Assembly (NCBI GenBank): GCA_949878575.1
Contig: CATLAX010000002.1
Coordinates: forward strand, 65,378-129,377
Origin: an uncultured Alphaproteobacteria bacterium
Lineage (GTDB): Bacteria; Pseudomonadota; Alphaproteobacteria; Rs-D84
DNA length: 64,000 nt
Direction: 5' to 3'
Shown: positions 1 to 64,000 of the stretch, piece after piece
Layout: every line of letters starts with the position of its first letter
How positions within the stretch are numbered: position 1 is the stretch's first letter
Notes under the pieces: model-generated
What the model saw: the letters and a program-made list of their open reading frames with translations, nothing else
Databases searched by the model: none
What the model was told of the DNA's origin: nothing
Translations under genes and position numbers: made by a program

Positions 1-326
1 CGGTGCGGGCCGCCGCCTCCAGCCCTGCCACAGGCTTGTCCCCGCGCCATAAAAACACATGGCACGGCACATTCAATTTCGCACACAAATCGCGGACATA
101 GGCCGCCTCTGTCCCGGCGGCCGGACGCAGTCCATGATTTACATGCAGCGCGACCATATCCATCCCCGCCGCCGCCAGCCAGCACAGCAACGTCACCGAA
201 TCAACACCGCCACTGACCGCGACGGCAATGCGACGGCCTTTATAATCCCGGATAAAATCCAAAAACTTTTGATTCATAATATGGACATTTTATGTTATAA
301 TTCGCAAAAATAAAGGAAAAAGGACA

Positions 327-881
327 ATGGCTGGAACTTTAAAATCCGTGGCTGTTTATTGCGGTCATCAGTATGGCAACAACCCGGAATACGCCCGTGA
401 CGCAAAAAAAATAGGACAAATGCTGGCAGAACACGGGATTAAGATTGTTTTTGGCGGCGGCGATGTCGGCCTGATGGGCACGGTTGCGACGGCGGCGCTG
501 GCGGCCGGCGGACATGTGACGGGAATTACAACACACGACGTGCTGGCCAAACAGGAACCGATGCACGACGGAATTGACGCGTTTGAGGTTGTAAACGGCG
601 TGAACGAACGGAAACAAAAAATGTTTGATCTGTCCGACGGATTTATAATTTTGCCGGGGGGAACAGGAACTTTAAACGAACTGACCGATATTATGACGAT
701 GCAGCAAATAGGCGAAACGAACAAGCCGCTGTTCTTTATGAACACCCTGCATTTCTGGGGTCCATTCGGCCGCCTGCTGATTCATATGAAAAACGCGGGA
801 TTTTTTGTACGACCCGAAGATTACAACATGCACAGCGCATGTACGCCAGAAGAGCTAATAAACAAGGTCTTGAACTATTAA
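327..881 (+). CDS. LOG family protein (cytokinin riboside 5'-monophosphate phosphoribohydrolase-like, TIGR00730)
   Basis: 184 aa with GGGxxGLMG and PGGxGTxxE motifs typical of the LOG/YvdD family. RBS aaggaaaaagg upstream. Confidence 0.75.
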   Translation: MAGTLKSVAVYCGHQYGNNPEYARDAKKIGQMLAEHGIKIVFGGGDVGLMGTVATAALAAGGHVTGITTHDVLAKQEPMHDGIDAFEVVNGVNERKQKMFDLSDGFIILPGGTGTLNELTDIMTMQQIGETNKPLFFMNTLHFWGPFGRLLIHMKNAGFFVRPEDYNMHSACTPEELINKVLNY

Positions 882-1117
882 AACTCTATAACCTTGTCGC
901 GGGCCGTATGCCCGCGAATTATTTTTATGCATGTCTTTGGCACGCCAAAATGTTTGGCCAGCAGTTTTGCAACCGCCGCGTTGGCATCACCGTCGGCGGG
1001 CGCAGCCGTCGTATGAACACGATATGCGCCCGCAGACACGGATTCAACCTTGTTAAGTTTTGCACGCGGAATAACACGGACTGTTATTTGCATGCCTGCT
1101 CCATTAACTTTAAGCAT
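878..1117 (-). CDS. DUF167 (YggU-like) small protein
   Basis: 79 aa; the MQITVRVIPRAK...RGHTARDK pattern resembles the YggU/DUF167 family. Overlaps the 3' end of the HIT gene by a few codons. Confidence 0.5.
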   Translation of the reverse strand: MLKVNGAGMQITVRVIPRAKLNKVESVSAGAYRVHTTAAPADGDANAAVAKLLAKHFGVPKTCIKIIRGHTARDKVIEF

Positions 1118-1464
1118 TCCGGACGACGCGCACCCGACACCAGATGCAGGTGAAAGTGAAATACGGACTGCTTAAAAAACGGTGCATCGGCCCCGGCATT
1201 GGCCAGAATGTTGAAATTGTTTTCAATCCCCAGCTTTTCCGCGGTTTTTCTGAAACATTCCCAGAAACCGGCCTGGGCGGCGGCCGGCGCATTTGCCGTA
1301 AAATCCAAAATATTCATGTACGGCCCCCGGGGGATAACCAGAACATGCTTTTCAAACATAGGGTTTATATCATAAAAACTTAACGCGAATTCATTTTCCA
1401 CTATTGCGTCGCACGGAATTTCACCGCGGGCAATTTTTGCAAATACATTGTTATTGTCATACAT
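1084..1464 (-). CDS. HIT family (histidine triad) hydrolase
   Basis: 126 aa; carries the histidine-triad motif HFHLHLV near the C-terminus. Confidence 0.75.
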   Translation of the reverse strand: MYDNNNVFAKIARGEIPCDAIVENEFALSFYDINPMFEKHVLVIPRGPYMNILDFTANAPAAAQAGFWECFRKTAEKLGIENNFNILANAGADAPFFKQSVFHFHLHLVSGARRPECLKLMEQACK

Positions 1465-1519
1465 ATTTTTATTCCCCTTGTCTGATTAAATTTAGAATAG
1501 TACAGTGTTTGTGTGAAAT

Positions 1520-1556
1520 CAAGACTTGAAATCGCGCCACAACGCATTATATCAAG
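1520..1556 (+). promoter_or_regulatory. Possible sigma-32-type heat-shock promoter of groESL (CTTGAAA, 12 nt spacer, CGCATTATA)
   Basis: A -35-like CTTGAAA at 1525-1531 and a partial CCCCATNT-like -10 at about 1543-1551. No CIRCE inverted repeat was seen. Confidence 0.25.
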
Positions 1557-1576
1557 CGTACAGCAAAGGAGATAAC

Positions 1577-1864
1577 ATGCTAAAACCATTAAACAGCTAT
1601 GTTCTGCTGGAACGGTTGGAAGAAGAAACAAAAACCGCCGGCGGAATCATTATTCCGGACAACGCCAAAGAAAAACCGTCACGCGGGCGCGTAATCGCCG
1701 CAGGCGACGGGGAATTCTCGCACGGGGTGCGCGCGCCCATGACTGTCAAGACGGGCGACGTGGTACTGTTTGCCAAGTGGGCGTCCAGCGCCAACGAAGT
1801 CAAAATTGACGGCAAAGACTATGTCATTATCAAAGAAGGCGACATCTTGGGAATTTTGAAATAA
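1577..1864 (+). CDS. groES: Co-chaperonin GroES
   Basis: MLKPLNSYVLLERLEEETKTAGGIIIPD... is a canonical GroES sequence. RBS aaggaga sits 6 nt upstream of the ATG at 1577. The annotated ORF start at 1526 is rejected. Confidence 0.92.
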   Translation: MLKPLNSYVLLERLEEETKTAGGIIIPDNAKEKPSRGRVIAAGDGEFSHGVRAPMTVKTGDVVLFAKWASSANEVKIDGKDYVIIKEGDILGILK

Positions 1865-1878
1865 GAAAGGAATAAAAA

Positions 1879-3498
1879 ATGGCAAAGGAAATAGTATTCA
1901 ATACAGACAAACTGGCCGCCGGTGTGGACAAGCTGGCGAATGCCGTAAAAATTACAATGGGGCCAAAGGGCCGCACGGTGGTAATTGAAAAATCGTACGG
2001 CGCACCTGTCGCGACCAAGGACGGCGTCACAGTCGCAAAGGCGGTGTCCCTGGCCGATCCGCAGGAAAATATCGGCGCGCGCCTGATTCAGGAAGTGGCG
2101 AAAAAGGCAGGCGACGATGCAGGCGACGGCACGACAACCGCGACTGTTCTGGCCCAGAAACTGGTCCGCGAAGGACGTCGCGTTATCGCGGCCGGAATGA
2201 ACCCGATGGATGTAAAACGCGGCATAGACATTGCGACCGCCGCGGTTATCGCAGATATTGAAAAACACGCCCGCCCTGTAAAAAACAGTGCGGAAATAGC
2301 CCAGGTGGCCACAATATCCGCAAATTCCGACCGCGAAATCGGTGAAAAAATCGCTGATGCGATGGCAAAAGTCGGCAAAGAAGGCGTTATCACCGTTGAA
2401 GAAGCCAAAGGTCTGGAGACAGAAATTGACGTCGTGGAAGGCATGCAGTTTGACCAGGGATTCATGTCGCCCTATTTCGTCACCAACAGCGAAAAAATGC
2501 TGGCGGAACTGGATGGCGCCCAGATTTTGGTATCAGAAAAGAAAATAACGGGACTGCAGGCATTGCTGCCGATACTGGAACCGATTGCACAATCCGGCCG
2601 GCCGCTGCTGATTATCGCCGAAGACGTTGAATCAGAGGCACTGGCGACACTGGTGTTGAACCGGCTGCGCGGCGGGTTAAAAGTATGCGCGGTAAAGGCA
2701 CCCGGATTCGGCGACCGTCGCAAGGAAATGTTGAAAGACATTGCGATTGTCACAGGGGCAACCGTAATATCCGACGACATGGGCATGACATTTGACAATA
2801 TTTCCATGGACGTGCTGGGTACGGCGAAAAAAGTTGTCGTAACAAAAGATTCCACGCTGTTGGCACATGGCGGCGGCGACAAAAAGGCCATTGTTGCGCG
2901 TGCGGATGAAATTCGTCGCGCGATTGCAGACACAACCAGCGACTATGACCGCGAAAAATTATCAGAGCGTCTGGCGAAACTGGTCGGCGGTGTCGCCGTT
3001 ATAAAAGTCGGCGGCATGACCGAGGTTGAGGTTAAAGAAAAGAAAGACCGTGTTGACGACGCATTGGCGGCGACACGTGCCGCCGCGGTTAGCGGTATTG
3101 TCGCGGGCGGCGGCGTCGCACTGGTACGTGCGACGGCGGCACTGGCAAAAATCAGTGGCGACAACGCCGACCAGAATGTCGGAATTGACATTGTCCGCCG
3201 CACACTGACACAGCCGTGCGCCCAGATTGCCGAAAATGCCGGCGTTTCCGGTGAAATTGTTGTCGGCAAAGTACTGGAGGCCAAAGATTACAACTTTGGC
3301 TATAACGCCCAGACAGACGAATACGTGGACATGATGAAGGCGGGAATAATAGACCCGGCCAAGGTTGTAAAGACAGCCATTGCCGCCGCGGCCAGTACCG
3401 CGGGCGCCATTTTGACAACAGGCGCCGTCATGTCAGAGATTCCGGAAGAAAAACCGGCGGCCGGCGCAATGCCGGGCGGCATGCCGGGCATGATGTAA
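1879..3498 (+). CDS. groEL: Chaperonin GroEL
   Basis: 539 aa with [12 protein letters not shown] and a C-terminal GGMPGMM tail. Lies immediately downstream of groES. Confidence 0.97.
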
Positions 3499-3504
3499 TG
3501 CATG

Positions 3505-3536
3505 AAAAAAATCCCCGCATTCGCGGGGATTTTTTA
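3505..3536 (+). terminator. Rho-independent terminator after groEL
   Basis: Hairpin atccccgc-attc-gcggggat followed by TTTTT. Confidence 0.6.
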
Positions 3537-3649
3537 ACCACAACGCCCCCTAAGTTCAGTTTCCTAACTCGGAGATGAGAAAATGACACTTTCCTGTCAG
3601 GGGGCGTTGCAACTATATATGATTTGTTTCCTAAATGCCAGCAGAAAAC

Positions 3650-4390
3650 CTAGCGCTGGTTTATATTTTTTTGTTGCACAATATATCTGTTAAATATATT
3701 GCCAAGTGTATTTTCAACAATATCGCTTATACCGAATGATTTATCTGTACGCAAAATGCAGTCACCGGCACCGTCTGAGGCAACAAAGCCGCGCAATTTG
3801 GAACTTTCGTCAAAATAGGCCCACATGGGTTCGTGCAACACGTTTACAATATCCTGATTAAAATCCGGGGCCAGCGCCCTGCACTGCCGGGTCAGCCATG
3901 CATAACACTTAAAAACAGGCACGCTGTCACAACGACTTTTACCACCTAAGTTCTTCCAATACCAGTTGGTCTGATTTGGTGAATAATAATCATGGGACTT
4001 ATAAAAATCACATGCGTCGCGCAGCGATATTAATTCAACCTTTGTGGCGTAACTGGCCACGGCTTTTTCCGCCGCATATAGCAGACGGTGACCAACACGC
4101 ATCTTTTGATACGGATGCAACACATACAAACAATCCACATGTGCGGTCGCGGCGGAAACATATCCTTGAATAAAACCTATCATTTTGGCGTCATCATATG
4201 CGCCAAATGCAAATTTAAGCCTGCGTTTTAGCCATGCCTCAGCATCTTTTTCCTGTTGGTCGGCAATTTCTTCATCCGACATTTCATAATGATAGTTTGT
4301 AAGCATTGTAGATGCGCAAATGTGCGCAAAATCATGCCAAACATTTGGTGCCGCCTGATTAAAAATAGGAAAAATTCTTACATCTTGCAT
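3650..4390 (-). CDS. Hypothetical protein, possible GNAT-like acetyltransferase core with C-terminal extension
   Basis: 246 aa; the central stretch (IGFIQGYV...LYVLHPYQKMRVGHRLLYAAEKAV) weakly resembles GNAT motif A. No other recognisable domain. Confidence 0.4.
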   Translation of the reverse strand: MQDVRIFPIFNQAAPNVWHDFAHICASTMLTNYHYEMSDEEIADQQEKDAEAWLKRRLKFAFGAYDDAKMIGFIQGYVSAATAHVDCLYVLHPYQKMRVGHRLLYAAEKAVASYATKVELISLRDACDFYKSHDYYSPNQTNWYWKNLGGKSRCDSVPVFKCYAWLTRQCRALAPDFNQDIVNVLHEPMWAYFDESSKLRGFVASDGAGDCILRTDKSFGISDIVENTLGNIFNRYIVQQKNINQR

Positions 4391-4480
4391 ACTATAAATA
4401 TAGACATATATTTTAATTTGTCAATATTGAATTTAACTTATTTTTTTAATCGCCTTAATATGTTATAATTTCGTACAAGA

Positions 4481-5524
4481 ATGAAATTAAGATGCGGATT
4501 TTTACTGTACGCGGTATTTGCAACAAACGGTGCCATGGCGGCATCATTTTTAAAACCGGCCTCTTTTCCCAAAACCATAAACGACGTTGGCTTTAATGAC
4601 AGAATAAAAAACGAGGCCGCCGGATACGCACCGTTCAAGGACGCATCCGCATATATGCGCATTCAACTGCAATCTGTTAACGATGCATTGGCCGATGAAA
4701 TTGAACAGATGGAACAAGAGCACGAACTGTACTGTTTAACCGAAGGGCGCGACATGCCAGAGTGCCAGCCGTACGAACCCGAATCCCAGAATCAGCAGAA
4801 CGAGCAAAACCAACAACAAAATCAGACACAGCAAAACCAAAATAATCAAAACAATCAGGAAAATCAAAATAATCAGAATTCTTCATCGCAACAGCAGCAA
4901 CAGCAAAACCAAAACACATCATCTGGCGCGCATGAATCAACGCAGCCGATAACCAACGGCACACCAGGCACATACTGCGCATTGAAACATCCGCATTTAA
5001 AACCCGGCCAGACACAGCCGCTGGGCGTGCCGGTGTCACCCGAACTGGATATTTATGACAAGGCCCGCAACGGTTCTGTATGCTCGTCTTTTGGCGGTGC
5101 ACGCAGTTCAACATGGCGGCATCACGGTGTTGATATAGGATGCAACGCCAAATATTATAAATCCCCTGTATTTGCCGTTGCGGACGGCGTCGTGCGTTCG
5201 GTAAAAAAAGCAAGTGCATGCAAGTCTGCCGGAAATATGATAAGCATTACGCATGCCGACGGATTCATCTCTTATTACATGCATTTGGATTCCATTTATG
5301 TTACAAAAGGTCAAAAAATTAAGGCAGGATGTCAAATAGGCACAATGGGGTATACCGGCGGCAACAAAACACAGCAATGCCCGAAAATGGGGAAGGATTT
5401 AACACATCTGCACTATGAATTACGCAATAAAAGCAAGCCGGCCGCAATAAACACACCAAAAGGCAAAGTTTCATTGAAATACGTGGACCAATCATTTGAC
5501 CCGATGCCGCTGATGAAATTATGA
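4481..5524 (+). CDS. Secreted M23 family metallopeptidase (LytM-like) with Q/N-rich low-complexity linker
   Basis: Signal peptide MKLRCGFLLYAVFATNGAMA. A roughly 50-aa Q/N tract follows. C-terminal M23 motifs are HHGVDIG (HxxxD) and THLHYE (HxH). Confidence 0.8.
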   Translation: MKLRCGFLLYAVFATNGAMAASFLKPASFPKTINDVGFNDRIKNEAAGYAPFKDASAYMRIQLQSVNDALADEIEQMEQEHELYCLTEGRDMPECQPYEPESQNQQNEQNQQQNQTQQNQNNQNNQENQNNQNSSSQQQQQQNQNTSSGAHESTQPITNGTPGTYCALKHPHLKPGQTQPLGVPVSPELDIYDKARNGSVCSSFGGARSSTWRHHGVDIGCNAKYYKSPVFAVADGVVRSVKKASACKSAGNMISITHADGFISYYMHLDSIYVTKGQKIKAGCQIGTMGYTGGNKTQQCPKMGKDLTHLHYELRNKSKPAAINTPKGKVSLKYVDQSFDPMPLMKL

Positions 5525-5667
5525 CATAAAGACAGGGGGCGGTGTGAAATTCCCCGGCGGGTTGCGAAATCCACTGTCACCGGCCAATGCGCGCAGCGTA
5601 AATGCCCCGGCTTTGTCGCGCCGGCCATGACGCGTTTCCCCGAATGTGTACGGGAACGACACGCCGT

Positions 5668-8283
5668 TTACGCCATGCGCCGCATTACAAATTTACGCAT
5701 CATATCCAGTGGCACGACCATTACCGCCAAACAGAACACAACCGCCCATTGAACCATATTCAACGGCGCCACCTGTAACGCCGCGCCGCCAAATGTAACA
5801 CACATCACGCATCCGCCGATCACCCCCAGCGCCACGAATATAAACATCGGGTTTTCACGCAGTCCGGCCAACAGATTGTATCCATCCGCGCGTATATTGA
5901 ATCCGTTGAATATCGCCATTATAACCAGCAACGCAAAACACGCGCCCGTATATTCGGCGCCGGCAAACAGGCCGCGCACAGGGCCCCAAAACATCACCGC
6001 AAACAACCCTAAGAAAATAAAAGTTGAGACCGCGATTTGAATTATTGACTTGCGCGGCAGCAGCGGCGCCCCTTTGGCCGGGGTGGGCGTGCGCATGTAT
6101 TCTGGGCGCGGGGCTTCGCCCCCAAAGGCCAGGGAATTCAAACTGTCCATCACGATGTTTATAATCAATATCTGAACGGCGGTCAAAACCTCGCCCCCGA
6201 TAAGCAAAGGGAACGCGATGCACAATGCGACCAGACTAAAATTAATCGGTAATTGAAACCGCAGAAAACTGACCACGTTATGCAAAAAGGTGCGCCCGAT
6301 AAGGACACTGTTCGCAACAAATACAAAATTATTGTCCGTTATGATTATGTCGCCGGCCTCTTTGGCGACATCGGTGCCCGCCCCCATTGCAAAACCGACA
6401 TCCGCCCGGCGCAGTGCCGGCGCATCATTTGTACCGTCGCCACACATGCCGATACTTTTGTTCTGCGCCTGGGCAACGGAAATAACACGCAGTTTTGTCG
6501 CGGGCGTGGCGCGCGCTATAACCTTTATCCGCGACAGATGACGCGACAGCCATTCATCCGTATGCGAATCCAAATCTGTCGCGCTTAAGACAATATCGTT
6601 CCGTTTGGTCAATATTCCGCAATCATCCGCAATGGCGCGCGCGGTGTCAATATTGTCGCCGGTAATCATCATTACCTGTATTCCCGCACCGTGCAGCATA
6701 TCTATCACATCCGGCACCCCCGGACGCAATTCGTCGCGCATCGCGGTAATGGCCAGCAATGTCATATTTTCCGGAATATTATCGCCCGCGACATCCCCGG
6801 AAACATATGCAGAGGCCACAACGCGCAACGATTTTGCGGCAAGCTGTTTCTGTACATCCGTCGCCACATTACGATTTAGACGACGAACACGACCAGATGC
6901 ATCAACATAATTACGACACCTGGCCAATACGCATTCCGGCGCACCGCGAACAAACGTTGTTGTTTCACCAGTACTGTTTTTACGTGCCGTTGTCATTGCA
7001 TATTTTACGGCACTGTTAAACGGAATCTGCCGGGTAACGGAAAAATTCTGCAACACATCGCGCGCCGTATGGGACGCCACCGATGACAACACTGCACGGT
7101 CGGTACTGTTGCCGCCCACGGGCTGAGCAGATGCATCATATGCGGCCCCGTTGTTTAATACAACACTTTGCGCATACAGTTCACGAACAGCGGCCAATTC
7201 GCCCATATCCGGGGAACAATCACGGCCGTCGCCCAAAACATTCATCGCCACAGACAGCTGCCCGCGGGTCAGTGTGCCTGTTTTATCCGTGCATATAATA
7301 TGCAGATTACCGGCCGCGGGAATTTTTTGCGGATTTTTCGGCAGAATATGATTTTTCGCCATGCGTGCCGTATTACGACTGATTATTATACTGATGATAA
7401 AAGGCAGACCTTCGGGAACGGCGGCAACAAATATGGTCAGAGCAATCGTCAAATCCCCCAGCATCATGCGCAACGACGACATTGTAAATGCCAAATCGCC
7501 AGCCCTGTATTGCGTCAGCACCAGCACCGCAAATATCACGACCGCCGACAGTGACCCGATGCGCCCTATTCCCGCCGCCATGTTATCCAGTTGAATCTGC
7601 AGGGATGTTTTTACGGCGCCGACAGTATTCAAACTGCTTAATATCCGGGCGTTTTGTGTGTCGCCGCCGATACGCGTCACACGCATGACGCCGGTTCCGC
7701 TTTGAACGGTGGTGCCGGCAAAAACACTGTTCGTGTCCGTATAATCATCCGCGGTTATATTTTCTTTGCGCCGGTAACGATACCCGGGGACGGGGCGTTT
7801 GTCACAATCATCGGATTCCCCGTTCAATATGGCGTTGTTTACCGCCAGCGCACCGTCCACAACATATCCGTCGGCACAGATTATTTCACCCGCGCTTAAC
7901 AACACTATATCACCGACGACAACATCCGTGCTTTGCAGGCGCTGCAGTCGTCCGGCGCGAATAACGCGGCAAAAATAGCGCGACACCTGGCGTTGCAGCT
8001 CGCGAGAGCCAGCCTGGGCGCGCAGCTGCGTTCTGACGCTGATAACAGATACGATAAGCAAAACCGCGGCGATACCCAGCGCCTCGTAAATATCGCCGAC
8101 ACCTATCACGGCCAGCCCCGCAAACAGCCCCAGCATTATCAGCAGAATAAGGTTTATCTTGTCTTGAAAAACCTGTTTAAAAAAATACCATGCGGATTTT
8201 GGCGCGGGCATGGGCAGTATGTTATGACCGTATTTTTTGCGACTGTCCGCGACCTGGGCGGGCGACAATCCTTTGAATTTCAT
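5668..8283 (-). CDS. P-type cation-transporting ATPase (P2-type, Ca2+/Mg2+-ATPase-like)
   Basis: DKTGTLT phosphorylation motif, MITGDN, GDGTNDAPAL and 10 predicted TM segments. Probable start is MKFKGLSPAQ at 8283; the ORF as listed extends to 8313. Confidence 0.9.
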   Translation of the reverse strand: MKFKGLSPAQVADSRKKYGHNILPMPAPKSAWYFFKQVFQDKINLILLIMLGLFAGLAVIGVGDIYEALGIAAVLLIVSVISVRTQLRAQAGSRELQRQVSRYFCRVIRAGRLQRLQSTDVVVGDIVLLSAGEIICADGYVVDGALAVNNAILNGESDDCDKRPVPGYRYRRKENITADDYTDTNSVFAGTTVQSGTGVMRVTRIGGDTQNARILSSLNTVGAVKTSLQIQLDNMAAGIGRIGSLSAVVIFAVLVLTQYRAGDLAFTMSSLRMMLGDLTIALTIFVAAVPEGLPFIISIIISRNTARMAKNHILPKNPQKIPAAGNLHIICTDKTGTLTRGQLSVAMNVLGDGRDCSPDMGELAAVRELYAQSVVLNNGAAYDASAQPVGGNSTDRAVLSSVASHTARDVLQNFSVTRQIPFNSAVKYAMTTARKNSTGETTTFVRGAPECVLARCRNYVDASGRVRRLNRNVATDVQKQLAAKSLRVVASAYVSGDVAGDNIPENMTLLAITAMRDELRPGVPDVIDMLHGAGIQVMMITGDNIDTARAIADDCGILTKRNDIVLSATDLDSHTDEWLSRHLSRIKVIARATPATKLRVISVAQAQNKSIGMCGDGTNDAPALRRADVGFAMGAGTDVAKEAGDIIITDNNFVFVANSVLIGRTFLHNVVSFLRFQLPINFSLVALCIAFPLLIGGEVLTAVQILIINIVMDSLNSLAFGGEAPRPEYMRTPTPAKGAPLLPRKSIIQIAVSTFIFLGLFAVMFWGPVRGLFAGAEYTGACFALLVIMAIFNGFNIRADGYNLLAGLRENPMFIFVALGVIGGCVMCVTFGGAALQVAPLNMVQWAVVFCLAVMVVPLDMMRKFVMRRMA

Positions 8284-8323
8284 GATATGACATCCATCTT
8301 TGTTCAATAGCAATTATAATGCC

Positions 8324-8357
8324 AAAAAAGAAAATCCCCTTCAAGGGGGATTTTCTT
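8324..8357 (-). terminator. Rho-independent terminator downstream of autotransporter gene
   Basis: Hairpin aaaatcccctt-caa-gggggatttt with a flanking T-run on the minus strand. Confidence 0.5.
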
Positions 8358-8371
8358 TAAACCGCCGGCAC

Positions 8372-11299
8372 TTAGAAACGATACCGCGCGTTCAGCATGC
8401 CGGTCTGGGACGTATAGTCGCGTCTGATGTCAATATTATAACTGATGCCCAGTTCAACCTGGTCAAACGTCAGGTTCAGCCCCGCGCCCAGTTCCAGTCC
8501 CAGACGTTCCAGACGTTCGCCGTCCAGACCATATTTGGACACACCCGGGACGGATACTTTAACATCATCCGCCTGGGAAACAATGTCGTAATTTACCATC
8601 GCACGCAGTTCCGGACGCAGCAATATGGTATCTGTCGCCGCGAAATCATATGCATATTTTGCACCCAGACCCGCCGTTAGAAAATCCGAATCCGCCGACG
8701 AAACATTTATGTCCATATTGGTATCGTATGAATCTGATGTGATGTGCAGATAGCGCAATGTGGCCTCCGGCGTGATGCCGAACGGCAAATCATACCCTGT
8801 TGTCACCGCGGCACCGTATGCGTCTATATCACGGTCTGATTTTACTTTCATGCCGAATGCATCGCCATGCTCTGACAAATCGGCCATGGTGTAATTTAAC
8901 ACGCCGTTTACATACCACTGCGACGGCTTATACTGGCCGTATACGAACAGTGTGTTTCCGTCTATGTCGGCATTGCGCGCATACATGTCCGCATCGGCCG
9001 TACTAAACGCGTAACCGGCGCCCAGCGTAATGTCATGTCCGGCAATGAAATCCAGACCGGCCGCGAAACCGTACATGTCATAGTTAAACGCGCCATCACT
9101 GTCGGATTTGTTCATCATACCCGCGGCCCATACATGCGACACACCGTACACAATGTCACCCAGTTTGCGCCCCATATCCGCCAGACGCGCGGATACCAGA
9201 CGCCCGACGGAACCCTGTATGTTGCCGGCGACAGACTGTGCAATCGGCGAATTGTCCGGCTGCAACGCATTTGCGGCATGTTCCACCGCGCCGGCATCAC
9301 CCGCCGCCAGCGCCTTTTGAGCATTTACAACCATGCCGTTTAACGCATCGGATGATGAATTCGCCATATTTACAATCATATCGGCCGCTGATGCGGACAG
9401 ACCCGCCCCTGCAATGGCATCCGCGGATTTAACAGACGCAACGATGAAATTATTTTCATCCAGCACAACATCAAACAGCGAATTTTCCAACAGACCGACA
9501 TGAACATTTTCAAAACCAGAGTTTTTGAATATATCATACGTTCCGGCACGGCCAACCGACAAATTCAGGTCGCCGACACCTTCAAAGGACTTTACATCAA
9601 ACGTTGCATATTCCTTGTCGTTGCGCAGTTCCGCGTTCAACACGCCGTCCAAGACTATTGTATCCTGGGTTACGGACGACACACCAATATTTGCAACCGC
9701 GCCCTTTTCAATGGTCATTGTACCGTTGCCCGTAATAACGCCATCCGACGTCATAACCGCACCGTCGCGCAGGGTCAGTGCGCCATTGTTATGCCATACC
9801 GCACGTGGTCCGACGGATATTTTGTTAAATTCCGCGACATTGCCGGCCGTGTCCAGATTTACGTTGTTCATGCTTAACGCTGTGTCGCCCTTTACGTTAT
9901 ATGCGCGCAGGTCGCCCTTAACATTAACAGCGCCGCCGCCGGATATGTTCAATACGGCGTTGCCGGTTACACTGTCGGCATCCGAATTATCCGGCGCCGA
10001 TTTCTGGCGACTGCCAATATTTACATCACCGGCGATATTAATCGTGTTTCTGGCACCGTCCGTGTCCAGATTCACGGTTGTGTTTCCAACGCGGCCGCCC
10101 GGACGCTGGGCCCCGGCGATAATCCAACCGTCGGCCCCCGGCGTTGTGACATACTTGCCATCGTTGCCCAATGTATAACCTATCCATGTGTTTCCGGAAA
10201 CGTCAACCGTTACGTTACCGGCGGACAGATAATTTCCAACGGCGATAACCTCTTCCCGTATAACGGAATCCTCTATATCAATATTCACATTCCTGGCGCC
10301 GACATAATGTTCGGGAACCCATGTTTCCCAGCCATTAACATTCGTCGTGGTGGAACCGCGAACCTGGCCTAGGTTGGAATTTTCAACATCAATGTTTATA
10401 TCGCCCAAAACACCCGTGTCACCTTTTACGGCCCCCATGGCAATCTGTTGGCCGAAAATGCCAGGCGCCGTCACATTATCCGCCTTTATTGTCAGATTTC
10501 CGTCAATAACGTTGCGGTTTCCACCTGACGCCATCAGGCCGACAACACGATCAGATGCAACAACGTTTTCCAAATCCAGCGTAACATCGCCATGCACAAC
10601 AGAACCCGCGCCGGTGGCGTATATTCCATACATTGTGGAATTTGAAACGGTTGCATCCACGTCGCCGTTTATAACACCGCTGCTTACACCGCCACGATTG
10701 CCGAAGTATAAATTACCCATTTTCAAATTATAATTATCAAACACCATCTTTTGTCCGGTGATGACAGATTCATAGCCACCGGTATAAATATGCGTCAGGA
10801 CATCGGCTGTTGACGCATTGTCCAGATGATTGCCGTTTAAGAACACTCCGCCGATATAACCGCTGCCGCTGGTTGCGATTTTAACGTTGTTGTTGCCGGC
10901 GAAAATAAAATTGCCGGATGCCGCCGCAGTGGTTGCCAGATTAAACGTCTGATTCGGATTCCATTTATTAAACACAACTGTCGGTGTCCAGTTGCCAGGA
11001 TGCTGCGGTTCACTGGAAGCATGCTGATTACTGGCAAAAACACCCGTAAATCCGCCAACATCGCCCAGCAAATGTAAAAAGACATCGGTTTTATCGCCCT
11101 CTCGCACCAAAACAGTGCCGTCACCGGTCAGCGTGCCGGTATATCCTGTGCTGGTCAAAACATCCCAGGTATCACCGGCCGCAATGTTACACGTGTCGCC
11201 CGTGCAAGTTACATTGGCCGCCATGGCCGGCATAACAATCAGCGCAGGCAATACGGAACACGCCTTTAGCAAGGTTACGAATTGTTTTGGATACGGCAT
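8372..11299 (-). CDS. Autotransporter (type Va) outer-membrane protein with large G/N/V-rich beta-helical passenger
   Basis: Signal peptide MPYPKQFVTLLKACSVLPALIVMPAMA. The passenger is repetitive. The C-terminal beta-barrel domain ends ...MLNARYRF (aromatic terminal residue). RBS ggagataaaac upstream. Confidence 0.8.
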   Translation of the reverse strand: MPYPKQFVTLLKACSVLPALIVMPAMAANVTCTGDTCNIAAGDTWDVLTSTGYTGTLTGDGTVLVREGDKTDVFLHLLGDVGGFTGVFASNQHASSEPQHPGNWTPTVVFNKWNPNQTFNLATTAAASGNFIFAGNNNVKIATSGSGYIGGVFLNGNHLDNASTADVLTHIYTGGYESVITGQKMVFDNYNLKMGNLYFGNRGGVSSGVINGDVDATVSNSTMYGIYATGAGSVVHGDVTLDLENVVASDRVVGLMASGGNRNVIDGNLTIKADNVTAPGIFGQQIAMGAVKGDTGVLGDINIDVENSNLGQVRGSTTTNVNGWETWVPEHYVGARNVNIDIEDSVIREEVIAVGNYLSAGNVTVDVSGNTWIGYTLGNDGKYVTTPGADGWIIAGAQRPGGRVGNTTVNLDTDGARNTINIAGDVNIGSRQKSAPDNSDADSVTGNAVLNISGGGAVNVKGDLRAYNVKGDTALSMNNVNLDTAGNVAEFNKISVGPRAVWHNNGALTLRDGAVMTSDGVITGNGTMTIEKGAVANIGVSSVTQDTIVLDGVLNAELRNDKEYATFDVKSFEGVGDLNLSVGRAGTYDIFKNSGFENVHVGLLENSLFDVVLDENNFIVASVKSADAIAGAGLSASAADMIVNMANSSSDALNGMVVNAQKALAAGDAGAVEHAANALQPDNSPIAQSVAGNIQGSVGRLVSARLADMGRKLGDIVYGVSHVWAAGMMNKSDSDGAFNYDMYGFAAGLDFIAGHDITLGAGYAFSTADADMYARNADIDGNTLFVYGQYKPSQWYVNGVLNYTMADLSEHGDAFGMKVKSDRDIDAYGAAVTTGYDLPFGITPEATLRYLHITSDSYDTNMDINVSSADSDFLTAGLGAKYAYDFAATDTILLRPELRAMVNYDIVSQADDVKVSVPGVSKYGLDGERLERLGLELGAGLNLTFDQVELGISYNIDIRRDYTSQTGMLNARYRF

Positions 11300-11422
11300 T
11301 GTTTTATCTCCTTTTTATATATTAAATCCTAGGACAAAAAACATACACATGTAAAGAAAAAACATCTTGACTTGAAGTTCAACAATTTATACTAGATTTT
11401 GCATAGTAGTTAAGGAGAAAAT

Positions 11423-11779
11423 ATGAAAAAAATTTTAATTTTATCTGTTGTTGCATTGGCGGCATGTAGTCAAGATTACAGCAAATACGATTCCATTTTT
11501 GAAGGATGTGAAAGAATAGAAACAACCGAATTTCATTTAGTTTATAAGTGTCCAGCAGAACAAGAATGGGCCCAACAAGTAAAACAGCTGCAACCAAACG
11601 GCAAATTTAGGGCTGGTGGTTATTTGAATTTGTCCGAATTATATGCAGATAAAGAACACGTATATGCAGAGGTATCATTTGACGACCCTGGAATGTGCAA
11701 AGAAAACTTTACAATACGTACAATGATTGCCGAACCTATCGAAGGAGGAGAAAATTGGGCATTCGTTGGTTGCAGATAA
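11423..11779 (+). CDS. Small lipoprotein, hypothetical (AT-rich gene)
   Basis: 118 aa with lipobox LAAC-S. RBS aaggagaaaat. Markedly lower GC than neighbours. A terminator follows. Confidence 0.5.
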   Translation: MKKILILSVVALAACSQDYSKYDSIFEGCERIETTEFHLVYKCPAEQEWAQQVKQLQPNGKFRAGGYLNLSELYADKEHVYAEVSFDDPGMCKENFTIRTMIAEPIEGGENWAFVGCR

Positions 11780-11802
11780 ATATTATTAAATAACAAGTTA
11801 GA

Positions 11803-11830
11803 AAGTGGTGATTTTTCACCACTTTTTTAT
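11803..11830 (+). terminator. Rho-independent terminator
   Basis: Hairpin aaagtggtga-ttttt-caccacttt followed by TTTT. Confidence 0.6.
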
Positions 11831-11905
11831 TTCCAACTTTCGAACTTGCTAAAAACATTAGAAAACAAATAAAAAACCGCTCTGAAACGAGCGGTCGTAA
11901 AACCT

Positions 11906-11979
11906 TGGTTGGGGCAGCTGGATTCGAACCAACACTGACGGAGTCAGAGTCCGGAGTTCTACCGTTAAACTATGCCCCA
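11906..11979 (-). tRNA. tRNA-Gln (anticodon CTG)
   Basis: Cloverleaf folded by hand: acceptor UGGGGCA/UGCCCCA, anticodon loop CUCUGAC, T-loop GGTTCGAATCC, 3' CCA encoded. Confidence 0.8.
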
Positions 11980-12048
11980 AGCGTCGTGGATTATATAACA
12001 CCATTATTCCATTTGCAAGAACTTATTTTATATGAAAATATATGTACT

Positions 12049-12531
12049 ATGAAATATTATAATTTTTATGAATCCCCTGTTGGGCGGTTAACAATGGCAA
12101 GTGACGGCGACAAGATTACCGGGCTGTGGATTGCAAATCAAAAATATTATGGGCGCAACCTGAATCCGGATGCAAAACCGGCACCTGATTTGGAAATATT
12201 TCAAATAACCACCAAATGGCTAAACGAATACTTTGATAAAAAAATACCGGAATGCGCACCGCCCCCGCTGGTGCCATACGGAACAGATTTCCAAAAAGCC
12301 GTATGGCGGGCATTGCAAACAATACCGTACGGACACACCGTTACATATGGCGATATTGCCAAACACATGGGAACATCCGCACGCGCCGTTGGAGCCGCCG
12401 TTGGCCACAATCCCATATCCATAATAATTCCATGCCACAGAGTCCTGGGCGCCGACGGGGCACTGACCGGGTACGCCGGGGGCGTGAAAGCAAAACAGAT
12501 TCTGTTGGCGCTGGAAGGTATCAAATTTTAA
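12049..12531 (+). CDS. ogt: Methylated-DNA--protein-cysteine methyltransferase (Ogt/MGMT)
   Basis: Active-site IPCHRV motif and the HTH region GDIAKHMGTSARAVGAAVGHNP. The start is placed at MKYYNF (12049) to avoid overlap with tRNA-Gln. Confidence 0.85.
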   Translation: MKYYNFYESPVGRLTMASDGDKITGLWIANQKYYGRNLNPDAKPAPDLEIFQITTKWLNEYFDKKIPECAPPPLVPYGTDFQKAVWRALQTIPYGHTVTYGDIAKHMGTSARAVGAAVGHNPISIIIPCHRVLGADGALTGYAGGVKAKQILLALEGIKF

Positions 12532-12630
12532 CCCCACAATCATAGACCAAACTTTTTTTTGACAAAATATATTGACAAATAGCGTTTTTTGGATATTATG
12601 TCTTTCATAATACAAATTTAAGGGGCAGAA

Positions 12631-13374
12631 ATGTTCAAAGAACTGAAATTGAAAATCGCCGCGCGCCGCGTAGGTCGCAAAACCACAAACAGCCGTCGGC
12701 GCAATACTCGCAAGGCCACAACTTTTTGGGGACGCGTTTGGCATATTATCTGTGCACCGTTTCGCCTGATTGCAAGAATCGCCGCAGCAATATGGGCATG
12801 GATTCGCAGTATTGACTTAATAGGTTTGGTAAACACGACCCTGTTGGTTGCGATTATCGTGCTGTTTTCCATGTTGATTATCAACATTATCGGATGCGGC
12901 AGAAAAAATGTAATTATAGTTGCCGATGCCCCGGCAATAGCGGTGGCGACAGAAAAGCCGCAAGTCACATTAACCGATGAATCTGCACCGGCCGCGATAA
13001 AGCCCCGTCCGGATCTGCCGATACGCCGCGATCCGGCCACACGAAAATTCCAGGCGCATACCGTTGACACGTCAACTGTCAAATGCGACACAAACCCGGT
13101 GACAATGTATGGCGATGTTATCATAGACCGTCGCGGTCAATGTCCGGCTTTGCGCGACGGCGTGCATATCACAGGCAGCCTGTATTTGCAAAACATGCGT
13201 AAATACACATTGCCGTGCGGGGCGGTAATTGACGGCAACCTGTTCCTGCGCGATGTTGAAATGCTGCAGTTCTGCGGGGATTTCACCGTCAAAGGAAACA
13301 TTTATGTCAGTCCGCGTTCATCATTCGGGCCGATACCGCGCACGGCGCGCCTGGGCGGACAGGTTATTTTGTAA
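12631..13374 (+). CDS. Hypothetical membrane protein
   Basis: 247 aa with a basic N-terminus, two hydrophobic segments and a C-terminal Cys-containing domain. RBS aaggggcagaa. Confidence 0.45.
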   Translation: MFKELKLKIAARRVGRKTTNSRRRNTRKATTFWGRVWHIICAPFRLIARIAAAIWAWIRSIDLIGLVNTTLLVAIIVLFSMLIINIIGCGRKNVIIVADAPAIAVATEKPQVTLTDESAPAAIKPRPDLPIRRDPATRKFQAHTVDTSTVKCDTNPVTMYGDVIIDRRGQCPALRDGVHITGSLYLQNMRKYTLPCGAVIDGNLFLRDVEMLQFCGDFTVKGNIYVSPRSSFGPIPRTARLGGQVIL

Positions 13375-13407
13375 ACAAACGGGTCGCAAACGCGACCCGT
13401 TTGTTTT
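13375..13407 (+). terminator. Rho-independent terminator
   Basis: Hairpin aaacgggtcgc-aaa-cgcgacccgttt followed by gttttt. Confidence 0.65.
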
Positions 13408-13468
13408 TGCTTGCACCACGGCAAGTGTTTCCTATATAATATAAAGCATCCAAACGAAGGGAATCAAA

Positions 13469-13687
13469 ATGAACACATTTGAAAAAATTTTAAACGTACT
13501 GGCCAAAAATTTGGGCTATACAGTTGTGCTGGTTGCGGCGATTATTTTGTTCGCACTGTTTTCCGGCGGTCTGTTGCGCGGCCTGATTACGGCTGGTTCG
13601 GCACTGATTGCATACGCGTGCATAGAACTGCTGTACAAACAGTTCAAAGAAACGCCCGCACCGAAAAAGGTTCAAAAGCGCAAATAA
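13469..13687 (+). CDS. Small membrane protein, hypothetical
   Basis: 72 aa with two predicted TM helices. RBS gaagggaatcaaaatg. Confidence 0.4.
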   Translation: MNTFEKILNVLAKNLGYTVVLVAAIILFALFSGGLLRGLITAGSALIAYACIELLYKQFKETPAPKKVQKRK

Positions 13688-13716
13688 AAAATCCCGCATT
13701 TGCGGGATTTTTTTTA
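13685..13716. terminator. Bidirectional rho-independent terminator (between small ORF and secG)
   Basis: Hairpin atcccgca-tt-tgcgggat flanked by an A-run and a T-run. Confidence 0.65.
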
Positions 13717-13725
13717 ATCTTGTTT

Positions 13726-14088
13726 TTACTGATTGTCCGCCGCGGCGTCATCCGTCGTCGCATTATCCGCAGCAGCATCCACAGGTGCGCCGGCCATATC
13801 CGCATTTTCCTGAATCAGCAATTCCTGACGCAGATTGCTTTGACGCGACGCCATGTCGGATTTTGACGATACCAGCGCCAATGCCGCGCACAATAAAAAG
13901 AATATTGTCGCCAACCACGCCGTCAACTTTGTTAAAAAGTTTCCGGCCGCCGCCCCCGTCAAGGCACCGCCAAACATTGACGCCGCCGAAGAACCGGACA
14001 TTCCGCTGCCCTCTGATTTCTGCAGCAATATTACGCAGGTCATAAAAATTGCAACTATTATCAAACACACCAGTAAAATTGTAAACAT
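13726..14088 (-). CDS. secG: Preprotein translocase subunit SecG
   Basis: 120 aa; N-terminal TM then LLQKSEGSGMSGSSAASMFGG glycine-rich loop typical of SecG, then a second TM. Confidence 0.8.
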   Translation of the reverse strand: MFTILLVCLIIVAIFMTCVILLQKSEGSGMSGSSAASMFGGALTGAAAGNFLTKLTAWLATIFFLLCAALALVSSKSDMASRQSNLRQELLIQENADMAGAPVDAAADNATTDDAAADNQ

Positions 14089-14131
14089 AACTTTTTCCTT
14101 TGATTACCGCCTGATTTTAGCGGGACTGTAC

Positions 14132-14764
14132 CTAAATTGCAAGAATTTTCAACAATTCGGCGGCAGCGGCACTGCTGGCCTCTTTTTTAGATGCGCCGGT
14201 CGCCGTTGCCGTTACCCCCATGGCCGACACCCGCACTTTAAACACAGGGCTGTGCGATGCGCCGATCGGGTTCATGTATTCATATTCCGGCAAGACCCCG
14301 CCAGAACATTTCTGAACCAATTCCTGAAGCGCGGTTTTCGGATCTTTGGGCGCAACGACGTCGCGCGCGGCAATATCACGCCACAAATCTGTTATAACCG
14401 CACGTGCCGCCTCAAAACCGCCGTCAATAAATATGGCACCCAGCACGGCCTCCATCGCGTTGGCCAGAATATGCCGAACACGGCCGGCCGTAATGTGACC
14501 GTGGCGCAACATGTTCGCCAACCCCAATTCCGTGGCAACATCGGCCAGAGTATCCGTGGATACCAGCATCGCATGGCGCCGCGCCAAATCCCCCTCCATC
14601 TCATTTGGGAACATATCATACAGCATTGCGGCCACGGTTAATCCCAGAACACGGTCGCCGATAAATTCCAAGCGTTCGTTGTTGTGTTTGGAATCAACCC
14701 CGCTTTGCGTCAGCGCCAAAGCCAGCAAATCTTTATTCTTAAAATCGTAATTTAACTGTTTCAC
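14132..14764 (-). CDS. rnc: Ribonuclease III
   Basis: ERLEFIGDRVL signature with a C-terminal dsRBD. Immediately downstream of lepB. Confidence 0.9.
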   Translation of the reverse strand: MKQLNYDFKNKDLLALALTQSGVDSKHNNERLEFIGDRVLGLTVAAMLYDMFPNEMEGDLARRHAMLVSTDTLADVATELGLANMLRHGHITAGRVRHILANAMEAVLGAIFIDGGFEAARAVITDLWRDIAARDVVAPKDPKTALQELVQKCSGGVLPEYEYMNPIGASHSPVFKVRVSAMGVTATATGASKKEASSAAAAELLKILAI

Positions 14765-15643
14765 TTACTTAATCCCCATACCAAAGCGGGACCAGCGCAT
14801 CTTGCTGCCCCAATTCCACACAGCCAGCATGGATGAATAATAATTGTGGGAATACCACACAAACCATACCTTGCCCAGGACATAGTCACGCGGCACGGCA
14901 CCGATGTCGGCGCGGCTGTCGCCACTGTTGTCGCGGTTGTCACCCATAAAGAACAAATGTTTTTCCGGGACCGTGAATTCCGGAGTATTGTCAAACATTG
15001 CGTCATCGGAATATTCAATTATGCTGTGCCGGACGCCGTTCGGCAGTGTTTCCGTATATTCTGTAACATGCGCCACCCCGCATGCCGCCGGATAAGTCTT
15101 ACAATATCTGTCGGATTTGTATTCAATGGTGTAATTAAATGTTGCGGGAACGTTATCAACCCAAATCTTGTTGCCTTTGATGGCCATGCCGCCCTCATAA
15201 AACCCGACAGAACGCAATGACCGCGGCAGAACCGCGACAACATACGGTCTGGGGTTGTCACGCGGAACCATTTCACCGTTGATATACAGGCGGCCCTCTT
15301 TCATCTGTATTCTGTCGCCGGGCAAACCAATTAAGCGCTTAACATAATCCTGGGACTCATTGACAGGATTGCGGAATACAATAACATCGCCCATTTTCGG
15401 TTCGTGCGCAAAAAAGCGACCGTTCCAAATCTTCCATGATCCGAACGGGAACGAGTACCTGGAATAACCGTACGCCCATTTTTCCACAAATATGTGGTCG
15501 CCGATATGCAGCGTCGGTATCATTGACCCGGACGGAATATTAAACGGTTCCAATAACAGACTTCTAAATATAATTGCGATTAAGGCACCGTAAAACAGCG
15601 TATTAAACCATTCACGGGCAACATTTTTATTTTTTGATGACAT
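14765..15643 (-). CDS. lepB: Signal peptidase I
   Basis: SGSMIPTL (catalytic Ser box), GDNRDNSGDSR and KRLIGLPGD motifs. Start MSSKNKNV at 15643. The upstream extension of the 507-aa ORF is antisense to comM. Confidence 0.9.
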   Translation of the reverse strand: MSSKNKNVAREWFNTLFYGALIAIIFRSLLLEPFNIPSGSMIPTLHIGDHIFVEKWAYGYSRYSFPFGSWKIWNGRFFAHEPKMGDVIVFRNPVNESQDYVKRLIGLPGDRIQMKEGRLYINGEMVPRDNPRPYVVAVLPRSLRSVGFYEGGMAIKGNKIWVDNVPATFNYTIEYKSDRYCKTYPAACGVAHVTEYTETLPNGVRHSIIEYSDDAMFDNTPEFTVPEKHLFFMGDNRDNSGDSRADIGAVPRDYVLGKVWFVWYSHNYYSSMLAVWNWGSKMRWSRFGMGIK

Positions 15644-15716
15644 TGATGTTTCCGTCCTTTTGTTTGCGGGTATTTTAGAACTTGAATTACAAATGCGCAA
15701 GCTATAATATGCAAAC

Positions 15717-17252
15717 ATGATTTCTTTAAATTCCATAATATTCAACGGCATGGAAATTACGCGCATTGATGTCCAAGTGCAGCTGTCGTCCGGCCTGGCA
15801 AAACCTGAGTTCAAGATAATCGGCCTGGCCGACAGGGCGGTCAAAGAATCCGCGGAACGCGTGCGAAATGCACTGGGGGCGCTGAACCTGGGACTGCCGC
15901 CGAAAAAGCTGACTGTGAACCTGTCGCCGGCGGACATGGAAAAGACCGGTGCACACTTTGACCTGCCGATACTGTGTGCAATCATGTGCGCAATCGGCGC
16001 CCTGCCAGAAGACAAATTATCCAAATACATTATAATGGGTGAAATCGGACTGGACGGTGCGATAGTAAAAACAGACGGCGTGTTGCCGGCGGGCGTATGG
16101 GCGGCAAAAAACAACATGGGGCTGATATGTCCCGGCGACCAGGGGGCGGAGGCCGCCATGTCGTCCAACCCGGATATTTTGGCGCCGAAACACGTTCTGG
16201 ATTTGATAAACCATTTTCGCGGCGGCGCAACACTGGCCGCGCCGGATTCTTGTGACGCGGCAAAAAACAACACCGCAAACACAACCATAGACCTCTCTGA
16301 CGTACACGGCCAGGCGGCGGCAAAGCGCGCACTGGAAATAGCGGCGGCCGGCGGTCACGCAATGCTGATGATCGGGCCGCCGGGCTCTGGAAAGACCATG
16401 CTGGCGTCAAGACTGGCGACAATAATGCCGGAAATGACAACGGAAGAGGTTTTGGAAACATCCATAATATATTCAATCGCCGGCCAGTTAAACGGCCGCG
16501 GGCTGATTTCCACGCGCCCGTTTCGCAGCGTGCATCACACCGCCAGTGCGGTTGCACTGGCCGGGGGCGGCGGGAATGCGCGACCGGGGGAAATATCGCT
16601 GGCACACAATGGTGTTTTATTTTTGGACGAACTGCCGGAATTTAACCGCACCACGCTGGAGGTTCTGCGCCAACCGATGGAGGCCGGCCATATAGTAATA
16701 TCACGCGCACGGCGCAATGCGACATACCCGGCGCGTTTTCAACTGATTGCGGCAATGAATCCGTGTCCGTGCGGTCATCTGGGCAATGCAGCAATGGCGT
16801 GTTCGCGGGCGCCCCGCTGTGCAGAGGCGTATCAAAACAAAATATCCGGCCCACTGTTGGACCGTATTGACCTGCATGTGGACGTTGACGCTGTAAACCC
16901 GTGGGAAATGCACCGCGCAGACGACACCACCGCGCGCGAAGACAGCGCAACCGTACGCGCACGAGTTGTCGCCGCACGCGAACGCCAAATTCGCCGCCAG
17001 GGAAAAATCAATGCATATCTGGACGGCCCGGAACTGGATACGGCGGCCGGCATGTCAGCGGAAACAGTGGAGTTTTTGAACACGGCGGCCGAAAAAATGG
17101 GAATGTCCGCCCGCGGCTATAACCGTATCAAACGAATTGCGCGAACGATTGCCGACCTGCGCGGGGCGGCGTCCGTGGAAATATCAGATCTGGCAGAGGC
17201 ATTGTCATACCGCCAGATAGGCCGCGGCAAATACGGAACAAAAACAGAATAA
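15717..17252 (+). CDS. YifB/ComM family Mg-chelatase-like AAA+ ATPase
   Basis: Lon-protease-like N-domain, Walker A GPPGSGKT, LFLDELPEF Walker B, C-terminal Mg-chelatase subunit ChlI-like region. Confidence 0.85.
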   Translation: MISLNSIIFNGMEITRIDVQVQLSSGLAKPEFKIIGLADRAVKESAERVRNALGALNLGLPPKKLTVNLSPADMEKTGAHFDLPILCAIMCAIGALPEDKLSKYIIMGEIGLDGAIVKTDGVLPAGVWAAKNNMGLICPGDQGAEAAMSSNPDILAPKHVLDLINHFRGGATLAAPDSCDAAKNNTANTTIDLSDVHGQAAAKRALEIAAAGGHAMLMIGPPGSGKTMLASRLATIMPEMTTEEVLETSIIYSIAGQLNGRGLISTRPFRSVHHTASAVALAGGGGNARPGEISLAHNGVLFLDELPEFNRTTLEVLRQPMEAGHIVISRARRNATYPARFQLIAAMNPCPCGHLGNAAMACSRAPRCAEAYQNKISGPLLDRIDLHVDVDAVNPWEMHRADDTTAREDSATVRARVVAARERQIRRQGKINAYLDGPELDTAAGMSAETVEFLNTAAEKMGMSARGYNRIKRIARTIADLRGAASVEISDLAEALSYRQIGRGKYGTKTE

Positions 17253-17308
17253 GCCACGGCGACGGCAATTTCGGCCGCGCGATAACAACACATACGAAAA
17301 AATAAATA

Positions 17309-17336
17309 AAAAATCCGCCCGACGGCGGATTTTTTG
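17309..17336. terminator. Bidirectional rho-independent terminator
   Basis: Hairpin atccgcc-cgac-ggcggat with flanking A/T runs, between convergent genes. Confidence 0.6.
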
Positions 17337-17367
17337 GTGACAGTTCGCAAATTTTTACGCACGCGGA

Positions 17368-18345
17368 TTAAAATTCAAACCGAACACCCAGCATGATGTT
17401 TGCGTATATCATGTTTTCCGCACTGAACCAGTCGCGATGACGCGTGTCGTCCTTGTTTTCCAGGCTCCACTTTATTTTTGGAATGTACGCCACGCGCGCA
17501 CCAAAATCCAAAAACATGTTTTCCGTCACACCGTAAGAAATTCCGGCGGCAACAACACCGGCAATGTTTGACGAATTTGTTTTTGAACGATAAAACTGAA
17601 CAACGCCATAATCATCCGGTTCGCCAAAATTCTGCAGATCAACGGACGTTGACAAATCACCGTACAAATCGGACAGATTCAACGTCGTTTCCGTATCCGC
17701 GTAACCGATACCGAAACCGACATACGGAATAATCTTGTACAATGGTTTGCGCAGGCCGTCAAAGAAATCATAATACGCCATCGCGCTGATTATGTCTGTT
17801 GAAACTTTTGACTGGGCGCTGCCGCTTTGCGCCATTATCACAACACCGGCCACGTCGCCACCGGTCAGCGCCAGGTCGCCTTCAAACAATGGCGACTCGT
17901 TATACTCCATTTCCGTTATATGGTCCCATCCAACCTCTATACGCCACTGTGGACGGTTTGGTATGGTCCAGCCCAGCGACGCGCCGGCGGCAAACGAAAA
18001 TTCTGAAAAATCATTCGCAGGTTTTACATCCGCCAAATCACCCATGCCCGCATATGCAAATCCGGCACAGCCGCCGCCCTGAACACAGGCATCATAATAC
18101 GCGGCCGATATAACCATGCCGTCGCCCGGGTTTATATAATATTCCGTGGTCAGCGACCCAACCTCATTTTTTATAGACCCGAAACCAAACGACGCACCGC
18201 CGCGCGCCGATATGACAAAGCGAGATCCGTCATCGGAATACCACCCGTCACCCAGATATGTTCCGGGATACTGCCAGTTTGCACTGGCCGGCGCCGCGGA
18301 AAAAATTGATAAAACAGACAATATGCAAAATAAACTTTTTCTCAT
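17368..18345 (-). CDS. Outer-membrane beta-barrel protein, hypothetical
   Basis: Signal peptide MRKSLFCILSVLSIFSAAPASA (start 18345), alternating amphipathic strands, C-terminal ...GVRFEF. Confidence 0.55.
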   Translation of the reverse strand: MRKSLFCILSVLSIFSAAPASANWQYPGTYLGDGWYSDDGSRFVISARGGASFGFGSIKNEVGSLTTEYYINPGDGMVISAAYYDACVQGGGCAGFAYAGMGDLADVKPANDFSEFSFAAGASLGWTIPNRPQWRIEVGWDHITEMEYNESPLFEGDLALTGGDVAGVVIMAQSGSAQSKVSTDIISAMAYYDFFDGLRKPLYKIIPYVGFGIGYADTETTLNLSDLYGDLSTSVDLQNFGEPDDYGVVQFYRSKTNSSNIAGVVAAGISYGVTENMFLDFGARVAYIPKIKWSLENKDDTRHRDWFSAENMIYANIMLGVRFEF

Positions 18346-18401
18346 GTTCGGCATTATATCACAAAATGCCCCACGATGAAAACAGATTTTAAGCCGTGAT
18401 T

Positions 18402-20165
18402 TTATTCCTGAATAAATCCGCCCGACTGCATTTTCCACAACCGTGCATATTCGCCGCCGCGACGAACCAGGCGACGGTGGCTGCCCTGCTCTATTATGCG
18501 GCCGTGGCGCATGACAACAATACGGTTCATGTTGCGCAGCGTTGACAGACGATGCGCAATGGCGATTGTCGTGCGGTTATGGGCCAAAGCCTCAAAAGAA
18601 CGCTGTATCGCCGTTTCTGTTTCCGAATCAAGGGCCGATGTCGCCTCGTCCAGAATCAATATAGGCGCGTTTTTCAAAAATGCGCGCGCGATTGCGACAC
18701 GCTGGCGCTGGCCGCCGGACAACTTTATGCCACGGTCGCCCACGATTGTATCATACCCGTTTTCCGACCGGCGTATAAAACCATCCGCCGCGGCCCGCAC
18801 GGCGGCGGCGCGAATCTGATCCGGTGTGGCGTCGGCACATCCATATGCGATGTTTTCCGCAATGGTGCGGTTGAACATCGTCGGTTCCTGGGGAATAAAG
18901 GCAATGGCGCGCCGCAAAGAATCCTGGGATACATCGCGTATGTTTTGGCCGTCTATCAGTATTTCGCCGCGCGTCGGATCATAAAAACGCATCAACAGGT
19001 TTACCAGCGTTGTTTTTCCCGCGCCGGACGCACCGACCAGACCGACGCTTTGCCCCGGTTCTATGGTCAGATTGAAATCACGCAAAATCCAACGCTTGTT
19101 ATACTTAAACCAAACGTTTTTAAATTCTATCTTTCCATGCGGCACCTGCAATGCGGGCGCATTCGGCGCATCTGTTACGTCTATTGGCACCGCCAGTTCG
19201 TCATACGACTTCTTTGCACTGCCCAGCATGTCAACAATGGCCGGCACCTGGTCAACTATACGGGATATTGTTCCCATAACGCTGAAAAACACGGATGTGG
19301 TAAACACAACCTCTGACACCAGCAGGCGCCCGCGCATAAACAGCCACACGCACAATATCATGGTGGCGCCAAACGCAATATCCCAGACCAGGTTAGGCAC
19401 GGCCCAAAACAAGCGCTGAACAAAATAAGAATGAACACGCGCGGCGATGCTTTGTCCGCGGGCCTGTTTTAAATAACGGCGTTCGCTTTCCGCGCCGGAA
19501 AAAAGTTTTACAACGGAAAAATTAGCCAGACTGTCCACTATTTTCCCGGCCAGACGGCTGTTTGAATCACTGGCGTTTTTAGACGCGCTGCCCATCGGCC
19601 GCAACAGCAGCCCACCGTAAACAATTCTAAACACAAAAACAAACGCAAATATAATCGCCACATATGCGTTTATGCTTAAAATCAACCCGACATTTACAAA
19701 TATGACCGCCAGCGCCCCCGCCATTTCCATGAAATTGACAATGGCCAGGAATCCGGCTGAAACGTAATTTATCTGGGAATTTATTTTGCCGGCCATGCGC
19801 CCCGACCAGAAAGACATTGACTGGTGCTGGACATAATCGGTCAAAACCTCTGATATTTGATTTTCTATCCGCGGCTGCCAGCGGGCGCGGGTGATGGAAC
19901 GGACAATAACACACAAATCCAGCAACAGCAGCGTTGACACTATTATCAATATGGTCGGCAGTGCAAACTGAACCAAATTCTGGCCGGCCGCGGGCGTCTT
20001 TTCAAACAGAGATATGAACATGCGCTGAAAATTCGGGAACAGCACGCCTTCGGCCATTACGCACATAAAGGCCAGCGCCCATACAACCAGCAGCCCCCAA
20101 TGATTACGGGCCGCGTATTTGAAATAAAATCCCCATAAAGATTTTGGCAATGTTTTTTCCGACAT
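18402..20165 (-). CDS. ABC transporter permease/ATP-binding protein (MsbA-like exporter)
   Basis: Six N-terminal TM helices. Walker A GASGAGKTT, ABC signature LSGGQRQRVAIARA, Walker B ILILDEATSALD. Confidence 0.85.
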   Translation of the reverse strand: MSEKTLPKSLWGFYFKYAARNHWGLLVVWALAFMCVMAEGVLFPNFQRMFISLFEKTPAAGQNLVQFALPTILIIVSTLLLLDLCVIVRSITRARWQPRIENQISEVLTDYVQHQSMSFWSGRMAGKINSQINYVSAGFLAIVNFMEMAGALAVIFVNVGLILSINAYVAIIFAFVFVFRIVYGGLLLRPMGSASKNASDSNSRLAGKIVDSLANFSVVKLFSGAESERRYLKQARGQSIAARVHSYFVQRLFWAVPNLVWDIAFGATMILCVWLFMRGRLLVSEVVFTTSVFFSVMGTISRIVDQVPAIVDMLGSAKKSYDELAVPIDVTDAPNAPALQVPHGKIEFKNVWFKYNKRWILRDFNLTIEPGQSVGLVGASGAGKTTLVNLLMRFYDPTRGEILIDGQNIRDVSQDSLRRAIAFIPQEPTMFNRTIAENIAYGCADATPDQIRAAAVRAAADGFIRRSENGYDTIVGDRGIKLSGGQRQRVAIARAFLKNAPILILDEATSALDSETETAIQRSFEALAHNRTTIAIAHRLSTLRNMNRIVVMRHGRIIEQGSHRRLVRRGGEYARLWKMQSGGFIQE

Positions 20166-20231
20166 GATAATTTACGCCCCCAAAAAGCAAGGATTAATGT
20201 TATACACCACAAACAAATCCAAATCAAACGA

Positions 20232-21995
20232 TTATTCCACTATATCGCGGAAAATTTCCGCAGGAATGGTTCCGCCGGTAATTTTTGAATCCATGGGCGA
20301 AAAATCATCGTTTCCAACCCATACGCCGATAACCAGCGAATCCGTCGCACCGACAAACCACGCATCACGGTTGTCATTGCTGGTGCCGGTTTTTCCCCCC
20401 AGAACACCCGGCGCGTTTGCACGGCGCCCCGTGCCGGTCGTCACGACATCCGCCAACATTTGCCGCATATATTCCGCGGTATCCGCACTTACCACCTGCA
20501 ACACATCAGACGGATTGCGCTCATATAAAACATTGCCGGCCGGATCCGTTATCTTTGTAATGGAATAAGGCCGCACGGATCCGCCGTCGTTCCATATAAC
20601 AGCGTATATTGTCGTCAAATCCAACAGACTCATTTCCGAGGCACCCAAAACAGTTGAATACTCGCGCCGCAAACGGGTTCCCACCCCCAGACGCCCCGCC
20701 ATGTCCAGAACGGAATCTATGCCGTATTCTTCTGTCAGCTTTAACGGCACGGAATTGACACTTTTTGCGAACGCCACAGACAGCGCAATATCGCCATAAT
20801 AACGCTGATTGTAATTTTTTGGCGTGTAATCGCCTATTGCAAAAGGCGCATCGTTTACAATGGATTCCGGCGTCATGCCGCGTTCCAGCGCAACCAGATA
20901 TGTCACCGGCTTAAAACTGCTGCCGGGCTGGCGCGCCGCCAGTACCCGGTTATACTGGCTGGCCTGATAATCGGCACCGCCGGACATTGCACGAATGGCC
21001 CCGTCATGCGACATTGCAACCACAGCCCCCTGATATTCACCTATATGTGACGGCAAAATCGCGGCAATATGGTCTTGTAATTCCATATCCAGCGTAGTAT
21101 AAACATACAAATCAGACGAAAATCCCCCAAGACGCGACCGTGTTTCATCCAAAACAAAATCCGTCCAATATCTGTACAGATTTGTATCCGGGGCCGGGGT
21201 CGCCGGGGCCAGTTCAACAGCCGCCGCACGCGCCTGGTTCAACGTTACATATCCCTGGCGAACCATTTCCTGTAAAACGATGCGCGCGCGTGCAATATTT
21301 TTATCCGGATTCTTCATGGGGCTGTACGTTGTGGGCGCCTTTAACATTGCGGCAATCTGAGCCGCCTGGGCCAGGCTAAGCCGATTTGCCGGAACCTGAA
21401 ACATGACGCGGGCCGCCGCATCAATTCCGCGCATTCCGCCAACCAGCGACACCCGGTTCATGTACAAATCCAAAATCTGATTCTTGTCAAACCTGTTTTC
21501 CAGCCAGTATGACAATATCAGTTCCTGAATCTTGCGGGAAATTTTCTTTTCACGCGATAAAAAAATGTTCTTGGCGGTCTGCTGGGTTATGGATGAACCG
21601 CCCGCCGCAATCCGCCCATGGCGCAAATTTGATACCATTGCACGTGTTATGCCGCGCATGTCTATGGGACCGTGCTTAAAAAAACGCTTGTCTTCTATGG
21701 CGACAATCGCCTGCCATACGTATGGGGGGACGCTGTCCGTTGACACCGGCACCCCCATTATGCGGCCGGCACTGCGGATTTCCGTGCCGTTCTTGTCCAG
21801 AAACATTATCGCCGCCGGACGCGTTTCATGCAATATGGCATCCAGCGACGGCATCTGCAGAAACACAACGACAACATATACCAACACCCCCGCCAGCATC
21901 AGCCCCATCAAATTCAAACACCACAACAGCGCCCGCAGTTTTAAAGACGGGCGCTTTTTTTCCACAGTTTCCATATTATCTTTGATACGCGGCAC
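20232..21995 (-). CDS. Class A penicillin-binding protein (transglycosylase/transpeptidase), compact form
   Basis: GT51 motifs EDKRFFKHGPID and GGSSITQQ. Transpeptidase motifs SSFKP (SxxK), SVN and KTGT. Confidence 0.85.
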   Translation of the reverse strand: MPRIKDNMETVEKKRPSLKLRALLWCLNLMGLMLAGVLVYVVVVFLQMPSLDAILHETRPAAIMFLDKNGTEIRSAGRIMGVPVSTDSVPPYVWQAIVAIEDKRFFKHGPIDMRGITRAMVSNLRHGRIAAGGSSITQQTAKNIFLSREKKISRKIQELILSYWLENRFDKNQILDLYMNRVSLVGGMRGIDAAARVMFQVPANRLSLAQAAQIAAMLKAPTTYSPMKNPDKNIARARIVLQEMVRQGYVTLNQARAAAVELAPATPAPDTNLYRYWTDFVLDETRSRLGGFSSDLYVYTTLDMELQDHIAAILPSHIGEYQGAVVAMSHDGAIRAMSGGADYQASQYNRVLAARQPGSSFKPVTYLVALERGMTPESIVNDAPFAIGDYTPKNYNQRYYGDIALSVAFAKSVNSVPLKLTEEYGIDSVLDMAGRLGVGTRLRREYSTVLGASEMSLLDLTTIYAVIWNDGGSVRPYSITKITDPAGNVLYERNPSDVLQVVSADTAEYMRQMLADVVTTGTGRRANAPGVLGGKTGTSNDNRDAWFVGATDSLVIGVWVGNDDFSPMDSKITGGTIPAEIFRDIVE

Positions 21996-22088
21996 AAGGC
22001 CTCCTTGGGTGCGTTGCCAGAATTATATCACAAACACCTTTTATCACGCCAGTATTATAATAAAAAAGCCGCCATGCGGCGGCGGCAA

Positions 22089-22352
22089 CTATGACTGTAC
22101 GGGGGCCGTATTCATACCGGCATCATTCTTGGGGAAAAATTTCAGGAAATCATCCAACGACGTTCCTGTGGATTCAAGTATTTTTGCCAGACTGTGCGTT
22201 GACGGCCAGCGGGGTTTGCCGTAACTGGTCCAGCGCTTGCTTTTATTAAACGTTGTTGCATCCAGCCCACTTTTCTTTGCCAGACCGGAACACGATAAAT
22301 TTAAACTTTGGGCAAAACTGTCTATGGCATGCCATAAATCCAAATGGTTCAT
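22089..22352 (-). CDS. XRE-family helix-turn-helix transcriptional regulator (putative)
   Basis: 87 aa from MNHLDLW. The stretch LSCSGLAKKSGLDATTFNKSKR is an HTH-like pattern. RBS aaagggaggg lies 8 nt upstream. Divergent from the multi-HTH gene. Confidence 0.5.
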   Translation of the reverse strand: MNHLDLWHAIDSFAQSLNLSCSGLAKKSGLDATTFNKSKRWTSYGKPRWPSTHSLAKILESTGTSLDDFLKFFPKNDAGMNTAPVQS

Positions 22353-22385
22353 TTTTATTCCCTCCCTTTGAAGTTCGCAAAACAC

Positions 22386-22601
22386 ACCGGATTATCAGGA
22401 TTAAATTCCCTTATTGATTGAATTCTTACACAAATTCTATTATTTTTCAATCAGAAAAATATCCTATTTTGCTTTTTGGCACGGGAAAAAATGAACTTAT
22501 TGTCTATTATTATACAAACAACCCCAAAAAACAATATAAATCATTGCTATTTTATGCCTTCAGCAATTATAATTATTCCAAATACAAATAAAGGACACAA
22601 T
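22386..22601. promoter_or_regulatory. AT-rich divergent intergenic region (probable divergent promoters/operators)
   Basis: 216 bp between the divergently transcribed XRE-like gene and the tandem-HTH gene. Markedly AT-rich, with no coding signal. Confidence 0.3.
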
Positions 22602-23627
22602 ATGCCCGCAAAGGTTCCGGAAGAAAAGAAAATAGAAGTCTTAACATATGCAAAGGAAAACGGCGTCGTCCAGGCTTCACGGCACTATAAAATAAAGCAT
22701 GCCACCATCGTTCGCTGGAACAAACAGCTGCACATATATGAACCCCAGACCGCATCATATCCCCTATCCAAACGAACAGAGATTCTAAATTATGCCGCAA
22801 AACACGGTGTCCGTGCGGCCGCACGCCAGTTTAAAGTTGCAACCCACAGCATAGAAATATGGAACAGCGAATTAAAGATATACGGTTCTTTTATCAGAAA
22901 ATTTTCAAAGGAACAAAAAATAGAGATATTGCAATACGCACGCGACTATGGCGTCATTGCCGCCGCGGACAAATATGATGTTTCGCCCGCAACCATTATT
23001 TCATGGAACGGCAAACTGCACGTGTATCAGCTTAAAAAACCGTATACAAATGATGAAAAAATTAAGATTTTAACATTTGCCCGTGACAACGGCATGACCG
23101 CGGCGGAACAAAAATTTGACCTGCCGTCAACAACAATACTACGCTGGAACAAAGAATTCCATATCTATACACCGCAAAAACCGGCGGACTATAAAAAATG
23201 CACAAAAGAAGAGAAAATACAAATTTTAAAACACGCAAAAATGCTCTATGACAAGATGCCGGCGGATTCTCGCTCCGCCCACCAGGCGTTTATCCTGGTG
23301 GCGGCGGAATACAACGTTACACAGGATCAGGTGCGAAAATGGAATAAAAAATATCCAACAGTGCCTTTGCGCGCCCAAAGAAAGATTCCTGTCACACGCG
23401 AACTTATTGAAGAGGCGCAATCGGCATTAATATCGGCCCGAGGACACATTACACGCGCATCACGCCAATCCGGCATCAGCGAAAATATGCTGAACAAAAT
23501 GAAGAAAGACAAAAAAATTAAATTTGACAAAGGCCAAAGAAAAATTAAAACATATCCGCCCGTCGGCCCCAGAAAAGCCCGCATAATAAGCGGCATTATC
23601 GCCGCACTGCAAAAGAGCAAAGAATAA
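22602..23627 (+). CDS. Tandem-repeat DNA-binding protein: five transposase (IS3 OrfA)-type HTH modules plus C-terminal Fis-type HTH
   Basis: Five consecutive 45-aa repeats of the form (E/K)xK(I)x(I)LxYAxxxG...T(I)xxWNxxLxxY, resembling the IS3/IS911 OrfA HTH. The C-terminus LIEEAQSALISARGHITRASRQSGISENMLNKMKK matches the Fis/NtrC HTH_8 pattern. Start at the ATG at 22602, RBS aaaggacacaat. Confidence 0.6.
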   Translation: MPAKVPEEKKIEVLTYAKENGVVQASRHYKIKHATIVRWNKQLHIYEPQTASYPLSKRTEILNYAAKHGVRAAARQFKVATHSIEIWNSELKIYGSFIRKFSKEQKIEILQYARDYGVIAAADKYDVSPATIISWNGKLHVYQLKKPYTNDEKIKILTFARDNGMTAAEQKFDLPSTTILRWNKEFHIYTPQKPADYKKCTKEEKIQILKHAKMLYDKMPADSRSAHQAFILVAAEYNVTQDQVRKWNKKYPTVPLRAQRKIPVTRELIEEAQSALISARGHITRASRQSGISENMLNKMKKDKKIKFDKGQRKIKTYPPVGPRKARIISGIIAALQKSKE

Positions 23628-23690
23628 GGCTTGCTTTTTTTGTCCAGTTATAGAATTCTTTCACAAGAGGGAAAATCAAGGAATTTTATC

Positions 23691-24350
23691 ATGAAAAAAA
23701 TATTTGCCGCAATATTCGCCATAATGCCCGTTTCCGGTCTGTATGCAAACGATTATGGCCAATATGATGAATATGACGATTACGTTGTCGCCGAGGCCCC
23801 AGAATGCCCGATATGCGAATGCGGCTGCGGCGACGATCGCAGCAACTATGTCGGATTTCGCGTTTACAAGAACGAGCATGCCGCATATTCATACAACCTG
23901 TCAAATGGTCATAAAAACAAGTACAAGAAAGATAATTTCGGATTCGGCACGACCGTTGGAAACAATTTAACAGACTGGCTGCGGGTGGAATATGAAACGC
24001 TGTACATGGGGGCGGAATACACAAAACGGGACACTGATTTTGAATACGACATTTGGGCAAACATGCTAAACGCGTATTTGCTGCGCGATTTTGAAGGCGT
24101 TGTTGCACCGTATGTCGGCGCAGGCATCGGCCTGACCGGAATATGGGGTGAAATAAACGGTGATTTGGACAATGCATTTGACCTGTCGTACCAGGCAATG
24201 GCCGGCGTCCTGTTTAAATTAAACCGGCGCATTGATTTGGATGTCGGATTTAAATACGTCAATTTTGGCAAGGTTGAACACCACCACGGCGCAACAAAGG
24301 TTGACGCAACCCAGATATATGTCGGCGGCACATACAAATTCGGATTGTAA
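23691..24350 (+). CDS. Outer-membrane beta-barrel protein (OmpA-like/Opa-like 8-strand barrel family)
   Basis: Signal peptide MKKIFAAIFAIMPVSGLYA. Alternating aromatic strands, YVGAGIGL and C-terminal ...GGTYKFGL. Start chosen at the MKKIF internal Met. Confidence 0.55.
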   Translation: MKKIFAAIFAIMPVSGLYANDYGQYDEYDDYVVAEAPECPICECGCGDDRSNYVGFRVYKNEHAAYSYNLSNGHKNKYKKDNFGFGTTVGNNLTDWLRVEYETLYMGAEYTKRDTDFEYDIWANMLNAYLLRDFEGVVAPYVGAGIGLTGIWGEINGDLDNAFDLSYQAMAGVLFKLNRRIDLDVGFKYVNFGKVEHHHGATKVDATQIYVGGTYKFGL

Positions 24351-24365
24351 GTATTTTTAATAAGA

Positions 24366-24393
24366 ACAAAAACCGCCCATAGGGCGGTTTTTG
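24366..24393. terminator. Bidirectional rho-independent terminator
   Basis: Hairpin aaaaccgccc-ata-gggcggtttt. Confidence 0.6.
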
Positions 24394-24448
24394 CACCACA
24401 TACAATAAATATGACCAGGTCAGAATTATTCCAGCGTTTAAGGCCTTA

Positions 24449-24937
24449 CTATTTTTCGCGTTCCGGACGACCAAATATGGCCTTATTACCCTTGTCACCC
24501 GATAACTGGCGCGAATATTCAGCAATTTCCTGCTGAATGGCGGTTCGTGTCAAAATCAGCTCATGTCGCTGTTCCGGATTCAACGTATCGGATTTCAGTT
24601 CCGCCTCCACCTGCGCCAAAACATTGCGCGCATATGTCAAATCTTGTTGCAGTTGTTTTTGATTCCGCCCATTATCCTTTATGCCTTTAACCTTAGCCGC
24701 ATAAGAATCTATTTCTTTTTGTATTTCCGACTTTGTTTGTATCAACTGGTGGCGCTCTTCGGGATTTAAGGTATCTGATTGCAATTCCGCCTCTACCTCT
24801 GCCAACGCATTACGCGCATATTCAATTTTTGCCGTCGCATCTTCATCGGATGATTTGTCAAGCGAATATTTTGCCCCCATCAGCCCCAATATCGCGATAC
24901 CAGACACCAACACTATTTTTTTTATCCGTTTCTTCAT
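24449..24937 (-). CDS. Membrane-anchored/secreted protein with two 50-aa internal repeats, hypothetical
   Basis: N-terminal TM/signal segment. The motif EYARNALAEVEAELQSDTLNPEERHQLIQTKSEIQKEI occurs twice. The repeat is also visible at the nucleotide level (about 24540-24640 vs 24730-24830). Confidence 0.5.
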   Translation of the reverse strand: MKKRIKKIVLVSGIAILGLMGAKYSLDKSSDEDATAKIEYARNALAEVEAELQSDTLNPEERHQLIQTKSEIQKEIDSYAAKVKGIKDNGRNQKQLQQDLTYARNVLAQVEAELKSDTLNPEQRHELILTRTAIQQEIAEYSRQLSGDKGNKAIFGRPEREK

Positions 24938-24938
24938 A

Positions 24939-25874
24939 TTATTTTCCTTTTATCTTTTGTACCAGCTTTTTATAAGAATCTATAAATTTGTTAACAAATA
25001 CAAACTTGGTTGCATCTGCATACTTCCAACGCCTATTAGAAATAATACTTCTTCCCGCCACATGAACACCATATAGATACCATTTATTGCCATAATTGAC
25101 AAATACAGGGTCACCAGAATCACCTCCCCACGTCTGACATCCGTGCATCATATCCCCCGCTGTTATCGTATCTACAACACATTTCGACATTTTTAAGCGG
25201 TTTGTATCACGGAAAGTATTTGCCGAAACACCCGGGACCAATCCTTCCCCTACCTGGTTAACAAATTGTCTCCCTTTACTTTTGCGGGCGTTAAAATCTT
25301 CGGCCTTTTTATTACTTTTAATAAATTTGGCATATTCACGTCTTAACGTGTTTATTTCCTGGTCGCTTAGTATCTTCAAGGCGCCATATCCGACAGCCTG
25401 GGCAAATGTACCCATGCCGGGCACCCCAAAAAAGATAGCCCTAATTTCACTTGATGTAAAGCTTTTCACACGAATATTTGAACGAACACTGCGTGATGGA
25501 ACCAACAAAGCCCAATCTGATTTTGCCCCACCTGTAGAATCATATTCCCCATCCGGATAAATATTTTTATCGGAAGCAGATGTTTTTGCTATTGTCATAT
25601 TACCATGGTTCGCAGAATTCAACCTAATCCTTCTTAGATTCCTTTTGCCGCTTTCGTCATAAATACAATGCTTTGCCGTTACAACAATACCATCAGCGGT
25701 CAATGTTCCCGTACAAAAATTCCGACCGTTTTGTTGCAGGCCTATTACCGCAGAATACGGTTCTGAGGAACGGCTTACATATTGACGCTTATCAATAGTG
25801 TACGTTGCAGCGCTGGCCGACCCGTACATACATACCGTGGCAACAGTTACCAAAAGCATGCAATATTTTTTCAT
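24939..25874 (-). CDS. Secreted trypsin-like (S1 family) serine protease
   Basis: Signal peptide. Catalytic His in VTAKHC, Asp in DWALLV, Ser in GDSGDPVF. Confidence 0.75.
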   Translation of the reverse strand: MKKYCMLLVTVATVCMYGSASAATYTIDKRQYVSRSSEPYSAVIGLQQNGRNFCTGTLTADGIVVTAKHCIYDESGKRNLRRIRLNSANHGNMTIAKTSASDKNIYPDGEYDSTGGAKSDWALLVPSRSVRSNIRVKSFTSSEIRAIFFGVPGMGTFAQAVGYGALKILSDQEINTLRREYAKFIKSNKKAEDFNARKSKGRQFVNQVGEGLVPGVSANTFRDTNRLKMSKCVVDTITAGDMMHGCQTWGGDSGDPVFVNYGNKWYLYGVHVAGRSIISNRRWKYADATKFVFVNKFIDSYKKLVQKIKGK

Positions 25875-25892
25875 TGAATACCCAGCGCCTCC

Positions 25893-26804
25893 TCACACTC
25901 TTCCGCCACAGCTGAAGCTTTTTTTTATAACGGATATTTGGGTTGCATTAAATATAGTCGCAGTTGCACTGGCCGCAGAGGTTCCGACAGCCAACACATT
26001 TGATGCCCGGTTCAGATTTTTTGCCTTTTCGCGACCCTGGTCTGTCGCATCCGTGCGAACATTATCTGTATTTGCAACCGCGCTGGTAACCGTGCCGGCC
26101 GCCCCCAGTGTCGCACCGACAATTGACGACCACATCGCCCCATCGGCCCGATTGTCAATCTTTGACAAATCAACCGTGTCATACTGACCACAGGCGGACA
26201 CAGCATTGTCCACATAACTTAAATCCGTCATATTGTCGTTCATATGTTCCTGCATTCGCTGTCTTTGTAACATACCAGTTGCAGCTATACAGTCATCAAC
26301 CGCCCCATGTAAATCATTTTTGGCCTTGTTATTACCAGCAATAACCGCACCTGCCACGTTTGTCGCAGTACTGCCCGCCATCAGCCCAGTGCGCCAATTA
26401 CCCAGATTTTTTGATTCTTTTTGCATTTCCAGCAGTTCTGCTATTTTGCTCATGGTTGGTAAAACATCTTCAAAGAAACTCTCGTCACTCATTGCCTCTA
26501 TTGCTTCGGCATCACAATACCCTTTGCCGCATAATTCTAGCGACAATTCCTCTATTTCTGCATCCAACGACTCTTTTGAAAAACCGACAACCGCCGCCCC
26601 GGCACCCGCCGCAGTTCCCACACCGGTCACAGCCGTATTTATTCCCGCCATTGTTTTCATGTGATTAAATTCAGCCGCAATACCACCACAACTTTGGCGA
26701 GCGTTAAAAATAGCCTGCTCTAGTTCTGGTGAATATGCATTAGCATGCGAAGTATAAAAAAACACCGCCACCACAATAAATATTATACGAAAATTATGAT
26801 ACAT
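25893..26804 (-). CDS. Secreted Ala/Gly/Thr-rich hypothetical protein
   Basis: 303 aa with signal peptide MYHNFRIIFIVVAVFFYTSHANA. Low-complexity A/G/T-rich regions. No recognisable domain. Confidence 0.4.
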   Translation of the reverse strand: MYHNFRIIFIVVAVFFYTSHANAYSPELEQAIFNARQSCGGIAAEFNHMKTMAGINTAVTGVGTAAGAGAAVVGFSKESLDAEIEELSLELCGKGYCDAEAIEAMSDESFFEDVLPTMSKIAELLEMQKESKNLGNWRTGLMAGSTATNVAGAVIAGNNKAKNDLHGAVDDCIAATGMLQRQRMQEHMNDNMTDLSYVDNAVSACGQYDTVDLSKIDNRADGAMWSSIVGATLGAAGTVTSAVANTDNVRTDATDQGREKAKNLNRASNVLAVGTSAASATATIFNATQISVIKKSFSCGGRV

Positions 26805-26876
26805 TATATATTAAATTGTATCACAATAAGCCTAATTGCTCAACTTTTTTTTGAACCGGATTATATTACTGCCATA

Positions 26877-26922
26877 ACAAAAAACCGTCCCAGTGGGACG
26901 GTTTGTAAATCTTGGACTGGCT
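26877..26922. repeat. Distal copy of 45-bp att-like direct repeat (terminator hairpin + partial tRNA-Asn 3' end)
   Basis: aaaaaaccgtcccagtgggacggtttgtaaatcttggactgg matches 27841-27884 with about 5 differences. Confidence 0.55.
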
Positions 26923-26958
26923 CAGCTTGCGATTATTGACCGAAATGTCCAGAAAAAT

Positions 26959-27687
26959 TTAACGACTTGATTTATTTTTTACATTTTCTATGAATGCTTG
27001 TTTTGCCAAGTTTTCAGTCAAACCAGATGCGCACACTGTGTTGTTGCTGTGTGCAGCCGCGACAAAAAAATGCTGTCGGTAAAATTGATTGCTTTTCATA
27101 TCCGGCAGCTGAACCCGAAACATATCTATACCTTTATCCCGCCACACATCATGAACAATCGCAACATAACTATAAGGTTCGTACGTCAAGACGTCTTGAA
27201 TATTTGAAAATTCTTCGTCTTCTGGATTAACCCAACAGTTACCTTTCAGCATCCAAAAACCAGCAAATTGCATAGAGGATTCGCCATATGGTTTATTGAA
27301 ATACTGAATTTTGTACCGTTTACCCAAATGATATAGGGTTTGTAAATTAATCAATCCTTGAAACTGGCTATGATTGAAAAAAGTCACATTATCGGGCATT
27401 GTTATTTTTCGCACCAACCATTTCATATAATATTGCGTTTTGTTACCATAGTTATATGGCAAATTATAACAATGCAACATCCGCTCAATATTATATTTTG
27501 TAATTTTGTTTACAGACTTATCAAGGATTAAATGCTCAAACTCTTCTGGATTATGACTGCCAAATATGTTGCCCAGGAAAATTTGCGCCTCCTCCGTTTC
27601 CCACGAATCTTTGGTTTTATTAATATCCTGTTCAATTTGTTGAACCAAAGGGTGGTTTATGATTTCACCAGATTTATTTTTGAACAC
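26959..27687 (-). CDS. Low-GC ORFan, hypothetical protein (cargo of tRNA-Asn islet)
   Basis: 242 aa in a strongly AT-rich gene. No recognisable motifs. Lies between the 45-bp direct repeats downstream of the tRNA-Asn 3' end. Confidence 0.45.
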   Translation of the reverse strand: MFKNKSGEIINHPLVQQIEQDINKTKDSWETEEAQIFLGNIFGSHNPEEFEHLILDKSVNKITKYNIERMLHCYNLPYNYGNKTQYYMKWLVRKITMPDNVTFFNHSQFQGLINLQTLYHLGKRYKIQYFNKPYGESSMQFAGFWMLKGNCWVNPEDEEFSNIQDVLTYEPYSYVAIVHDVWRDKGIDMFRVQLPDMKSNQFYRQHFFVAAAHSNNTVCASGLTENLAKQAFIENVKNKSSR

Positions 27688-27840
27688 GTTGGTATCCTTT
27701 TAGTAATTACGATCATACGACACAGACTATACCAAGCTCAATCGTTGTCAATATTTTTCGGCGATTATTCGATAATTATCAAAAAATCACGATTTTAATT
27801 CAGAAATTATCAAACCATGCGCGGGCATTGCAAAACCAAT

Positions 27841-27884
27841 AAAAAACCGCCCCGGTGGGGGCGGCTTGTAAATCTTGGCTCGGG
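27841..27884. repeat. Proximal copy of att-like direct repeat overlapping tRNA-Asn 3' end
   Basis: aaaaaaccgccccggtgggggcggcttgtaaatcttggctcgg. Confidence 0.55.
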
Positions 27885-27951
27885 ATGCTGGACTCGAACC
27901 AGCGACATACGGATTAACAGTCCGTTGTTCTACCGACTGAACTAATCCCGA
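27876..27951 (-). tRNA. tRNA-Asn (anticodon GTT)
   Basis: Hand-folded: U1:A72 acceptor (typical of bacterial tRNA-Asn), anticodon loop CUGUUAA, T-loop GGTTCGAGTCC, CCA encoded. Confidence 0.8.
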
Positions 27952-28071
27952 ACAGCCCGCATATTTTATAACCTTTTTTATTTTATTTCAAGTATTTTTT
28001 TCATATGTTGCTTTTTCGCCTTTTTAGTGCTATATTGCCCCGGTCCAATACAGATAACAAAAGGAAGAAAA

Positions 28072-31294
<3,223 letters not shown>

Positions 31295-31329
31295 CTCTTA
31301 TATTATACCATATTCCGAATTACATGGCA

Positions 31330-32007
31330 CTAGGAATCTGTCAGGCGCCGCAACACATGGGCGGCCAAATACAAACCAAAGGCACCCGTCACTGTTATAA
31401 CAGAACCAAACGTGTGGCCGGCGGCATTGCCGGGAACCGGCCGCTGCGTTGAAAATACAACATCAAAATCAGGCATTCCGGCCGCACGCGCCATGCGGCG
31501 CATGTTCGCCGCCAGCGGACAGACCGTCGTATTGTACAGTGTGGACACGCGAATCTGAGACAAATCTGTCTTGCGCGCGGCGCCCATGCTGGAAATAAAA
31601 CCTATACCGTTTCTTTGCGCCCAGCCCGCCAGCGCCAGCTTTGATGAAATCGTATCTATCGCATCAATTACAAAATCCGGGCGCAAATCGGGGTTTGTAT
31701 CTTTATCCCAAAACATTTGCAGCGCATCCACGCGAATGTCCGGATTGATGTCTTTTATTCGCGCCGCGGCGACCGCAACCTTTGGCATGCCGACAGTGGA
31801 CGACAACGCAAACAGCTGGCGATTAATGTTGGATTCTTCCACCACATCGGAATCTATCAAAATTAAACGCCCCACCCCGCTGCGGGCCAGCGCCTCTATC
31901 GCAAAAGAGCCGACTGCGCCACAGCCCACAACCATCACGGTCGCATTTTGCAGACGCGCCACGGCATCGTCGCCCAGCAACATTCTTATCCTATTCAATC
32001 TGTCCAT
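31330..32007 (-). CDS. tcdA: tRNA threonylcarbamoyladenosine dehydratase (TcdA/CsdL, ThiF/MoeB-family E1-like)
   Basis: VMVVGCGAVGSFAIEALARSGVGRLILIDSDVVEESNINRQ is a ThiF-family NAD/ATP-binding fold. Size and pattern fit TcdA. Confidence 0.7.
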   Translation of the reverse strand: MDRLNRIRMLLGDDAVARLQNATVMVVGCGAVGSFAIEALARSGVGRLILIDSDVVEESNINRQLFALSSTVGMPKVAVAAARIKDINPDIRVDALQMFWDKDTNPDLRPDFVIDAIDTISSKLALAGWAQRNGIGFISSMGAARKTDLSQIRVSTLYNTTVCPLAANMRRMARAAGMPDFDVVFSTQRPVPGNAAGHTFGSVITVTGAFGLYLAAHVLRRLTDS

Positions 32008-32701
32008 TGTTCACCATCCGCAGTGTGTTGTTATATGTAATATCGGCAATATAGTCGGGCGCAGCATTCAAACACGCGGCAATTTGTACCATTGCATCCC
32101 GGATATTGTCAGGCGCCGGCGCATTACCGTCCGTTTCCACCAAAATTTGACGTTCCGGTGTTGCGGCGACGGCCCGCAATGCACGTTCCCGCATCGGGGC
32201 GCGATATGAAAACCAAACGCCGTCCCCAAATATTTCAATCAATGCACGAATAATTTCAGGGGCGGCCGCAAACCTGTGTATTACGACGTGTTTCGGATGC
32301 GGCCCCGTTTTTAACAGACGCAGCAAGGTATCCCATGCATGCACGCAATGAATTTGCGCCGGCCTGTTCAATTCCGCGGCAATTTCCATCTGGGCGACAA
32401 AGGCCGACATCTGGCGGTCAAAATCCGGATGTGTACGATCCAGACCTATTTCGCCAACCATCGCACCCGGATTCATGTTTAAATTTTCACGCATACGCCC
32501 ATTCCAACCCGGGGCGGCAGCGCATACATGCCACGGGTGCACGCCAATGGCGGCATAAATCCGTTTATTGCAATGCGACGCCGCCAACAGCGACGCCCAG
32601 TCGTCTTCACACGCGGCATTACATACAAACGCACCCGGACCGGCGTAGCCCACAAAGTTTAAACGATTATAATGACAATGCGCGTCAATAAATTTATCCA
32701 T
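31991..32701 (-). CDS. TatD family metal-dependent hydrolase (DNase)
   Basis: MDKFIDAHCHY is the N-terminal HxH metal motif, with further conserved His/Asp residues. The start is moved to MDKFID (32701) from the ORF listed at 32800. Confidence 0.7.
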   Translation of the reverse strand: MDKFIDAHCHYNRLNFVGYAGPGAFVCNAACEDDWASLLAASHCNKRIYAAIGVHPWHVCAAAPGWNGRMRENLNMNPGAMVGEIGLDRTHPDFDRQMSAFVAQMEIAAELNRPAQIHCVHAWDTLLRLLKTGPHPKHVVIHRFAAAPEIIRALIEIFGDGVWFSYRAPMRERALRAVAATPERQILVETDGNAPAPDNIRDAMVQIAACLNAAPDYIADITYNNTLRMVNNGQIE

Positions 32702-32805
32702 GCCAAAAATATAAAACTTTGCCGCGTATTTGCAAAGAGGATTTTTAATACAAACAGCGCCCCATTGCAGGGGCGCCAAAATTGACATGAAATCTTGCAC
32801 GTATT

Positions 32806-33018
32806 TTATCGTTCGCCGCGTATCGGCTTGTCAATAAACATGACTATCAGCCATAACAGCGCCGCAATACCGATTATGCAGTACACAATGCTGCTGGCGA
32901 CCGTGCCGGCGCCAAATAAAAACGTTACCAAGTTGAAACCAAACAGTCCCACCAATCCCCAGTTCAAAGCACCGATGAACGTCAGCGGTTTCAAAATATA
33001 GTTGGTCAATCCTCTCAT
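32806..33018 (-). CDS. DUF378 family small membrane protein
   Basis: 70 aa. IGALNWGLVG....NLV matches the DUF378 signature. Confidence 0.55.
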   Translation of the reverse strand: MRGLTNYILKPLTFIGALNWGLVGLFGFNLVTFLFGAGTVASSIVYCIIGIAALLWLIVMFIDKPIRGER

Positions 33019-33190
33019 CTATTTTTTCTCCTTTCAAGGTTTGTAATGTCTTATTTACATTTAAAGACATACCAAATTATACCTTGTTTAATAACAGCTT
33101 GCAATCGTATTACTGCAATTAGGAAAAGGTTCTTTGCCGCGGATTTCTTAGGATTTTTAACACAACACCGAAACACATTGCCGCAAAAAG

Positions 33191-33895
33191 TTATACATTA
33201 CCAAAGAACATATAAACAATCAGCGGCGCCGCAACTGCCGTCATCAGGCCGGATATTACGATGGCCAGACTGCTCATCGCGCCTTCTATTGCGCCCATCT
33301 CCATCGCCTTGGTCGTGCCGGCTGCATGCGACGCGTTGCCGATGGCCAGACCGCGCGCAATCGGATTTGTTAACCCCAGGCGACGACATACAACCTCGCT
33401 GATAGAGGCGCCAAGAATTCCGGTAACAATTACCGATGACACGGTTAACGCAACCACACCGCCCAACTTTTCCGTAATTCCGATGGCAATCGCGGTCGTA
33501 ACGGATATTGCCGCCAGACTGCGCGCAACAACATCCCCCAGGCCTAAAAATATGCATATCAGGCAAACCGCCGTTACAGACGACACGACGCCCACCGCCA
33601 TAGCCAGCATTATTGCAGGCGCATGCTTTTTCAACAACGGCAACTGGCGGTACATCGGCACCGCAAAGCACACCGTAACCGGAACCAGAAAATAAGTTAT
33701 ATAGCGCGCGCCGTTTTCATATGCCTGGTATGAAATATCAAAACCGGTAAGAAACAGCACGACAAGTATGGTCGCCAAGAACAGCGGCGTGGTCAACGCC
33801 CCGGGCCAGCGACGATTTATCATCACCGCCAGCCAAAACATGCCGATGGTAAGAACCACGCCGAAATACGGCGATGAATTTAAAAATTCGCTCAT
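33191..33895 (-). CDS. lrgB: LrgB/CidB family murein hydrolase modulator (membrane protein)
   Basis: 234 aa polytopic membrane protein. Size and pattern match LrgB. Translationally coupled to the upstream lrgA-like gene. Confidence 0.75.
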   Translation of the reverse strand: MSEFLNSSPYFGVVLTIGMFWLAVMINRRWPGALTTPLFLATILVVLFLTGFDISYQAYENGARYITYFLVPVTVCFAVPMYRQLPLLKKHAPAIMLAMAVGVVSSVTAVCLICIFLGLGDVVARSLAAISVTTAIAIGITEKLGGVVALTVSSVIVTGILGASISEVVCRRLGLTNPIARGLAIGNASHAAGTTKAMEMGAIEGAMSSLAIVISGLMTAVAAPLIVYMFFGNV

Positions 33896-34269
33896 TCCTT
33901 ATCCCCCGCTGCACCGGATTTGCGCCGGTCTTTTATCAACGCCTGGGCTGTGACGCCGGTTGTTATCATTGACACCAGATATGTTATAACCAGCAACAAA
34001 ACCAGACGCCACCACACATCCGCAATATCGCCCCATATGTTTATAATCGCCACGGCCGGCGCCACAAAGAACAGACCCATAATACCATGGAACCAGTCCG
34101 CAACATCCGCCACCCAGCGCAGCTTTACCACACCGGTCGCCAATGCCAAAAACAGCAAAATAAGACCGTAAATACTGCCCGCAACCGGCAATGGAATCAA
34201 ATATTCCAGTAATTCACCCAGTGCGACAAAAATCATTATCACACAAAATTGAAACAGATACTTCATCAT
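33892..34269 (-). CDS. lrgA: LrgA/CidA holin-like protein
   Basis: 125 aa with four TM helices. Overlaps the lrgB start (ATGA). Confidence 0.7.
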   Translation of the reverse strand: MMKYLFQFCVIMIFVALGELLEYLIPLPVAGSIYGLILLFLALATGVVKLRWVADVADWFHGIMGLFFVAPAVAIINIWGDIADVWWRLVLLLVITYLVSMITTGVTAQALIKDRRKSGAAGDKE

Positions 34270-34311
34270 CCCCCCGTCATTGCAATCAAGGGTACAAAAA
34301 TTACCCGCCCC

Positions 34312-34348
34312 ATGTCAAAAAAAATCCCCCCACCCGGGGGAGGATTTT
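34312..34348 (-). terminator. Rho-independent terminator overlapping ackA stop
   Basis: G/C-rich hairpin atccccccacccgggggaggat followed by a T-run on the minus strand. Confidence 0.4.
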
Positions 34349-35590
34349 TTACTTTGCAAACGAATAATCCATCTTTAAGTGATCGGGGTTGTATGTTCCG
34401 TTCATTATTGCGATGGTATCTTCAACAATAACAAGTTCTTCGTTGGTCGGAATCATATAAACCTTGACCCGGCTGTCCGGCGTGCTGATTTCCGTTTCAC
34501 CGGAACCCAGATAACACGCGGTATGCTCGTTCTTGTCACGGTCAATTTTAATGCCGAATTCTTCCAGGTTCGCACAAAACTGTTCGCGCAGGTACGGATT
34601 GTTTTCACCAACACCTGCCGTGAACACGATTGCGTCCGTATGCCCCAGCTCAGCCATATACGCGCCCAGATACTTTTTTACATTGTGAACTTCCATATCC
34701 GTGGCCAAACGGCAACAATCGTTTTCGCCCATGTGTTCCAGAACATCGCGGCGGTCGGCGAAACATTCGGTCACACCCAGCAGGCCGGCGTCCTTGCTTA
34801 ACTTTTTCTGCATCTGTTCGGAACTAAGATTCAATCTGTCCATCACATACAAAACGGCACCGGGATCAATATCGCCGGGACGCGTTCCCATGGTTAACCC
34901 GGACAACGGCGTCATACCCAGCGACGTGTCAATGGAAACACCGTTCTTTATCGCGGTGGCGGACGCCCCGGAACCTATGTGCATTGTTATCATATTGCAC
35001 TGCGCCGCCGGGCGGCCCAGCAGTTTGGCCGCACGCTTTGAAACATAAAGGTGCGAAGTGCCGTGGAATCCGTATCTGCGAACCCCCAGTTCACGATACC
35101 ATGCGCCGGGAACAGCGTATCTGTATGCGTAATCCGGCATTGTCTGATGAAACGCCGTGTCAAACACCGCAACCTGCGCGGCATTCGGCAGCAACTGTTT
35201 TGCCGTCACAATACCCATTAAAGCCGACGGATTGTGCAGCGGCGCCAGCGGCGACAGTTCGGAAATCGTCTTTATCACTTCGTCCGTAATTTCAACAGAA
35301 GATGCAAATTTGTCCCCACCCATAACGACGCGGTGCCCAACGCCCTTGATTTCGTTTAAATCAATTGACGCCTCGCGCAGCAGGAACAGGACCACATTCA
35401 ACGCCTCGTCATGATTTTTCATTTCCGTATCTTTGCGCGTTTTTGTGCCGTCGGGATATTTTTGTGTGACAAAAGAATCCGGGGATCCGATTTTTTCAAC
35501 GTTTCCGCCCACCACAACACTTTTAGAGGCGGCGTCAAACACCTGATATTTTAATGATGAAGAACCACAATTCAGCGCAAGTATGTACAT
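34349..35590 (-). CDS. ackA: Acetate kinase
   Basis: MYILALNCGSSSLKYQVF is a canonical AckA N-terminus. 413 aa. Confidence 0.9.
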   Translation of the reverse strand: MYILALNCGSSSLKYQVFDAASKSVVVGGNVEKIGSPDSFVTQKYPDGTKTRKDTEMKNHDEALNVVLFLLREASIDLNEIKGVGHRVVMGGDKFASSVEITDEVIKTISELSPLAPLHNPSALMGIVTAKQLLPNAAQVAVFDTAFHQTMPDYAYRYAVPGAWYRELGVRRYGFHGTSHLYVSKRAAKLLGRPAAQCNMITMHIGSGASATAIKNGVSIDTSLGMTPLSGLTMGTRPGDIDPGAVLYVMDRLNLSSEQMQKKLSKDAGLLGVTECFADRRDVLEHMGENDCCRLATDMEVHNVKKYLGAYMAELGHTDAIVFTAGVGENNPYLREQFCANLEEFGIKIDRDKNEHTACYLGSGETEISTPDSRVKVYMIPTNEELVIVEDTIAIMNGTYNPDHLKMDYSFAK

Positions 35591-35697
35591 GTTTCATCCT
35601 TTCTGTTACTGTCTGACATGCAGGTTAGCAAATGTTAACGGGGCTTTCAACAGTAAAAACCGTTCCGGCCCCGTCAATTCAAATTCCAGCACTAACG

Positions 35698-38139
35698 TTA
35701 TGAATACTGATAATTGTTTACATACTTGTCCATCATGCCTTTTTTCTTTTTATCAAACACTTTCTGTTTCCACTGCTTTGACATGGGCGTCCATGAATAC
35801 ATGCGGCCCAGATGGGAATCACGCCCGGATTCCAAGAAATCCCAGTATGCCATCAGCTCACGATAACCGTCCTTGTGATTATCGTCCCAGTTGGCCATTT
35901 CCTCGTTGCGCCTGTCAATGCGGTCATTTAATTCTTGAATCTGCTGCGTGGCGTTGTCATACTTTGCCACCCGGTCCGCCTTGCGATCGGTCGCACGGAC
36001 ACGAGCATCCAGACGAGTTTTTTTATTGTCGGCATCTTCCAGCATTAATTTTGCCGCATCGTACGCCGGACCATGCGCCGGCGTGGCACCGGGGGCCGTG
36101 GGGTGCCAGACCTGACCTGTTTTGGCCCGATAGGCGGCATCCAGCGGGGCGCGCTGTGCAACCAGATTGTTTTTGTCATCCTGCAGTTGCAATATTCTGT
36201 CCGCAATAGCCTGAGCCATCGGTGCAGGCGCGCCGGCCATTTGCGCCGTCAGGTTTGCGATATTTGTATTAATCTGCTGTATCTGCACATCGGCATTTGT
36301 TAGTTGGTTGTTTAATGCATCAACCTCTTGGACCAAAGTCTCTGCCTGTTGAAACTGCGGACGCGCACGCGCCGCATCTAAACGCGCACGGCTGCGTGCA
36401 TGCCGGGCCCGTTCACGTTCAACCTCATCACGTTTTTGTTCAATATTGGTTGCGTTTATACGACCGTTTCCACGGTCCAAAGCGGTCAAATCCTGTTCAT
36501 GCGTTGAACGCGCGGCCACATCCATGGCGTTGTTTTGATTGCGCAGGTTGTCCGCATCAGAACGCGCCTGGGCGTTTTCACGCAACCACGTTTTATGCGC
36601 CCCGTCCATCCGGCCGCCCTTATGATTAAATTTGCTGCCGTTGAGTTTATAGGCGTTGCCCGCCACTGTAATCGCATACCCCAGACTCATAAACGCAAAC
36701 TTTATGCTTTTATCCATTGCCTTGGTAACGAACTGCATACCCTCGTTTTTGTTCCAGGACAGGCCGCCATCGGAAAATATCGTCAAAGATTCCCCGCGCA
36801 GAGCATCCATAATCTTGCTGGTGGTGTAACCGTATTTGATTACGGACAAAACCTCCATCGCTGTTTTTGCCTCATCCTTTTTGCCTTCGCGGACGGCCTT
36901 CATAATCATTTCAGACACAATCGCCTTTAACTGGCCGCCGTTTTTCAGCGCGCCTTCAAACGCCTTTGGCATAGAGGCTTTTAATTCCCCCATTGTTTTG
37001 ACAAACCATTCAAAATGCTTGGTCGCCGTCGGGGACTTGTACATCAGCCCTTTTTTAATGGCGTCCGCACTGTCCAAAACCTTTGCCAGACCGTCCGTCG
37101 GCTTTATCTTTGCACCGCTGACAGCCTTTACTATCAGTTTGGCAGAATTTGACATATACAGCCGGTCGCCGTGAAGCTTTATATACTTGTCCAAAACATT
37201 GTCGTACGTATCGTCGGCCCATCTGGACAGCTGTTGCATCGGGGTTAATTTATCGTCGCGTTTCGGCGGAACATAGTCTTCGCTGTTCTTGTCGTCGTAT
37301 GCAATTTTTTCCTTTGCCTTGTCCATCTGGCCGGAAATTTTGCCGCCATCAAAATTCTTGAAGACATCGGAAACTTTCTTTTCCCTATAGATGGTGTTCA
37401 GCATTGACTGATAATTCAGCTTAAAGCTGTCCATCTTTTGCTGCGGGATGGCCCCGTCTTTGAAGCCTTCACGCGTTTTGGAAAAATCAATGGACTCATT
37501 TCCCAACTGCAGACGGGCGCGAAAGTCCGGATCATACTGATATGACGTCAAATAGTCGGCAATTTGTACCAGTCTTTGTTGAAATTCCGGGTCTTTGTTA
37601 TATTTCTTGGACGATATACCAGACAACAGGTCGGAATATTTGAACTTATCATCCAGCAGCCCCCACTGCTTTAAAATTGTGGGCAAAGTATTCTGGTACG
37701 CCTGCAGAAATGTTTTAAATTCACCCTGTATTTCGTTTTCCGCGTCCGTGTTTGCAACAGCGTTTGAAAACAGATGAGTCGCAGGATCGCCGAAATATTC
37801 ATCCAGGAACTCTTTTGCGGGGCCGTTTTCCTTGAAATCTTCCCGGTGGGCCTGCATTTTACGAAATGCGTTTTGAAAGGCCTTAAACAAATCCTTCCAT
37901 TCGTCGTCAGACAGTTCCCATGTGCCGCCAACATCTGTCGCATCCGGCAAATCGTTTTGAACCAGTTTGCCGTTTGCATCAACATGCATCAGCTTTTTCT
38001 TCCAGTCCTTCATATTGCCGCGGAAATCGTCATTCTTGGCGTATGCATCATACTGGGCGCGAACTTCGGCCGGCATCTGATTGAAGCGCAGCTGCATAAA
38101 ATATTGCAGTAAAAAATCTTTCATTTTTATATCGGCCAT
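35698..38139 (-). CDS. Large hypothetical protein with C-terminal coiled-coil (effector-like ORFan)
   Basis: 813 aa from MADIKMKDF. A strong RBS aagaggtg sits 7 nt upstream of the ATG at 38139. No signal peptide. The C-terminal 300 aa are heptad-rich (LNNQLTNADVQIQQINTNIANL...). Confidence 0.6.
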   Translation of the reverse strand: MADIKMKDFLLQYFMQLRFNQMPAEVRAQYDAYAKNDDFRGNMKDWKKKLMHVDANGKLVQNDLPDATDVGGTWELSDDEWKDLFKAFQNAFRKMQAHREDFKENGPAKEFLDEYFGDPATHLFSNAVANTDAENEIQGEFKTFLQAYQNTLPTILKQWGLLDDKFKYSDLLSGISSKKYNKDPEFQQRLVQIADYLTSYQYDPDFRARLQLGNESIDFSKTREGFKDGAIPQQKMDSFKLNYQSMLNTIYREKKVSDVFKNFDGGKISGQMDKAKEKIAYDDKNSEDYVPPKRDDKLTPMQQLSRWADDTYDNVLDKYIKLHGDRLYMSNSAKLIVKAVSGAKIKPTDGLAKVLDSADAIKKGLMYKSPTATKHFEWFVKTMGELKASMPKAFEGALKNGGQLKAIVSEMIMKAVREGKKDEAKTAMEVLSVIKYGYTTSKIMDALRGESLTIFSDGGLSWNKNEGMQFVTKAMDKSIKFAFMSLGYAITVAGNAYKLNGSKFNHKGGRMDGAHKTWLRENAQARSDADNLRNQNNAMDVAARSTHEQDLTALDRGNGRINATNIEQKRDEVERERARHARSRARLDAARARPQFQQAETLVQEVDALNNQLTNADVQIQQINTNIANLTAQMAGAPAPMAQAIADRILQLQDDKNNLVAQRAPLDAAYRAKTGQVWHPTAPGATPAHGPAYDAAKLMLEDADNKKTRLDARVRATDRKADRVAKYDNATQQIQELNDRIDRRNEEMANWDDNHKDGYRELMAYWDFLESGRDSHLGRMYSWTPMSKQWKQKVFDKKKKGMMDKYVNNYQYS

Positions 38140-38266
38140 TTTCGCACCTCTTGCTCTATCTCTGGTTATTATAGTGCTTTTTGACAAAAAATCAATATCC
38201 GTGCCCTAAAAATGCTTTCCTTTGCCCCGGGAAACCGGCTATAATAATCACAGAGAGAATGAAAAA

Positions 38267-39502
38267 ATGGCCGAACAGTCTTCTTTAAAACAATTTTTGA
38301 CAAACATTTACGGTTATACCTTTTTTAACCAGCTAATGTGGCTGTCGCCGGTATACGCCGTGTTCATGCAGGAACACGGCATGAGCGACATGCAGATTTC
38401 ATCATTGTTGATTCTGTGGTCGGCCGGCGTTCTTGTAACCCAGATACCGGTTACATGGGCGGCGTCCAAATGCGGTGCAAAACACGTTCTCTTCCTGGGC
38501 CAGATACTGAAGGCGGCGGCCTTTATCATGTGGCTGATATGGCCGACATATGCCGGATTTGCACTGGGGATGTTTTTGTGGGGAATGCACGGCGCGATAT
38601 ACAACGTCGTATCAGAAGACGTGCTGTATGACGAAATAAAGGCCCGAACGCACGCAAATGTATACACCCGCATTCTGGGGCGGCGAAAAAATCTGGCGTC
38701 AATCGGAATGGCGCTGTCGGCGGCGGGATCGCTGTTGCTGTTTTTCGGATATGAATGGGTTACGGCGGCGTCAATCGTATCACTGGCCATATCAATGCTG
38801 TTCGTCATGCGCATGAAACTGGGCGAAAAATATTCCGGCGTGCAGAACGGGGTGTCATTTGTCGCACAAATGCGTGCCGGAATATCCGCAATGCGCCAAA
38901 CACCGGCAATTATCATCATGCTGGCGTTAAGTGTGATGGTTACAAATTTCTCATACCTAAACGATTATTTAAGCCTTATCGGGCTGGACATTGGACTGGC
39001 GCCGGAATATATCGGCATCGTGCCTTTCTTTATATTATGCTGCCAGGTTTTGGGCCAGACATACGCGCATAAATTTGTACGTGTGCGGCCGGTTTACCTG
39101 TATATGATGATAATTGTCGCCGGCGTGTTGTTCGGCATGTTTGCGATGTACTACCAGATGGCGGGGCTGGCCGCGCTGGGGGCGGCATACGTAATATGCT
39201 CTGCTATAAAAATATTGCTGTATGCACGCTTTCAGGATTTGACTCCGACGCAATACAGGATGGAAATTCTGTCCATTTACAGTATCGCCGACCAAATGAC
39301 ATACATGTTCGTATGTCTGGCAATCGGTCTGGGCAGCATGATTGGCGGCGGCACATGGCGATACAGCGTAATGGTGCTGGGGATAATGCTGGCCATGGTT
39401 GGGATATGGGCGCTGGGGTTTGCGCGGCGCGGCCGCATGCGGGCAATGCCGTGCGCCGCCCCCATGGTCACAATGCGACCGAACGGGACGGACGTTATCT
39501 AA
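38267..39502 (+). CDS. MFS transporter
   Basis: 411 aa with 12 predicted TM segments. RBS gagagaatgaaaaaATG. Confidence 0.7.
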   Translation: MAEQSSLKQFLTNIYGYTFFNQLMWLSPVYAVFMQEHGMSDMQISSLLILWSAGVLVTQIPVTWAASKCGAKHVLFLGQILKAAAFIMWLIWPTYAGFALGMFLWGMHGAIYNVVSEDVLYDEIKARTHANVYTRILGRRKNLASIGMALSAAGSLLLFFGYEWVTAASIVSLAISMLFVMRMKLGEKYSGVQNGVSFVAQMRAGISAMRQTPAIIIMLALSVMVTNFSYLNDYLSLIGLDIGLAPEYIGIVPFFILCCQVLGQTYAHKFVRVRPVYLYMMIIVAGVLFGMFAMYYQMAGLAALGAAYVICSAIKILLYARFQDLTPTQYRMEILSIYSIADQMTYMFVCLAIGLGSMIGGGTWRYSVMVLGIMLAMVGIWALGFARRGRMRAMPCAAPMVTMRPNGTDVI

Positions 39503-39547
39503 ATGTTCCTATTGCGGCGCGGAATCAGGGCGGTATAAAATGACCGC

Positions 39548-40234
39548 ATGAAGTTGCGTGATTTTCTGTTGAAAAGCATTCCGTACATGCTGTCCATTGC
39601 GGGCGGCGTAACGCTGTTTCTGGTAACGGCGGACAATATCAAAAACGAAAACGTGGCGGATTTGATAAACAATATTGCGGCATCACTGCTGTCCATTCCG
39701 CTGGTATTCCTGCTCTACGATTATTCAAATTCAAGAATTTCCAGCCAACTTAGCAAAACGTTGGCGACAAACCTGTATGACAGCACTAACACAGTCATGC
39801 TAAACCTGGTGATATTGTTGCGCAGCGTAATCGGCATGCACGGTCCGATTACGCTGGAATCAATAAACAGAATGCAAAACATAAGCCCGGCGGAAATCGC
39901 GCGCCGAATGAAAATAACATCCGCACATATGGATTCCCTGCGCAAATACCATGACGCATTGGACAGCCTGATGTACCGCAGCGCCCGGGACAACATACTG
40001 CCACCGGACAAAATACAAAACCTGTCGGGCATTGTGGGCGACATATCACGGCTGGCCAACGAATACAAATTCAGAAAAAACAAAAAAATTGCAGCCAAAT
40101 ACATGACCGACATCATCAGCAGAATTTCCGACTGGCTGGATTCCGATGCGGGTGCCGCAATGCATTTCCAACAAATGTTACAGGCGGCGGCTGATTCATC
40201 TGTTGCAGCGACGGCCGCACGCGCAAAAAAATAA
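39548..40234 (+). CDS. Hypothetical protein with N-terminal TM segments
   Basis: 228 aa with two N-terminal hydrophobic segments, then a soluble alpha-helical region. Confidence 0.4.
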   Translation: MKLRDFLLKSIPYMLSIAGGVTLFLVTADNIKNENVADLINNIAASLLSIPLVFLLYDYSNSRISSQLSKTLATNLYDSTNTVMLNLVILLRSVIGMHGPITLESINRMQNISPAEIARRMKITSAHMDSLRKYHDALDSLMYRSARDNILPPDKIQNLSGIVGDISRLANEYKFRKNKKIAAKYMTDIISRISDWLDSDAGAAMHFQQMLQAAADSSVAATAARAKK

Positions 40235-40337
40235 CATTCGCTGTATTTTTTCTTGCATTTTGGTTTTTTTTGTGTCAAAATTTGCGGCGAACCACGGAAA
40301 AAGAGCCTTTGTGTTCTCCCTTTCCGGGTCCGGTTTT

Positions 40338-40413
40338 GGGGACATAGCTCAGTTGGTAGAGCAAATGACTTTTAATCATTGGGTCCAGGGTTCGAGTCCC
40401 TGTGTCCCCACCA
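40338..40413 (+). tRNA. tRNA-Lys (anticodon TTT)
   Basis: GGGGACATAGCTCAGTTGGTAGAGC... with anticodon loop CUUUUAA and GGTTCGAGTCC T-loop. CCA encoded. Confidence 0.9.
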
Positions 40414-40421
40414 GAATAAAA
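40398..40421 (+). repeat. attL core (direct repeat, overlaps tRNA-Lys 3' end)
   Basis: Exact 24-bp match to 47470-47493. Confidence 0.8.
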
Positions 40422-40548
40422 TTGTTAGAAATCCAACACTTTTGTTGGGTTTTTATTTTTTTGGTTTGAACCACACGAAACACACCAAAGCCTTAGAAAT
40501 CCAACATTTTCGTATTTTCACTTTTGCCAGAAACAAAGGGATACAGAT

Positions 40549-42114
40549 ATGGCAAAAACGTGTAATACAAGGTGTAATACAGACCACAATATATTATTGC
40601 GAAACAACATTTTTTATTATAGGGTTGAATTACCACGAGAAAACGGTAAAAGACGGTTCTTGTGCAAGTCTTTAAAGACATATAATTACTATGAAGCACG
40701 GGAAAAGGCTAAAATTATGGCTGAACAACTGCAAAATTTTGAAGTGCACGAATTCATTAAATCCATAGAATTATTGTGGAATCAGTTAAGTTTTGGCTAC
40801 GAATACCCAAATTTTGGTAAAAATATTTATGGTTTTATGCCGAATACCCCCATACGAACCATTTTGCCAGATTCTAGACCAGAAATTATCAATGGTCTGT
40901 TAGAAAAAGCAGATAAATTAAACCTGATTAAAAATAAGTCTTTGTCTGCACACGAAAAATCCGTTATAAAATTACTGAAAGAAAACAAAGAAAAACTGAT
41001 AGAATTGCAAGAAGATAATAATAAATTATTGGATAAAAATAACCGATTACTTGAAATGCTAATTTCTCATCAGGCCGCGAACACCGTGGCACAACAACCA
41101 AAAGTTGTTAAACATACGGTCGGGGAAATTTTGACATCTATGGTAAAGACGGCAAATAATGAAAAAGCCGAATCCGACCGAAAATATCCTGCAATAAAAA
41201 AACTTATTCAAGATGTCGGACTCGGGCTTGATTCTGATTATATGGATTTTTACAAACCGGAAATCATGCATAAAATTGGAGATTCTGTCCGTAATATGCC
41301 CAATGTAAAAAGTGGCACACAGCGAAAATACATCCAATATGTTATCCAGTTGATAAAGCACGCCCATATTTTGGAACCTGATACATATAAAGAAAATCTG
41401 ATACAAATATTACCAAAATTTGAAAAGACACCGAAATCTCAACAGAAACCGCACATGCCGTATACTGACGACCAGTTGTCGGAAATGTTTGACCCAAAAC
41501 ACGACTTTTTCAAAAAGAATCCCGACCAATTCTGGACAGCAATGATTGCATTGTTTACGGGTTCACGACAAAATGCCGCAATGACCCTGCAATATGGGGA
41601 CGTGCTTAAAAAAGATGGTTTGGATTGTATCCATTTTACTGAAAATCACTCCATTAAACACCTTAAAACAGAAGCCTCTGAACGTATTGTCCCGATAGCA
41701 CAACAATTCTTAAATTTGGGATTTGTAGAATATGTGCGGAACAGACAGGCAAAATTAAAGGCAGCAGATACAGATTTTATATTTCCGAAATGTCAAACCA
41801 GTGGTGGACAGGAAAATAATAAATTTGCAACCCGTGGAATATTAAAATTCTTGTCGGATATTGATATTAAAGATAAAAACGGGGATAAACAGGATTTTCA
41901 TTCTTTCCGTAAAAATGCCAGTTTAAGACTGCAAAAAGTGGGAGTTTTACCAACCTTTATCAATGACATTATTGGTTGGGAAGGCAAAAGCACAATGGAA
42001 CAATCCTATTCCAATCACAGATTACCCGAAATCAAGGAACAGGTGGATAAATTAAACTATGATTTCCTGCAACCGCATTTTGACAAGTGGAAAGAAATAA
42101 TGAAAGGGGTATAA
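40549..42114 (+). CDS. Tyrosine-type site-specific integrase (phage integrase family)
   Basis: C-terminal catalytic signature R...HSFRK...Y (HSFRKNASLRL; ...EQSYSNHRL). Located immediately 3' of the tRNA. The true start may be an internal Met (e.g. MAEQLQ). Confidence 0.8.
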   Translation: MAKTCNTRCNTDHNILLRNNIFYYRVELPRENGKRRFLCKSLKTYNYYEAREKAKIMAEQLQNFEVHEFIKSIELLWNQLSFGYEYPNFGKNIYGFMPNTPIRTILPDSRPEIINGLLEKADKLNLIKNKSLSAHEKSVIKLLKENKEKLIELQEDNNKLLDKNNRLLEMLISHQAANTVAQQPKVVKHTVGEILTSMVKTANNEKAESDRKYPAIKKLIQDVGLGLDSDYMDFYKPEIMHKIGDSVRNMPNVKSGTQRKYIQYVIQLIKHAHILEPDTYKENLIQILPKFEKTPKSQQKPHMPYTDDQLSEMFDPKHDFFKKNPDQFWTAMIALFTGSRQNAAMTLQYGDVLKKDGLDCIHFTENHSIKHLKTEASERIVPIAQQFLNLGFVEYVRNRQAKLKAADTDFIFPKCQTSGGQENNKFATRGILKFLSDIDIKDKNGDKQDFHSFRKNASLRLQKVGVLPTFINDIIGWEGKSTMEQSYSNHRLPEIKEQVDKLNYDFLQPHFDKWKEIMKGV

Positions 42115-42421
42115 CAATATCCCTTTTTTTTCGGTTTACATTTTATAATCCATTAAATATAATAGGTTTTGAATCAGTGGGGACACTGGTTCGGGGTCAT
42201 CTCAGGCCTAGTATGTTCGGTGCAAAACATAGAATACATCGTGATTCCGATTTCCTATGTTTTGACGTCGTTATTATCCCTGACTGTTATAGTCGGGGAG
42301 CTGTTGGTTATAAAACACGGTTTTTCCGAAAGACCAATGGGGTCAATAACATACTGATTTGAGAACTCCCCGACCGCTAGTGTTCTGCTAGTGGTCTAAT
42401 TTTTATACAAAGGGGAAAAAT

Positions 42422-42943
42422 ATGTTTCTTGTTTTGGCTTTGATATATTTCTTGCCAACAATAATCGCAATATGCAGAAAGTGCAATATTGGGCTTACGT
42501 TATTGGTAAACTTGTTCCTGGGGTGGACATGTATAGGTTGGATTGTTGCGTTGGTTCTGGCATTAAAAGGTACTGAATCCGTCCGAAATCAACCAACCAT
42601 TGTGATAAACAATACAAATGCCGATGGAAATGCAAAAATTCAACAAGACGTGAGAAATATAGCCCAAGACAAATACGCAGATAAAACAGAAAAAAGCATG
42701 CGTGGTGCAAGTCCATTAGCTGTTGGAATATGGTCTGCAATATTGGGAATATTTGGTTTAGCGTGGATTGGAACATTTGACCCAACAATGGGTTTTATCG
42801 CATTACTGGGGTTGGCTGGTTTGGGCTTTGAGGCTTGGGAATGGCTAAAAGTAAAATTTAACGATTCCATTGAACAAGCCGCACAAAAGAAGTCTCAAGA
42901 ACTCAAACAACAATTAAATAAAAAAGGAGCAAAAAATGACTGA
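42422..42943 (+). CDS. Superinfection-immunity (Imm)-like membrane protein
   Basis: The N-terminal YFLPTIIA...NLFLGWTCIGWIVALVLAL matches the Imm_superinfect family pattern. Additional C-terminal TM helices. Confidence 0.45.
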   Translation: MFLVLALIYFLPTIIAICRKCNIGLTLLVNLFLGWTCIGWIVALVLALKGTESVRNQPTIVINNTNADGNAKIQQDVRNIAQDKYADKTEKSMRGASPLAVGIWSAILGIFGLAWIGTFDPTMGFIALLGLAGLGFEAWEWLKVKFNDSIEQAAQKKSQELKQQLNKKGAKND

Positions 42944-43403
42944 AAACAAACCAACAAATATAGCCTTTAATAAAACAATTCTGTATTTTATGGCTATAGG
43001 CTGTATTCTTGTCGCACTGGTTTTATTTTTTAATAGAAACAATGCCGAGTTAAACATGGGAAGCAGTCTTATTTTTTATATAATTTGGGGTTGTATACTA
43101 TTATTTGGATTTGGTGGATTTAAACTGCTGTATAAAACATTTGGTGATAACCAACCTGCAATAGAATTCAATCCAAAAGGAATGATAATACACAGTTTGC
43201 AAAACGAAAAGTTGAACAAATATGTTTTATGGAAAGATGTTGCCGACATAGAAATGGGAGCAAATGGTAAAATCCGTATAAAATATAAAGATACCAACTT
43301 AGACGCAGAGGAAATAACATCGTATTTGTTCAATATCCCCAAACAGGAATTATTCAAAGTTTTATATTCGTATGCAAAACAGTATGGGGATATAAAAAAC
43401 TAA
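42936..43403 (+). CDS. Hypothetical 2-TM membrane protein (island cargo)
   Basis: 155 aa with two N-terminal TM helices and a cytoplasmic domain. Overlaps the preceding gene (ATGA coupling). RBS aaaaggagcaaaaaATG. Confidence 0.45.
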   Translation: MTENKPTNIAFNKTILYFMAIGCILVALVLFFNRNNAELNMGSSLIFYIIWGCILLFGFGGFKLLYKTFGDNQPAIEFNPKGMIIHSLQNEKLNKYVLWKDVADIEMGANGKIRIKYKDTNLDAEEITSYLFNIPKQELFKVLYSYAKQYGDIKN

Positions 43404-43429
43404 GCATATTATAAACAAAGGAGAAAAAT

Positions 43430-43858
43430 ATGTATACAAATAATGCAGCAAAATCAAATTCTGTAATAGGCTGGTTGGCAGCATTCGGATATATTATTGG
43501 TTATGTCCTGCTTTTATTTATAGGCCAAGCCGCTACTTGGATTAGTGTAATTTTATGTGTAGTAGACCGTCAAACCTTAAAAACATACGGTAAACATATT
43601 GCATTGGGTTGGTGTTTGTTACCACCTGTTTATATGTATAAACGTGCCAAAGTGTTGAATGATGGTTTTACAAAATTCTGGGTAAATTTAATAACCGCAA
43701 TCATATTCATTATATTAGCAGTTTATGCCGTGGTTCATACGACATCTTGTATGACGCAAGCATTGCCGTATTTTAATAATAATCACGAAATTGCAGCCCA
43801 GTTCTGTCAATGCACATTGGGTAATTCACCAGAAGAATGTTTGCGAAATTTGTTATAA
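43430..43858 (+). CDS. Hypothetical membrane protein (island cargo)
   Basis: 142 aa with three hydrophobic segments. RBS aaggagaaaaatATG. Confidence 0.45.
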   Translation: MYTNNAAKSNSVIGWLAAFGYIIGYVLLLFIGQAATWISVILCVVDRQTLKTYGKHIALGWCLLPPVYMYKRAKVLNDGFTKFWVNLITAIIFIILAVYAVVHTTSCMTQALPYFNNNHEIAAQFCQCTLGNSPEECLRNLL

Positions 43859-43949
43859 CCAATGTAAGGCAGATGTAAATCTGCCTTTTAAATACTCATT
43901 TTTACCTGGGCGACTGCCATTTGACGAATATATAATTGTATAAAACAAG

Positions 43950-44147
43950 GTGGCAAAAATGAAAATTGCATACGCTAAACAGTCTGGGAATATGGTAAGT
44001 CTTTATGACCCGAATAACCGTGAATATGTCCGTATATCTGGTGAACTGGTGTCTTATACATCTGAATTTGTAATAACCCGTGGCAGTGGGATAAATGGAC
44101 CAAAACACATTTATAATGCCTGTGGTCGGTGGGTTCGTGATATTTAA
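43950..44147 (+). CDS. Small hypothetical protein (island cargo)
   Basis: 65 aa. RBS aaggtggcaaaaATG. Confidence 0.35.
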   Translation: MAKMKIAYAKQSGNMVSLYDPNNREYVRISGELVSYTSEFVITRGSGINGPKHIYNACGRWVRDI

Positions 44148-44650
44148 TGCTGAAATGTCGGCAGGTTGAATAACGTCTCGGAAAATATCAATCTGTCCGT
44201 ATTAAAATGTCCTAGGTTATCCGCCGTGATTTCTTTTGTTATATACCCGTTTAATATATCTGGGGTTCGGTCTATTTCCTGCAAATCAAGAGTCCTGTCG
44301 GTCAATTTTAATTTTTCCGTTATATTATCCAGCGCAGTTTGAATTTCCGTGTCTGTGTATTTTGGAGCCCATAATAACAAATGCAGGTGCCAGACTTTAT
44401 TTGCCCCCAGTTCTGCCGTTCCGACAAAATGCACTGGGTTCCGATTCCAATGACGCCCGACAAGGGATTTTTCAAAATGCCGTATTATTTTATGAAATTT
44501 TGGCAGAGCCCTTTCAAAACTATCCGTATATGCCCCTATCGGTAGTCGGACGGTCAAGAAATGTGAAAATATTTGATTGTTTAACCAGTCTTGCAAGGAT
44601 TCCTGTATTTTCTGGGTTTGTGTCGGGCTGTAATAAGTTATGTTTTTCAT
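44144..44650 (-). CDS. Small rolling-circle replication initiator-like protein (HUH endonuclease motifs)
   Basis: The three ordered RCR motifs are present: FLTVRL (motif I-like), VWHLHLLLW (HUH, motif II) and NGYITKE (YxxK, motif III). Confidence 0.5.
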   Translation of the reverse strand: MKNITYYSPTQTQKIQESLQDWLNNQIFSHFLTVRLPIGAYTDSFERALPKFHKIIRHFEKSLVGRHWNRNPVHFVGTAELGANKVWHLHLLLWAPKYTDTEIQTALDNITEKLKLTDRTLDLQEIDRTPDILNGYITKEITADNLGHFNTDRLIFSETLFNLPTFQH

Positions 44651-45187
44651 TTATTGCTCTTTTTTATTTTAATGAGTCCAGATAAAGCAATTCCCAGTTG
44701 ATAAGGGATTTATATATCTTTATTTTCTCTGCATTCTGGATATAAATTTTTATGGTTAAAATTCATTTATATTTATGTAATCTGGTATAAAACGATACTT
44801 GGCGGAAATTTCGCCATAACGCGAGGTGCCGAAATTCCAGACAAAATCCGTCAATATGGCTATATATGAGCCCACACCAGAGGGATAATGTCGTTAAAAC
44901 ATACCCGAACCCTTACCAGATGGCCTGTCTAGTAAGGGTCGGATATTTTGCACATGCACAATACGAAAAGGCCTTTTTCGTCTGACCCGGGGGAGTATTT
45001 ATTATTTGAGTTCAGAAAGAACCACGATTTTCCCCGTTCTGTATCCCCGGGGCGACGTTTTACCGCTCCGAGGTATATATTAGAACTGTGTTCGTATAAT
45101 TATATTTTTGTGTAAAACTTTTTGTTTTATAAATATTTATAGGGGGAGTATAAATAAAATGGGAAACTGGGAAAGTGGGATTTTCGG

Positions 45188-45214
45188 GTAAAAAAAAGTG
45201 GGGAAATTCCCCAC
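45188..45214 (-). terminator. Rho-independent terminator after helicase gene
   Basis: Perfect palindrome gtggggaa-a-ttccccac followed by a T8 run on the minus strand. Confidence 0.5.
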
Positions 45215-45231
45215 CGTTTTTAATATGTAAT

Positions 45232-47070
45232 TTAATCCGTTGTCGGTAAAAACATTTCTGAAACAAATTTATATAGTCTCGGAGTTCCTTGATATGGCAC
45301 CTGCTTTTTTCGCGCAATATGTGTACCGTCTTTATCTGGCTCAATCCAACCCCATTCTACCAGTTTCTTTTTTGCCCGAGATGTGGGAAACCCTTTCAAA
45401 ATGGTGTTTTCCAAGACTTCTGGATAAACCCAGTAAATACATTTATTCCCAAGTTTACCTTCAAAATATCCGGCCATATCGTATACCTTATCGTCCGTAC
45501 CGCAGTATGTAATGTCCTTGAATTTGGAAAATCCATTACATTCAAAAAATAGCCGTACTTGCCGTTTTAAACGCTCCGTTTCCGTCAGTCGGTCAGGATT
45601 ATCTCGCCATTCATTAAACAGTTGTAAAGCAGCATCTTTTGCAACACCGAACTCCCAACCTGTTATTCCCCAATGGGTTGCCAATTCCCCCGCAAAACCA
45701 ACCAGTGCAAACCGCTTAAACGCCCGATTTTCGGCAGACTCCATATCGGTTGGTAATTTGGCTCGTAATGGCTCAAAGAATCTCTTAAAACTAGCCTGAA
45801 CTTCATCTTTGACAACAACCAAGGATTCCAAAAACTGTACTAATGGAACCCCATAAAATTTTCCAGTGCATTCATTAAGGTGTTCGGCAAATTTTCCCCC
45901 GTTTTCAAAACCGTGCAAATTGTCAAAAATACCGCTGATAGAATTTTGTGATACCGCAGGAATACTGATGAAACGAATTTCCTGCCCGTCCTTAATCGTC
46001 TTTCTAGATTCTGCAATATGGGTTTGAAAATCGATTTCGCCAGATGACAGAAATAAAGTAATCCATTTTTTTACGGCTCGTTTAGTCCACGTATGGTTAA
46101 AACGCCCTTTACCTTGCCCATTTGCAAGCATATACGCAACATTCCCCGTTATGGAACTAGGTAATTGTCCAACTTCGTCCAATACCAACAATGTATCGTT
46201 GTGAGATTCCGCCGTACTTTCTAGTGCATTATCTGTCGTCCGCCAAGAGTGCATATAATCCCTGTTTCCGCATACTGAGGTTGCCACTTTTAGCAAAGTC
46301 GTTTTTCCTGTGGAAGTCCGTCCATAAATATGAAAACCACCACCCTCTATATCACAAAGACGTAGCAAAGGTGCTGCAAAGGCACAACTTACCCCGAAAA
46401 TCAATCTGGAATTCCCAGTACAATACTGACCGATTTGGCTTTTCCATTCGTCCAAAGTTCCTTGGCAGATGTAACCGTTCGCATCGTCTGAATTGAAATA
46501 TAACTTGGCATTCTGCGTTCCTATAATTTTGGTTGGCAGAACGAAATTCTTTTCCGCCCACCCAGTGCGTTTGGTTTCCAAAATGATTTCCTGGGGTTTA
46601 AAATTGGTTATATATTCGCACAAACGGTTTTGTTCACATTTCAAGACGAAAAAGCCTTCCAGTAATAACTCCGATATAACCTCATTACCTCTAGCCAGGG
46701 AGTCCCTTGGTATATACTTTTGGCAGAGTTTGTCTTCAAAATTCTTAAATTCGACCAAAACACCCCACGATTTTGCGTCCTTGGTTTTGGTCAGTTTGGA
46801 CACATTGATATAATTTGAAACCCGACTATACACCACATTATTCGGTCCCTCGCTATCGGGGCTTTCAATTGACTCTACATGGAATAATCCATAATCCCGT
46901 AAGATAAAGCCGCCTGGAGTTCCTGGTAGCTGACGCAAACTTTCCTGTTCAAACTGTTCATAACTTACAGAAAATCTATTTAATTGCTTTAAAAACTCCT
47001 GTTCTTTATCGGACGTTCTGGGGTCATCTTGTGCTTGGTCTAATAAATCTTCAATTTTTGAATCGCTCAT
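45232..47070 (-). CDS. SF3 helicase/primase-associated ATPase (P4/D5-type replicative protein)
   Basis: Walker A GRTSTGKTT, Walker B LLVLDEVGQL, downstream motif C. 612 aa with an N-terminal domain of unknown type. Confidence 0.65.
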   Translation of the reverse strand: MSDSKIEDLLDQAQDDPRTSDKEQEFLKQLNRFSVSYEQFEQESLRQLPGTPGGFILRDYGLFHVESIESPDSEGPNNVVYSRVSNYINVSKLTKTKDAKSWGVLVEFKNFEDKLCQKYIPRDSLARGNEVISELLLEGFFVLKCEQNRLCEYITNFKPQEIILETKRTGWAEKNFVLPTKIIGTQNAKLYFNSDDANGYICQGTLDEWKSQIGQYCTGNSRLIFGVSCAFAAPLLRLCDIEGGGFHIYGRTSTGKTTLLKVATSVCGNRDYMHSWRTTDNALESTAESHNDTLLVLDEVGQLPSSITGNVAYMLANGQGKGRFNHTWTKRAVKKWITLFLSSGEIDFQTHIAESRKTIKDGQEIRFISIPAVSQNSISGIFDNLHGFENGGKFAEHLNECTGKFYGVPLVQFLESLVVVKDEVQASFKRFFEPLRAKLPTDMESAENRAFKRFALVGFAGELATHWGITGWEFGVAKDAALQLFNEWRDNPDRLTETERLKRQVRLFFECNGFSKFKDITYCGTDDKVYDMAGYFEGKLGNKCIYWVYPEVLENTILKGFPTSRAKKKLVEWGWIEPDKDGTHIARKKQVPYQGTPRLYKFVSEMFLPTTD

Positions 47071-47374
47071 TTTATCACCTATATAATTTTAAAAGTTTGC
47101 AAAAAACACGTCCATTTTTTTATAAATGGAAAGTATTTTGCGGTTTAATTTTCGGAAATAGGAGGCCACCCTAATGCCTTACGCAAACACTAACCCCGTT
47201 TTTTTGTGGTCGCAATAAATAAATTTCATTTTTACGAAGAAATTTTCAATTGTTTGAAAAATTCCCGAAATATCAAAGGGTTTATAATAATGCACTTAAC
47301 CGACTCAATGGAAAATAATTTATAAAAATACCCGTTTACATTGTCTGAAAATGGTATACAATAGAATTGCAAAA

Positions 47375-47396
47375 GTGTAATACAAGGTGTAATACA
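47375..47396 (+). repeat. Copy of 22-bp sequence gtgtaatacaaggtgtaataca (also at 40560-40581 at integrase 5' end)
   Basis: Exact 22-bp duplicate, itself an internal direct repeat of gtgtaataca. Confidence 0.6.
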
Positions 47397-47469
47397 TTTT
47401 AACAATTTTGATGGTAGGAATCTGGGAAAAGGTTAAAATCCTAGGGTTTTATAAACTTATGGTTTGTTC

Positions 47470-47493
47470 CCCTGTGTCCCCACCAGAATAAAA
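47470..47493 (+). repeat. attR core (direct repeat of tRNA-Lys 3' end)
   Basis: Exact 24-bp match to 40398-40421. Confidence 0.8.
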
Positions 47494-47536
47494 CACACCG
47501 CATTGCGGTGTTTTTATATGTACAAAGGAATACAAT

Positions 47537-47935
47537 ATGTACAAATACGAATTTAAAAAACGCTGTGCCCAGGTTAAATATACATGGCGGCATAAAATCG
47601 CATTTTTGCGTGTTGAAAAAGGCCTGACCGGACACAATACAATCCGCGGGTATCTGCATGATACGGATAAACTGGTGCTGTATTGGATACCATGGATGTC
47701 AAAGGCCAACGTGCATAAATTTCATCGCGCACATTCGCGCCACCATCTGGAAAACAGCATTAGAAAAAGTTACAAAGACTATGTCGCAATGATAATTGAC
47801 TGGGAATGCGCACGCGCAACAAAACCAGACAAACCGTTGAACGCATATGAAACGCTGATGCGATTTTATCCACAGCATCGCGATGCAATCCTGCCTGTAT
47901 TACAGCGATTGTTGCCGGAACAAATACAGCGATAA
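47537..47935 (+). CDS. Hypothetical protein (possible small HD-motif protein)
   Basis: 132 aa. The H...HD...K spacing in GHNTIRGYLHDTDK gives a weak HD-like motif. RBS aaaggaatacaatATG. Confidence 0.35.
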   Translation: MYKYEFKKRCAQVKYTWRHKIAFLRVEKGLTGHNTIRGYLHDTDKLVLYWIPWMSKANVHKFHRAHSRHHLENSIRKSYKDYVAMIIDWECARATKPDKPLNAYETLMRFYPQHRDAILPVLQRLLPEQIQR

Positions 47936-48006
47936 CGACACATTTTTTATATTGAACGACGACATCAAATGAATATAATCCGTATAAATTTATACGGAGA
48001 ATTTAT

Positions 48007-49014
48007 ATGACATTCAAAAATCGTCTGGCGAAGATATTGTTGTGGATATCCATAACCCTGCTGACGTGCGCATTCGGATTAATGGCGGCGCACCTGTACC
48101 TGGGGGACAGACATTTTGACACCGGACGAAATTTCTTTCCACCGGAATCACAGTTTTTAAATATGGACGCCACGGATTTTAATTTTGCCGTCATGGCCGA
48201 TTCCGGCAACAACAACCTGGTTCTGGAAAAAATTATCCGCCATGCACGACGTTCCGACACCAAATATGACTTTATTTTGTACCTGGGCGATTTGGTAATG
48301 AACAGGCACGAAACATATTTTTACTGGATGCTGTCGGAAATACAGCCAAAACTGCACCACAAACCATTTTACATGGTTCCCGGAAATCATGATGTCATTC
48401 ACGACGGCGATACGGACAAATCTTTTTATCGCAGCGTAATGGGGCCGACATATTACTGGTTCGGATATGGCGACACCCTGTTCATCGGTCTGGATTCATC
48501 GGCCGAATACATGGAAGAAGAGCAGTTCCTGTGGCTGGAAAACACACTAAACAAGATCAGGCCGAATTTTAGTCACTGCATAATTTTCAGCCACCGCCCC
48601 CCCCAGATTGTTCCAGGACGCCGCGATCATAAAATGGATGACGCGTCTATTGCCCGTCTGCGCCAAATTGTACGCAGACACCGCAATAAAATAGACGCCA
48701 TGTTCTTTGGCCACGTGCATTATTTTTCAGAACAAAAATTTGAGGGCGTTCCGATTTACACCGCCCCCACCGCCGGCCAGGGTTCATCCGTTGATAAACG
48801 TTTCGGATATATCGGCGTACAGGTGACCCGCAAAGGCGTCACAGACGTGCGTCCCGTATTTATAGAACCGCCGGAATACAGACGCGAATATTTTGAAATA
48901 TTTTGGGCGGCGCATATTCTGACCCCAAAACTGCGCGGAATTGTCACCGTGATGCTGATATTAAGCGCCGTGTCATCCGCGGGATACCTGGCGATGCGCC
49001 GCAAGAATGCATAA
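48007..49014 (+). CDS. Membrane-anchored calcineurin-like metallophosphoesterase
   Basis: N-terminal TM. Metallophosphatase motifs include LGDLV, GNHD, and GHVH. Confidence 0.7.
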   Translation: MTFKNRLAKILLWISITLLTCAFGLMAAHLYLGDRHFDTGRNFFPPESQFLNMDATDFNFAVMADSGNNNLVLEKIIRHARRSDTKYDFILYLGDLVMNRHETYFYWMLSEIQPKLHHKPFYMVPGNHDVIHDGDTDKSFYRSVMGPTYYWFGYGDTLFIGLDSSAEYMEEEQFLWLENTLNKIRPNFSHCIIFSHRPPQIVPGRRDHKMDDASIARLRQIVRRHRNKIDAMFFGHVHYFSEQKFEGVPIYTAPTAGQGSSVDKRFGYIGVQVTRKGVTDVRPVFIEPPEYRREYFEIFWAAHILTPKLRGIVTVMLILSAVSSAGYLAMRRKNA

Positions 49015-49044
49015 CAAATGTGACTGCGGCAGAAAAACACGACA

Positions 49045-49076
49045 ATAAAAAACGCCCAAAACGGGCGTTTTTTATT
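49045..49076. terminator. Bidirectional rho-independent terminator
   Basis: Hairpin aacgccc-aaaac-gggcgtt flanked by A/T runs. Confidence 0.6.
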
Positions 49077-49081
49077 TTGGT

Positions 49082-49231
49082 TTAGCAACCGCCGGTCGCG
49101 TTACCAATAATTTTGGAAATAGAAATATCCTTGTGCAGCAAGAAATCATATTCGCAGTTGCCGGACTTATAAGAACCGGTGCAAGCAGCCAATGTCATAA
49201 CGGCGAACAGCGCCAACATTACTTTTTTCAT
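49082..49231 (-). CDS. Small lipoprotein (49 aa, entericidin-like size)
   Basis: Hand-translated as MKKVMLALFAVMTLAACTGSYKSGNCEYDF... with lipobox LAAC. RBS aaggagaagttagATG. Not in the ORF track because it is under 60 aa. Confidence 0.4.
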   Translation of the reverse strand: MKKVMLALFAVMTLAACTGSYKSGNCEYDFLLHKDISISKIIGNATGGC

Positions 49232-49299
49232 CTAACTTCTCCTTTTTCTTTAAAAAAGCAGGATTATTATAATAGGAATTGAGTCTTTTTTCAAGTTTT

Positions 49300-49653
49300 T
49301 TATATGGCGCCACGAATCCAGTGAATTTTGCGTCCGGAAACAATAATCACATCAAACCGAGCATCGCCGCGAAAACGCGTGCGGGCAATATACGATTCCG
49401 CCGCCGCACGCAGACGCCCGGCCTGGGCCGGTGTTATAGCATCCCATGCGCCGCAAATATCGGAATATCCCTTTACCTCTACAAAAATCAGCAAATTGCC
49501 CCGCCGTGCGATTATATCTATTTCGGCCCGCCCCGTACGGCGCCCGGTGACATACCTGCTTTTTACAATACGAAAACCGCGAAAGCGCAAATACCAGCGC
49601 GCCCGGAATTCGGCCGCCAGCCCCTTTTGATAACACGTCTGATTAAAATGCAT
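49300..49653 (-). CDS. YraN family (UPF0102) endonuclease
   Basis: GRAEIDIIAR..LIFVEVK matches the YraN signature (GEIDLI...VEVK). Confidence 0.7.
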   Translation of the reverse strand: MHFNQTCYQKGLAAEFRARWYLRFRGFRIVKSRYVTGRRTGRAEIDIIARRGNLLIFVEVKGYSDICGAWDAITPAQAGRLRAAAESYIARTRFRGDARFDVIIVSGRKIHWIRGAI

Positions 49654-50422
49654 ACGGTTTTGACTTAAAGTTCATGCGGGCATCAGACACATTCTTTGCC
49701 TGGTCCGTGGCATTGCGACCCGCATCAACCAGTTCCAGCGCACCATAATAAGCCGTCATCACAGGATCGTATGCGTTTGTCGTTGTTATCCATTTGTCTG
49801 TTCCGGAATTCGGCGCACCGTATTTGTCCAACACATTCTGCCAAAATGCCAGAATTTTCTTTTGCCGCTGATTTTCAAACTTTTCCGCGTCGCCTTCCAT
49901 ATCGTCAACATCGTTGTTGTAAACCACGCGCCAAACCACGTTATCCGTGGCGTTGCTGGTAAAATACACGGCGATTGTTTCCCCGGTGCCGGCACGTTCC
50001 AGATGCAACTCTGACGCGTACATCAGTCCGCGGCTTTGCGCCATGGAACGAATACAGTTTTCAAGCTCTGACGGGACAAAAATATTCTGCTGGCGGCATT
50101 CATAGTCCAGGTTGTATTTCCACTCAGGATTTATTGTGTATATGATGCTGTCCTTACGGGTCGGGGCATACAGTCCGCCGCCCTTAAACTGGCTGTAAAC
50201 ATCATCAAAACTCATTCCCAGCATTATACCAGCAATATCAAAGTTGGCAACAGATGCGCCGGCGGCATCCGCGTTCATGTACACCGGCGCGGCCGTTATA
50301 TCGGCGGCCGGCGCGTCATCTTCTATGGCATAAGACAAAAACGCATCATCATCCGCCGCACGCGCGGGGGTGCAAACGCATACGAACGAGCATAACATCA
50401 CCAGGAACACACTCTTTTTCAT
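49643..50422 (-). CDS. Secreted hypothetical protein (4th gene of envelope operon)
   Basis: Signal peptide MKKSVFLVMLCSFVCVCTPARA from the internal Met at 50422. Overlaps the upstream gene stop (ATGA). Confidence 0.5.
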   Translation of the reverse strand: MKKSVFLVMLCSFVCVCTPARAADDDAFLSYAIEDDAPAADITAAPVYMNADAAGASVANFDIAGIMLGMSFDDVYSQFKGGGLYAPTRKDSIIYTINPEWKYNLDYECRQQNIFVPSELENCIRSMAQSRGLMYASELHLERAGTGETIAVYFTSNATDNVVWRVVYNNDVDDMEGDAEKFENQRQKKILAFWQNVLDKYGAPNSGTDKWITTTNAYDPVMTAYYGALELVDAGRNATDQAKNVSDARMNFKSKPYAF

Positions 50423-51078
50423 GCGCCGATCCTTTGCTTTGTATCTATGTCTATGTACGTAACGCCAAATCTGAATATGGCGGCAGGTTCGCGCCCCTCG
50501 TCCAGCCATGACGCAATATTCATATTTTCACGAAAATCCATAATATACGTATCCTCTATCCCTATATGCAGCTCAAGCCGGGTTATAACCGGAATCTGTG
50601 CCATGTCATTGGAGCGCGGCCATGTGACAAGCTCGCATATAACAGTCCAGTAATCACTGCCCTTTGGCTTAAAAATATCTCCGATAACACGCGCGACGCG
50701 AAACGCCTTGTCCCCGGCCAGCTTTTGTATTTCAAGTCCTTCGCCGGCGCGCCAGTCGTTAAAGACCTTTGCTGTTGACATCATGTCCAGGGGGGAGTCG
50801 CTCTTCATGCGTTCTTCAACATCTTTGTCGTCGGGTATGATATAAAAGTATTCCGAAATATAACGCTGAACCAACAGCTGGCGCATCTTTGCCTCGCCCA
50901 GTTCGGCAATAGTCTGCGGAACGCCCAAACGCTGGCTTGACAGATTATTCGGTTGAAAAAAATAGCTTTCTATCCTGATCTGGCGAGATGTGTCAAATAT
51001 GGCACCAGACACAGCCATGGCCCCAAATGCAATCACCAACAGCAACAATCCTGCAAAAAAACCTATCAATTTCCTCAT
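50419..51078 (-). CDS. Bitopic membrane protein, hypothetical (3rd gene of envelope operon)
   Basis: 219 aa with a single N-terminal TM and a roughly 190-aa periplasmic domain. The start overlaps the upstream stop. Confidence 0.5.
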   Translation of the reverse strand: MRKLIGFFAGLLLLVIAFGAMAVSGAIFDTSRQIRIESYFFQPNNLSSQRLGVPQTIAELGEAKMRQLLVQRYISEYFYIIPDDKDVEERMKSDSPLDMMSTAKVFNDWRAGEGLEIQKLAGDKAFRVARVIGDIFKPKGSDYWTVICELVTWPRSNDMAQIPVITRLELHIGIEDTYIMDFRENMNIASWLDEGREPAAIFRFGVTYIDIDTKQRIGA

Positions 51079-51794
51079 AAGCTTATTCTGTAAGAGTTAA
51101 AATCCTCAACATAATATCCCATGGTCATCGGATACCGGTCCACCGCACGCGCAACGCGCACAAACGCAACTATCTCAAACACGGAATTTATGTTTGACCA
51201 TACGGATGCACGGATACGCCAAATTCCACCGCCCGCCTCTGTTTCCCCGATATGCGACGCCTGAATTGAATCCGCCATCACACCCCACGTTTCCCCGGCC
51301 ATGGCACGTGATTTGTAAACGGGGACGACATCGGTTGTAAACACCTTAAACAATTTATCCCCGGCCATGCATGAAATTGCGCAATCACGCCCCCCATACG
51401 CCAGAGATTCCGCCCCGGTACATTCGGCAACCGGACACTGGCGCCACACTTTGCCGTTAACAGACGCGTCATCCGATATTGAAAACCAGTTCTGTGTAAA
51501 GTTTACCGCAACCGATTCCTGCATGGTTTGTGTTACAGGATAGGATTTGTCAGTGGTGGTATTACGGCCGACAACAGACCAAACGCCCGTAATATCGTCA
51601 ACAGATATTAAAAAAGGTTCCAGGCGCATGGAACGCGCACCCCACAGAACCAATCCGCACATGCAGGAAACCAAAAAAAACACTGATAAAATTCCAATGC
51701 CAACAACACGGGAAACGGCTATGCGCTTTCCCGCCGGGAATGCAGGCGTATCAAAATTCCCCGGATATTCCAACGGCGTCCCCCCCACAGGCAA
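51075..51794 (-). CDS. Bitopic membrane protein, hypothetical (2nd gene of envelope operon)
   Basis: 239 aa with a short cytoplasmic N-terminus, one TM and a Cys-rich periplasmic domain. Confidence 0.5.
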   Translation of the reverse strand: MPVGGTPLEYPGNFDTPAFPAGKRIAVSRVVGIGILSVFFLVSCMCGLVLWGARSMRLEPFLISVDDITGVWSVVGRNTTTDKSYPVTQTMQESVAVNFTQNWFSISDDASVNGKVWRQCPVAECTGAESLAYGGRDCAISCMAGDKLFKVFTTDVVPVYKSRAMAGETWGVMADSIQASHIGETEAGGGIWRIRASVWSNINSVFEIVAFVRVARAVDRYPMTMGYYVEDFNSYRISL

Positions 51795-51804
51795 GAACCG
51801 AACA

Positions 51805-51951
51805 TTATGCCTGATATACCATTATACAGGCACAAGGGCTTAATTTCAGTTCATTATTATCATAGCCGACACCAACAGGTTCACGGTCATAAACCTGACC
51901 GCATCCGGCCAATGCAACAGCAATAAATAAACCCAGTAACAGCTTTTTCAT
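51805..51951 (-). CDS. Small lipoprotein (48 aa), first gene of envelope operon
   Basis: Hand-translated as MKKLLLGLFIAVALAGCGQVYDRE... with lipobox LAGC. Its stop lies 10 nt upstream of the next start. Confidence 0.35.
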   Translation of the reverse strand: MKKLLLGLFIAVALAGCGQVYDREPVGVGYDNNELKLSPCACIMVYQA

Positions 51952-52021
51952 CCTTAACCCCTTACCTATTTTGTTTCAGTATATGAAATTTCCCGCATAA
52001 CAGTCAAGGCCAAAAGAATCC

Positions 52022-53008
52022 TTGGAAACAAATAATTTGACAAAACACAAACTAAGGTTAACATATGGCGAAGAAAAAGTGGAACCAGTCATGACAGATG
52101 AAAAAAATGAAAATATAACAAAGCGTTATTTTGATAATTTTCAACAGCTAAAAGACAAAAACAACCGTCCGCTGACAAATGTATACTGGTCAAAGACGCC
52201 GGTTGATTTCCCGTCGTATGGCAGCATATATTTAATCCACGGATACGGTGGCAGCCCGGTTGAACCATGCATGAAGCTGCCAATGCAGTATGCGATACAA
52301 ACCGGATTTGATGTCGTCGCCATAGAAGGCGTGGATTTGTCCGCAACCGCCACAGAACCAAAAAATATAGAAGAAATGACCCTGGAACGTCAAAAGCAGG
52401 CGTTGCTGGCCGGCATTGAATTCTGCAAAACACTGGATGACATAAACACATCAAACAAAATTGCATGGGTTCATTCAATATCATGCAGGGCCCTGGCGGA
52501 CTTAACGGTGGAATCACCCAATGTGCGCGATTATTTCAACGAGGTTGTATTAAATAACCCTTATTTTCTGGCACCGCCAAAGGTACAGAAACTGCATGAA
52601 AAAATGATGCAGAAAGACCCATCCGGCGCAACATGGACCGCGCTGACAAAAAAATCGGCAACAATGTTGCGCGAAATTGAACGACATACGTTTAAAATAC
52701 CAACGTGCGTTTACAATTTGTGCATTCCGTTGCCGCCGGCATTAAGTAAACTGACAACAAACTATGCGAATTTAGTGCGCATGATGTCCCATTTCGTGTA
52801 TCGCGTGCATATGTTCTTTATACTGGGTACGGACGACAATATGGCCGATTATAACCAAAACCGACAGCTGTTCAATTATTTGAATGTGCCGCACAAACAG
52901 TTGGTATCCATAAACGGCGCCAACCATTCGTTTGAAAACGCAACCAGCCAGTATGCCGAATTTGCCCGGCAAATAATCAACGGCATGAAAATGCATCGCA
53001 CCAGATAA
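52022..53008 (+). CDS. Alpha/beta hydrolase fold protein (hypothetical esterase/lipase-like)
   Basis: IYLIHGYGGS oxyanion region and AWVHSIS nucleophile-elbow-like motif. AT-rich N-terminus, no signal peptide. Confidence 0.55.
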   Translation: METNNLTKHKLRLTYGEEKVEPVMTDEKNENITKRYFDNFQQLKDKNNRPLTNVYWSKTPVDFPSYGSIYLIHGYGGSPVEPCMKLPMQYAIQTGFDVVAIEGVDLSATATEPKNIEEMTLERQKQALLAGIEFCKTLDDINTSNKIAWVHSISCRALADLTVESPNVRDYFNEVVLNNPYFLAPPKVQKLHEKMMQKDPSGATWTALTKKSATMLREIERHTFKIPTCVYNLCIPLPPALSKLTTNYANLVRMMSHFVYRVHMFFILGTDDNMADYNQNRQLFNYLNVPHKQLVSINGANHSFENATSQYAEFARQIINGMKMHRTR

Positions 53009-53026
53009 CGGCGACACGACAACATA

Positions 53027-53057
53027 CAAAAAAACGGGGCGTCGCCCCGTTTTTTGC
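53027..53057. terminator. Bidirectional rho-independent terminator
   Basis: Hairpin aacggggc-gtc-gccccgtt with flanking A/T runs. Confidence 0.6.
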
Positions 53058-53061
53058 AGCC

Positions 53062-55350
53062 TTAGAACTGGGTCTCAAATGACAACAGGAATCGCTGTTC
53101 GCGGTCGTACTTGTTCATTTTCAACGGCCAGCCCCAGCTGAAATTCATCGGCCCCATGGGGGTGTTCCAGTAAATACCCACACCATACGACGTACGAATA
53201 TCGTCATCAATATGATTTGCATATTCCGGAGAATGCATATTTTGAGGATAATAGTTTTCGGCCTTTGGCGGCTTGCCCAAGACACCGTAATCCATAAACA
53301 CAAAGCCCTTTACCTGGTATTCATCCGGAATAAATATGGGGAAATTCAACTGCGTTGAACCGTTAACCTTCCACATGCCGCCCAAAGAATATGTATGATA
53401 TGCCCAGTTTCTGCTGCCGACACCCGCAACATCAAAACCGCGCAGCGTTTCACCACCCAGGAAATAACGGTAAACACGCGATATGTAATCCCCGTCCAGC
53501 GGCTGAATCAGGCCGAAATCAAGACTGGAACGCAGCTGCCAGCGGTCGGAAAAGAACTTTACCATGCCTGTAATGTCCGCACTGTATCTCATAAACGTTT
53601 CTGTTCCGCCAAAACCCGTGTACGCAATGCCGAGATTTCCAACAACGCCCGTATGGGTGTTTTGCTGGAAATTCGTGTCCAAATTATGATAACGGAAATT
53701 CGTCCCAAGCGTATACAGGTTCGCATCATGCCACCCCGACAGCTGAATGTCATAGTTCTGGTCAAATGATGCCGACAGGCGCAATGTCTGGAACCAGTGA
53801 TCCGTCAATTTCCATCCCATGCGTCCGGTTACCGCAAACGAGTCGCGGTCATACCCCAACGACCCCAGCGACGAATAATTATACATTGTATACGACACAT
53901 CAAATCCCGCCGACAGCGCGCGTCCGAACAAGTACGGCTCCGTAAAGCTAAACAACGCCTGCTTTTGATATTCCGCCAAAGATCCGCGCAACTGCACAAC
54001 CTGGCCGCGGCCCATGAAATTGCTTTCCGTGATGCCAGCGTCAACCATAAAACCGTTTATGTTAGACCACCCAAAACCACCGGAGAGCTCACCGGTGGGC
54101 TGTTCTTCAACCTTGACATCCAGGTTCATCATGTTGGCGTCCGCAACACGGCTGGGCACCATTTGAACGTCTTTGAAATAACGGGTGCGCATCAAGTTCT
54201 GGCGGCCGGTTTCAATATCCTGTAATGAAAACGGGTCACCGGCACGCATCGGTAGCGATTGTTCTATCACGCTGTCAAACGTACGGACATTGCCCAAAAT
54301 ATTAATGGAGTTAAGATAGATTCTGTTGGTCTTTTCTATCTTGAAATTCATGTCAATGGTACGCGTGTCGTCATGCTTTTCCGGTATGGGTTCCACCGTG
54401 ATAAAGGCATAGCCGTGTTCGGCCACAACCCCGCGCAGTGCCGTTATGGTTTCTTCAACCTTGTCAATATTATAAACCTGGCGCTTGGAAATTTTTAACG
54501 CACGGCGCAATTCCTCATCCGGCACATCCGGGAACGGATTGTCAATGGTGACCGTGCCGATTTTATACTGCGGCCCTTCGTCAACGACGAATGTAACGGA
54601 ATAATATTCGCGGTCGGGCGTAAAGACGCCGTTCGCGCTTTTTACCTGAAAATCAACATAGCCGTTGCGCAGATAAAACTGGCGCAGCATTTGCTGATCA
54701 TACAGAATGCGGTCTTCGTCAAACACGTCAAACTGGGTCATAAAACGCCACCATGCATGTTCGCGCGACAGAATTTCACCACGCAGAACCTTGGACCGGA
54801 ATTTTTTATTCCCCTCAAACTTAATGTCGCGGATATATGTCGGATGCCCCTCTGTTATTTCGTAAACAATATTTACACGGTTGTCGTCCAGATCTATCTT
54901 TTTCGGATTAATCTTTGTGCCGAAATAACCCTTGCGCTGATACAGGGTCAGCATGCGTTGAACATCGCCGCCGATTACCGCCTCGTCATAAGAAGTGCGC
55001 TCTTTGGTACGAACCTCTTTCTTTAAATCGTCAACCGATATCTCGTCGTTGCCTTCAACCGTTACCTGATTTACAATCGGCGCCTCTGTAATATCAATTT
55101 TTAAAACGTCACCCGACATGCGAACGTTTATTTTGGAAAAATATCCGCTTTCACGCAGCTTTTTTGCAATTTGATTCGCACGCTCGGACGTTATGTTTTC
55201 ACCAACCTTAACATCTGCCAAAATACGCACGGATTCCGCATCCATACGGCGGTTGCCGGAAACATCAACACGCCGCACGTTTGCCGCACCCGCCGGCAGT
55301 GCCACCGCCGCAATCATTGTTGTTATAAACAGTTTTTTCTTTGTATTCAT
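53062..55350 (-). CDS. bamA: Outer membrane protein assembly factor BamA (Omp85)
   Basis: Signal peptide, five POTRA-like repeats, and a C-terminal 16-strand barrel ending ...SFETQF. Genomic context rseP-bamA. Confidence 0.9.
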   Translation of the reverse strand: MNTKKKLFITTMIAAVALPAGAANVRRVDVSGNRRMDAESVRILADVKVGENITSERANQIAKKLRESGYFSKINVRMSGDVLKIDITEAPIVNQVTVEGNDEISVDDLKKEVRTKERTSYDEAVIGGDVQRMLTLYQRKGYFGTKINPKKIDLDDNRVNIVYEITEGHPTYIRDIKFEGNKKFRSKVLRGEILSREHAWWRFMTQFDVFDEDRILYDQQMLRQFYLRNGYVDFQVKSANGVFTPDREYYSVTFVVDEGPQYKIGTVTIDNPFPDVPDEELRRALKISKRQVYNIDKVEETITALRGVVAEHGYAFITVEPIPEKHDDTRTIDMNFKIEKTNRIYLNSINILGNVRTFDSVIEQSLPMRAGDPFSLQDIETGRQNLMRTRYFKDVQMVPSRVADANMMNLDVKVEEQPTGELSGGFGWSNINGFMVDAGITESNFMGRGQVVQLRGSLAEYQKQALFSFTEPYLFGRALSAGFDVSYTMYNYSSLGSLGYDRDSFAVTGRMGWKLTDHWFQTLRLSASFDQNYDIQLSGWHDANLYTLGTNFRYHNLDTNFQQNTHTGVVGNLGIAYTGFGGTETFMRYSADITGMVKFFSDRWQLRSSLDFGLIQPLDGDYISRVYRYFLGGETLRGFDVAGVGSRNWAYHTYSLGGMWKVNGSTQLNFPIFIPDEYQVKGFVFMDYGVLGKPPKAENYYPQNMHSPEYANHIDDDIRTSYGVGIYWNTPMGPMNFSWGWPLKMNKYDREQRFLLSFETQF

Positions 55351-55351
55351 C

Positions 55352-56410
55352 TTAATTCAATCCAAATACACGCGCCAGGTCGTTCCACATTGTTAATATA
55401 AACAGCCCGAATATCAAGACCCAGCCTGCAACAATCGCTATTTCCATGCCGCGGCCGCCCAGTTTACGGCGCGTCACAGCCTCTATTAGTAATATCAGCA
55501 AATATCCGCCGTCCAACACCGGCAACGGCAACAGGTTGATAACCCCCAGATTTACCGACAGCAGTGCAATTATGGACAACAGCGCAAAGAATCCCATTGC
55601 CATGGCCTGGCCGGAAACCTCTGCTATTGTAATAAACGACCCCAGCTGTTTTGATGAGCGTTCGCCGGTTACAATCTGTTTTAGCACAACCAGTAATGTT
55701 TTGGACTGGTGATACGTTTCACGAGCACCGGAATACAGCGCGCCAAAGAAACCTTTCTTGCGAAATTCGGTCTTGCTGCCGTCTGCAATAAGCCCCCAGC
55801 GTTCGGCCGGTGCCAGCTTTACCTGAACCAGACTGTCGCCGCGAACCAGCAATACGTTTGCATCGCGGTTTGATGCAATTTCCTTTGCTATTATCAATTC
55901 GCCCCAGTTTGTAATTTTTTCATCGTCTATGCGGATTATGACATCACCCGGCTTTACCCCGGAATTAAACGCGACAGATTCCTGTATCACCTGCCCCACA
56001 ACCGGCAACTGCACCGTTTTGGGCTGAAACATGAACAATGCAGAGTAAATTATCCAGGCCAAAATAAAGTTCATGGTGACACCGGCCGCGATGATTATAA
56101 ACTGCTTCCATGCTGGGGCGGACAGATAATGGCCTTTTTTCCTGGCCGCACTTAACTCCTGATACTTTTTACGGTTGAACATGTCCTCTTGCCCATAGAT
56201 GGACACGTACCCCCCCAGTGGCAGGCAGGCCAGTTTCCATGTCGTGCCGCGACGGTCATGCCATTTTAAAATAGCCGGCCCAAAACCGATTGAAAACGTA
56301 TCAACGCGAACACCGGCCCAACGCGCAGCCAGAAAATGTCCCAGTTCATGCACAAAAACCACTACGCCCAAAACAATCAACAGCGCGACAATGGTCAATA
56401 AAGTATGCAT
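55352..56410 (-). CDS. rseP: RIP metalloprotease RseP (site-2 protease)
   Basis: HELGHFLAAR (HExxH) in TM1, a PDZ domain and a C-terminal LDG motif. Confidence 0.85.
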   Translation of the reverse strand: MHTLLTIVALLIVLGVVVFVHELGHFLAARWAGVRVDTFSIGFGPAILKWHDRRGTTWKLACLPLGGYVSIYGQEDMFNRKKYQELSAARKKGHYLSAPAWKQFIIIAAGVTMNFILAWIIYSALFMFQPKTVQLPVVGQVIQESVAFNSGVKPGDVIIRIDDEKITNWGELIIAKEIASNRDANVLLVRGDSLVQVKLAPAERWGLIADGSKTEFRKKGFFGALYSGARETYHQSKTLLVVLKQIVTGERSSKQLGSFITIAEVSGQAMAMGFFALLSIIALLSVNLGVINLLPLPVLDGGYLLILLIEAVTRRKLGGRGMEIAIVAGWVLIFGLFILTMWNDLARVFGLN

Positions 56411-56440
56411 TTTTTACCCTTTCCTTACCTTTTTTCAAGT

Positions 56441-57088
56441 TTATATCATTACCATCCAGATTATAGGCAGAACATAAATCCAACCGTCAAAACGATCAAT
56501 TAAACCGCCATGCCCCGGCAATGTTTTGCCAAAATCTTTTACACCCATGCGGCGCTTAATCCAACTGGCCGTCAGATCGCCGTATTGCGACAATAACGCA
56601 ACACTAATCCCTATCCACATCAGTTGCGGCATAAATGTATCCGTACCCAGCAGACCGTACATTACGGCCATCGCCGTGCCGCATAAAATACCCGCTATCT
56701 GGCCCGACCATGTTTTGCCAGCGGACAAACGTTCCCACATTTTATCCCCGCCCAGCAAACGGCCAAAGAACCACGCGCCAATATCCGCCGCCGATATAAT
56801 CAGCAACAGCAACAGCATAATCCACGGCCGCGCACCGACAAAATACGCCGCCGCCAACATTAGCGCCAGCCACGCCAGAAAACCGGCGCAAACAATTACA
56901 TTACCCCCGGTCGCCAGTGCCGCACGGTTACGCGACATCATGGCAATCATTTCAACTATCATGGCCGCAACCAGCGCCACCCCGAGCCACCGCACCGCCG
57001 GAAACCCAAAATATTCACCCGCCGCCGCCGCCGCCGCAATTAGCGCCAAAACACCGCCGACAATGACACGCTGCATAGTATTTGACAT
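56441..57088 (-). CDS. cdsA: Phosphatidate cytidylyltransferase CdsA (short form)
   Basis: 215 aa polytopic protein with a C-terminal CTP-transferase signature region (GHGGLIDRFDG). Confidence 0.75.
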   Translation of the reverse strand: MSNTMQRVIVGGVLALIAAAAAAGEYFGFPAVRWLGVALVAAMIVEMIAMMSRNRAALATGGNVIVCAGFLAWLALMLAAAYFVGARPWIMLLLLLIISAADIGAWFFGRLLGGDKMWERLSAGKTWSGQIAGILCGTAMAVMYGLLGTDTFMPQLMWIGISVALLSQYGDLTASWIKRRMGVKDFGKTLPGHGGLIDRFDGWIYVLPIIWMVMI

Positions 57089-57089
57089 A

Positions 57090-57860
57090 TTATTTCACCT
57101 TTTTGCCACCGGCATAATTTGCCTTTTTCCCGCCGCCAAAACGTCTGTCACGACGCGCGTATTCATCCAAAGTATACTGCCACAGTTTTTCATCACGGAC
57201 CAAATCCGGCCAATGCTGCGGCATGAACAATAATTCCGCATAGGCCAGTTTCCACAACAGAAAGTTTGAAATTCTAAATTCGTTACTGGTACGCACCATT
57301 AAGTCAATAGGCAACAGTTCGCCAGTATCCATATATGTTTCAAACGTTTCCCTGTCCACCGGCGCGCCATCGGCTATCGCGGCGTTAACGGCGTCTATGA
57401 TTTCGGCCTGGCCGCCATAGTTCAAGGCAAAAACAACCGTGCCGCCCGTGTTTTCCGCGGACGCCTCTTCCAGTCGGTCGCACATATCGGCCAACTTTTT
57501 CGGCAGACGTTCACGACTGCCGACAATGCGATAGCGCAGATTCTTTTCCAGCGCATGCTTCATATTTTTCTTTAGTTCTTCATAAAACAGATCCATCAGA
57601 AAATTTACTTCTTCGTCGGACCGGTTCCAGTTTTCTGTTGAAAAAATAAAAAAGGTTACGGTTGAAACACCGCGCGCAATGTACCAGTCAACCAGGTTTT
57701 CAAAATTTGAAATCCCCGCGCGATGCCCCATCAACGGCGGCAACCCGCGATTTTCCGCCCAACGACGGTTACCGTCACAGATAAAGGCAATATGCGCCGG
57801 CACACGCACTGGTACGGCGTTTTGTTGCGGCTGCTTCTTTTTAAATAACTTAAACATCAC
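57090..57860 (-). CDS. uppS: Undecaprenyl diphosphate synthase (isoprenyl transferase)
   Basis: HIAFICDGNRRWA and the cis-prenyltransferase fold. Confidence 0.9.
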   Translation of the reverse strand: MMFKLFKKKQPQQNAVPVRVPAHIAFICDGNRRWAENRGLPPLMGHRAGISNFENLVDWYIARGVSTVTFFIFSTENWNRSDEEVNFLMDLFYEELKKNMKHALEKNLRYRIVGSRERLPKKLADMCDRLEEASAENTGGTVVFALNYGGQAEIIDAVNAAIADGAPVDRETFETYMDTGELLPIDLMVRTSNEFRISNFLLWKLAYAELLFMPQHWPDLVRDEKLWQYTLDEYARRDRRFGGGKKANYAGGKKVK

Positions 57861-57880
57861 AATTCCCGGCGTTAAAATCG

Positions 57881-58441
57881 TTATACTGATAAAATATCCG
57901 CTTCTTTCTGTTTGGCAAGGACGTCCACCTCGCCCCCGCGGCGTTCAAACACCTTTTGCAGGTCGTCTTCGTATTTCCGCTGGTCGTCTTCGGATATTTC
58001 CTTGTCCGTGACGGCGCGCTTTATCTTGCCCATGGCATCCTGGCGAATGTTGCGCATGGAAATCTTGGCCTCTTCGGCGTATTTGCCGGAAACCTTAACC
58101 AGTTCCTTGCGGCGCTCTTCGGTCAGCGGCGGCAGATTCAGGCGAATAACACCGCCCGCCGTCATCGGATTCAGCCCCAGACCGGAATCACGTATCGCTT
58201 TTTCAACAGCGGGGGCGTTTGTAACATCCCACACCGTTACAGACAATGTCTGGGTGTCCGGCGCGGATACGGTTGCAACCTGGTTCAGCGGCATTTCCGA
58301 ACCATATACGGGAACACGCACGCCATCCAACAAATGCACCGATGCACGGCCGGTACGCAATCCTGCGAATTCATTTTTCAAAACTTCTATCGTCTGGGCT
58401 GTTTTTTGTTCAACTTCTGCCTTCAGGGCGGTATAATCCAT
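57881..58441 (-). CDS. frr: Ribosome recycling factor
   Basis: 186 aa. MDYTALKAEVEQKTAQTIEVLKNEFAGLRTGRA is canonical Frr. Confidence 0.9.
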   Translation of the reverse strand: MDYTALKAEVEQKTAQTIEVLKNEFAGLRTGRASVHLLDGVRVPVYGSEMPLNQVATVSAPDTQTLSVTVWDVTNAPAVEKAIRDSGLGLNPMTAGGVIRLNLPPLTEERRKELVKVSGKYAEEAKISMRNIRQDAMGKIKRAVTDKEISEDDQRKYEDDLQKVFERRGGEVDVLAKQKEADILSV

Positions 58442-58522
58442 AATAAAATCTCCTTGTGTTTAAAAATCGTAGCAAATTGATTTGACATTTGGCAAGAAGA
58501 AATATAGAATAAGTGTTCGCAT

Positions 58523-58598
58523 GGGGTTGTAGCTCAGTTGGTAGAGCACTTGCATGGCATGCAAGGGGTCGTCGGTTCGAGTCCGATCAGCTCCACCA
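58523..58598 (+). tRNA. tRNA-Ala (anticodon GGC)
   Basis: GGGGTTGTAGCTCAGTTGGTAGAGC... with a G3:U70 pair, anticodon loop AUGGCAU and T-loop GGTTCGAGTCC. CCA encoded. Confidence 0.85.
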
Positions 58599-58779
58599 AA
58601 ATTTCACTTGCGGCAGGAACATATTTTTTCTTGCATCAAATTGCGATTTGTGATATAGTTCAATACATGAGGTTCGGGATTTTGCCCGAATTTTTTATTG
58701 CCCAAATTCATTAGGATTACGGGCTTTTTTTATATAAAAAAATTTATACCCCAACCCACTATAACCAAAAGGAATATAT

Positions 58780-59745
58780 ATGAGCGACAACAAAGTTGTT
58801 TATCCAAATAATGCCGGCGGCGTTAATACTTTTTATTTTGAGTTCCCTTTCTTTCAGGACAGCGACGTACAAGTATACAAAAACGGAGTACTGTTGGCAT
58901 CATCAGAATATGCGCTGCATAAAAACCAGGGCGGCGCATCCGACGACTATCCCTATATCGGGGGCAGCATAGAGTTTACAAACGCACCAAAGGCAAACGA
59001 CAGAATCACGATTAAGCGCAGGCTGACTCTGCAGCGCACCGTTGATTATCAGCCAACCGCCCAGATTTTACCAACATCTTTGAACCGTGATTTTAATTTC
59101 ATCGTGGAATATATGAAGGAACTGGAAAACATATACAGGGCGGCAATTGATGCCGGCGAAATAGACTGGGATGAAATTACGGCAAATATAACCGACTTAA
59201 ATCAGAGCCTTGGCGAAGCGAATCAGGGTGTTGCCGGATTGAATCAACAGCTGTCGTCCGTCAACAGCCAGATAGACAATTACAAGCTGGCATTTGCCGC
59301 ATTAAAACTGGGCGGGAACAAAATGACCGCATACTGGGACCCAAACTCAAATACAGCAAGATATTCGTATATAACACCATCATATGGCGCGGTGTTAAAC
59401 TCCACCACACCGGCCACGGCCGCCCAGAATATCACCGGCAAGGCCCAGCCAACGGTTGACACCACAACCTGGTACCGCCTGCGCATGGACGGATGGGCGG
59501 AACAAGGCGGCTATAAACAGACCAGCAGTGCGATACAGACAGTCGTATTTCCATTGCCGATGAAAAACACCGACTATAACGTATTCATAAGTGTCAGTGC
59601 GGCGGACAGCCCCCAAATAGAAACAGGGTATTATAAAAACAAAACGGCCACGCAGATGTATCTTAGCAAAGTGTGGCTGAATCAGGGAACCCCCGTCCTG
59701 ACGGGCGGGACCGTATCATGGAAGATACAGGGAATGGCGGCCTGA
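58780..59745 (+). CDS. Phage T7-type tail-fibre N-terminal domain protein (tail fibre-like)
   Basis: The N-terminal GGVNTFYFEFPFFQDSDVQVYKNGVLL...ITIKRRLTLQRTVDYQ...LNRDFNFIVEYMKELEN follows the conserved T7 gp17 N-domain pattern. RBS aaaaggaatatataATG. Confidence 0.55.
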   Translation: MSDNKVVYPNNAGGVNTFYFEFPFFQDSDVQVYKNGVLLASSEYALHKNQGGASDDYPYIGGSIEFTNAPKANDRITIKRRLTLQRTVDYQPTAQILPTSLNRDFNFIVEYMKELENIYRAAIDAGEIDWDEITANITDLNQSLGEANQGVAGLNQQLSSVNSQIDNYKLAFAALKLGGNKMTAYWDPNSNTARYSYITPSYGAVLNSTTPATAAQNITGKAQPTVDTTTWYRLRMDGWAEQGGYKQTSSAIQTVVFPLPMKNTDYNVFISVSAADSPQIETGYYKNKTATQMYLSKVWLNQGTPVLTGGTVSWKIQGMAA

Positions 59746-59798
59746 AACCCGGCGCTATAAAAAACAACGCCATGGGAAACCATGGCGTTGCAGCCCTG

Positions 59799-62111
59799 TT
59801 AGCAGGCGTCCAGTTTCTGGCGCCAATGGGCCTTGCGCTGCTTAAACGATTTTATCCCGCCAAACGTTATTGTCTGCAAGATTTTATATTTTGCAATTTT
59901 ACGCTTTATTTTGCGTTTGGACATACCAGCACCGGAATTTGCATTCATTCGCCATTCAACCGTTCCATGCATAAGCTTATGCAACATAATTTCATAAAAC
60001 GGGGTTTTGCGTGCAAATTCCCAGAAATAATGCGCATTGTCACGCCACGGCTCGTTCCACGGCTTGATACTGCTGGCGTAATGCAGGATAAACGGATTTT
60101 TTAACAAATCCATTAAGGTTTCATATCCCAACGACCCCTTGGCCCAATACCAGTGAAAAGCCGCGTTCCATTCAACATTCCATTTGCCGTCTATGTAATG
60201 TATATGGCGGCCGTTCGCAACGGAATTCATAACATCCTGGTCTACATATAACGGATTACCCAACTCCCTTAAACGTACCAGGCATTTATCCATAACATTG
60301 TCTTTCCGGCATTGCTTTACATTCCAAATCATGACACCGGCCTGAAAATAATCACGCACATCGGTCATTTTTAAAGTATTTTTAATATAAGGCATCACAA
60401 AATTATTCGCCCAGGTATGTTTGACACATCCATCCGTCTCAAACCATTTTTCATGCGCCACACCCCACCAGTTGTCGCCAATATCAACATCAAACAATTC
60501 CGCTACATCATGCAGGGCCACCATATCCACATCCAAATACAGAACCTTGCCGTATTTTGCAAATATCTGCGGGATAAAGAATCTAAAGTAAGTATCCTGT
60601 GAAAAATGCTGGCCGGTGCATAGCATGGACATGTCTATGCCGGATATATAATCCTTGGCGTCAATCAAGCGCACGGAAATGTTCGGCGTCGCCATTGACA
60701 TTAGCAAGTGCTTGTTTTCATCGGAAACATCGCTGGATGATATGACAACGTCATAATTGCGGTTCTGACTGGCGTTGTCCTTTATTGACTGCAGCATCAC
60801 ACCACAATTCGGTGCATAATTATTGTTTGTCGCCATAAAAATCGTCACCGCATTGTCAAATACCGGCTGAATGCATGCGAACTGCGGTTTGGGTTTGCCG
60901 GACACCTTTTCAAAGTGCAGCCCGGACTTTAATTTTTTAGTCTTCTTGACAGTAATCAAATTAAACAGGCGCCATTTGACACAATCTGTTTTATAAACTT
61001 TGACCATTACCGGCATACCCATCAGACGCCATCCAGTCACCCCGGTCTTTTTATATATCGCCCAGAACAAATTGCCGTATTTTCCAGGTGTAACTTTCAG
61101 ATATTTCATAACAGTGAAATAATCCCCGGCGGCCAATGCCGACAGAACACCGTAAAAATATTCCGATTTGTACTTTTCCAGCGCATCAATACCGAATTTA
61201 TGCAGCAGTGTTCTGTATAAATCCAGCATTTCTATTTCCATATTCTCGTCATAGACATACGAAATTGAAAAGCCCAAGTATTCATACAAATCCTTGATAA
61301 AATTAATGCTGTTTATTTCATCCAACAAATTATTTTTCTGCAAAAAATCAAACTGGGCCGCCATTGAATGATAACAGTCAAATTCTTTGCCGGAATTTTT
61401 CTTGTTATATGTCAAATCCATTATACTGTTGCGGCGGACGACATAATTATATACAACCCTGTCCAAACCAAACATCGTCTTCATAACCGCATAACACTGC
61501 GACATAAAACATGTGTCATCATGCTCGTACCCGTCGGGGAAACGAATGTCATACCGGCGGATTATATCCATACGGAACAGACGCCCCCACAAAACAACAC
61601 CGCACATGTCGTGCCTGTTTTTCATTTTATCCAGCAAAAACGTACCGGTTATCTTTAATTTTTGCCATTCCACACAGGCAACCCTGTCCTTGTTTTTTGT
61701 ACCGTTTTCCCAAACCACGCGATTATCGGCAGACACCATGTCCGCATCGTTGGCCAGCATCGCCCCGAGCATCTGTTCAACGGCATCGTCGTCATACCAG
61801 TCGTCACTGTCACAGAACATCAGCCATTTTCCGCGGGCCGCGGCCAGGCCGGCATTTCGTGCCGTCGCCGGACCGGAATTTTTCTGTGATATAACCCGAA
61901 CGCGCCCGTCGCCCGCCGCCAGACGGTTTAATTCATCCAGACTGCCGTCGGTGGAACCGTCGTTTATACAAATAACCTCTATATCCCCATACGTTTGCGC
62001 AAGCAGGCTGCCGACACTGCGTTCCAAATATTTCTTGCAGTTATAAACCGGCATTATAACCGATACCAGACCGGCCGACTTTTTCTGTTGTTCCGTCATG
62101 CTAAAATCCAT
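59799..62111 (-). CDS. Bifunctional glycosyltransferase (N-terminal GT2 + C-terminal GT8 family domain)
   Basis: GT2: VSVIMPVYNCKKYLERSVGSLLAQTY...DSDD. GT8: YFRFFIPQIF...LYLDVDMVALHD (DxD) ...NWWGV. Confidence 0.75.
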   Translation of the reverse strand: MDFSMTEQQKKSAGLVSVIMPVYNCKKYLERSVGSLLAQTYGDIEVICINDGSTDGSLDELNRLAAGDGRVRVISQKNSGPATARNAGLAAARGKWLMFCDSDDWYDDDAVEQMLGAMLANDADMVSADNRVVWENGTKNKDRVACVEWQKLKITGTFLLDKMKNRHDMCGVVLWGRLFRMDIIRRYDIRFPDGYEHDDTCFMSQCYAVMKTMFGLDRVVYNYVVRRNSIMDLTYNKKNSGKEFDCYHSMAAQFDFLQKNNLLDEINSINFIKDLYEYLGFSISYVYDENMEIEMLDLYRTLLHKFGIDALEKYKSEYFYGVLSALAAGDYFTVMKYLKVTPGKYGNLFWAIYKKTGVTGWRLMGMPVMVKVYKTDCVKWRLFNLITVKKTKKLKSGLHFEKVSGKPKPQFACIQPVFDNAVTIFMATNNNYAPNCGVMLQSIKDNASQNRNYDVVISSSDVSDENKHLLMSMATPNISVRLIDAKDYISGIDMSMLCTGQHFSQDTYFRFFIPQIFAKYGKVLYLDVDMVALHDVAELFDVDIGDNWWGVAHEKWFETDGCVKHTWANNFVMPYIKNTLKMTDVRDYFQAGVMIWNVKQCRKDNVMDKCLVRLRELGNPLYVDQDVMNSVANGRHIHYIDGKWNVEWNAAFHWYWAKGSLGYETLMDLLKNPFILHYASSIKPWNEPWRDNAHYFWEFARKTPFYEIMLHKLMHGTVEWRMNANSGAGMSKRKIKRKIAKYKILQTITFGGIKSFKQRKAHWRQKLDAC

Positions 62112-63094
62112 CTCAATTTCCTTTTTATAAATTGTTCCGCGTGATAATACACAACCGCACAGGCGATACTTATTCCCAACGCCGCCAGCCCCGCCCCGGC
62201 GGTTAATATTTTTGGATAATGAACCAGTTTCATGCCGACAATCATGAATATGTAAACATACAGCGTATACCGGCTGACATACGTAATTTTGTCACTGATT
62301 TTGTTCAAAGTATTTGATACAAGGTCGTTGTTTTCAACCATCAACAACAGCATGACACCCGACGCCAGAACAAATGTCAGCATCGTTTCATCGCCGCGCC
62401 ATCCGACAAGCAAAGAATATATCAGATAAGCCATCGCAGCGGCCTGTAACGCCGTGCGCACCACACGCGATTTGACGGCAATTTTTACATTGGCCAGCAG
62501 CATTCCCACGCCGATAAACGTAATACCGCGCACAAACGGCAGATTCAACAATCCGCCAAAGACAAAATTTGGGTTGCCAAACGCCTGTTGGACCCCATAC
62601 TGGCTTATACAAACATAGCCCAGAAACACAATCGGCGCCATGCAGGGAATAAAATTCCTGCCCGCTATTTTGCGCAACAGCGCCCAAAACACAAAGCCCC
62701 AGAAATACGCGTTTATAAACCACGCCACCGGACAGCCCGTCAATGCGGCGTTTCCGATTGCGCCATCCAACAGGAACAAACGCTGAACCAGATTATGCGC
62801 CATTGCACCGACATGCTGGTGACACAGCATGTCCCATACGACACCGGCGATGACAACAGGCGGCATTACATACAGATATACTTTCTTTATCGCCGGACCT
62901 TCGCCCAGTTTGTCCAGACTTTTTATCATAAAAAATCCGGCGATTATGAAAAACAGGTTTGTCGCCCAATCCGCATTCAAGTACAGCGGCGCAAAAGCCC
63001 AGTGTCCCAAAAATGCAATCAAAATCAACGGAATACGTAAAAATTCTATACCGGTAATCCTGCGCTTTGCCGTTTCCATATTGTTCCCCCACAA
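62096..63094 (-). CDS. Acyltransferase family 3 (O-acyl/acetyltransferase, OafA-like) membrane protein
   Basis: 332 aa with 10 TM helices. The N-terminal GIEFLRIPLILIAFLGH is typical of Acyl_transf_3. Confidence 0.7.
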   Translation of the reverse strand: MWGNNMETAKRRITGIEFLRIPLILIAFLGHWAFAPLYLNADWATNLFFIIAGFFMIKSLDKLGEGPAIKKVYLYVMPPVVIAGVVWDMLCHQHVGAMAHNLVQRLFLLDGAIGNAALTGCPVAWFINAYFWGFVFWALLRKIAGRNFIPCMAPIVFLGYVCISQYGVQQAFGNPNFVFGGLLNLPFVRGITFIGVGMLLANVKIAVKSRVVRTALQAAAMAYLIYSLLVGWRGDETMLTFVLASGVMLLLMVENNDLVSNTLNKISDKITYVSRYTLYVYIFMIVGMKLVHYPKILTAGAGLAALGISIACAVVYYHAEQFIKRKLRWILA

Positions 63095-63098
63095 AATA

Positions 63099-64000
63099 TC
63101 AGCACCGGGCCAGTTCCTGCCGCCAGTTCGCCTTGCGCTTTTTAAATGATTTCACCATCCCCAGCGTTAAGGCCTGTAAAATCTTGTATTTCTTTATTTT
63201 ACGCTTAATGCGGCGAATTTTGGATTTATTCGGCTTGTTATAATACCCCGTTGCCGCAATTGACGCCATTGCCTTGGCCAGTATTTTTTCATAATACGGG
63301 GTTTGACGCGCATATTTCCAAAAATATTCCGCATAATCATTCTGGGGCTGATTCCACGGTCTGCTGTTGCCGCAATAATGCAGGATATACGCCCGCCCTG
63401 TCCACCAGACGGCCGTTTTATACGATTCCGTCACAGAATAATCGCCCCAGTCGTATTTCGGATTCCACGCCACGTTCCAATACGGCGAGAGCCAGAACAC
63501 GTGCTTGCCGTTCGCAACGGCATTCATTACGTCCTGGCTTAAAAACAATAACTGTTTGATTTCCTGCAGCTTGTCCAGGCATTTTGCCGTAACCTTATCC
63601 GCACGGCATCGCTTTATATTCCAAATCATCACGCCCGTTTGAAAATAATCATATACGGAATCCATTTTCAAAACGTTTTTAAGATGCGCCGCAACAGTGG
63701 TGGTGCCCCACGATTCGTACGGGGTTGAACATACTGTCGCAACACCCTTGTCATATGTTACGCCCCACCAGTTGTCGCCGATGTTCGTGTCATATAATTC
63801 GGCAATGTCGCGATTTGCGACCATGTCCGCATCCAGATACAAAACCTTGTCATAATTTGCAAAAATTTCGGGAATAAAATATCTGTAATACCTTTCTGCA
63901 CCAAATTTGGCGGATGCGTTGACAGCGTTCAAATCAGCATCGCCGACATAATTTTTTATATCAATAATACGCACGGAAACGTTCGGTGTCGCCATTGCCG
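63099..64000 (-). CDS. GT8-family glycosyltransferase, 5'-truncated by window edge (paralog of C-terminal half of 59799-62111)
   Basis: YYRYFIPEIFANYDKVLYLDADMVANRD...NWWGV with a C-terminal basic tail KRKIKKYKILQ. About 80% nucleotide identity to 59799-60720. Confidence 0.65.
   Translation of the reverse strand, partial: AMATPNVSVRIIDIKNYVGDADLNAVNASAKFGAERYYRYFIPEIFANYDKVLYLDADMVANRDIAELYDTNIGDNWWGVTYDKGVATVCSTPYESWGTTTVAAHLKNVLKMDSVYDYFQTGVMIWNIKRCRADKVTAKCLDKLQEIKQLLFLSQDVMNAVANGKHVFWLSPYWNVAWNPKYDWGDYSVTESYKTAVWWTGRAYILHYCGNSRPWNQPQNDYAEYFWKYARQTPYYEKILAKAMASIAATGYYNKPNKSKIRRIKRKIKKYKILQALTLGMVKSFKKRKANWRQELARC

Follow-up and report, generated by a model that had tools for sequence, protein, structure and literature searches.

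A conserved alphaproteobacterial protein composed of six predicted helix-turn-helix modules

To cover a long site, bacterial transcription factors as a rule oligomerise, each with one or two helix-turn-helix (HTH) domains. BldC molecules assemble cooperatively, head to tail, on direct repeats (PMC5859096), the eukaryotic protein Pipsqueak binds DNA via four tandem Psq HTH modules (PMC10379775), and the phage protein CasPRIB2 carries four HTH domains at its C-terminus (bioRxiv 10.64898/2026.02.23.707548). Here we describe a protein of six predicted HTH modules, termed the array protein, that is encoded within a window of 64,000 nucleotides (the whole stretch of DNA analysed) from an uncultured alphaproteobacterium. 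It is a real, uncharacterised protein, one among hundreds of similar and unstudied HTH array proteins, and for described bacterial HTH arrays the literature offered analogies only (TnsD, CasPRIB2, Psq and BldC).

Pipsqueak follows the same logic of an array of simple HTHs, but it and the Brinker DNA-binding domain (DBD), both of Drosophila, belong to eukaryotic proteins with BTB or other domains, whereas the array protein is bacterial and has six modules and nothing else. Proteins of the BldC/Xis type, which are MerR-like, invite comparison because MerR_1 models match all array members and covalently joined modules would be laid out in the same geometry; BldC, however, is a 68-aa single domain that forms a non-covalent oligomer, whereas the array modules are fused and mutually diverged. 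In TnsD and CasPRIB2, which can be likened to the array protein by architecture, the HTHs are appended to other domains (a TniQ core and CapR/AP2). The OrfA proteins of IS3 elements, of the HTH_Tnp_1 class (solved for IS629 OrfA, 2rn7), have one HTH, against five to six per chain here, and the array protein lacks their leucine zipper, OrfB/DDE, frameshift and IS ends and is single-copy and syntenic. A fold-search match, Cgl2762 (2jn6), presumably belongs to this same class. Myb-repeat readers (c-Myb R1–R3, S. pombe Reb1, SNAPc4) show no sequence relation, their scores not being significant (best E 0.09), and their repeats carry a tryptophan-triad core, unlike the array modules. Finally, the HTH of Fis and NtrC binds as a dimer, whereas the sixth module of the array protein would be the last bead of a predicted monomeric array. 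A conserved six-HTH monomer, if true, would be a different solution from that of most bacterial regulators, with more in common with the Myb/Psq arrays of eukaryotes or with zinc-finger logic. Each building block is a familiar HTH, and the pairing with a small regulator, described below, is not general.

Modules and predicted fold

The gene and the parts of its product are as follows (aa, residues of the protein).

22602–23627 (stop included), plus strand: gene for the six-module HTH protein, from the open reading frame and its translation, with a start common to homologues
22611–22742, plus strand: repeat R1, aa 4–47, three-helix HTH, from self-similarity and AlphaFold2 (helices 7–20, 22–29, 33–43)
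22752–22886, plus strand: repeat R2, aa 51–95, from self-similarity and AlphaFold2
22893–23030, plus strand: repeat R3, aa 98–143, HTH_Tnp_1 at 24.9 bits (cut-off 24.1)
23037–23171, plus strand: repeat R4, aa 146–190, z 13–24 to R1–R3, AlphaFold2 helices 150–163, 165–172, 176–186
23196–23363, plus strand: repeat R5, aa 199–254, divergent, from repeat alignment and AlphaFold2 (helices 202–218, 226–237, 241–250)
23385–23519, plus strand: sixth module, aa 262–306, Fis/NtrC-like HTH, sub-threshold
23520–23624, plus strand: basic tail (net +8) and terminal amphipathic helix (aa 323–340), from conservation, charge, hydrophobic moment and AlphaFold2

The protein has 341 aa and starts at an ATG preceded by the ribosome-binding site AAGGA (22591–22595); the same methionine begins all 19 of 19 aligned homologues, which rules out a longer TTG open reading frame from 22476 as the gene. 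Five tandem repeats of about 45 aa can be recognised, and in the fifth 13 aa are inserted between helices 1 and 2. In pairwise local comparison R1–R4 score 12–24 SD above shuffles among themselves and R5 scores 1.6–7.6 SD above them against R1–R4, and by the same measure the C-terminal module has no significant similarity to the repeats. At the DNA level, TRF found no tandem repeat in the gene, so the duplications must be old. AlphaFold2 modelling, a check proposed in the preliminary description, predicts six bundles of three helices each and a final helix (pLDDT 81.7), with low confidence in the placement of the domains relative to one another (pTM 0.29). Together with self-similarity and Pfam matches, the model bears out the initial view that the product is almost wholly an array of simple HTH modules with three helices each. 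The protein is strongly basic (pI 9.98, net charge +33), each module and each linker being neutral or positive by charge calculation, and the tail contains a motif, T-x-PPVG-(R/K)2-3, that is conserved in the homologue alignment.

Scanned as a whole, the protein exceeds the Pfam cut-offs for HTH_Tnp_1 (PF01527; 33.8 bits, cut-off 24.1) and for HTH_28 (PF13518; 32.5 bits summed over repeats, cut-off 25, which no single repeat reaches). The repeat-by-repeat profile check that had been suggested at the outset was less uniform: R3 alone passes a threshold when scanned singly, the best scores of R1, R2 and R5 are 14.2 (IS630 HTH), 12.3 (BrkDBD) and 15.3 bits (HTH_28), and R4 scanned alone has no Pfam match. 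That most repeats taken singly do not reach a Pfam threshold is a point against an array that reads DNA, as is the capacity of HTH folds to mediate protein contacts.

The repeats had originally been assigned to the IS3/IS911 OrfA type, which was right as to the transposase/homeodomain-like HTH class but too specific: HTH_28, HTH_Tnp_1, HTH_23, BrkDBD and MerR_1 each match 20 of 20 family members, and the repeats score equally on all five models. The best structural match of a single module is the eukaryotic Brinker DBD, which is also near-best by sequence, if marginally so (E about 0.06), and PDB sequence searches with full, repeat and C-terminal profiles gave marginal matches only. The modules share their HTH class with the DNA-binding regions at the N-termini of IS3/IS630/pogo-type transposases, and an origin from such a region, as a "domesticated transposase", is plausible.

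The sixth module, initially described as an HTH_8 domain, agrees with Fis and NtrC in register and fold but stays below the Pfam cut-off of 22 bits for HTH_8 (PF02954), scoring 13.5 in context and 17.9 alone. Of 20 family members, 11 show the HTH_8 match (best E 4.4e-4), and scores among relatives go up to 20.6 bits (E 3.7e-4). A LysM match (PF01476) above threshold, at 26.5 bits, was rejected: it contains zero significant stretches, the AlphaFold2 model is all-helical and the LysM fold is beta-alpha-alpha-beta. We regard the score as a false positive because it sums weak matches to the repeated GVxAAAxxFxVxxxTIxxWN.

Orthologues and origin of the gene

The search for homologues and their neighbourhoods, as first recommended, yielded 18 orthologue clusters (339–347 aa, 40–96% identity) from uncultured gut Alphaproteobacteria, with seven or more species among the carriers, and public assemblies index an identical protein in 88 collection blocks. 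Orthologous repeats are 52–57% identical, against 26–43% for paralogous repeats, and because the former are more alike than the latter, the layout of five repeats plus one module must be old and fixed. Each repeat position keeps its own recognition-helix signature across species, and the short linkers (conservation 0.56–0.68) are as conserved as helices (0.65–0.69). Compared with a 97%-identical strain, the gene has a dN/dS of 0.23. The same set of housekeeping neighbours turns up in different species (PBP1A, ComM, LepB, LigA and ackA-lrgB-tatD-thiF); since gene context varies outside one subclade, however, the neighbourhood gives no functional partner. The gene is functional, chromosomal and vertically inherited.

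The most obvious alternative is that the gene is a degraded IS3-family element, either an OrfA remnant or a pseudogene, and the whole-protein HTH_Tnp_1 score, a weak match to the NCBIfam IS3 model NF033516 (26.2 bits) and a match to phrog_151 "transposase" (E 5e-10) all lean that way. The NCBIfam score, however, is far under its cut-off of 160 and covers model positions 1–125 only, and the one PHROG match involves the N-terminal part of that family. The Pfam scan found no DDE (rve) domain in the protein, confirming what had been claimed from the translation, and the downstream open reading frame encodes an outer-membrane beta-barrel protein; there is no frameshift partner. Terminal inverted repeats of the IS type are likewise missing, there being only three short, imperfect, non-flanking ones, and tblastn of the window revealed no second copy of the gene. 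Given also an intact syntenic orthologue in many species, purifying selection, and no match in phage and plasmid collections, the remnant reading, which the preliminary description had named as an outcome that would undo its proposal, fails and is effectively refuted; we give it almost no credence. An origin in defence or phage systems was rejected as well, neither PADLOC nor tblastn against the phage and plasmid collections having matched the array protein.

A library-wide profile search retrieved 903 wider relatives with 2–10 repeats, none of them named, and related bacteria often have forms with four repeats and about 200 aa. Further matches to the profile are eukaryotic proteins with several repeats and one from a metagenome, P0187, that combines ankyrin repeats with an HTH array. 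The architecture is thus not one of a kind and less singular than it first seemed; eukaryotic multi-HTH proteins such as Pipsqueak have long been known.

Predicted mode of DNA binding

Most plausibly, the array protein binds extended DNA, although we infer DNA binding itself, as well as how long the site is, what kind of site it is and what the biological target is. Our favoured reading, to which we assign a fair probability, is that it is a single-chain DNA-binding protein whose six independent HTH modules read one long composite site. The monomer would bind DNA as "beads on a string", the third helix of each module (xTIxRWNKx) sitting in successive major grooves while the linkers and the basic tail track the backbone or minor groove. 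The target would be a single composite site, asymmetric and several tens of bp long, and the protein would either regulate transcription or have an architectural role. An array of this kind could serve as a compact modular DNA-binding scaffold, and the protein offers a handle on regulation in the poorly known uncultured gut Alphaproteobacteria.

The very high positive charge over all modules and the tail could also be that of a low-specificity nucleoid-associated or architectural protein, one that coats or bridges AT-rich DNA at no defined composite site. Self-association might run through the terminal amphipathic helix, the gene resembles core-genome genes in those gut MAG lineages where it is present, and the frequency of the shorter four-repeat forms in related bacteria also fits this explanation. 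A distinct conserved recognition helix at each position, however, would be expected more of a protein that reads specific subsites, and a dN/dS of 0.23 is not especially low; we consider a nucleoid role rather unlikely.

The eukaryotic Brinker DBD as best structural match raises the further idea of a secreted effector that acts on host or protist chromatin (a nucleomodulin), as do the eukaryotic multi-repeat proteins and P0187 in the profile search and the strongly basic C-terminus. Neither secretion-system genes nor a secretion signal were identified in the window, however; the surroundings are housekeeping genes in conserved synteny, the HTH class is just as typical of bacterial transposases, and there is no sign of an intracellular lifestyle. 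An effector function is accordingly very improbable.

The divergent small gene and flanking DNA

Upstream of the array gene lie a second HTH gene, on the opposite strand, and an AT-rich spacer; a beta-barrel gene follows downstream.

22067–22090, minus strand: terminator-like GC hairpin and T-run just past the small gene (consensus scan only)
22089–22352, minus strand: small HTH gene, 87 aa, divergent neighbour of the array gene and member of a highly conserved alphaproteobacterial family of about 80 aa, start by homologue alignment
22353–22601: divergent intergenic region, 249 bp, 28% GC
22398–22470: block of about 73 bp conserved in the paired lineage, GGATTAAAT ... TTGAAT ... TTCAATCAGAAAA.T.TCCTATT, from an alignment of the window with loci L001 and L006
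22544–22573, plus strand: promoter-like TTGCTA-18-TATAAT upstream of the array gene (consensus match only)
23691–24350, plus strand: outer-membrane beta-barrel gene, 63 nt past the array-gene stop (OMP_b-brl, E 1.3e-16)

Since homologues of the small gene begin with M(T/N)HxDxW in the alignment, we place its start at the ATG at 22352 (87 aa) instead of the GTG at 22385 (98 aa). The divergent small HTH gene of the preliminary description is real, and the spacer therefore measures 249 bp rather than 216 bp; with either start (28% and 26% GC, respectively) it belongs to the most AT-rich 0.3% of the window. The small gene is highly conserved (dN/dS about 0.065; 227 alphaproteobacterial clusters at 57–89% identity), and some of its homologues are named "helix-turn-helix transcriptional regulator" in some sources. 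Its product, initially taken for an XRE-like regulator, scores 19.0 bits on HTH_26, against a cut-off of 22, and the closest relative in the PDB is 3b7h, a prophage protein of the Xre-like kind and a weak match (E 0.12).

The two genes had been taken for a regulatory switch, in which the array and small HTH proteins regulate each other or themselves via the shared spacer. Divergent adjacency is kept in the window and in L001/L002, L006, L009, L011 and L015–L018, where the large protein is down to 47% identical, and the extreme AT content of the spacer and its conserved block, which includes an inverted TTGAA/TTCAA pair, point the same way. Elsewhere, however, the pairing is lost: the small gene lies 3.7 kb from the array gene in L004 and is absent within 6 kb of it in L003, L007/8, L012, L013 and L014, and in L003, L004, L007 and L012 the array gene begins 9–17 bp after unrelated genes. 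The small-gene family is also far wider than that of the array protein (227 against 19 clusters), far more conserved and independent of it, and in those unpaired loci no copy of the conserved block was found upstream of the array gene or of the small gene. Because divergent pairing holds in one subclade only, the switch is not supported, and we judge it unlikely.

The conserved block, the only conserved non-coding stretch nearby, is closer to the small gene than to the array gene and may be no more than the promoter of the former, which counts against a long site read by the array protein. The exact 13-mer TTCAATCAGAAAA occurs in L001, L002, L006 and L011 and is not enriched in the window. Promoter-like sites were found by consensus scan on both strands of the spacer, at chance frequency; the TATAAT of the site upstream of the array gene also occurs in L001, L006, L009 and L011. 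Short direct and inverted repeats in the spacer stay at chance level, and the window holds neither tandem DNA repeats nor obvious periodic motif arrays, another point against the long-site reading. The DNA compared came to 64 kb plus flanks of about 12 kb.

From the family motif, we suspected that the small gene may be SciP, the Caulobacter CtrA inhibitor (C. crescentus CC_0903, 93 aa). Published work describes SciP as a protein of 93 residues with T24 and T65 (PMC4083442). A conserved alphaproteobacterial HTH family of about 80 aa is only weakly consistent with this identity, and a literature search with peptides of the small protein found nothing that bears on it. By eye, the spacer has a single TTAA half-site, and a complete CtrA box (TTAA-N7-TTAA) was not seen.

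In a broader and quite doubtful extension of the single-chain reading, the array protein would be one of a large class of bacterial single-chain "HTH array" readers, embracing the 903 relatives, in which each module would recognise a short subsite of its own, so that the number (2–10) and order of modules set how long the target is and what sequence it has, and which in this lineage may be wired to the small HTH gene, possibly the cell-cycle regulator SciP. If true, the class would be the helix-turn-helix counterpart in bacteria of zinc-finger or TALE arrays, and one characterised example would annotate hundreds of proteins, relatives with 2–10 modules being numerous in metagenomes.

Downstream of the array gene, a consensus scan found no plus-strand terminator. 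The same beta-barrel neighbour follows at 1–63 nt in L001, L006, L015 and L017, and the two genes are probably co-transcribed in this lineage.

Module architecture of the array protein

Two divergent genes lie within window interval 22089-23627, one encoding a 341-aa protein (here the array protein) that consists of successive helix-turn-helix (HTH) modules and the other a small HTH protein.

Features of the array gene and its divergent neighbour
22602-23627 (+): array gene, ATG 22602 to TAA 23627, 341 aa
22591-22595 (+): ribosome-binding site AAGGA, preceding ATG 22602
22089-22352 (-): small gene, 87 aa, start at ATG 22352 favoured by the start motif of homologues
aa 4-47: repeat R1 of the array protein
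aa 51-95: repeat R2
aa 98-143: repeat R3
aa 146-190: repeat R4
aa 199-254: repeat R5, carrying a 13-aa insertion
aa 262-306: sixth module

Because 19/19 homologues begin at the ATG-22602 methionine, we rejected the longer mechanical ORF opening at TTG 22476. The five tandem repeats of the preliminary description were borne out by self-alignment and by AlphaFold2: R1-R4 align with one another at 12-24 SD over shuffled controls and R5 aligns with the others at 1.6-7.6 SD, pairwise alignment of the sixth module reached no significance, and no repeats were detected in the array gene at the DNA level. With the family alignment as input, AlphaFold2 returned six separate three-helix bundles followed by a terminal helix (aa 323-340), and the combination of pLDDT 81.7 with pTM 0.29 indicates well-folded beads whose mutual arrangement is not fixed. 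The protein is strongly basic (pI 9.98, net charge +33), all of its modules being positive and the final 35 residues contributing +8. A LysM domain was dismissed as an artefact (zero significant stretches, all-helical model).

The repeats had been assigned to the IS3/IS911 OrfA type, and the match to HTH_Tnp_1 and HTH_28 held, but the specific label did not, since equally good alternatives exist. The whole protein passes both Pfam cut-offs (33.8 and 32.5 bits, respectively, each a sum over repeats); scanned singly, R3 alone passes (HTH_Tnp_1, 24.9 vs 24.1), R1, R2 and R5 score 12-15 bits to IS630-HTH, BrkDBD and HTH_28, and R4 has no Pfam match. Across the family, HTH_28, HTH_Tnp_1, HTH_23, BrkDBD and MerR_1 each match 20/20 members and HTH_psq 15/20, and the modules also resemble Cgl2762 (2jn6), the GcrA DBD, the Tn3 resolvase HTH, c-Myb R1 and IS629 OrfA. 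This places the modules among simple tri-helical HTHs of the transposase/homeodomain-like class, in which IS3/IS911 OrfA is one label among several. The NCBIfam IS3 model gives 26 bits vs a cut-off of 160. Residues 145-337 match a 'transposase' family in PHROG (E 5e-10), and descent from a multi-HTH transposase N-terminus would fit this match.

The sixth module is probably a Fis/NtrC-like HTH: the likeness described earlier stands, but the module stays below the Pfam HTH_8 cut-off of 22, with 13.5 bits within the whole protein and 17.9 when scanned by itself. HTH_8 is matched by 11/20 family members (best E 4.4e-4) and scores 20.6 bits in a 314-aa relative at locus L013; the module profile also matches residues 67-93 of E. 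coli Fis in the same register, with 37% identity, although weakly (hhalign E 0.004, probability 8%).

Conservation and relatives

The array gene is functional and vertically inherited. As previously described, it encodes no DDE domain (confirmed by Pfam scan) and lacks flanking inverted repeats. It is single-copy in the window, and neither tblastn against phage and plasmid collections nor PADLOC for defence systems matched the array protein. Among public assemblies, 88 indexed collection blocks contain the identical protein, and a further 17 full-length clusters (339-347 aa, 40-96% identity, unnamed or 'hypothetical') derive from gut metagenomes or MAGs of uncultured Alphaproteobacteria, 'Rickettsiales' and unclassified bacteria. 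Comparison with a 97%-identical strain gives a dN/dS of 0.23 for the array gene and about 0.065 for the small gene. Linkers are conserved to the same degree as helices. Repeat identity is 52-57% between orthologous repeats vs 26-43% between paralogous ones, within or between proteins alike, showing that the duplications are older than the family, evolved without concerted evolution and left 5+1 modules fixed among orthologues.

The housekeeping region around the gene is shared by all orthologues, though locally rearranged, and includes PBP1A, an ABC exporter, ComM, LepB, RNase III, LigA and ackA-lrgB-tatD-thiF. In the window, the mechanical LepB ORF (14765-16288 (-), 507 aa) overlaps the ComM ORF (15717-17252 (+)) by about 570 nt; its S26 domain is limited to residues 225-479, and the true start is probably much further downstream.

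The architecture, initially thought undescribed, is not one of a kind: hmmsearch with the family profile over 1.84 billion representatives retrieved 903 proteins at E≤1e-3 (236 at E≤1e-10), none with a functional name. Among the best 150 of these 903, the repeat HMM counted 2-10 modules per protein (mode 4), many of the four-module relatives being ~200 aa long. Two such genes adjoin ComM convergently, at L003:6001-6609 (gut MAG GCA_054298855.1), where PBP1A lies right next to the outer-membrane beta-barrel (OMP) gene and no small or array gene separates them, and at L014:3919-4533, the shorter ~200-aa relative from a Ca. Enterousia MAG. Pure HTH arrays without DDE make up ten metagenomic proteins of 480-791 aa, among them P0198, from a copepod transcriptome; one adds ankyrin repeats. 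Some relatives are eukaryotic, such as a copepod protein and one of 1976 aa in which ten Brinker-like units were counted. Among matches P0152, P0175, P0198 and P0187, eukaryotic proteins carry up to ten Brinker-like HTH units, in some cases followed by pogo/Tc5-like segments, and one metagenomic protein joins an HTH array to ankyrin repeats. The profile also matches giant proteins of 4000-6600 aa. The literature on bacterial HTH arrays yielded analogies only: Pipsqueak, with four HTHs (PMC10379775), TnsD, with multiple HTHs (PMC10293859), CasPRIB2, with four dispensable HTHs (bioRxiv 10.64898/2026.02.23.707548), and BldC, which forms non-covalent head-to-tail multimers (PMC5859096).

The divergent neighbour and the shared spacer

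The 87-aa protein is a member of a highly conserved family of HTH proteins of ~80 aa in Alphaproteobacteria (227 clusters, 57-89% identity), with invariant motifs 'SCSGLA..GLD.TTFNKSKR' and 'PRWPST'. Its description as a divergent XRE regulator holds for the divergent HTH gene, but the XRE likeness is weak by profile (HTH_26 19 bits; PDB 3b7h E 0.12). In its motif the protein may resemble Caulobacter SciP, the CtrA inhibitor and cell-cycle regulator, which makes SciP a candidate identity. Since 25 homologues open with 'M(T/N)HxDxW', the start is most likely ATG 22352 rather than GTG 22385 (98 aa), making the spacer 249 bp; the 216 bp first reported fits the GTG start. The spacer is indeed AT-rich (28% GC, or 26% for the 216-bp version), at either length within the lowest 0.3% of the window, whose mean is 47%.

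Divergent adjacency is kept in the window and at loci L001/2, L006, L009, L011 and L015-18. However, the proposed two-gene regulatory switch is not supported as a general property: the genes lie 3.7 kb apart in L004, no small gene was found within 6 kb of the array gene in L003, L007/8, L012, L013 or L014, and in L003, L004, L007 and L012 the array gene starts 9-17 bp after unrelated genes. Within the paired lineage, where a switch is possible locally, a ~73-bp spacer block (22398-22470) is conserved even where array proteins share only 47-55% identity. It contains GGATTAAAT and an inverted TTGAA(T/A)AAT ... ATTTTTCAA pair, and promoter-like hexamers of either strand fall within its bounds in part or whole. 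This block lies closer to the small gene and may be that gene's own promoter or, alternatively, could be an operator.

A TATAAT about 30 nt 5' of the array gene is also conserved, and the OMP gene (23691-24350 (+) in the window) follows 1-63 nt downstream without an intervening terminator, so that in this lineage the array and OMP genes may well be transcribed as one unit. In L017/L018 the OMP gene is followed by a homologue of a 162-aa coiled-coil protein, encoded in the window at 24449-24937 (-), directly 3' of a secreted trypsin-like protease gene (24939-25874 (-)), and bearing an internal ~50-aa duplication (ARNxLAxVEAELxSDTLNPExRHxLI...).

Predicted DNA binding and other features of the window

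The array protein is a predicted multi-HTH DNA binder, in a six-module bacterial form that is uncharacterised. Most likely, a monomer would lay its six HTH modules along DNA one after another, placing recognition helices (xTIxRWNKx, with repeat-specific residues around an invariant W-N) in successive major grooves, with conserved linkers setting module spacing and the basic tail adding backbone or minor-groove contacts, so that a single long asymmetric composite site would be read. No target site was found in the window or spacer, and the sequence favours neither a specific regulator nor an architectural protein. Each of the protein's parts is an ordinary HTH, other proteins share the architecture and the analysis gave no functional lead; the family and its many relatives are wholly unstudied.

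Elsewhere in the window, an 829-aa ORF (35698-38187 (-)) has no Pfam match, and a 975-aa autotransporter ORF (8372-11299 (-)) has a passenger domain without a recognised family. Directly after a tRNA-Lys gene (40338-40413) comes a tyrosine-integrase ORF (40549-42114), and a DUF927 primase/helicase-type ORF (45232-47070) lies beyond it; by its gene content, 40338-47070 looks like a mobile element integrated at the tRNA-Lys gene.

What the first reader, a model, noticed from the sequence alone, without database searches (positions are those of the whole stretch)
26877..27951. Degenerate 1 kb islet at tRNA-Asn: 45-bp direct repeat flanking a single low-GC ORFan
The tRNA-Asn 3' end plus its downstream terminator hairpin (aaaaaaccgccccggtgggggcggcttgtaaatcttggctcgg, 27841-27884) has a second, slightly diverged copy at 26877-26922. 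The roughly 950 bp between the copies is strongly AT-rich and holds one 242-aa ORF with no recognisable homology. This is the footprint of a tRNA-targeted integration event whose integrase has since been lost, leaving a single cargo gene.
Basis: seen in the sequence. Interest (0 to 1): 0.5.

Follow-up and report, generated by a model that had tools for sequence, protein, structure and literature searches.

The report
Integrase-less one-gene islet at tRNA-Asn
A 1-kb, low-GC, single-gene insert sits beside a tRNA-Asn gene between two copies of the tRNA's tail and terminator; it looks like a stripped-down member of a family of serine-recombinase mobile elements that stack gene cassettes at this tRNA in uncultured gut Alphaproteobacteria.

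Summary
The last 9 nt of tRNA-Asn, an 8-nt linker and a GC-hairpin terminator occur at 27838-27884 and again, slightly diverged, at 26876-26922. The ~960 bp between holds one 35%-GC gene for a 242-aa protein.

The interpretation, a tRNA-targeted integration scar without an integrase, is largely right but too narrow. Each copy is part of a conserved ~160-nt module: a 45-nt left arm, the tRNA 3' end, linker and terminator, then a right arm with a 50-bp inverted repeat (GGTTCGATAAT...ATTATCGAAC). In related metagenome-assembled genomes (MAGs) this module separates up to about eight cassettes downstream of tRNA-Asn, always co-oriented with the tRNA and at one locus per genome. Cargo includes McrBC, a Type ISP restriction enzyme and many genes with no known relatives.

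In sister species with the same fabI-ligA flank, an intact large serine recombinase (LSR) element fills the slot. It shows the same order: tRNA, terminator, inverted repeat, then the recombinase 3' end.

The window's unit is best read as an LSR-less miniature of that family. It is ancient, fixed in its species and under purifying selection (dN/dS about 0.18). The ORF's function, the crossover point and current mobility are unknown. It is a new variant of a known kind, of moderate interest.

The parts
27876..27951 (-). tRNA-Asn (GTT), the integration target. Its last 9 nt, CCCGAGCCA (27876-27884), are the part repeated distally.
   Evidence: ARAGORN; Rfam tRNA model, 73.6 bits.
27838..27884 (-). 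Proximal core copy (attL-like): tRNA 3' end, 8-nt linker AGATTTAC and the GC-hairpin terminator of the tRNA, followed by a T-run.
   Evidence: the repeat finder D1/D2. Terminator scan places the stem at 27867-27844. Fold energy -24.5 kcal/mol, z = -4.7. Matches module model positions 40-163 together with the right arm.
27766..27837 (-). Right arm of the module: a GC-rich spacer plus a 50-bp inverted repeat (27767-27816), GGTTTGATAATT-N27-AATTATCGAAT. In relatives it is the arm that abuts the 3' end of a large serine recombinase gene.
   Evidence: nhmmer hit 27889-27766 to model positions 40-163, E = 1.7e-24. The repeat arms are at least 90% conserved across 23 copies, while the interior is 40-60% conserved. 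The same arm lies next to the recombinase in L038, L039, L043, L045 and L048.
27688..27765 (-). Cassette-specific 5' region. It holds promoter-like sites (TTGAGC-N18-TATGAT at 27741-27712; extended -10 TGGTATAGT at 27734-27726) and the ribosome-binding site AAAGGA (27700-27695) ahead of the GTG start codon.
   Evidence: Promoter scan and direct reading of the sequence. Homology to L011 breaks at 27768, which marks the cassette boundary.
26959..27687 (-). The 242-aa ORF, the only cargo gene. It has no detectable relatives outside its own small cluster, is low in GC, and is under purifying selection. Function unknown.
   Evidence: ORF list. Five homologues at 68-88% identity only. No other cluster among 1.84e9 representatives. 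No family or PDB hit. dN/dS 0.17-0.19. AlphaFold2 pLDDT 46, too low to use.
26921..26965 (-). Left arm of the module (P-arm-like). It begins at the ORF stop codon and contains a third TC(G/A)ATAAT motif (CGGTCAATAATCGCAAGCTGAG).
   Evidence: nhmmer hit 26965-26868 to model positions 2-98, E = 1.8e-15. Aligned with 20 other left arms. Not significantly similar to the tRNA 3' half.
26876..26920 (-). Distal core copy (attR-like): a decayed tRNA 3' end CCAGTCCA (26913-26920), the linker, and a GC-hairpin terminator that now terminates the ORF. No inverted repeat follows it.
   Evidence: the repeat finder D1/D2. Terminator scan places the stem at 26904-26882. Fold energy -22.7 kcal/mol, z = -4.2.

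Best explanation
The interval 26876-27884 is a miniature, recombinase-less member of a family of site-specific integrative elements that target the 3' end of tRNA-Asn.

**Autonomous members.** They carry a large serine recombinase (LSR) gene that reads toward the tRNA. The arm next to the tRNA consists of the tRNA's last ~9 nt, a short linker, a GC-hairpin terminator and a conserved 50-bp inverted repeat. Their far arm is inferred to be the conserved 45-nt 'left arm'.

**How arrays form (inferred).** Insertion rebuilds an intact, terminated tRNA. Because the target is regenerated, further insertions pile up as arrays of cassettes separated by full ~160-nt modules.

**The window.** Only one unit is present: right arm, own promoter, the 242-aa ORF, left arm, then the displaced tRNA tail and terminator. 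The two terminator copies are both in use, one ending the tRNA transcript and one ending the ORF transcript.

**History and status.** The unit was acquired before the split of at least four to six related species and is now fixed in this one. If it moves at all, it needs an LSR supplied in trans.

**Shown:** the repeat, the module family, the arrays, the replacement of cargo between conserved flanks, and the recombinase-bearing relatives at the same site.
**Inferred:** that the recombinase acts on these modules, the crossover position (within the last ~9 nt of the tRNA or the linker/terminator), and the function of the inverted repeat.
**Weak inference:** the ORF's role may be defence-related, by analogy with neighbouring cargo.
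For: 1. **The repeat is real and non-random, and both copies are terminators**.
2. **The two copies belong to a ~160-nt module.**
   - It occurs 3 times in L005 (78-81% identity to the reference copy), 10 times in the contig shared by L004 and L027, and 2-6 times in L009, L011, L013, L015, L017, L020 and L029.
   - Every copy is co-oriented with tRNA-Asn and lies downstream of it.
3. **It is confined to one locus per genome.** The core pattern gave a single stretch in each of 9 species genomes. Eight of these are gut-type MAGs where it lies beside a complete or partial tRNA-Asn.
4. **Same flanks, different cargo.**
   - L011 is 82% identical in nucleotides across fabI-tRNA but carries another ~800-bp cassette. 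Homology breaks exactly at the module ends, 27768 and 26961.
   - The same ORF is the first cassette in the window and L007, the third in L005 and about the fifth in L004.
   - L010 and L017 have the tRNA and terminator with no arms, as expected of unoccupied sites.
5. **A parallel system at tRNA-Gly.** There the module carries the tRNA-Gly 3' end (CTGCCCGCACCA) in place of the tRNA-Asn end. The tRNA-derived piece therefore tracks the local target.
6. **A recombinase is linked to the arm.** In L015, L038, L039, L043, L045/L046 and L048/L049, an LSR (Resolvase + Recombinase + Zn_ribbon_recom domains) lies just beyond the inverted repeat.
   - The order is always tRNA-Asn, linker, hairpin, repeat, LSR 3' end.
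   - L045 and L048 share the window's fabI-ligA flank.
   - The same layout occurs in a distant lineage, L031 and L033.
   - L035 retains only the LSR 3' remnant.
7. **Array ends fit a crossover near the tRNA.** Eight distal modules (window, L007, L009, L011, L015, L004, L029, L020) end just after the terminator, with no inverted repeat beyond it. This argues against a crossover inside the repeat.
8. **The cargo is a real gene of foreign composition**.
9. **Published precedent.** Dehalococcoides has tandem islands at ssrA, with a serine recombinase gene overlapping attL and integrase-less units interpreted as cis-mobilizable elements (PMC3146451). The definition of cis-mobilizable elements is in PMC6323972.
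Against: - No recombinase of this family lies in the 64-kb window. tblastn with the L015 LSR and two tyrosine integrases found nothing there, and the rest of the genome could not be searched.
- No excised circle, empty-site allele or within-species polymorphism was seen. All 24 contigs read for this species have the same arrangement.
- The far end (attR) of an intact LSR element was never captured. The link between the left arm and LSR elements is therefore indirect.
- Large serine recombinases normally need only ~40-50-bp sites. The role of a separate, highly conserved inverted repeat 55-100 nt from the tRNA is unexplained.
- Arrays contain irregular units: modules with only a left part or only a right part, and reversed genes. 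These need extra deletions or rearrangements to explain.
- Tyrosine-integrase islands also use this tRNA, at the anticodon loop. The locus is a general hotspot, and some module parts could be scars of other element families.
Confidence: 0.6

Rival explanations
1. The unit was never autonomous. It is one cassette of an integron-like platform in which single-gene cassettes, each carrying a full ~160-nt attP-like module, are captured and shuffled in trans by a recombinase encoded elsewhere.
For: - Arrays hold up to about eight short cassettes, mostly one gene each with its own promoter.
- The same ORF occupies different array positions in different species.
- The glycoside hydrolase GH108 cassette is shared by L004 and L015 in different surroundings.
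- The module arms are conserved far better than the cargo.
- The TCGATAAT motif occurs three times per module.
Against: - No recombinase is fixed next to the array start; fabI is there instead.
- No circular forms or strain-level cassette turnover were seen.
- Canonical integron features are absent.
- Differences in array position can also arise from successive insertions at the tRNA plus deletions.
Confidence: 0.2
2. The modules are now only portable homology. Cassette gain, loss and replacement proceed by homologous recombination between ~160-nt repeats, after transformation or gene-transfer-agent delivery, and not by site-specific recombination.
For: - Cargo replacement between window and L011 is bounded exactly by the conserved modules.
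- The repeats are 75-90% identical and co-oriented, which allows deletion or exchange.
- Irregular half-modules look like products of unequal recombination.
Against: - This does not explain why every module contains the tail of the local tRNA (Asn or Gly), nor why arrays are anchored at that tRNA.
- It does not explain the recombinase-bearing relatives with the same arm.
- 160 nt at about 80% identity is a poor substrate for RecA.
Confidence: 0.13
3. There was no mobile origin. The tRNA terminator region was duplicated locally and kept because it supplies a terminator for a gene that arose or was inserted beside the tRNA.
For: Both copies are working-quality terminators with a compensatory stem change. 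The locus is fixed in the species.
Against: - The duplicated block is embedded in left and right arms shared with dozens of copies in other species and with recombinase elements.
- The cargo has foreign composition.
- Related species have other cargo between the same flanks.
Confidence: 0.04
4. The 45-bp similarity belongs to a REP-like family of terminator repeats dispersed around the genome.
For: The module is indeed a multi-copy family containing a terminator.
Against: - Only two copies occur in the 64-kb window. The next-best model hits have E = 0.04.
- The core pattern hit one 8-kb stretch per genome across 185,579 species genomes. In the eight related MAGs it lay beside a whole or partial tRNA-Asn.
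- All copies are co-oriented with the tRNA.
Confidence: 0.03

Closest known systems
[quoted passage not shown]
   Same: - Tandem islands lie downstream of a tRNA-like gene, each bounded by a direct repeat of the gene's 3' end.
- A large serine recombinase gene on the reverse strand abuts attL, and its open reading frame runs into the RNA gene.
- A conserved motif lies just upstream of each repeat that does not match the RNA gene.
- Some units lack the integration module and were interpreted as cis-mobilizable.
   Different: - The target here is tRNA-Asn (and tRNA-Gly in a parallel lineage), not tmRNA.
- The repeated block includes the terminator plus a conserved 50-bp inverted repeat.
- Units can be as small as one gene (~1 kb).
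- The hosts are uncultured gut Alphaproteobacteria and at least one distant lineage.
- The recombinases were not tested for relatedness to DsiB.
Cis-mobilizable elements (CIMEs) and tandem accretion, as defined for the ICESt1/ICEberg elements (PMC6323972)
   Same: The element is flanked by attL- and attR-like sites but has no integration or transfer genes. It sits in tandem with related elements at one attachment site.
   Different: CIMEs were defined beside ICEs with tyrosine integrases and are usually several kb long. Here the partners are LSR elements, the units are single genes, and mobilisation has not been observed.
Chromosomal integron cassette arrays (IntI / attI / attC)
   Same: Arrays of short cassettes, mostly of unknown function or defence-related, are separated by a conserved repeat with dyad symmetry. 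Cassette order differs between relatives.
   Different: - There is no IntI-type tyrosine recombinase next to the array.
- The repeat contains a tRNA 3' end and a terminator.
- The inverted repeat reads GTTCGAT...ATCGAAC, the opposite order to the attC R''/R' cores (RYYYAAC...GTTRRRY).
- Cassettes carry their own promoters.
tRNA/tmRNA-linked defence islands with direct repeats (asn-tDNA islands of Klebsiella, PMC4891358; tmRNA islands of Pseudomonas, PMC12595487)
   Same: Integration is at the 3' end of a tRNA or tmRNA gene, with short direct repeats of that end, low-GC cargo rich in phage-defence genes, and no transfer genes.
   Different: Those elements are 10-60 kb and carry their own tyrosine integrase. 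The window's unit is 1 kb and integrase-less, and its relatives use a serine recombinase.

Membership tests
tRNA-targeted integrated element (genomic islet) | Lies immediately 3' of a tRNA gene | tested here: met
   The unit starts inside the last 9 nt of tRNA-Asn, 27876-27884.
tRNA-targeted integrated element (genomic islet) | Direct repeat of the tRNA 3' end at the far boundary | tested here: met
   CCAGTCCA, linker and terminator at 26876-26920 against CCCGAGCCA, linker and terminator at 27838-27884. Identity is 86-90% and none of 100 shuffles matched.
tRNA-targeted integrated element (genomic islet) | Composition differs from the host | tested here: met
   35.4% GC against 47.2% for the window. 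GC3 is 0.36 against 0.51-0.61 for housekeeping genes.
tRNA-targeted integrated element (genomic islet) | Related genomes have the site empty or differently occupied | tested here: met
   L010 has the tRNA and terminator without arms. L011 has a different cassette. L045 and L048 have a serine recombinase element.
tRNA-targeted integrated element (genomic islet) | Integrase encoded within the element | tested here: not met
   The single ORF has no recombinase signature. No homologue of the LSR or tyrosine integrases lies near it.
Cis-mobilizable element (CIME) | Retains attL and attR but lacks recombination and transfer genes | tested here: met
   Both core copies and both arms are present, with one non-recombinase gene between them. 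Definition from PMC6323972.
Cis-mobilizable element (CIME) | Can be excised or mobilised by a related element's recombinase | not testable with these tools
   Needs junction PCR, read mining or a recombination assay. No polymorphism was seen among 24 contigs.
LSR-driven tRNA/tmRNA island (ssrA-GI-like) | Large serine recombinase gene on the reverse strand abutting attL | tested here: not met
   Absent from the window. Present in relatives L015, L038, L039, L043, L045, L048, L031 and L033 with the same arm.
LSR-driven tRNA/tmRNA island (ssrA-GI-like) | The arm next to the tRNA is homologous to that of recombinase-bearing members | tested here: met
   The window's linker, hairpin, spacer and GGTTTGATAATT...AATTATCGAAT follow the same order as in L045 and L048, which share the same host locus.
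Integron cassette / attC | IntI integrase and attI adjacent to the array | tested here: not met
   fabI and ligA flank the tRNA. No tyrosine recombinase lies within 10 kb on either side.
Integron cassette / attC | attC with R'' (RYYYAAC) ... R' (GTTRRRY) cores in that order | tested here: not met
   The inverted repeat reads GTTCGAT...ATCGAAC on both strands. The comparison with the attC consensus rests on my own knowledge.
REP/BIME-like dispersed repeat | Many copies scattered at unrelated intergenic loci | tested here: not met
   Two copies occur in 64 kb. One locus per genome in 9 species genomes. The rest of this genome was not available.

The most novel reading that the evidence does not exclude
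The ~160-nt module is a complete, portable attachment site. Together with a trans-acting large serine recombinase it would form an integron-like gene-capture platform anchored at a tRNA gene. Single-gene cassettes, many defence-related, would be inserted, stacked and reshuffled at tRNA-Asn, and at tRNA-Gly in another lineage. The 50-bp inverted repeat GGTTCGATAAT...ATTATCGAAC, conserved across phyla, would be the recognition or control element.
Probability: 0.25. Interest if true: 0.75.

Novelty: new variant of a known kind. Interest (0 to 1): 0.5.

Why it matters
Taken alone, the window shows an ordinary fossil of integration at a tRNA gene. The comparison with relatives adds three things.

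- **A compact cassette-stacking system.** It lies at tRNA-Asn in poorly known, uncultured gut Alphaproteobacteria, with cargo enriched in restriction and defence genes and in genes with no known relatives.
- **Serine recombinases at tRNA genes.** A family of large serine recombinases targets tRNA genes with a distinctive arm. Enzymes of this class are sought as genome-engineering tools, and here both natural target and donor sites can be read directly from sequence.
- **A conserved inverted repeat.** The 50-bp repeat is kept almost unchanged between distant lineages. It sits in the read-through tail of the recombinase gene, and its function is unknown but testable.

If the single-gene units prove mobile in trans, this would be a second, mechanistically distinct route to integron-like gene capture.

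Tried and rejected
- **Left arm as a decayed tRNA 3' half.** Local alignment scores of 20 left arms against the tRNA were no better than shuffles (mean z = -0.36). tRNA identity in the module is limited to CC(C)GAGCCA. Rejected.
- **Tyrosine integrases as the cognate enzyme.** The Arm-DNA-binding tyrosine integrases of L009 and L012 sit beside partial tRNA halves that start at the anticodon loop. They have their own TTGCTACCAA arm repeats and are only 23% identical to each other. They are separate islands using the same tRNA.
- **Inverted repeat as an integron attC or a dif/Xer site.** Rejected on core order and on the 27-32-nt spacing.
- **Inverted repeat as the crossover site.** Disfavoured, because eight array ends stop at the terminator with no repeat beyond it.
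- **The ORF on phages or plasmids.** tblastn of the ORF and blastn of the module against the phage and plasmid collections gave no match. Two IMG/VR pattern scans also gave no match.
- **Structure route for the ORF.** AlphaFold2 with the 6-sequence alignment gave pLDDT 46, so no fold search was run.
- **Known RNA families.** Rfam found only the tRNA.
- **Literature.** A search for the repeat sequence returned only unrelated primers.
- **Far end of an intact LSR element.** The elements were longer than 10 kb or cut by contig ends.
Full report
**1.

tRNA-Asn(GTT) lies at 27876-27951 on the minus strand. The stretch from its 3' end through its terminator recurs about 960 bp away.
- The repeat finder gives 26876-26897 / 27838-27859 (86% identity) and 26895-26915 / 27858-27878 (90%). 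These form one repeat split by a 1-nt indel in the hairpin loop.
- The repeat extends into the tRNA only as CCCGAGCCA (27876-27884) against CCAGTCCA (26913-26920).
- A degenerate pattern of the repeat matched none of 100 shuffles of the window.
- Both copies are terminator-like on the minus strand and fold far better than shuffles (z = -4.7 and -4.2).
- One stem position differs by a compensatory C-G to T-A change.

The proximal copy therefore ends the tRNA transcript and the distal copy ends the ORF transcript.

**2. The cargo is a real gene of foreign composition.**

The ORF at 26959-27687 (minus strand, 242 aa) is 35.5% GC with GC3 0.36. fabI, ligA and other neighbours are 50-55% GC with GC3 0.51-0.61. 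It has a promoter-like site, a ribosome-binding site and a terminator.
- It has only five homologues, at 68-88% identity and 239-242 aa, all from uncultured Alphaproteobacteria.
- dN/dS is 0.17-0.19.
- Pfam, PADLOC, PHROGs, NCBIfam and PDB sequences give nothing.
- A profile search of 1.84 billion cluster representatives finds only its own cluster.
- The AlphaFold2 model is unusable (pLDDT 46).
- Nothing similar is in the phage or plasmid collections.

Its function is unknown.

**3. The repeat is part of a larger module.**

In L005 (ORF product 69% identical to the window's), a 161-nt unit occurs three times between single-gene cassettes downstream of tRNA-Asn. A model built from four copies finds the following:
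- 10 copies or part-copies in the contig shared by L004 and L027
- 4 in L009, 3 in L011, 3 in L013, 6 in L015
- 2 each in L007, L017 and L029, and 3 in L020

All are co-oriented with the tRNA.

The module has these parts in order:
- a 45-nt left arm (...TCCGGACATTCTGCTCGATAATTGCAAG...)
- CC(C)GAGCCA, the tRNA 3' end
- the linker AG(A/T)TTTAC
- a GC hairpin and T-run
- a GC-rich spacer
- a 50-bp inverted repeat, GGTTCGATAATT-N27-32-TTATCGAAC

The repeat arms are at least 90% conserved across 23 copies, while the interior is 40-60% conserved. In the window, the tRNA-side copy covers model positions 40-163 (27889-27766). The distal copy covers positions 2-98 (26965-26868).

**4. It is locus-specific, not dispersed.**

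The core pattern hit one stretch in each of 9 species genomes out of 185,579 scanned. Eight are gut-type MAGs, where it lies beside a complete or partial tRNA-Asn. The ninth, a Thioclava chromosome, has neither a tRNA nor a module hit and looks like a chance match. In the 64-kb window there are only the two copies. This removes the REP-like alternative.

**5. Comparative evidence for insertion and cassette behaviour.**
- Four related species share the fabI-tRNA-Asn flank at 82-87% nucleotide identity.
  - The window has the ORF followed by species-specific genes.
  - L007 has the same ORF followed by a helicase with a DUF2726 domain.
  - L011 has a different ~800-bp cassette. Homology to the window breaks exactly at the module ends, 27768 and 26961.
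  - L010 has the tRNA and terminator with no arms, followed by other genes.
- The ORF is the first cassette in the window and L007, the third in L005 and about the fifth in L004.
- Other cassettes encode a Type ISP restriction enzyme, McrBC, a NERD nuclease, an HD domain protein, a SpoU methylase, a GH108 lysozyme-like protein, a STAND-like ATPase and many proteins with no family match.
- Within the window's own species the arrangement is invariant in the 24 contigs read. The islet is old and fixed there.

**6. A parallel system at another tRNA.**

A metagenome scan for the inverted repeat recovered it 55-100 nt downstream of tRNA-Asn genes of quite different sequence (L020, L026/L034, L032). 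It also recovered it downstream of tRNA-Gly(TCC) in L028. There the next module carries the tRNA-Gly tail CTGCCCGCACCA instead of the tRNA-Asn tail. The tRNA-derived piece therefore matches the local target, which is the signature of site-specific integration at tRNA genes.

**7. The recombinase.**

Several repeat hits lay inside a reverse-strand ORF. That ORF is a large serine recombinase (LSR) with Resolvase, Recombinase and Zn_ribbon_recom domains. Its reading frame runs through the repeat and the terminator and into the tRNA (L031, L033).
- In the gut alphaproteobacterial lineage, L015 has an LSR 32 nt beyond the repeat of its last module.
- Homologues of that LSR at 51-91% identity were looked up. 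In L038, L039, L043, L045/L046 and L048/L049 the order is always tRNA-Asn, linker, GC hairpin, ~35 nt, repeat, LSR 3' end.
- L045 and L048 have fabI-ligA on the other side of the tRNA, so this is the same chromosomal slot as in the window.
- L035 keeps only the 3' remnant of such a gene beside a displaced tRNA tail.

This layout parallels the DsiB islands at ssrA in Dehalococcoides. Those also form tandem arrays and include integrase-less units interpreted as cis-mobilizable (PMC3146451; definition in PMC6323972).

**8. Model.**

Autonomous elements insert at the extreme 3' end of tRNA-Asn.
- Their tRNA-side arm supplies a new tRNA tail, terminator and inverted repeat.
- Their other arm, the left arm, ends up next to the displaced original tail and terminator.
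- Because an intact tRNA is regenerated, insertions accumulate.

The window's unit has both arms but only a promoter and one ORF between them. It is either a deletion derivative that lost the recombinase or a non-autonomous hitchhiker.

Eight array ends stop just after the terminator, with no inverted repeat following. L010 and L017 lack the repeat altogether. This places the crossover near the tRNA tail, linker or terminator, not inside the repeat. The repeat's own role is unknown. It could bind the recombinase or a directionality factor, or have a regulatory function.

**9. What remains open.**
- No recombinase of this family lies in the window, and the rest of the genome is unknown.
- No circles or empty alleles were seen.
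- The far end of an intact LSR element was not captured.
- Arrays contain irregular half-modules.
- Tyrosine-integrase islands also insert into the same tRNA, at the anticodon loop (L009, L012, L029, L043). The locus is a general hotspot.
- The left arm is not a decayed tRNA half.

**10. Verdict.**

The feature is a fixed, LSR-less miniature of a tRNA-Asn-specific integrative element family that forms cassette arrays. It is a new variant of a known kind (tRNA/tmRNA islands, tandem accretion, cis-mobilizable elements). Interest is moderate. It would be higher if the single-gene units prove mobile in trans.

Noticed in passing
window 40338-48000: A classical integrated element sits at tRNA-Lys (40338-40413, plus strand). 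A 521-aa tyrosine integrase (40549-42114; Phage_integrase + DUF6538) lies directly downstream. It is followed by a superinfection-immunity protein, a Rep-like protein and a DUF927 protein, all in 33-41% GC DNA. No repeat of the tRNA-Lys 3' end was found in the window at up to 3 mismatches.
   Followed up: partly
window 22000-26870: Between the islet and the conserved outer-membrane beta-barrel gene (23631-24350) lie lower-GC, species-specific genes. They are a 303-aa protein with no family match, a trypsin-like protease (weak LmuA hit, E = 4e-7), a 162-aa coiled-coil protein and a 383-aa protein with repeated HTH motifs. They are absent from L005, L007 and L010 and have no module flanks. They may be older cargo whose attachment sites have decayed.
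   Followed up: partly
L026:1006-1057, L032:188-238, L028:416-466 and 1868-1918, L031:6083-6132, L033:6341-6390: The inverted repeat (GC)GGTTCGATAAT...ATTATCGAACC(GC) is kept almost letter for letter next to tRNA-Asn or tRNA-Gly in lineages whose tRNA sequences and terminators differ. In some recombinase genes it coincides with codons GSII...YRT of the read-through tail. Its function is unknown.
   Followed up: partly
L031:5953-7488, L033:6202-7761, L038:10001-11563, L039:10001-11575: These large serine recombinase ORFs have no stop codon of their own before the attachment site. They read through the terminator and into the complementary strand of tRNA-Asn (C-termini ...GLEPATL / ...LDSNQ). 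The same oddity is reported for dsiB at ssrA in Dehalococcoides.
   Followed up: partly
L009:2386-4531, L012:2479-7593, L029:3102-5270, L043:4746-12518: Tyrosine-integrase islands (Phage_integrase, with an arm-DNA-binding domain where tested, in L009 and L012) are inserted in the anticodon loop of the same tRNA-Asn. Each leaves a 45-50-nt partial tRNA upstream of the module array. L009 and L029 show TTGCTACCAA arm repeats. In L043 such an island sits in tandem with an LSR element.
   Followed up: partly
L005:8400-8470, L009:5352-5400, L028 (after each inverted repeat), L029:5380-5440; window 40414-40520: Many modules continue past the inverted repeat with a stem-loop flanked by A and T runs (for example AAAGAGCTGGAAATCCAACCTTTTT), then a short piece resembling the T-arm and acceptor of the local tRNA. 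A similar TTAGAAATCCAAC motif occurs twice just downstream of tRNA-Lys in the window, ahead of its integrase. It may be an arm or scar of another integrase family. A quick regex survey was inconclusive.
   Followed up: partly
L004:1772-9556: In one MAG, two full defence systems occupy cassette positions of the tRNA-Asn array. They are a Type ISP restriction-modification enzyme and McrBC. McrBC lies between a left-half module and a right-half module.
   Followed up: no
window 59799-62111 and 63099-63995: Two minus-strand ORFs (770 aa and 298 aa) are paralogous to each other (BLASTP cluster). They were not examined further.
   Followed up: no

Follow-up and report, generated by a model that had tools for sequence, protein, structure and literature searches.

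A 7.1-kb integrative island at tRNA-Lys of an uncultured gut alphaproteobacterium pairs an HUH nickase gene with a primase-less DUF927 helicase gene

The window analysed here, a stretch of 64,000 nucleotides from an uncultured alphaproteobacterium, carries an insertion of 7,072 bp (7.1 kb) at a tRNA-Lys gene, made by recombination across a 24-bp core that rebuilt the 3′ end of the tRNA. The backbone of the insertion consists of an integrase gene (int), a small conserved gene (orfX), a gene for an HUH endonuclease (rep), a conserved spacer and a gene for a DUF927 helicase that lacks a primase part. We think it probable that the insertion is a site-specific, self-replicating integrative island, and we include in this judgement the mechanism proposed below. 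The island belongs to a small family with a modular build, encountered in this analysis in uncultured gut Alphaproteobacteria.

Boundaries and recent mobility of the island

The integration target, tRNA-Lys(UUU), is intact after the insertion and occupies positions 40338-40413 of the forward strand (anticodon ttt; ARAGORN; Rfam RF00005, 77.5 bits). The preliminary description of this DNA had reported that a 24-bp sequence from the 3′ end of the tRNA recurs without mismatch 7.1 kb downstream, and this 24-mer, CCCTGTGTCCCCACCAGAATAAAA, was located exactly twice, at 40398-40421 and 47470-47493; 100 shuffles produced no match, and none is expected by chance. Since the tRNA ends at 40413 and the repeat starts at 40398, the 24-mer comprises the final 16 nt of the tRNA and 8 nt beyond it. 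The first copy is the attL core and the second, which repeats the 3′ end of the tRNA, is the attR core.

Comparison with three conspecific contigs (L094-L096), which match both flanks at 98.0-98.6% identity over ~21 kb, reveals an empty site. These contigs contain a single 24-mer at which the left and right flanks meet directly, their flank HSPs overlap by precisely the 24-bp core, and their tRNA-Lys(UUU) sequence is the same as that of the occupied window. The original host terminator of tRNA-Lys, located directly 3′ of the tRNA in the empty-site contigs, is now shifted 7 kb away to 47495-47518 (forward strand). The terminator scan also found a terminator-like hairpin with a T-run, supplied by the element on the forward strand just past the rebuilt tRNA (40426-40462). 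It is overlapped by a 21-nt TTAGAAATCCAACA repeat (40425-40445) that has a second copy at 40493-40513; these repeats are also kept in a sister element, L006.

The precise empty site in strains with 98% identical flanks thus establishes the boundaries of the island and its recent mobility. The preliminary description had proposed a search for such sites, and had held against mobility the case in which all relatives carry the same block in syntenic position without att repeats; the conspecific strains have the empty site instead. The occupied contigs, 99.99-100% identical among themselves, record a single integration in a single lineage rather than several moves of the window's copy, and neither an excised circle nor an attP junction was found in the sequences searched. 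GC content is 0.35-0.40 within the element versus ~0.48-0.49 in the flanks (2-kb windows), and non-coding stretches are present at 42115-42421, 44651-45231 and 47071-47469.

Backbone genes and exchangeable cargo

The gene layout is largely as first described, with a tyrosine integrase adjoining attL, rep and the helicase gene on the opposite strand, and no match to structural or lysis families in Pfam, PHROGs and NCBIfam. No backbone ORF is truncated, and the catalytic residues are intact. The integrase (521 aa; 40549-42114, forward strand; PF00589, Phage_integrase, 1.9e-10; phrog_1, 1.8e-20) combines an N-terminal DUF6538/AP2-like domain with a C-terminal catalytic domain, in which R340, H451, R454, W477 and Y487 are invariant in six family integrases. 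An arm-type repeat, GTGTAATACA x2, is situated within the first int codons (40556-40581, forward strand; repeat scan) and matches 47371-47396 at 96% identity. This second arm-type repeat belongs to a non-coding control region 5′ of the helicase gene (47071-47469), which contains no ORF with a family match and which an excised circle would bring next to the upstream region of int. A 22-mer of the repeat is found at both ends of L006 too, and the GTGTAATACA arms are putative binding sites of Int.

Between int and orfX/rep lies a swappable cargo slot, the contents of which differ from element to element. In the window, the slot encodes three membrane proteins with 2-4 TM-like segments each, all on the forward strand. 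The first (42422-42943) has a superinfection-immunity (Imm) domain (PF14373, Imm_superinfect, 45.1 bits against a cut-off of 27.9; phrog_1039, 4.5e-16), the second (42936-43403) belongs to the STM3941 family (NF041635, 44.8 bits against a cut-off of 40; two TM-like segments), and the third (43430-43858; 142 aa, three TM-like segments) has a weak match to phrog_12486 and is missing from the sister elements, the cargo of which is different. None of the window's cargo has a PADLOC match; these membrane proteins probably block phages. In relatives, the slot contains genes for methyltransferases, candidate defence genes or PAP2. The cargo of L016 matches PDC-S57, UzuA-like and AAA_15/21 ATPase entries (PADLOC), and that of L181 comprises two N6_N4 methyltransferases and a 412-aa ORF. 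We also note a 62-aa TM-like ORF at 42169-42357, which was left uncalled by gene callers.

Of the four small membrane ORFs counted originally, these three cargo genes stand, and the fourth (43950-44147, forward strand) is orfX, a backbone gene for a conserved basic protein of 62-65 aa (family alignment; pI 9.5) without a TM segment. It is convergent with rep, overlaps the rep stop codon and follows rep in 11/11 family loci that have a complete rep and its 3′ flank. Identity within the family is 56-98%. OrfX has no match in Pfam, PHROG or PADLOC and is a candidate excision factor or DNA-binding protein.

Rep (168 aa; 44144-44650, reverse strand) is a stand-alone HUH endonuclease of the Rep-type nickase class, as indicated by invariant E, H-x-H and Y-x-x-K residues, with H-W-N replacing H-x-H in one subfamily, and by a structure model. 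The model is confident, and its structural neighbours are viral and plasmid Rep nuclease domains, the best matches being SIRV1 ORF119 and the AAV5 Rep nuclease domain, while sequence similarity to the matched viral Reps is marginal (E 0.03-0.4). In profile HMM searches, which also matched the integrase and the helicase to their families, Rep scores 27.7 for PF23343, just under the curated cut-off of 27.8. The alignment places the catalytic tyrosine downstream of the HUH motif; this order is that of the Rep class in the HUH superfamily, unlike relaxases. The family is rare, with 160 cluster representatives among 1.84 billion proteins and relatives at only 2 loci in JGI metagenomes. No relative was found in INPHARED phages, PLSDB (72,556 plasmids) or IMG/VR, and our literature search found no paper that couples DUF927 with an HUH Rep, which makes the earlier suggestion of an uncatalogued family plausible.

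The DUF927 (SF3-type) replicative helicase (612 aa; 45232-47070, reverse strand; PF06048, 9.3e-72) aligns to positions 379-875 of phrog_1139, a profile with 895 positions, and hence lacks the primase part. The Walker A GKTT and Walker B DE motifs are invariant. Its PDB matches are 8tch ("Pathogenicity island protein", 4.9e-14) and 5dgk ("Active helicase" to its depositors, 8.3e-14), the latter of which we take to be SCCmec Cch; for NCBIfam Cch1, where the cut-off is 700, the island helicase scores 63. The primase domain is missing from the 11 nearest full-length relatives (585-608 aa) too, and many of the more distant relatives are fused to Toprim domains. No other primase-like ORF was detected in the element by Pfam, PHROGs, NCBIfam and an ORF check. 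Helicase relatives occur on small plasmids, including a 6.4-kb Nitrosoglobus and a 14.6-kb Legionella plasmid, and close relatives are absent from IMG/VR and phage records.

The conserved 0.5-kb spacer between the helicase gene and rep contains iteron-like repeats, an AT-rich stretch and hairpins. Directly 3′ of the helicase ORF, the family alignment reveals (A/T)TCCCA repeats (45140-45196) and, beyond them, an AT-rich stretch of 55 nt (45085-45139; together 45085-45196, reverse strand); 7/7 family members examined have two to four TYCCC repeats at the position of the (A/T)TCCCA repeats. By analogy with SaPI Rep helicases, where iterons and an AT-rich stretch come right after the helicase ORF (PMC9371898), we propose that this is the site at which the helicase loads. 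The structured core that follows (44780-45084, reverse strand) has a GTTCTA(T)ATA motif, GC-rich hairpins at 45019-45039 and 44901-44946, and further hairpins. It has no Rfam family, and the DNA fold gives z = -2.4 and -2.3 for the two strands. Compensatory changes preserve helix 4 (5/8 pairs) and helix 6 of a consensus structure that was derived from the very alignment on which it was tested. This core may hold the Rep nick site and a single-strand origin. The case for the nick site, for iteron binding and for the second-strand origin comes from their position and from conservation across only 2-3 independent lineages.

Sister elements of 6-10.5 kb are present in other hosts, two of which are gut alphaproteobacterial MAGs. 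The same gene order is observed at tRNA-Gln (L006, 6.07 kb) and at tRNA-Pro (L009, L015 and L016; 7.3, 8.3 and 10.5 kb), with tRNA-derived repeats of 16-21 bp; L013 (6.9 kb) has matching 17-bp repeats on a contig without a tRNA gene. The order helicase-spacer-rep is kept in 10/10 family loci that contain the helicase. L181 is 97-98% identical to the window in the 3′ part of int, in the core of orfX, rep and spacer (a 97% block at 43892-45054 that covers most of the structured core) and in the attR arm (98% at 47325-47470), but its helicase shares only 52% protein identity and its cargo is different. The family identity table has the same modular pattern, and among 80 genome loci with helicase relatives, Rep co-occurs only in the three closest, L014-L016. 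Rep and the spacer are exchanged apart from the helicase. The "split replication module" of the preliminary description was right in that an HUH Rep and an SF3-type helicase are both present; they are not halves of one protein, and the wording misleads because their genes have different histories.

Proposed life cycle and alternative readings

In the mechanism that we propose, Int would bind the GTGTAATACA arms at the two ends and, perhaps with help from OrfX, excise a circle. The helicase would load itself at the TCCCA iterons and the AT-rich stretch 3′ of its own gene, like SaPI Rep, and, as no primase is encoded, the small HUH protein would nick the adjacent conserved hairpin region. The free 3′-OH at the nick would prime the host polymerase, rolling-circle copying would yield concatemers or single strands, and the structured spacer would serve as the origin for the second strand. 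Copies would exit by hitch-hiking, most likely in the capsids of a putative helper phage, like 6-kb PICMI satellites, while the integrated element would pay its way through phage-blocking cargo, here the Imm-type membrane protein. Induction and transfer are purely inferred, since family searches of the element recognised neither a regulator (AlpA, Stl or cI type) nor an excisionase, nor any gene for packaging, capsid hijacking or a relaxase.

It is possible, if hardly probable, that the element is a bona fide tailed-phage satellite in the sense of P4, PICI or PICMI, excised and replicated upon helper infection or prophage induction and packaged in helper capsids. Its size, tRNA site, int-cargo-replication layout and lack of structural genes fit, as does the kinship of its helicase with SaPI Rep. 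DUF927 proteins count among satellite "primases" (PMC10111431), anti-phage-type cargo in a variable slot is a trait that SatelliteFinder reports for known satellites (PMC10085698), and six genes can be enough, as PICMI demonstrates. Nevertheless, AlpA, Stl and MerR-type regulators and Psu, Sid, Delta, TerS, capsid and HNH genes are absent, and IMG/VR and phage records hold neither a Rep relative nor a close helicase relative.

Small elements built of an integrase and a nickase are common, and the island could instead be an integrative mobilizable element or an integrated rolling-circle plasmid, in which the HUH protein would serve as the relaxase at an oriT and transfer would depend on a conjugative system resident in the same cell. 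HUH nickases do drive conjugative transfer as well as rolling-circle replication (PMC5862659), and the occurrence of helicase relatives on the small plasmids of Nitrosoglobus and Legionella agrees with this. We judge it unlikely: the tyrosine follows the HUH motif in Rep order, no relaxase, MobC or coupling-protein family is matched in Pfam and NCBIfam, the 72,556 plasmids contain no Rep relative, and 62/68 plasmids with helicase relatives are typed non-mobilizable.

Derivation from an ssDNA phage, or service as its satellite (cf. RS1/TLC for CTX phi) with single-stranded circles made by the HUH Rep and packaged by a filamentous or microvirus-like helper, is suggested by PF23343, a Pfam family named for ORF2/G2P replication proteins, by microvirus replication initiators among the structural neighbours of Rep, by the small membrane ORFs, and by a length of 7 kb, within the range of filamentous-phage genomes. 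This origin is quite improbable, given that no Zot/pI-type assembly ATPase or coat-protein family is matched in Pfam and PHROGs, that the membrane ORFs are cargo varying between relatives rather than backbone, and that RS1 and TLC are not known to have a large SF3-type helicase or a tyrosine integrase directed at tRNA genes. An immobile relic of an old insertion or prophage, with excision and replication lost, would account for the near-clonal occupied contigs, the missing excised form in the sequences searched and the want of a recognisable excisionase or regulator, but is very improbable in view of the full-length backbone ORFs with intact catalytic residues, the identical att cores, the precise empty site in conspecific strains, the recent exchange evident in the 97%-identical variant with swapped modules (L181) and the relatives at other tRNAs in other hosts.

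Comparison with known systems

The self-replicating island that we favour has the compact int, cargo and helicase-rep layout for which the preliminary description likened it to P4-like satellites and PICIs; membership in these groups does not follow. The P4-like genes Psu, Delta, Sid, AlpA, epsilon and primase-helicase alpha, the PICI regulator, packaging and capsid-redirection genes, and the PICMI AlpA, DUF3987/DUF5906 primase and fis site were not found in the element, so "satellite" describes a hypothetical lifestyle only. P4-like satellites as defined by SatelliteFinder resemble the island in their integrase at a tRNA, their helicase-based replication protein and their size of about 10 kb, which includes a defence hot spot, but they are 93% Enterobacteriaceae (PMC10085698), and the island helicase lacks the primase part of alpha. 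PICMI of Vibrionaceae resembles the island in its length of about 6-7 kb, its half a dozen genes and its lack of capsid-remodelling genes; it is a 6-kb satellite with rolling-circle replication, the concatemers of which are packaged, and it protects its host from other phages (PMC10803314). By definition, however, PICMI combines int, alpA and the DUF3987/DUF5906 primase gene beside fis, in contrast to the tRNA site of the island.

Cargo-carrying tycheposons (bioRxiv 10.1101/2020.12.28.424599) likewise span a few kb between partial tRNA repeats, with an inward tRNA-targeting tyrosine integrase at one end, a small replication module at the other and variable adaptation or phage-interference cargo between. 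They reside in Prochlorococcus and other marine bacteria rather than in a gut alphaproteobacterium, and the replication genes reported for them are those of polymerases, primases and helicases, where the island has an HUH nickase and a primase-less DUF927 helicase.

The ATPase core of the island helicase is homologous to those of SaPI/PICI Rep and SCCmec Cch (E about 1e-14), and SaPI Rep shares with it the iterons and AT-rich stretch directly downstream of the ORF (PMC9371898), but SaPI Rep and the SCCmec helicase are each partnered by a primase and the island helicase by an HUH nickase. HUH nickase and SF3-type helicase activities also serve one replicon in the Reps of parvoviruses and CRESS-DNA viruses; in the island, they belong to two genes with separate histories in a bacterial integrative dsDNA element, the small Rep of which has the stand-alone SIRV1 ORF119 among its best structural matches.

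Insertion at tRNA-Lys and its empty site

The preliminary description had delimited an integrative element by an exact 24-bp direct repeat, and its second copy is indeed present: the window contains two exact copies of CCCTGTGTCCCCACCAGAATAAAA and no more, 40398-40421 and 47470-47493 (0 in 100 shuffles), which bound a unit of 7,072 bp. An intact tRNA-Lys(UUU) gene was located at 40338-40413 by ARAGORN and Rfam, so the repeat consists of the tRNA 3' terminus (16 nt, CCA included) and the 8 nt that follow. The GC content, measured in 2-kb windows, is 0.35-0.40 between the two copies and ~0.48-0.49 outside.

Three contigs (L094-L096), reached through a right-flank metallophosphatase variant of >90% identity, provide a precise empty site in conspecific strains. 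In these contigs, tRNA-Lys lies directly between the left-flank gene and the 132-aa gene of the right flank. They share 98.0-98.6% identity with the window over ~21 kb in two alignment blocks, whose overlap is the 24-bp core and nothing more. The order is left flank, tRNA, core, and right flank, with a host terminator hairpin situated directly 3' of the tRNA. The empty site rules out an ancestral block fixed in the species. The element is thus inserted site-specifically at the tRNA end and is polymorphic for presence and absence. The island is present in 24 of the 24 longest contigs encoding an identical helicase; the 24 longest encoding an identical flank protein all either contain it or break inside it. 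Runs carrying the island include ERR3199635, ERR3199638, and those behind GCA_948930925.1 and GCA_948961985.1. Identity to the window is 99.99-100% among the occupied contigs, which speaks for a single integration event in one lineage. In a scan of one genome per species, no helicase exceeded 44% identity; either the species lies outside that collection or its representative genome is without the island.

The junctions predicted for excision are …GGTTTGTTC-core-TTGTTAGAAATCC… for attP and …GGTTCGAGT-core-CACACCGCATTGC… for attB. The attP junction 41-mer was not found in IMG/VR or in any fetched locus, and terminal overlaps marking circular contigs were absent among the short family contigs. 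We also note two independent metagenome contigs that end within the island near module boundaries, L005 at the helicase 3' end (window 45449) and L180 at the int/cargo junction (window 42141), as expected if related module-sharing elements co-occur in those samples.

The integrase (40549-42114, + strand) matches PF00589 with 41.2 bits against a cut-off of 27.1 and also phrog_1, and the tyrosine recombinase catalytic residues R340, H451, R454, W477, and Y487 are invariant among six family integrases. One copy of a 26-nt repeat composed of two GTGTAATACA units (40556-40581) falls within the first int codons, and another lies at 47371-47396; we read these copies as putative arm-type sites. The repeats within the first int codons (40549-40590) encode the peptide MAKTCNTRCNTD, and the integrase N-terminus of the sister element L006 is identical. 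Binding of Int at repeats in its own first codons could regulate its own expression. The att cores of the window and of the sister elements L006, L009, and L015 represent three subfamilies located at different tRNAs (Lys, Gln, and Pro). All these cores share TGGTNGGGG (complementary strand), which corresponds to the CCA end and the G-rich acceptor stem; this suggests small shifts in integrase specificity among the three subfamilies.

Two further features of the window lie outside the island. A second low-GC stretch (0.41-0.43) at 22000-27950 adjoins tRNA-Asn(gtt) at 27876-27951 and encodes an HTH-repeat protein, an outer-membrane beta-barrel protein, and a trypsin-like protein; neither an integrase nor a convincing flanking repeat was found there, and it may be an older island. 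A 42-nt direct repeat with 81% identity occurs at 60210-60251 and 63507-63548, 3.3 kb apart.

The Rep nickase, the helicase, and the spacer between them

Rep (44144-44650, - strand) is a stand-alone protein of 168 aa. The Rep of the element scores 27.7 against PF23343, just below the cut-off of 27.8, and 56 of 62 Rep sequences match this family. H88, H90, and Y136 are invariant among the 62 sequences, and K139 and E80 are nearly so. The catalytic tyrosine (YxxK) lies downstream of the HUH motif, and this is the Rep-class order rather than that of relaxases. A first AlphaFold model from 7 sequences (pLDDT 59.7) was replaced by one from the 62-sequence alignment (pLDDT 92.5), in which the beta-sheet fold of HUH nucleases is predicted; its viral-model matches include microvirus replication initiators, phage “Replication gene A protein”, and ORF2/G2P proteins. 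The family is rare, with only 160 cluster representatives in 1.84 billion proteins in an exhaustive profile search. Rep had no tblastn match in phages or plasmids, the entire element had no blastn match among phage records, no Rep loci were found in IMG/VR, and Pfam identified no added domains in N-terminally extended Rep homologues. The Reps of the tRNA-Pro subfamily (L009 8658-9119, L013 2755-3231, and L015 12202-12678) carry H-W-N where the others carry H-L-H, with an asparagine in place of the second metal-binding histidine; the catalytic tyrosine and lysine are kept.

The 612-aa protein encoded at 45232-47070 (- strand) is a DUF927 helicase (PF06048, E 9.3e-72) with invariant Walker A (GKTT) and Walker B (DE) motifs. 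Its PDB matches, both at ~1e-14, are 8tch, a SaPI “pathogenicity island protein”, and 5dgk, deposited as “Active helicase”, which we take to be SCCmec Cch. Its alignment to the phage “DNA primase” profile phrog_1139 is confined to positions 379-875, indicating that the primase part is missing, and Pfam detects no Toprim domain. Many more distant relatives are 800-950 aa long and fused to Toprim domains, and Rep co-occurs only in the three closest of 80 genome loci with helicase relatives. Loci L017-L029, L032, and L063, from gut or rumen alphaproteobacterial and Holosporaceae MAGs, contain longer DUF927 frames (~860 aa, 35-37% identical) with Rep absent nearby. In the protein search, Toprim domains are present in relatives of such length, and these loci look like a sister island type with a primase in place of the nickase. 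In the literature searched, DUF927 is described as a helicase partnered with primases (PMC5862659), and its pairing with an HUH protein was not found.

The spacer between the two genes (44651-45231) is the putative origin. Read on the helicase strand, it consists of a terminator hairpin, two to four (A/T)TCCCA repeats, a 55-nt AT-rich stretch, a conserved GTTCTA(T)ATA motif with GC-rich hairpins, and finally ~300 nt with further hairpins. The TCCCA repeats (45140-45196 in the window) and the AT-rich stretch are in the expected place in all members; in the window, inverted GGGGA copies follow on the far side of the AT-rich stretch. In SaPI origins, iterons flank an AT-rich stretch on both sides directly after the helicase ORF (PMC9371898), and a C-terminal winged helix of the helicase binds them; the spacer, with its putative iterons, appears to have a similar layout directly 3' of its helicase ORF. 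Compensatory changes between subfamilies keep two hairpins, helix 4 (5/8 pairs) and helix 6, and the spacer core folds better than shuffles on both strands (z ~ -2.3). These observations hint weakly at conservation of structure by compensatory change, because they come from 2-3 independent lineages and the structure was derived from the same alignment that was used for the test. Rfam returned no family for the spacer, the matches being sub-threshold and due to chance. A candidate region for the Rep nick site is 44780-45084.

Sister elements, cargo, and module exchange

The nearest helicase relatives (40-52% identity) are situated in elements of the same order, namely helicase, ~0.5-kb spacer, Rep, a convergent ORF of 62-65 aa (orfX; 43950-44147, + strand, in the window), variable genes, integrase, and tRNA. 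Helicase, spacer, and rep follow in this order in 10/10 family loci containing the helicase, and orfX follows rep in all 11 loci in which a complete rep and its 3' flank are present. Direct repeats derived from the tRNA bound the sister elements: 21 bp at tRNA-Gln in L006 (6.07 kb), and at tRNA-Pro 16 bp in L009 (7.3 kb), 18 bp in L015 (8.3 kb), and 17 bp in L016 (10.5 kb). The 17-bp repeats of L013 (6.9 kb), on a contig without a tRNA gene, match the tRNA-Pro core. L016 has a partial third copy of the tRNA-Pro core ~200 bp outside the distal repeat (copies at 7045-7059, 7241-7257, and 17779-17795), which may be the scar of an earlier or tandem insertion. L014-L016 come from goat and horse gut alphaproteobacterial MAGs, and BamA of the window host is 78-80% identical to proteins named “MAG: Alphaproteobacteria bacterium”. 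The tRNA-Gln gene of the window was considered as the empty site of L006 and dropped; the match is limited to the tRNA gene, which places L006 in another organism.

The cargo occupies the slot between int and orfX. Three cargo ORFs of the window (42422-43858) encode membrane proteins, one with a superinfection-immunity domain (PF14373, phrog_1039), one of the STM3941 family, and one of unknown type; PADLOC found no match in the window cargo. L006 carries PAP2 instead, L016 carries PDC-S57, a UzuA-like protein, and an AAA_15/21 ATPase, all with PADLOC matches, and the module-swapped variant L181 carries two N6_N4 methyltransferases and a 412-aa ORF. Given these differences, the slot behaves as a hot spot, often with defence-type genes.

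Conservation is far stronger in Rep and the spacer than in the helicase; within the tRNA-Pro group, the former two share 90-98% nucleotide identity versus 44-71% protein identity for the helicase. Comparison of L181 (1-7479) with the window (41202-47470) reveals 97-98% identity in the 3' part of int (41202-42127), in the core formed by orfX, rep, and spacer (43892-45054), and in the attR arm (47325-47470). The helicase block (45055-47324) aligns in short stretches only, at 70-74% nucleotide identity, and the two helicase proteins are 52% identical. The recombination breakpoints are sharp, at ~42127, 43892, 45054, and 47325. The element has an intact integrase, HUH nickase, and helicase in a conserved backbone with swappable modules.

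Proposed life cycle and relation to known elements

We propose a cycle in which Int would excise a circle and the helicase would load itself at its own iterons. Without a primase, Rep would nick the neighbouring conserved region and start rolling-circle synthesis, and the structured spacer might prime the second strand; as a guess, the products could leave the cell by hitch-hiking. T4 Imm blocks phage entry, and by analogy Imm-type cargo would benefit the host in the same way. The most far-reaching interpretation, which we hold to be improbable, is that of a new family of bacterial satellites in which the primase is replaced by a stand-alone HUH nickase acting in trans with a self-loading helicase of the SF3 type. 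The pair would then be the bacterial equivalent, split over two genes, of the HUH+SF3 Rep found in parvoviruses and CRESS-DNA viruses. Rolling-circle products packaged by a helper, and possibly single-stranded, would carry such satellites from one gut alphaproteobacterium to another, and the satellites would serve as swappable carriers of anti-phage genes.

Small islands of integrase and replication genes are now thought to account for a large part of bacterial mobile DNA, one that is mostly uncharted, and to be a main vehicle of anti-phage genes. To our knowledge, no satellite-like elements have been catalogued in uncultured gut Alphaproteobacteria, to which the present family extends this picture; not previously reported for such islands is the nickase in place of a primase beside a DUF927 helicase. 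If Rep and the helicase cooperate, they offer a simple system for the coupling of an SF3-type helicase to rolling-circle initiation outside eukaryotic viruses. The sharp boundaries of the modules (int/att, cargo, rep plus origin, and helicase) constitute a natural experiment on element recombination, and Rep and orfX profiles are specific markers for further members, which current satellite finders probably miss.

Among known kinds, the element corresponds in layout to cargo-carrying tycheposons as published (bioRxiv 10.1101/2020.12.28.424599), with an inward tRNA-specific integrase at one end, a replication module at the other, and cargo between. In outline, the element would work like the P4-like satellites or PICIs with which the preliminary description compared it, and like PICMI; the gene-content definitions of all three kinds do not hold. 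Like P4-like satellites (SatelliteFinder, PMC10085698), the element has an integrase, but the capsid-hijack genes Psu, Delta, and Sid are absent from all its ORFs (Pfam, PHROGs, NCBIfam), as are an AlpA-type regulator and epsilon (Ash), with no HTH, AlpA, or MerR match at E up to 1, and its helicase is without the primase part of the alpha primase-helicase. Pfam likewise found no AlpA or Xis in small ORFs of the non-coding stretches at E up to 1. The regulator and the packaging or capsid-redirection genes of PICI/SaPI (terS, cpm, ppi, and others) gave no match in Pfam, PHROGs, or NCBIfam. PICMI, a 6-kb, six-gene island without capsid genes, shows that the proposed way of life is feasible (PMC10803314); of its int, alpA, and DUF3987/DUF5906 primase next to fis, the element has only int, and its site is tRNA-Lys. 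An integrative mobilizable element would carry MOB or T4CP families, for which Pfam and NCBIfam gave no match, and the order of HUH motif and tyrosine is of the Rep type, not the relaxase type. An inovirus or relative was rejected because Pfam and PHROGs show no Zot/pI assembly ATPase and because the membrane ORFs are variable cargo, not conserved among relatives; these searches gave no conserved coat proteins either. The earlier statement that structural and lysis genes are lacking holds for all element ORFs, small ones included, in which Pfam, PHROGs, and NCBIfam identify no structural, lysis, packaging, regulator, or relaxase family, and this, together with the conserved intact backbone, rules out a complete or defective prophage. 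Because its layout is tycheposon-like and the P4-like, PICI, PICMI, inovirus, and mobilizable definitions do not apply, we file the element as a small tRNA-integrating, self-replicating island or hitcher, whose distinguishing feature is an HUH nickase paired with a primase-less DUF927 helicase.

Follow-up and report, generated by a model that had tools for sequence, protein, structure and literature searches.

A three-gene membrane-protein cassette with an Imm domain in a well-supported defence hotspot of an alphaproteobacterial tRNA-Lys island: a candidate for phage exclusion at the envelope

Within the 64-kb window analysed here (the whole stretch of 64,000 nucleotides), an island at a tRNA-Lys gene carries, between its integrase gene and a small conserved gene, a single variable slot whose reading as a defence hotspot is strongly supported, and which in this copy is occupied by three genes for small membrane proteins (ORF1, ORF2 and ORF3), the first of them with a superinfection-immunity (Imm) domain. 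The fourth gene, ORF4, which the initial annotation had counted as cargo together with the other three, falls outside the slot and is a conserved gene of the island backbone, so that the four-gene cargo stands for ORF1–3 only. For these three genes we favour a role against phage, which would most likely be exclusion at the cell envelope; this reading is inferred from the Imm homology of ORF1 and from the position of the genes in the slot, and we give it about even credence. The features on which the argument draws are collected in Table 1.

Table 1. Features of the tRNA-Lys island and its cargo slot, in window coordinates.
Feature	Position	Strand	Basis
tRNA-Lys(UUU), integration target	40338..40413	+	ARAGORN; Rfam tRNA 77.5 bits
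attL, tRNA-Lys 3' end	40389-40421	+	direct repeat D1
Tyrosine integrase (int), 521 aa, backbone	40549..42114	+	PF00589 1.9e-10; phrog_1 integrase 1.8e-20
Terminator-like hairpin at the int 3' end, left slot border	42102..42127	+	terminator scan; -12.0 kcal/mol, z -3.4
Variable cargo slot, 1766 bp (promoter, leader RNA, ORF1, ORF2, ORF3, 3' hairpin)	42127..43892	+	BLASTN break points
Sigma-70-like promoter of the cassette, TTTACA-17-TATAAT	42135..42163	+	top site in scan, 11/12
Structured leader RNA, about 235 nt	42166..42406	+	MFE -92.6 kcal/mol, z -5.2
ORF1, 173 aa	42422..42943	+	PF14373 9.4e-12; phrog_1039
ORF2, 155 aa	42936..43403	+	NCBIfam NF041635
ORF3, 142 aa, membrane protein	43430..43858	+	homologue family; phrog_12486
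Terminator-like hairpin at the 3' end of the cassette; backbone identity returns 5 nt further on	43866..43887	+	-13.3 kcal/mol, z -5.2
ORF4, 62 aa, soluble	43959..44147	+	backbone conservation
Rep-like protein, 168 aa, backbone	44144..44650	-	PF23343 REP_ORF2-G2P 27.7 bits, just below the cut-off of 27.8
DUF927 primase/helicase, 612 aa, backbone replication module	45232..47070	-	PF06048 9.3e-72
attR, copy of the tRNA-Lys 3' end, island right end	47461..47493	+	direct repeat D1

The island is a 7.07-kb low-GC segment (40389-47493; GC 0.33-0.41, returning to about 0.48 past 48000) between tRNA-Lys att repeats, which form a 33-nt direct repeat of 88% identity at a spacing of 7072. Its backbone, about 5.3 kb once the cargo is subtracted, consists of int, ORF4, the Rep-like gene and the DUF927 primase/helicase gene. 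The 3' two-thirds of int are 95-98% identical to those of sister islands, and a search of species-representative genomes with the integrase returned two distant relatives only, both in metagenome-assembled genomes of Alphaproteobacteria. The Rep-like gene is 96-97% conserved in three sister islands (L014, L017 and L022); its product found no match in species-representative genomes, nor did tblastn find one in 50,697 phage records or 72,556 plasmids. The DUF927 protein matches the DNA primase family phrog_1139 (4.2e-65) and weakly resembles the SCC helicase Cch1 (1.4e-17). We consider this integrative island to be probably self-replicating. Since searches of the island for structural, packaging and capsid-redirecting genes and for P4/PICI hallmark genes found none, its status as a phage satellite is unproven. 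The 64-kb window contains neither Neisseriaceae DUS nor Pasteurellaceae USS uptake sequences.

When the island was compared by BLASTN with three kinds of sister island (the L007, L014/L017 and L022 types), identity broke at 42125/42127 and at 43892/43894; the flanks of the slot delimited in this way are 95-98% identical at the nucleotide level between related islands, and the interiors are unrelated. The alternative cargo was assigned with PADLOC and Pfam. In L014/L017 the slot holds two type II methyltransferases and a type II restriction enzyme (PADLOC MTase_II, 1.6e-88, and REase_II, 5.9e-97). Islands L003-L013 carry a C5 methyltransferase, a HaeIII-like restriction endonuclease fragment, an OLD/GajA/AriA-like ATPase and Fic with VbhA (PADLOC PDC-S04, 9.1e-52, for the Fic protein). 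In L022-L024, VbhA/Fic is joined by the HamB helicase of Hachiman (PADLOC 2.9e-71) and by an Eco57I-like methyltransferase that has a 351-aa partner. PADLOC matches of the AriA/Old/GajA-like ATPase of sister islands range from 1.8e-21 to 1e-14, and all slot occupants other than ORF1-3 are recognised defence or toxin-antitoxin gene sets. Because the sister slots carry restriction-modification (R-M) genes, an OLD/GajA-like ATPase, Fic/VbhA and HamB, the reading of the slot as a defence hotspot is well supported; the proposal in the initial annotation of an integrase-proximal hotspot for defence cargo is thereby borne out, with the borders moved to 42127-43892 and with recognised anti-phage systems in the sister slots. 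As Rousset et al. (2022, PMC9122126) have established, hotspots between conserved phage or satellite genes serve as reservoirs of anti-phage systems, of which some include transmembrane (TM) proteins. As in P2/P4-type hotspots (PMC9122126) and integrase-associated defence islands, the present slot is a 1-5 kb locus of high turnover between two conserved genes, and its different copies hold R-M, OLD/Gabija-like, Hachiman and toxin-antitoxin genes; unlike the P2/P4-type hotspots, it is set in a backbone of tyrosine integrase, ORF4, Rep-like and DUF927 genes, and in another host lineage that is known from metagenome-assembled genomes.

ORF4 is a conserved backbone gene and not cargo. It occurs in eleven variants of 92-98% identity on many contigs, beside every cargo type, and is kept even in islands from which Rep and DUF927 have been deleted. 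The gene is convergent with the Rep-like gene, which it overlaps by 4 nt, and its start is placed at the ATG of the public gene calls (an earlier span began at GTG 43950). Searches of Pfam, PADLOC, PHROGs and NCBIfam gave no family for its product, and there was no PDB match.

As the initial annotation had stated, four ORFs of shared orientation come after the integrase gene (ORF calls at 42422-44147), and hydropathy agrees with small TM proteins, placing hydrophobic segments in ORF1, ORF2 and ORF3, and none in ORF4. The lengths of ORF1-3 are well beyond chance in DNA this rich in AT: the three longest ORFs on one strand together reach 470 codons, a sum that never exceeded 320 in 2000 Markov shuffles. 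The genes do not follow int directly, as had been supposed, since a 307-nt spacer with a promoter-like site, a structured leader RNA and a terminator lies between. Translational coupling had been claimed for all four, but only ORF1 and ORF2 overlap, by 8 nt (ATGACTGA); 26 nt lie between ORF2 and ORF3, and the 100-nt gap between ORF3 and ORF4 contains a hairpin of -13.3 kcal/mol and the boundary between cargo and backbone. ORF3 has a Shine-Dalgarno sequence of its own. A promoter-like -35/-10 pair, read by eye, is equidistant upstream of the four leader copies that have alignable upstream sequence (alignment A9). The cassette is self-contained, running from its promoter through the leader RNA with its terminator and ORF1-ORF3 to the 3' hairpin.

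The leader is a previously undescribed structured RNA. It consists of a 5' hairpin (42171-42192), three hairpins inside a long-range closing helix (42193-42206 paired with 42358-42371), and an intrinsic terminator (42372-42396) followed by a U run, 16 nt ahead of the ORF1 start. Covariation is strong: RNAalifold returned 55 pairs, 26 of which change on both sides, and 94.3% of the alignment cells are paired, compared with 34-48% in slid controls. The covariance model R1 recovered six distinct copies of the leader, which precede unrelated accessory genes (Imm-like, two methyltransferases, adhesin-like, lipoprotein) in related islands, in chromosomal islets and on one P2-like phage contig, all of them mobile or variable loci; the genes for a YadA-anchor protein (L032) and a phage lipoprotein (L086) that follow two of these copies are not obviously defensive. 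A first pattern found no match in viral contigs, whereas 102 stretches, mostly chance, fitted a looser hairpin pattern, and of the 80 that were fetched the covariance model retained one. The possibility that the spacer is a small gene (a 62-aa ORF with a TTG start, 42169-42357) was rejected: the lengths of the indels that separate the copies are not divisible by three, in L032 the frame runs into a stop after 15 codons, and conservation tracks base-pairing.

With riboswitch and attenuator leaders the RNA shares a promoter, a junction of several helices whose unpaired nucleotides are conserved, an intrinsic terminator and, within about 25 nt, both ribosome-binding site and start codon. It differs from them in that a search of 42130-42425 against Rfam 15 with permissive filters gave no family at E<=1, and in that the genes that follow it are functionally unrelated. 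A role in metabolite sensing is not obvious, because these genes are unrelated in function and lie in loci that are mobile or variable. If the leader regulates, the mobile elements of one lineage would share a portable module for the control of their cargo.

The superinfection-immunity-like motif that the initial annotation had noticed in the first gene (LGWTCIGWIVALVLAL) lies inside a significant match of ORF1 to PF14373 (Imm_superinfect), in which residues 8-48 align to profile positions 1-42 of 42 with 45.1 bits, against a gathering cut-off of 27.9. ORF1 is matched as well by phrog_1039, 'immunity to superinfection' (4.5e-16), and tblastn aligns its residues 2-65 with the imm genes of T4-like coliphages at 47% identity (1e-5); a comparison with PDB sequences gave nothing significant. 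The protein begins with a two-TM Imm-like domain (residues 1-50) that carries conserved P-T-I-I and N-LFLGW-GW motifs, followed by a polar linker and a C-terminal half that adds about two hydrophobic helices and ends in a lysine-rich tail; by hydropathy, the hydrophobic segments are residues 1-23, 23-51, 95-119 and, probably, about 121-140. F10, P12, T13, N30, L31, L33, G34, W35, G39, W40 and A43 are invariant across ORF1 and 15 homologues. The C-terminal half (66-173) is without relatives, the 15 other matches covering the Imm domain only, and the 84% identity of the window to the L027 locus (42126-42619) ends within ORF1, which is a chimera.

T4 Imm is a protein of about 83 aa and, to our knowledge, the sole characterised member of PF14373, a broad family. 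ORF1 resembles it over residues 1-65, in the two-TM domain and the signature F-LP-IIA...N-FLGWT-IGW-ALV. It differs in its length of 173 aa, with a unique C-terminal half containing extra TM helices, in its carrier, which is an integrative island and not a lytic phage, and in its setting behind a structured leader, where its gene shares a transcript with those of two other membrane proteins. T4 Imm acts by blocking the injection of DNA (PMC11436027, a review that cites Lu and Henning 1989), and by analogy ORF1 would be expected to share this function and keep phage DNA from crossing the inner membrane.

ORF3 has hydrophobic segments at 10-46 and 78-110, a conserved core (W15, D46, P66, Y68, K71 and R72; alignment A4) and a C-terminal tail that holds four cysteines. 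It belongs to a sparse family. One homologue shows 63% identity, and in a collection of 1.84 billion a profile built from ORF3 and its relative P0038 found 60 representatives at E<=1e-3, of which 13 reach E<=1e-10. The phage family phrog_12486 is matched by 16 of 27 members of the ORF3 family (best 5.4e-38) and shares the core W...D(R)..LK...W..L.P.Y.YKR, but ORF3 itself matches it weakly (8.1e-4), and tblastn of ORF3 and of its relative P0054 against the 50,697 phage records found no match. The family core is covered by no Pfam model. Remote homology between the ORF3 and Imm families was considered and rejected (hhalign probability 3%).

An Imm-domain gene adjoins an ORF3-family gene in three divergent loci, namely in the window, in L027 (P0039 with a 111-aa protein) and in L034/L035 (a 226-aa PF14373 protein with P0054, beside serine recombinases), and the ORF3-family members of these paired loci are only about 30-35% identical to one another. 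As far as we could find, this recurrent pairing is undescribed; it supplies a concrete partner hypothesis for the long-known, mechanistically obscure T4 Imm family. Elsewhere, ORF3-family genes accompany a TM2-domain gene or occur as tandem paralogues (L036, L039), the homologue in L033 stands behind what appears by eye to be its own promoter, and on some short contigs with an ORF3-family gene no Imm gene was seen.

ORF2, which combines two TM helices with a soluble domain of about 85 aa, is a divergent member of the STM3941 family: residues 14-128 align to positions 3-116 of 157 in NCBIfam NF041635 (1.2e-11, 44.8 bits, curated cut-off 40). The likeness lies in passing this cut-off and in the two N-terminal TM helices followed by a soluble domain, the difference in the high divergence of ORF2. 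Searches of Pfam, PHROGs, PADLOC and PDB gave no match for it, as did tblastn against the 50,697 phage records and 72,556 plasmids, and a 5-residue-word search among 5.8 billion clusters returned its own cluster only; one variant is known, K148Q. The STM3941 locus tag is mentioned in one unrelated paper, and the family is uncharacterised.

The three proteins downstream of ORF1 had been described as lacking recognisable homology, which does not hold for ORF2 (NF041635) or ORF3 (60 representatives and phrog_12486). Structure prediction, suggested for each protein, produced AlphaFold2 models of low confidence for ORF2 (pLDDT 60) and ORF3 (pLDDT 56), and fold searches of BFVD with these two models returned nothing at E<=0.001. 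The idea that the proteins form a system draws support from the adjacency of Imm and ORF3-family genes in three loci, but ORF2 is unique to this cassette and the ORF3 family occurs in other contexts. Since ORF2 has no close relatives and the ORF3 family is also found elsewhere, a three-part system is not established.

As we picture exclusion at the envelope, the cassette would guard the host, and hence the island, against phage at the cell envelope. The Imm domain of ORF1 would sit in the inner membrane and stop phage DNA from crossing it, as T4 Imm does. ORF3, whose conserved loop probably faces the cytoplasm and whose variable cysteine-rich tail is probably periplasmic, to go by the inferred topology, may assist ORF1 or broaden the range of excluded phages, and the STM3941-like ORF2 would be an accessory. 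Transcription of the cassette is probably gated by attenuation through the leader and its terminator. A check with defence profiles of the DefenseFinder or PADLOC type, which the initial annotation had recommended, counts against this picture: PADLOC-DB 2.0 gave no model match for any of the four proteins at E<=0.1, the sole entry being LeoBC for ORF1 at E 0.42. Also weighing against it are the breadth of PF14373, the size of ORF1, double that of T4 Imm, with its unique C-terminal half, the low-confidence models that matched no fold, and the presence of the leader ahead of genes with no obvious part in defence. We regard as possible, though rather doubtful, a more elaborate version in which the Imm-domain and ORF3-family proteins form an undescribed two-component envelope exclusion system with the STM3941-like protein as a third subunit, its expression gated by a new class of attenuator- or riboswitch-like leader that senses infection or a cellular signal, and in which R-M and other morons of the lineage's mobile elements are gated in the same way.

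Membrane-acting abortive infection, in which ORF1-3 would be pore-forming or depolarising effectors silenced by the leader and terminator until infection, has in its favour that TM proteins of hotspot systems are usually considered suicide effectors (PMC9122126), that a strong terminator directly 5' of ORF1 is apt for a toxic product, and that the C-terminal half of ORF1, with its approximately two TM helices and lysine-rich tail, and the basic loop of ORF3 look holin-like. We nevertheless think it unlikely, given that the cassette has no sensor, enzyme or nucleotide-signalling component, that no PADLOC effector model matched, and that T4 Imm, the sole characterised homologue, is non-toxic and acts on DNA entry (PMC11436027). 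A holin/antiholin-like lysis cassette that releases the island or a helper phage, which small proteins with two to three TM helices and charged C-termini would suit, ranks low because the island has no endolysin; it has no spanin either, the N-terminus of ORF1 is an Imm domain and not a holin family, and the genes occupy a cargo slot, not a lysis module, so that we hold this reading to be very improbable.

The genes might also be hitch-hikers in the slot with an envelope role unrelated to phage; they could protect against a membrane-targeting bacteriocin or a contact-dependent toxin, or contribute to envelope fitness in some other way. Small multi-TM proteins are typical immunity proteins, and the STM3941 and ORF3 families are uncharacterised; moreover, since the leader also stands ahead of the YadA-anchor adhesin-like gene and a lipoprotein gene, this type of cassette is not limited to recognised defence genes. 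All other slot occupants are, however, recognised defence or toxin-antitoxin sets, the homology of ORF1 is specifically to phage superinfection immunity proteins, and no toxin gene lies nearby, which makes such a role improbable in our estimate. We likewise give little credence to a set of independent single-gene morons that share the cassette, with exclusion exerted by ORF1 only and no interaction with ORF2 or ORF3. The adjacency of Imm and ORF3-family genes in three loci as divergent as those described argues against this, as do the overlap of ORF1 with ORF2 and the single promoter and single terminator, even if ORF2 is unique to the cassette, ORF1 is chimeric, with L027 homology ending inside the gene, and ORF3 homologues have an apparent promoter of their own in L033 and form tandem paralogues in L036 and L039.

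Exclusion at the envelope, the reading we favour, is far less explored than intracellular defence and largely escapes detection tools such as PADLOC. The 1.8-kb three-gene candidate offers a small test bed for envelope immunity, with bona fide defence systems as the neighbouring alleles of its slot. Beyond the cassette itself, the family of islands built on int, ORF4, the Rep-like gene and DUF927 represents a compact new hotspot backbone that can be mined for defence candidates in uncultured bacteria. The present island is base-for-base the same in the two other contigs compared (L001 and L002).

The four small genes 3' of the integrase gene (int) lie within an island of 7.07 kb (40389-47493), whose borders follow from a tRNA-Lys(UUU) gene, the repeat of its 3' end, and the fall in GC between these repeats from about 0.50 to 0.33-0.41. 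The island also encodes a Rep-like protein and a DUF927 primase/helicase with weak similarity to the SCC Cch1 helicase, and no structural, packaging or conjugation genes were found within it. Sister islands, gathered via contigs encoding variants of ORF4 and of the Rep-like protein and then aligned to the window, share a conserved backbone and a single variable slot: identity of 95-98% ends at 42125/42127, just past the int terminator hairpin, and starts again at 43892/43894, 65 nt upstream of ORF4. Between these borders, PADLOC and Pfam identified different contents in three kinds of sister island; two type II methyltransferases with a type II restriction enzyme (REase_II, 5.9e-97) in L014/L017; a C5 methyltransferase with a HaeIII-like REase fragment, a 533-aa OLD/GajA/AriA-like ATPase, and Fic (PDC-S04, 9.1e-52) with VbhA in L003-L013; and VbhA/Fic, an Eco57I-like methyltransferase with a 351-aa partner, and the Hachiman helicase HamB (2.9e-71) in L022-L024. 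Because sister islands carry these other defence contents between conserved borders, the cargo hotspot proposed in the initial annotation is well supported, and it fits the concept previously set out for P2 phages and P4 satellites (PMC9122126).

The cargo itself, however, comprises ORF1-3 only. ORF4, which had been counted with it, is a backbone gene: its 11 variants (92-98% identity) adjoin every cargo type, and are kept at this level even in islands without Rep. It converges on the Rep-like gene with a 4-nt overlap, and has no match in any family library searched or in the PDB. The L003-L013 islands (e.g. L007 1965-8444) are a widespread degenerate derivative without an equivalent of window positions 44254-47327: DUF927 has been lost altogether and Rep for the most part, but int, ORF4, the att end and a slot full of defence genes are kept. 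In these genomes Cas9 is encoded beside the tRNA-Lys, and the MFS flank has the opposite orientation to that in the window. On the minus strand, a promoter-like site (43956-43927) is directed into the slot, and in sister islands the cargo adjoining ORF4 is transcribed in that direction. Near both island ends (40556-40581 and 47371-47396, 96% identity) lies a 26-nt direct repeat, AAA(C/A)GTGTAATACAAGGTGTAATACA, itself a tandem GTGTAATACA; the copies probably serve the integrase as arm-type binding sites, and the left one overlaps the first codons of the annotated int ORF.

Features of the island and copies of the leader (window positions unless another contig is named)
Feature	Position	Strand	Remarks
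tRNA-Lys(UUU)	40338-40413		3' end repeated at right island end
int (integrase)	40549-42114		upstream of ORF1
Promoter-like site	42135-42163		TTTACA-17-TATAAT; best of region, between int and ORF1
Leader	42166-42406		~235 nt; -92.6 kcal/mol, z -5.2
Leader terminator	42372-42396 + U run		-15.8 kcal/mol; 16 nt before ORF1 start
ORF1	42422-42943		173 aa
ORF2	42936-43403		155 aa
ORF3	43430-43858		142 aa
ORF4	43959 (ATG)-44147		62 aa; form found in public gene calls
Rep-like protein gene	44144-44650	-	PF23343, 27.7 bits, a hair below cut-off
DUF927 primase/helicase gene	45232-47070	-	PF06048 9.3e-72; phrog_1139 4.2e-65
Repeat of tRNA-Lys 3' end	47461-47493		33 nt, 88% identity
Leader copy, window	42135-42421 with promoter		ORF1 downstream
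Leader copy, L027	2754-3020		P0039 (Imm-domain protein) downstream
Leader copy, L032	748-1000		YadA-anchor protein downstream
Leader copy, L022	6197-5946	-	Eco57I-like methyltransferase of slot downstream
Leader copy, L007	4981-4777	-	C5 methyltransferase of slot downstream
Leader copy, L086	13458-13218	-	228-aa lipoprotein gene downstream; P2-like phage contig, IMG/VR

As first described, four co-oriented ORFs follow the integrase gene and three of them, ORF1-3, contain hydrophobic helices by hydropathy; ORF4 has none. The stretch is AT-rich (GC 0.33-0.38), and the three same-strand ORFs total 470 codons against a maximum of 320 in 2000 Markov shuffles, well beyond chance. Translational coupling had been suggested for all four genes, of which only ORF1 and ORF2 overlap (8 nt); a 26-nt gap precedes ORF3, which has a Shine-Dalgarno sequence of its own, and ORF4 is separated by 100 nt containing a stable hairpin. 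Around their start codons, ORF1 (TTTTATACAAAGGGGAAAAATATGT, 42401-42425) and ORF3 (TTATAAACAAAGGAGAAAAATATGT, 43409-43433) share 88% identity over 25 nt (direct repeat D7), a likeness that suggests a cassette put together from units with a common translation-initiation region.

The superinfection-immunity-like motif reported in ORF1 is real: residues 8-48 match PF14373 (Imm_superinfect; E 9.4e-12, 45.1 bits against a cut-off of 27.9), the protein also matches phrog_1039 'immunity to superinfection', and residues 2-65 share 47% identity with annotated imm genes of T4-like coliphages. The promoter, leader and first ~66 codons (42126-42619) are 84% identical to a tRNA-Gln-adjoining locus of a related genome, L027, where the counterpart of the ORF1 start begins another protein, the 236-aa P0039, with 89% identity across the N-terminal region that contains the Imm domain. 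This DNA homology ends inside the gene, and ORF1 is a chimera. Its remaining database relatives align to the Imm domain only, and its C-terminal half (a polar linker, about two hydrophobic helices and a lysine-rich tail) is unique.

The downstream proteins had been thought to be without recognisable homology, which is contradicted for both ORF2 and ORF3. ORF2 scores above the curated NCBIfam cut-off for the STM3941 family (44.8 bits against 40, E 1.2e-11), uncharacterised small membrane proteins whose name our literature search returned in one unrelated paper only. It had no match in Pfam, PHROGs, PADLOC, the PDB, phages or plasmids, a search of 5.8 billion clusters returned its own cluster only, and it is specific to the window cassette. 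For ORF3, which has one homologue at 63%, a profile search of 1.84 billion representatives yielded 60 relatives at E<=1e-3 (13 at E<=1e-10), and phrog_12486, a PHROG without assigned function, matches 16 of 27 family members. The relatives share a core (W15, D46, P66, Y68, K71, R72) covered by no Pfam model, followed by variable, often cysteine-rich and repeated C-terminal tails with one to three copies of a C...CxC...CL module (alignment A4); in some, a GYF_2, SHOCT or zinc-ribbon module stands at the N-terminus. The predicted structures of ORF2 and ORF3 had low confidence values and matched no fold in the searches made, and profile-profile comparison ruled out kinship between the ORF3 family and Imm.

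An Imm-domain gene adjoins an ORF3-family gene in three divergent loci: the window, L027, where the gene following P0039 encodes a 111-aa family member, and L034/L035, where P0054, the best ORF3 relative, lies directly 3' of a gene for a 226-aa PF14373 protein, with two serine recombinases alongside. P0039 and the 226-aa protein are homologous along their entire length and have a common layout of Imm domain, one TM helix and cysteine-containing C-terminal domain, and the three paired ORF3-family members are only about 30-35% identical to one another. This recurrence is the best evidence that ORF1 and ORF3, at least, act jointly. The pairing is not universal: ORF3-family genes also occur as tandem paralogues after a TM2-domain gene (L036, 3385-5162), as tandem pairs (L039, 3-580) and upstream of a lipoprotein gene (L033).

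The leader preceding ORF1 has an unusually stable fold that closes with a strong terminator, and homologues of it were sought by BLAST, pattern scan and a covariance model built in this analysis. Six distinct copies were found, each directly upstream of a different, unrelated accessory gene; the loci belong to islands, to chromosomal islets and to one contig of a P2-like phage. The promoter-like site is conserved, a -35/-10 pair being recognisable by eye upstream of the four copies whose upstream sequence aligns. Standard pairs form in 94.3% of cells across the six sequences, against 34-48% with partners slid, and 26 of 55 pairs change on both sides (shuffle mean 9.2; as high in 0 of 500 shuffles) in a six-sequence alignment fitted to the covariance model; an independent MAFFT/RNAalifold run on four copies gave 8 compensatory pairs. 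A coding sequence is ruled out by indels whose lengths are not divisible by three, and no Rfam 15 family matched at E<=1. Promoter, multi-helix junction, terminator and RBS follow one another as in a transcription attenuator or riboswitch, and we regard the leader as a candidate for a new cis-regulatory RNA of mobile-element cargo, in which GUCGGGGAG (42291-42299) could pair alternatively with CUCCCCGAC (42366-42374), a segment spanning the closing helix and terminator foot. In the phage contig (L086, 6996-14010), a 749-aa tape-measure-like product and tail-like products were recognised by eye only; its end, where a PLD/Nuc-like (HKD motif) gene accompanies the lipoprotein gene driven by the leader, resembles a phage moron region.

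The cassette is self-contained, lies in a defence hotspot, and combines an Imm-homologous membrane protein, a recurrent partner family and a structured leader with a terminator. T4 Imm blocks the passage of DNA from superinfecting phages through the inner membrane (PMC11436027, citing Lu and Henning 1989), and by analogy ORF1 may act in the same manner, with ORF3 as its presumed partner, ORF2 as a putative accessory component, and expression limited by the leader. Under the positive-inside rule the conserved basic loop of ORF3 would be cytoplasmic and its four-cysteine tail periplasmic where, more speculatively, it could touch phage ejection proteins, in loose analogy to T4 Sp. We give an anti-phage exclusion function of the cassette roughly even chances, and a single machine formed by all three genes rather less. 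Membrane-acting abortive infection is an improbable alternative, an envelope or immunity function not directed at phage is equally so, and three independent morons are no likelier; a lysis cassette is very improbable indeed.

Already known are the principle of hotspots, islands integrated in tRNA genes, and the Imm family. As far as our searches of libraries and literature show, the following are undescribed: the role of the window island backbone in carrying a hotspot, Imm-domain proteins with extensions, the pairing of these proteins with a phrog_12486-like family, the three-gene cassette, and the leader RNA. The leader, just outside the region initially annotated, is perhaps the most novel of these. 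Between a cation-ATPase gene and tRNA-Gln there is a second variable locus (8372-11779; counterparts L027 2714-4093 and L032 700-1716), which holds a 975-aa autotransporter and a 118-aa lipoprotein-like ORF in the window, the leader, the 236-aa Imm protein and an ORF3-family gene in L027, and the leader with a YadA-anchor protein in L032.
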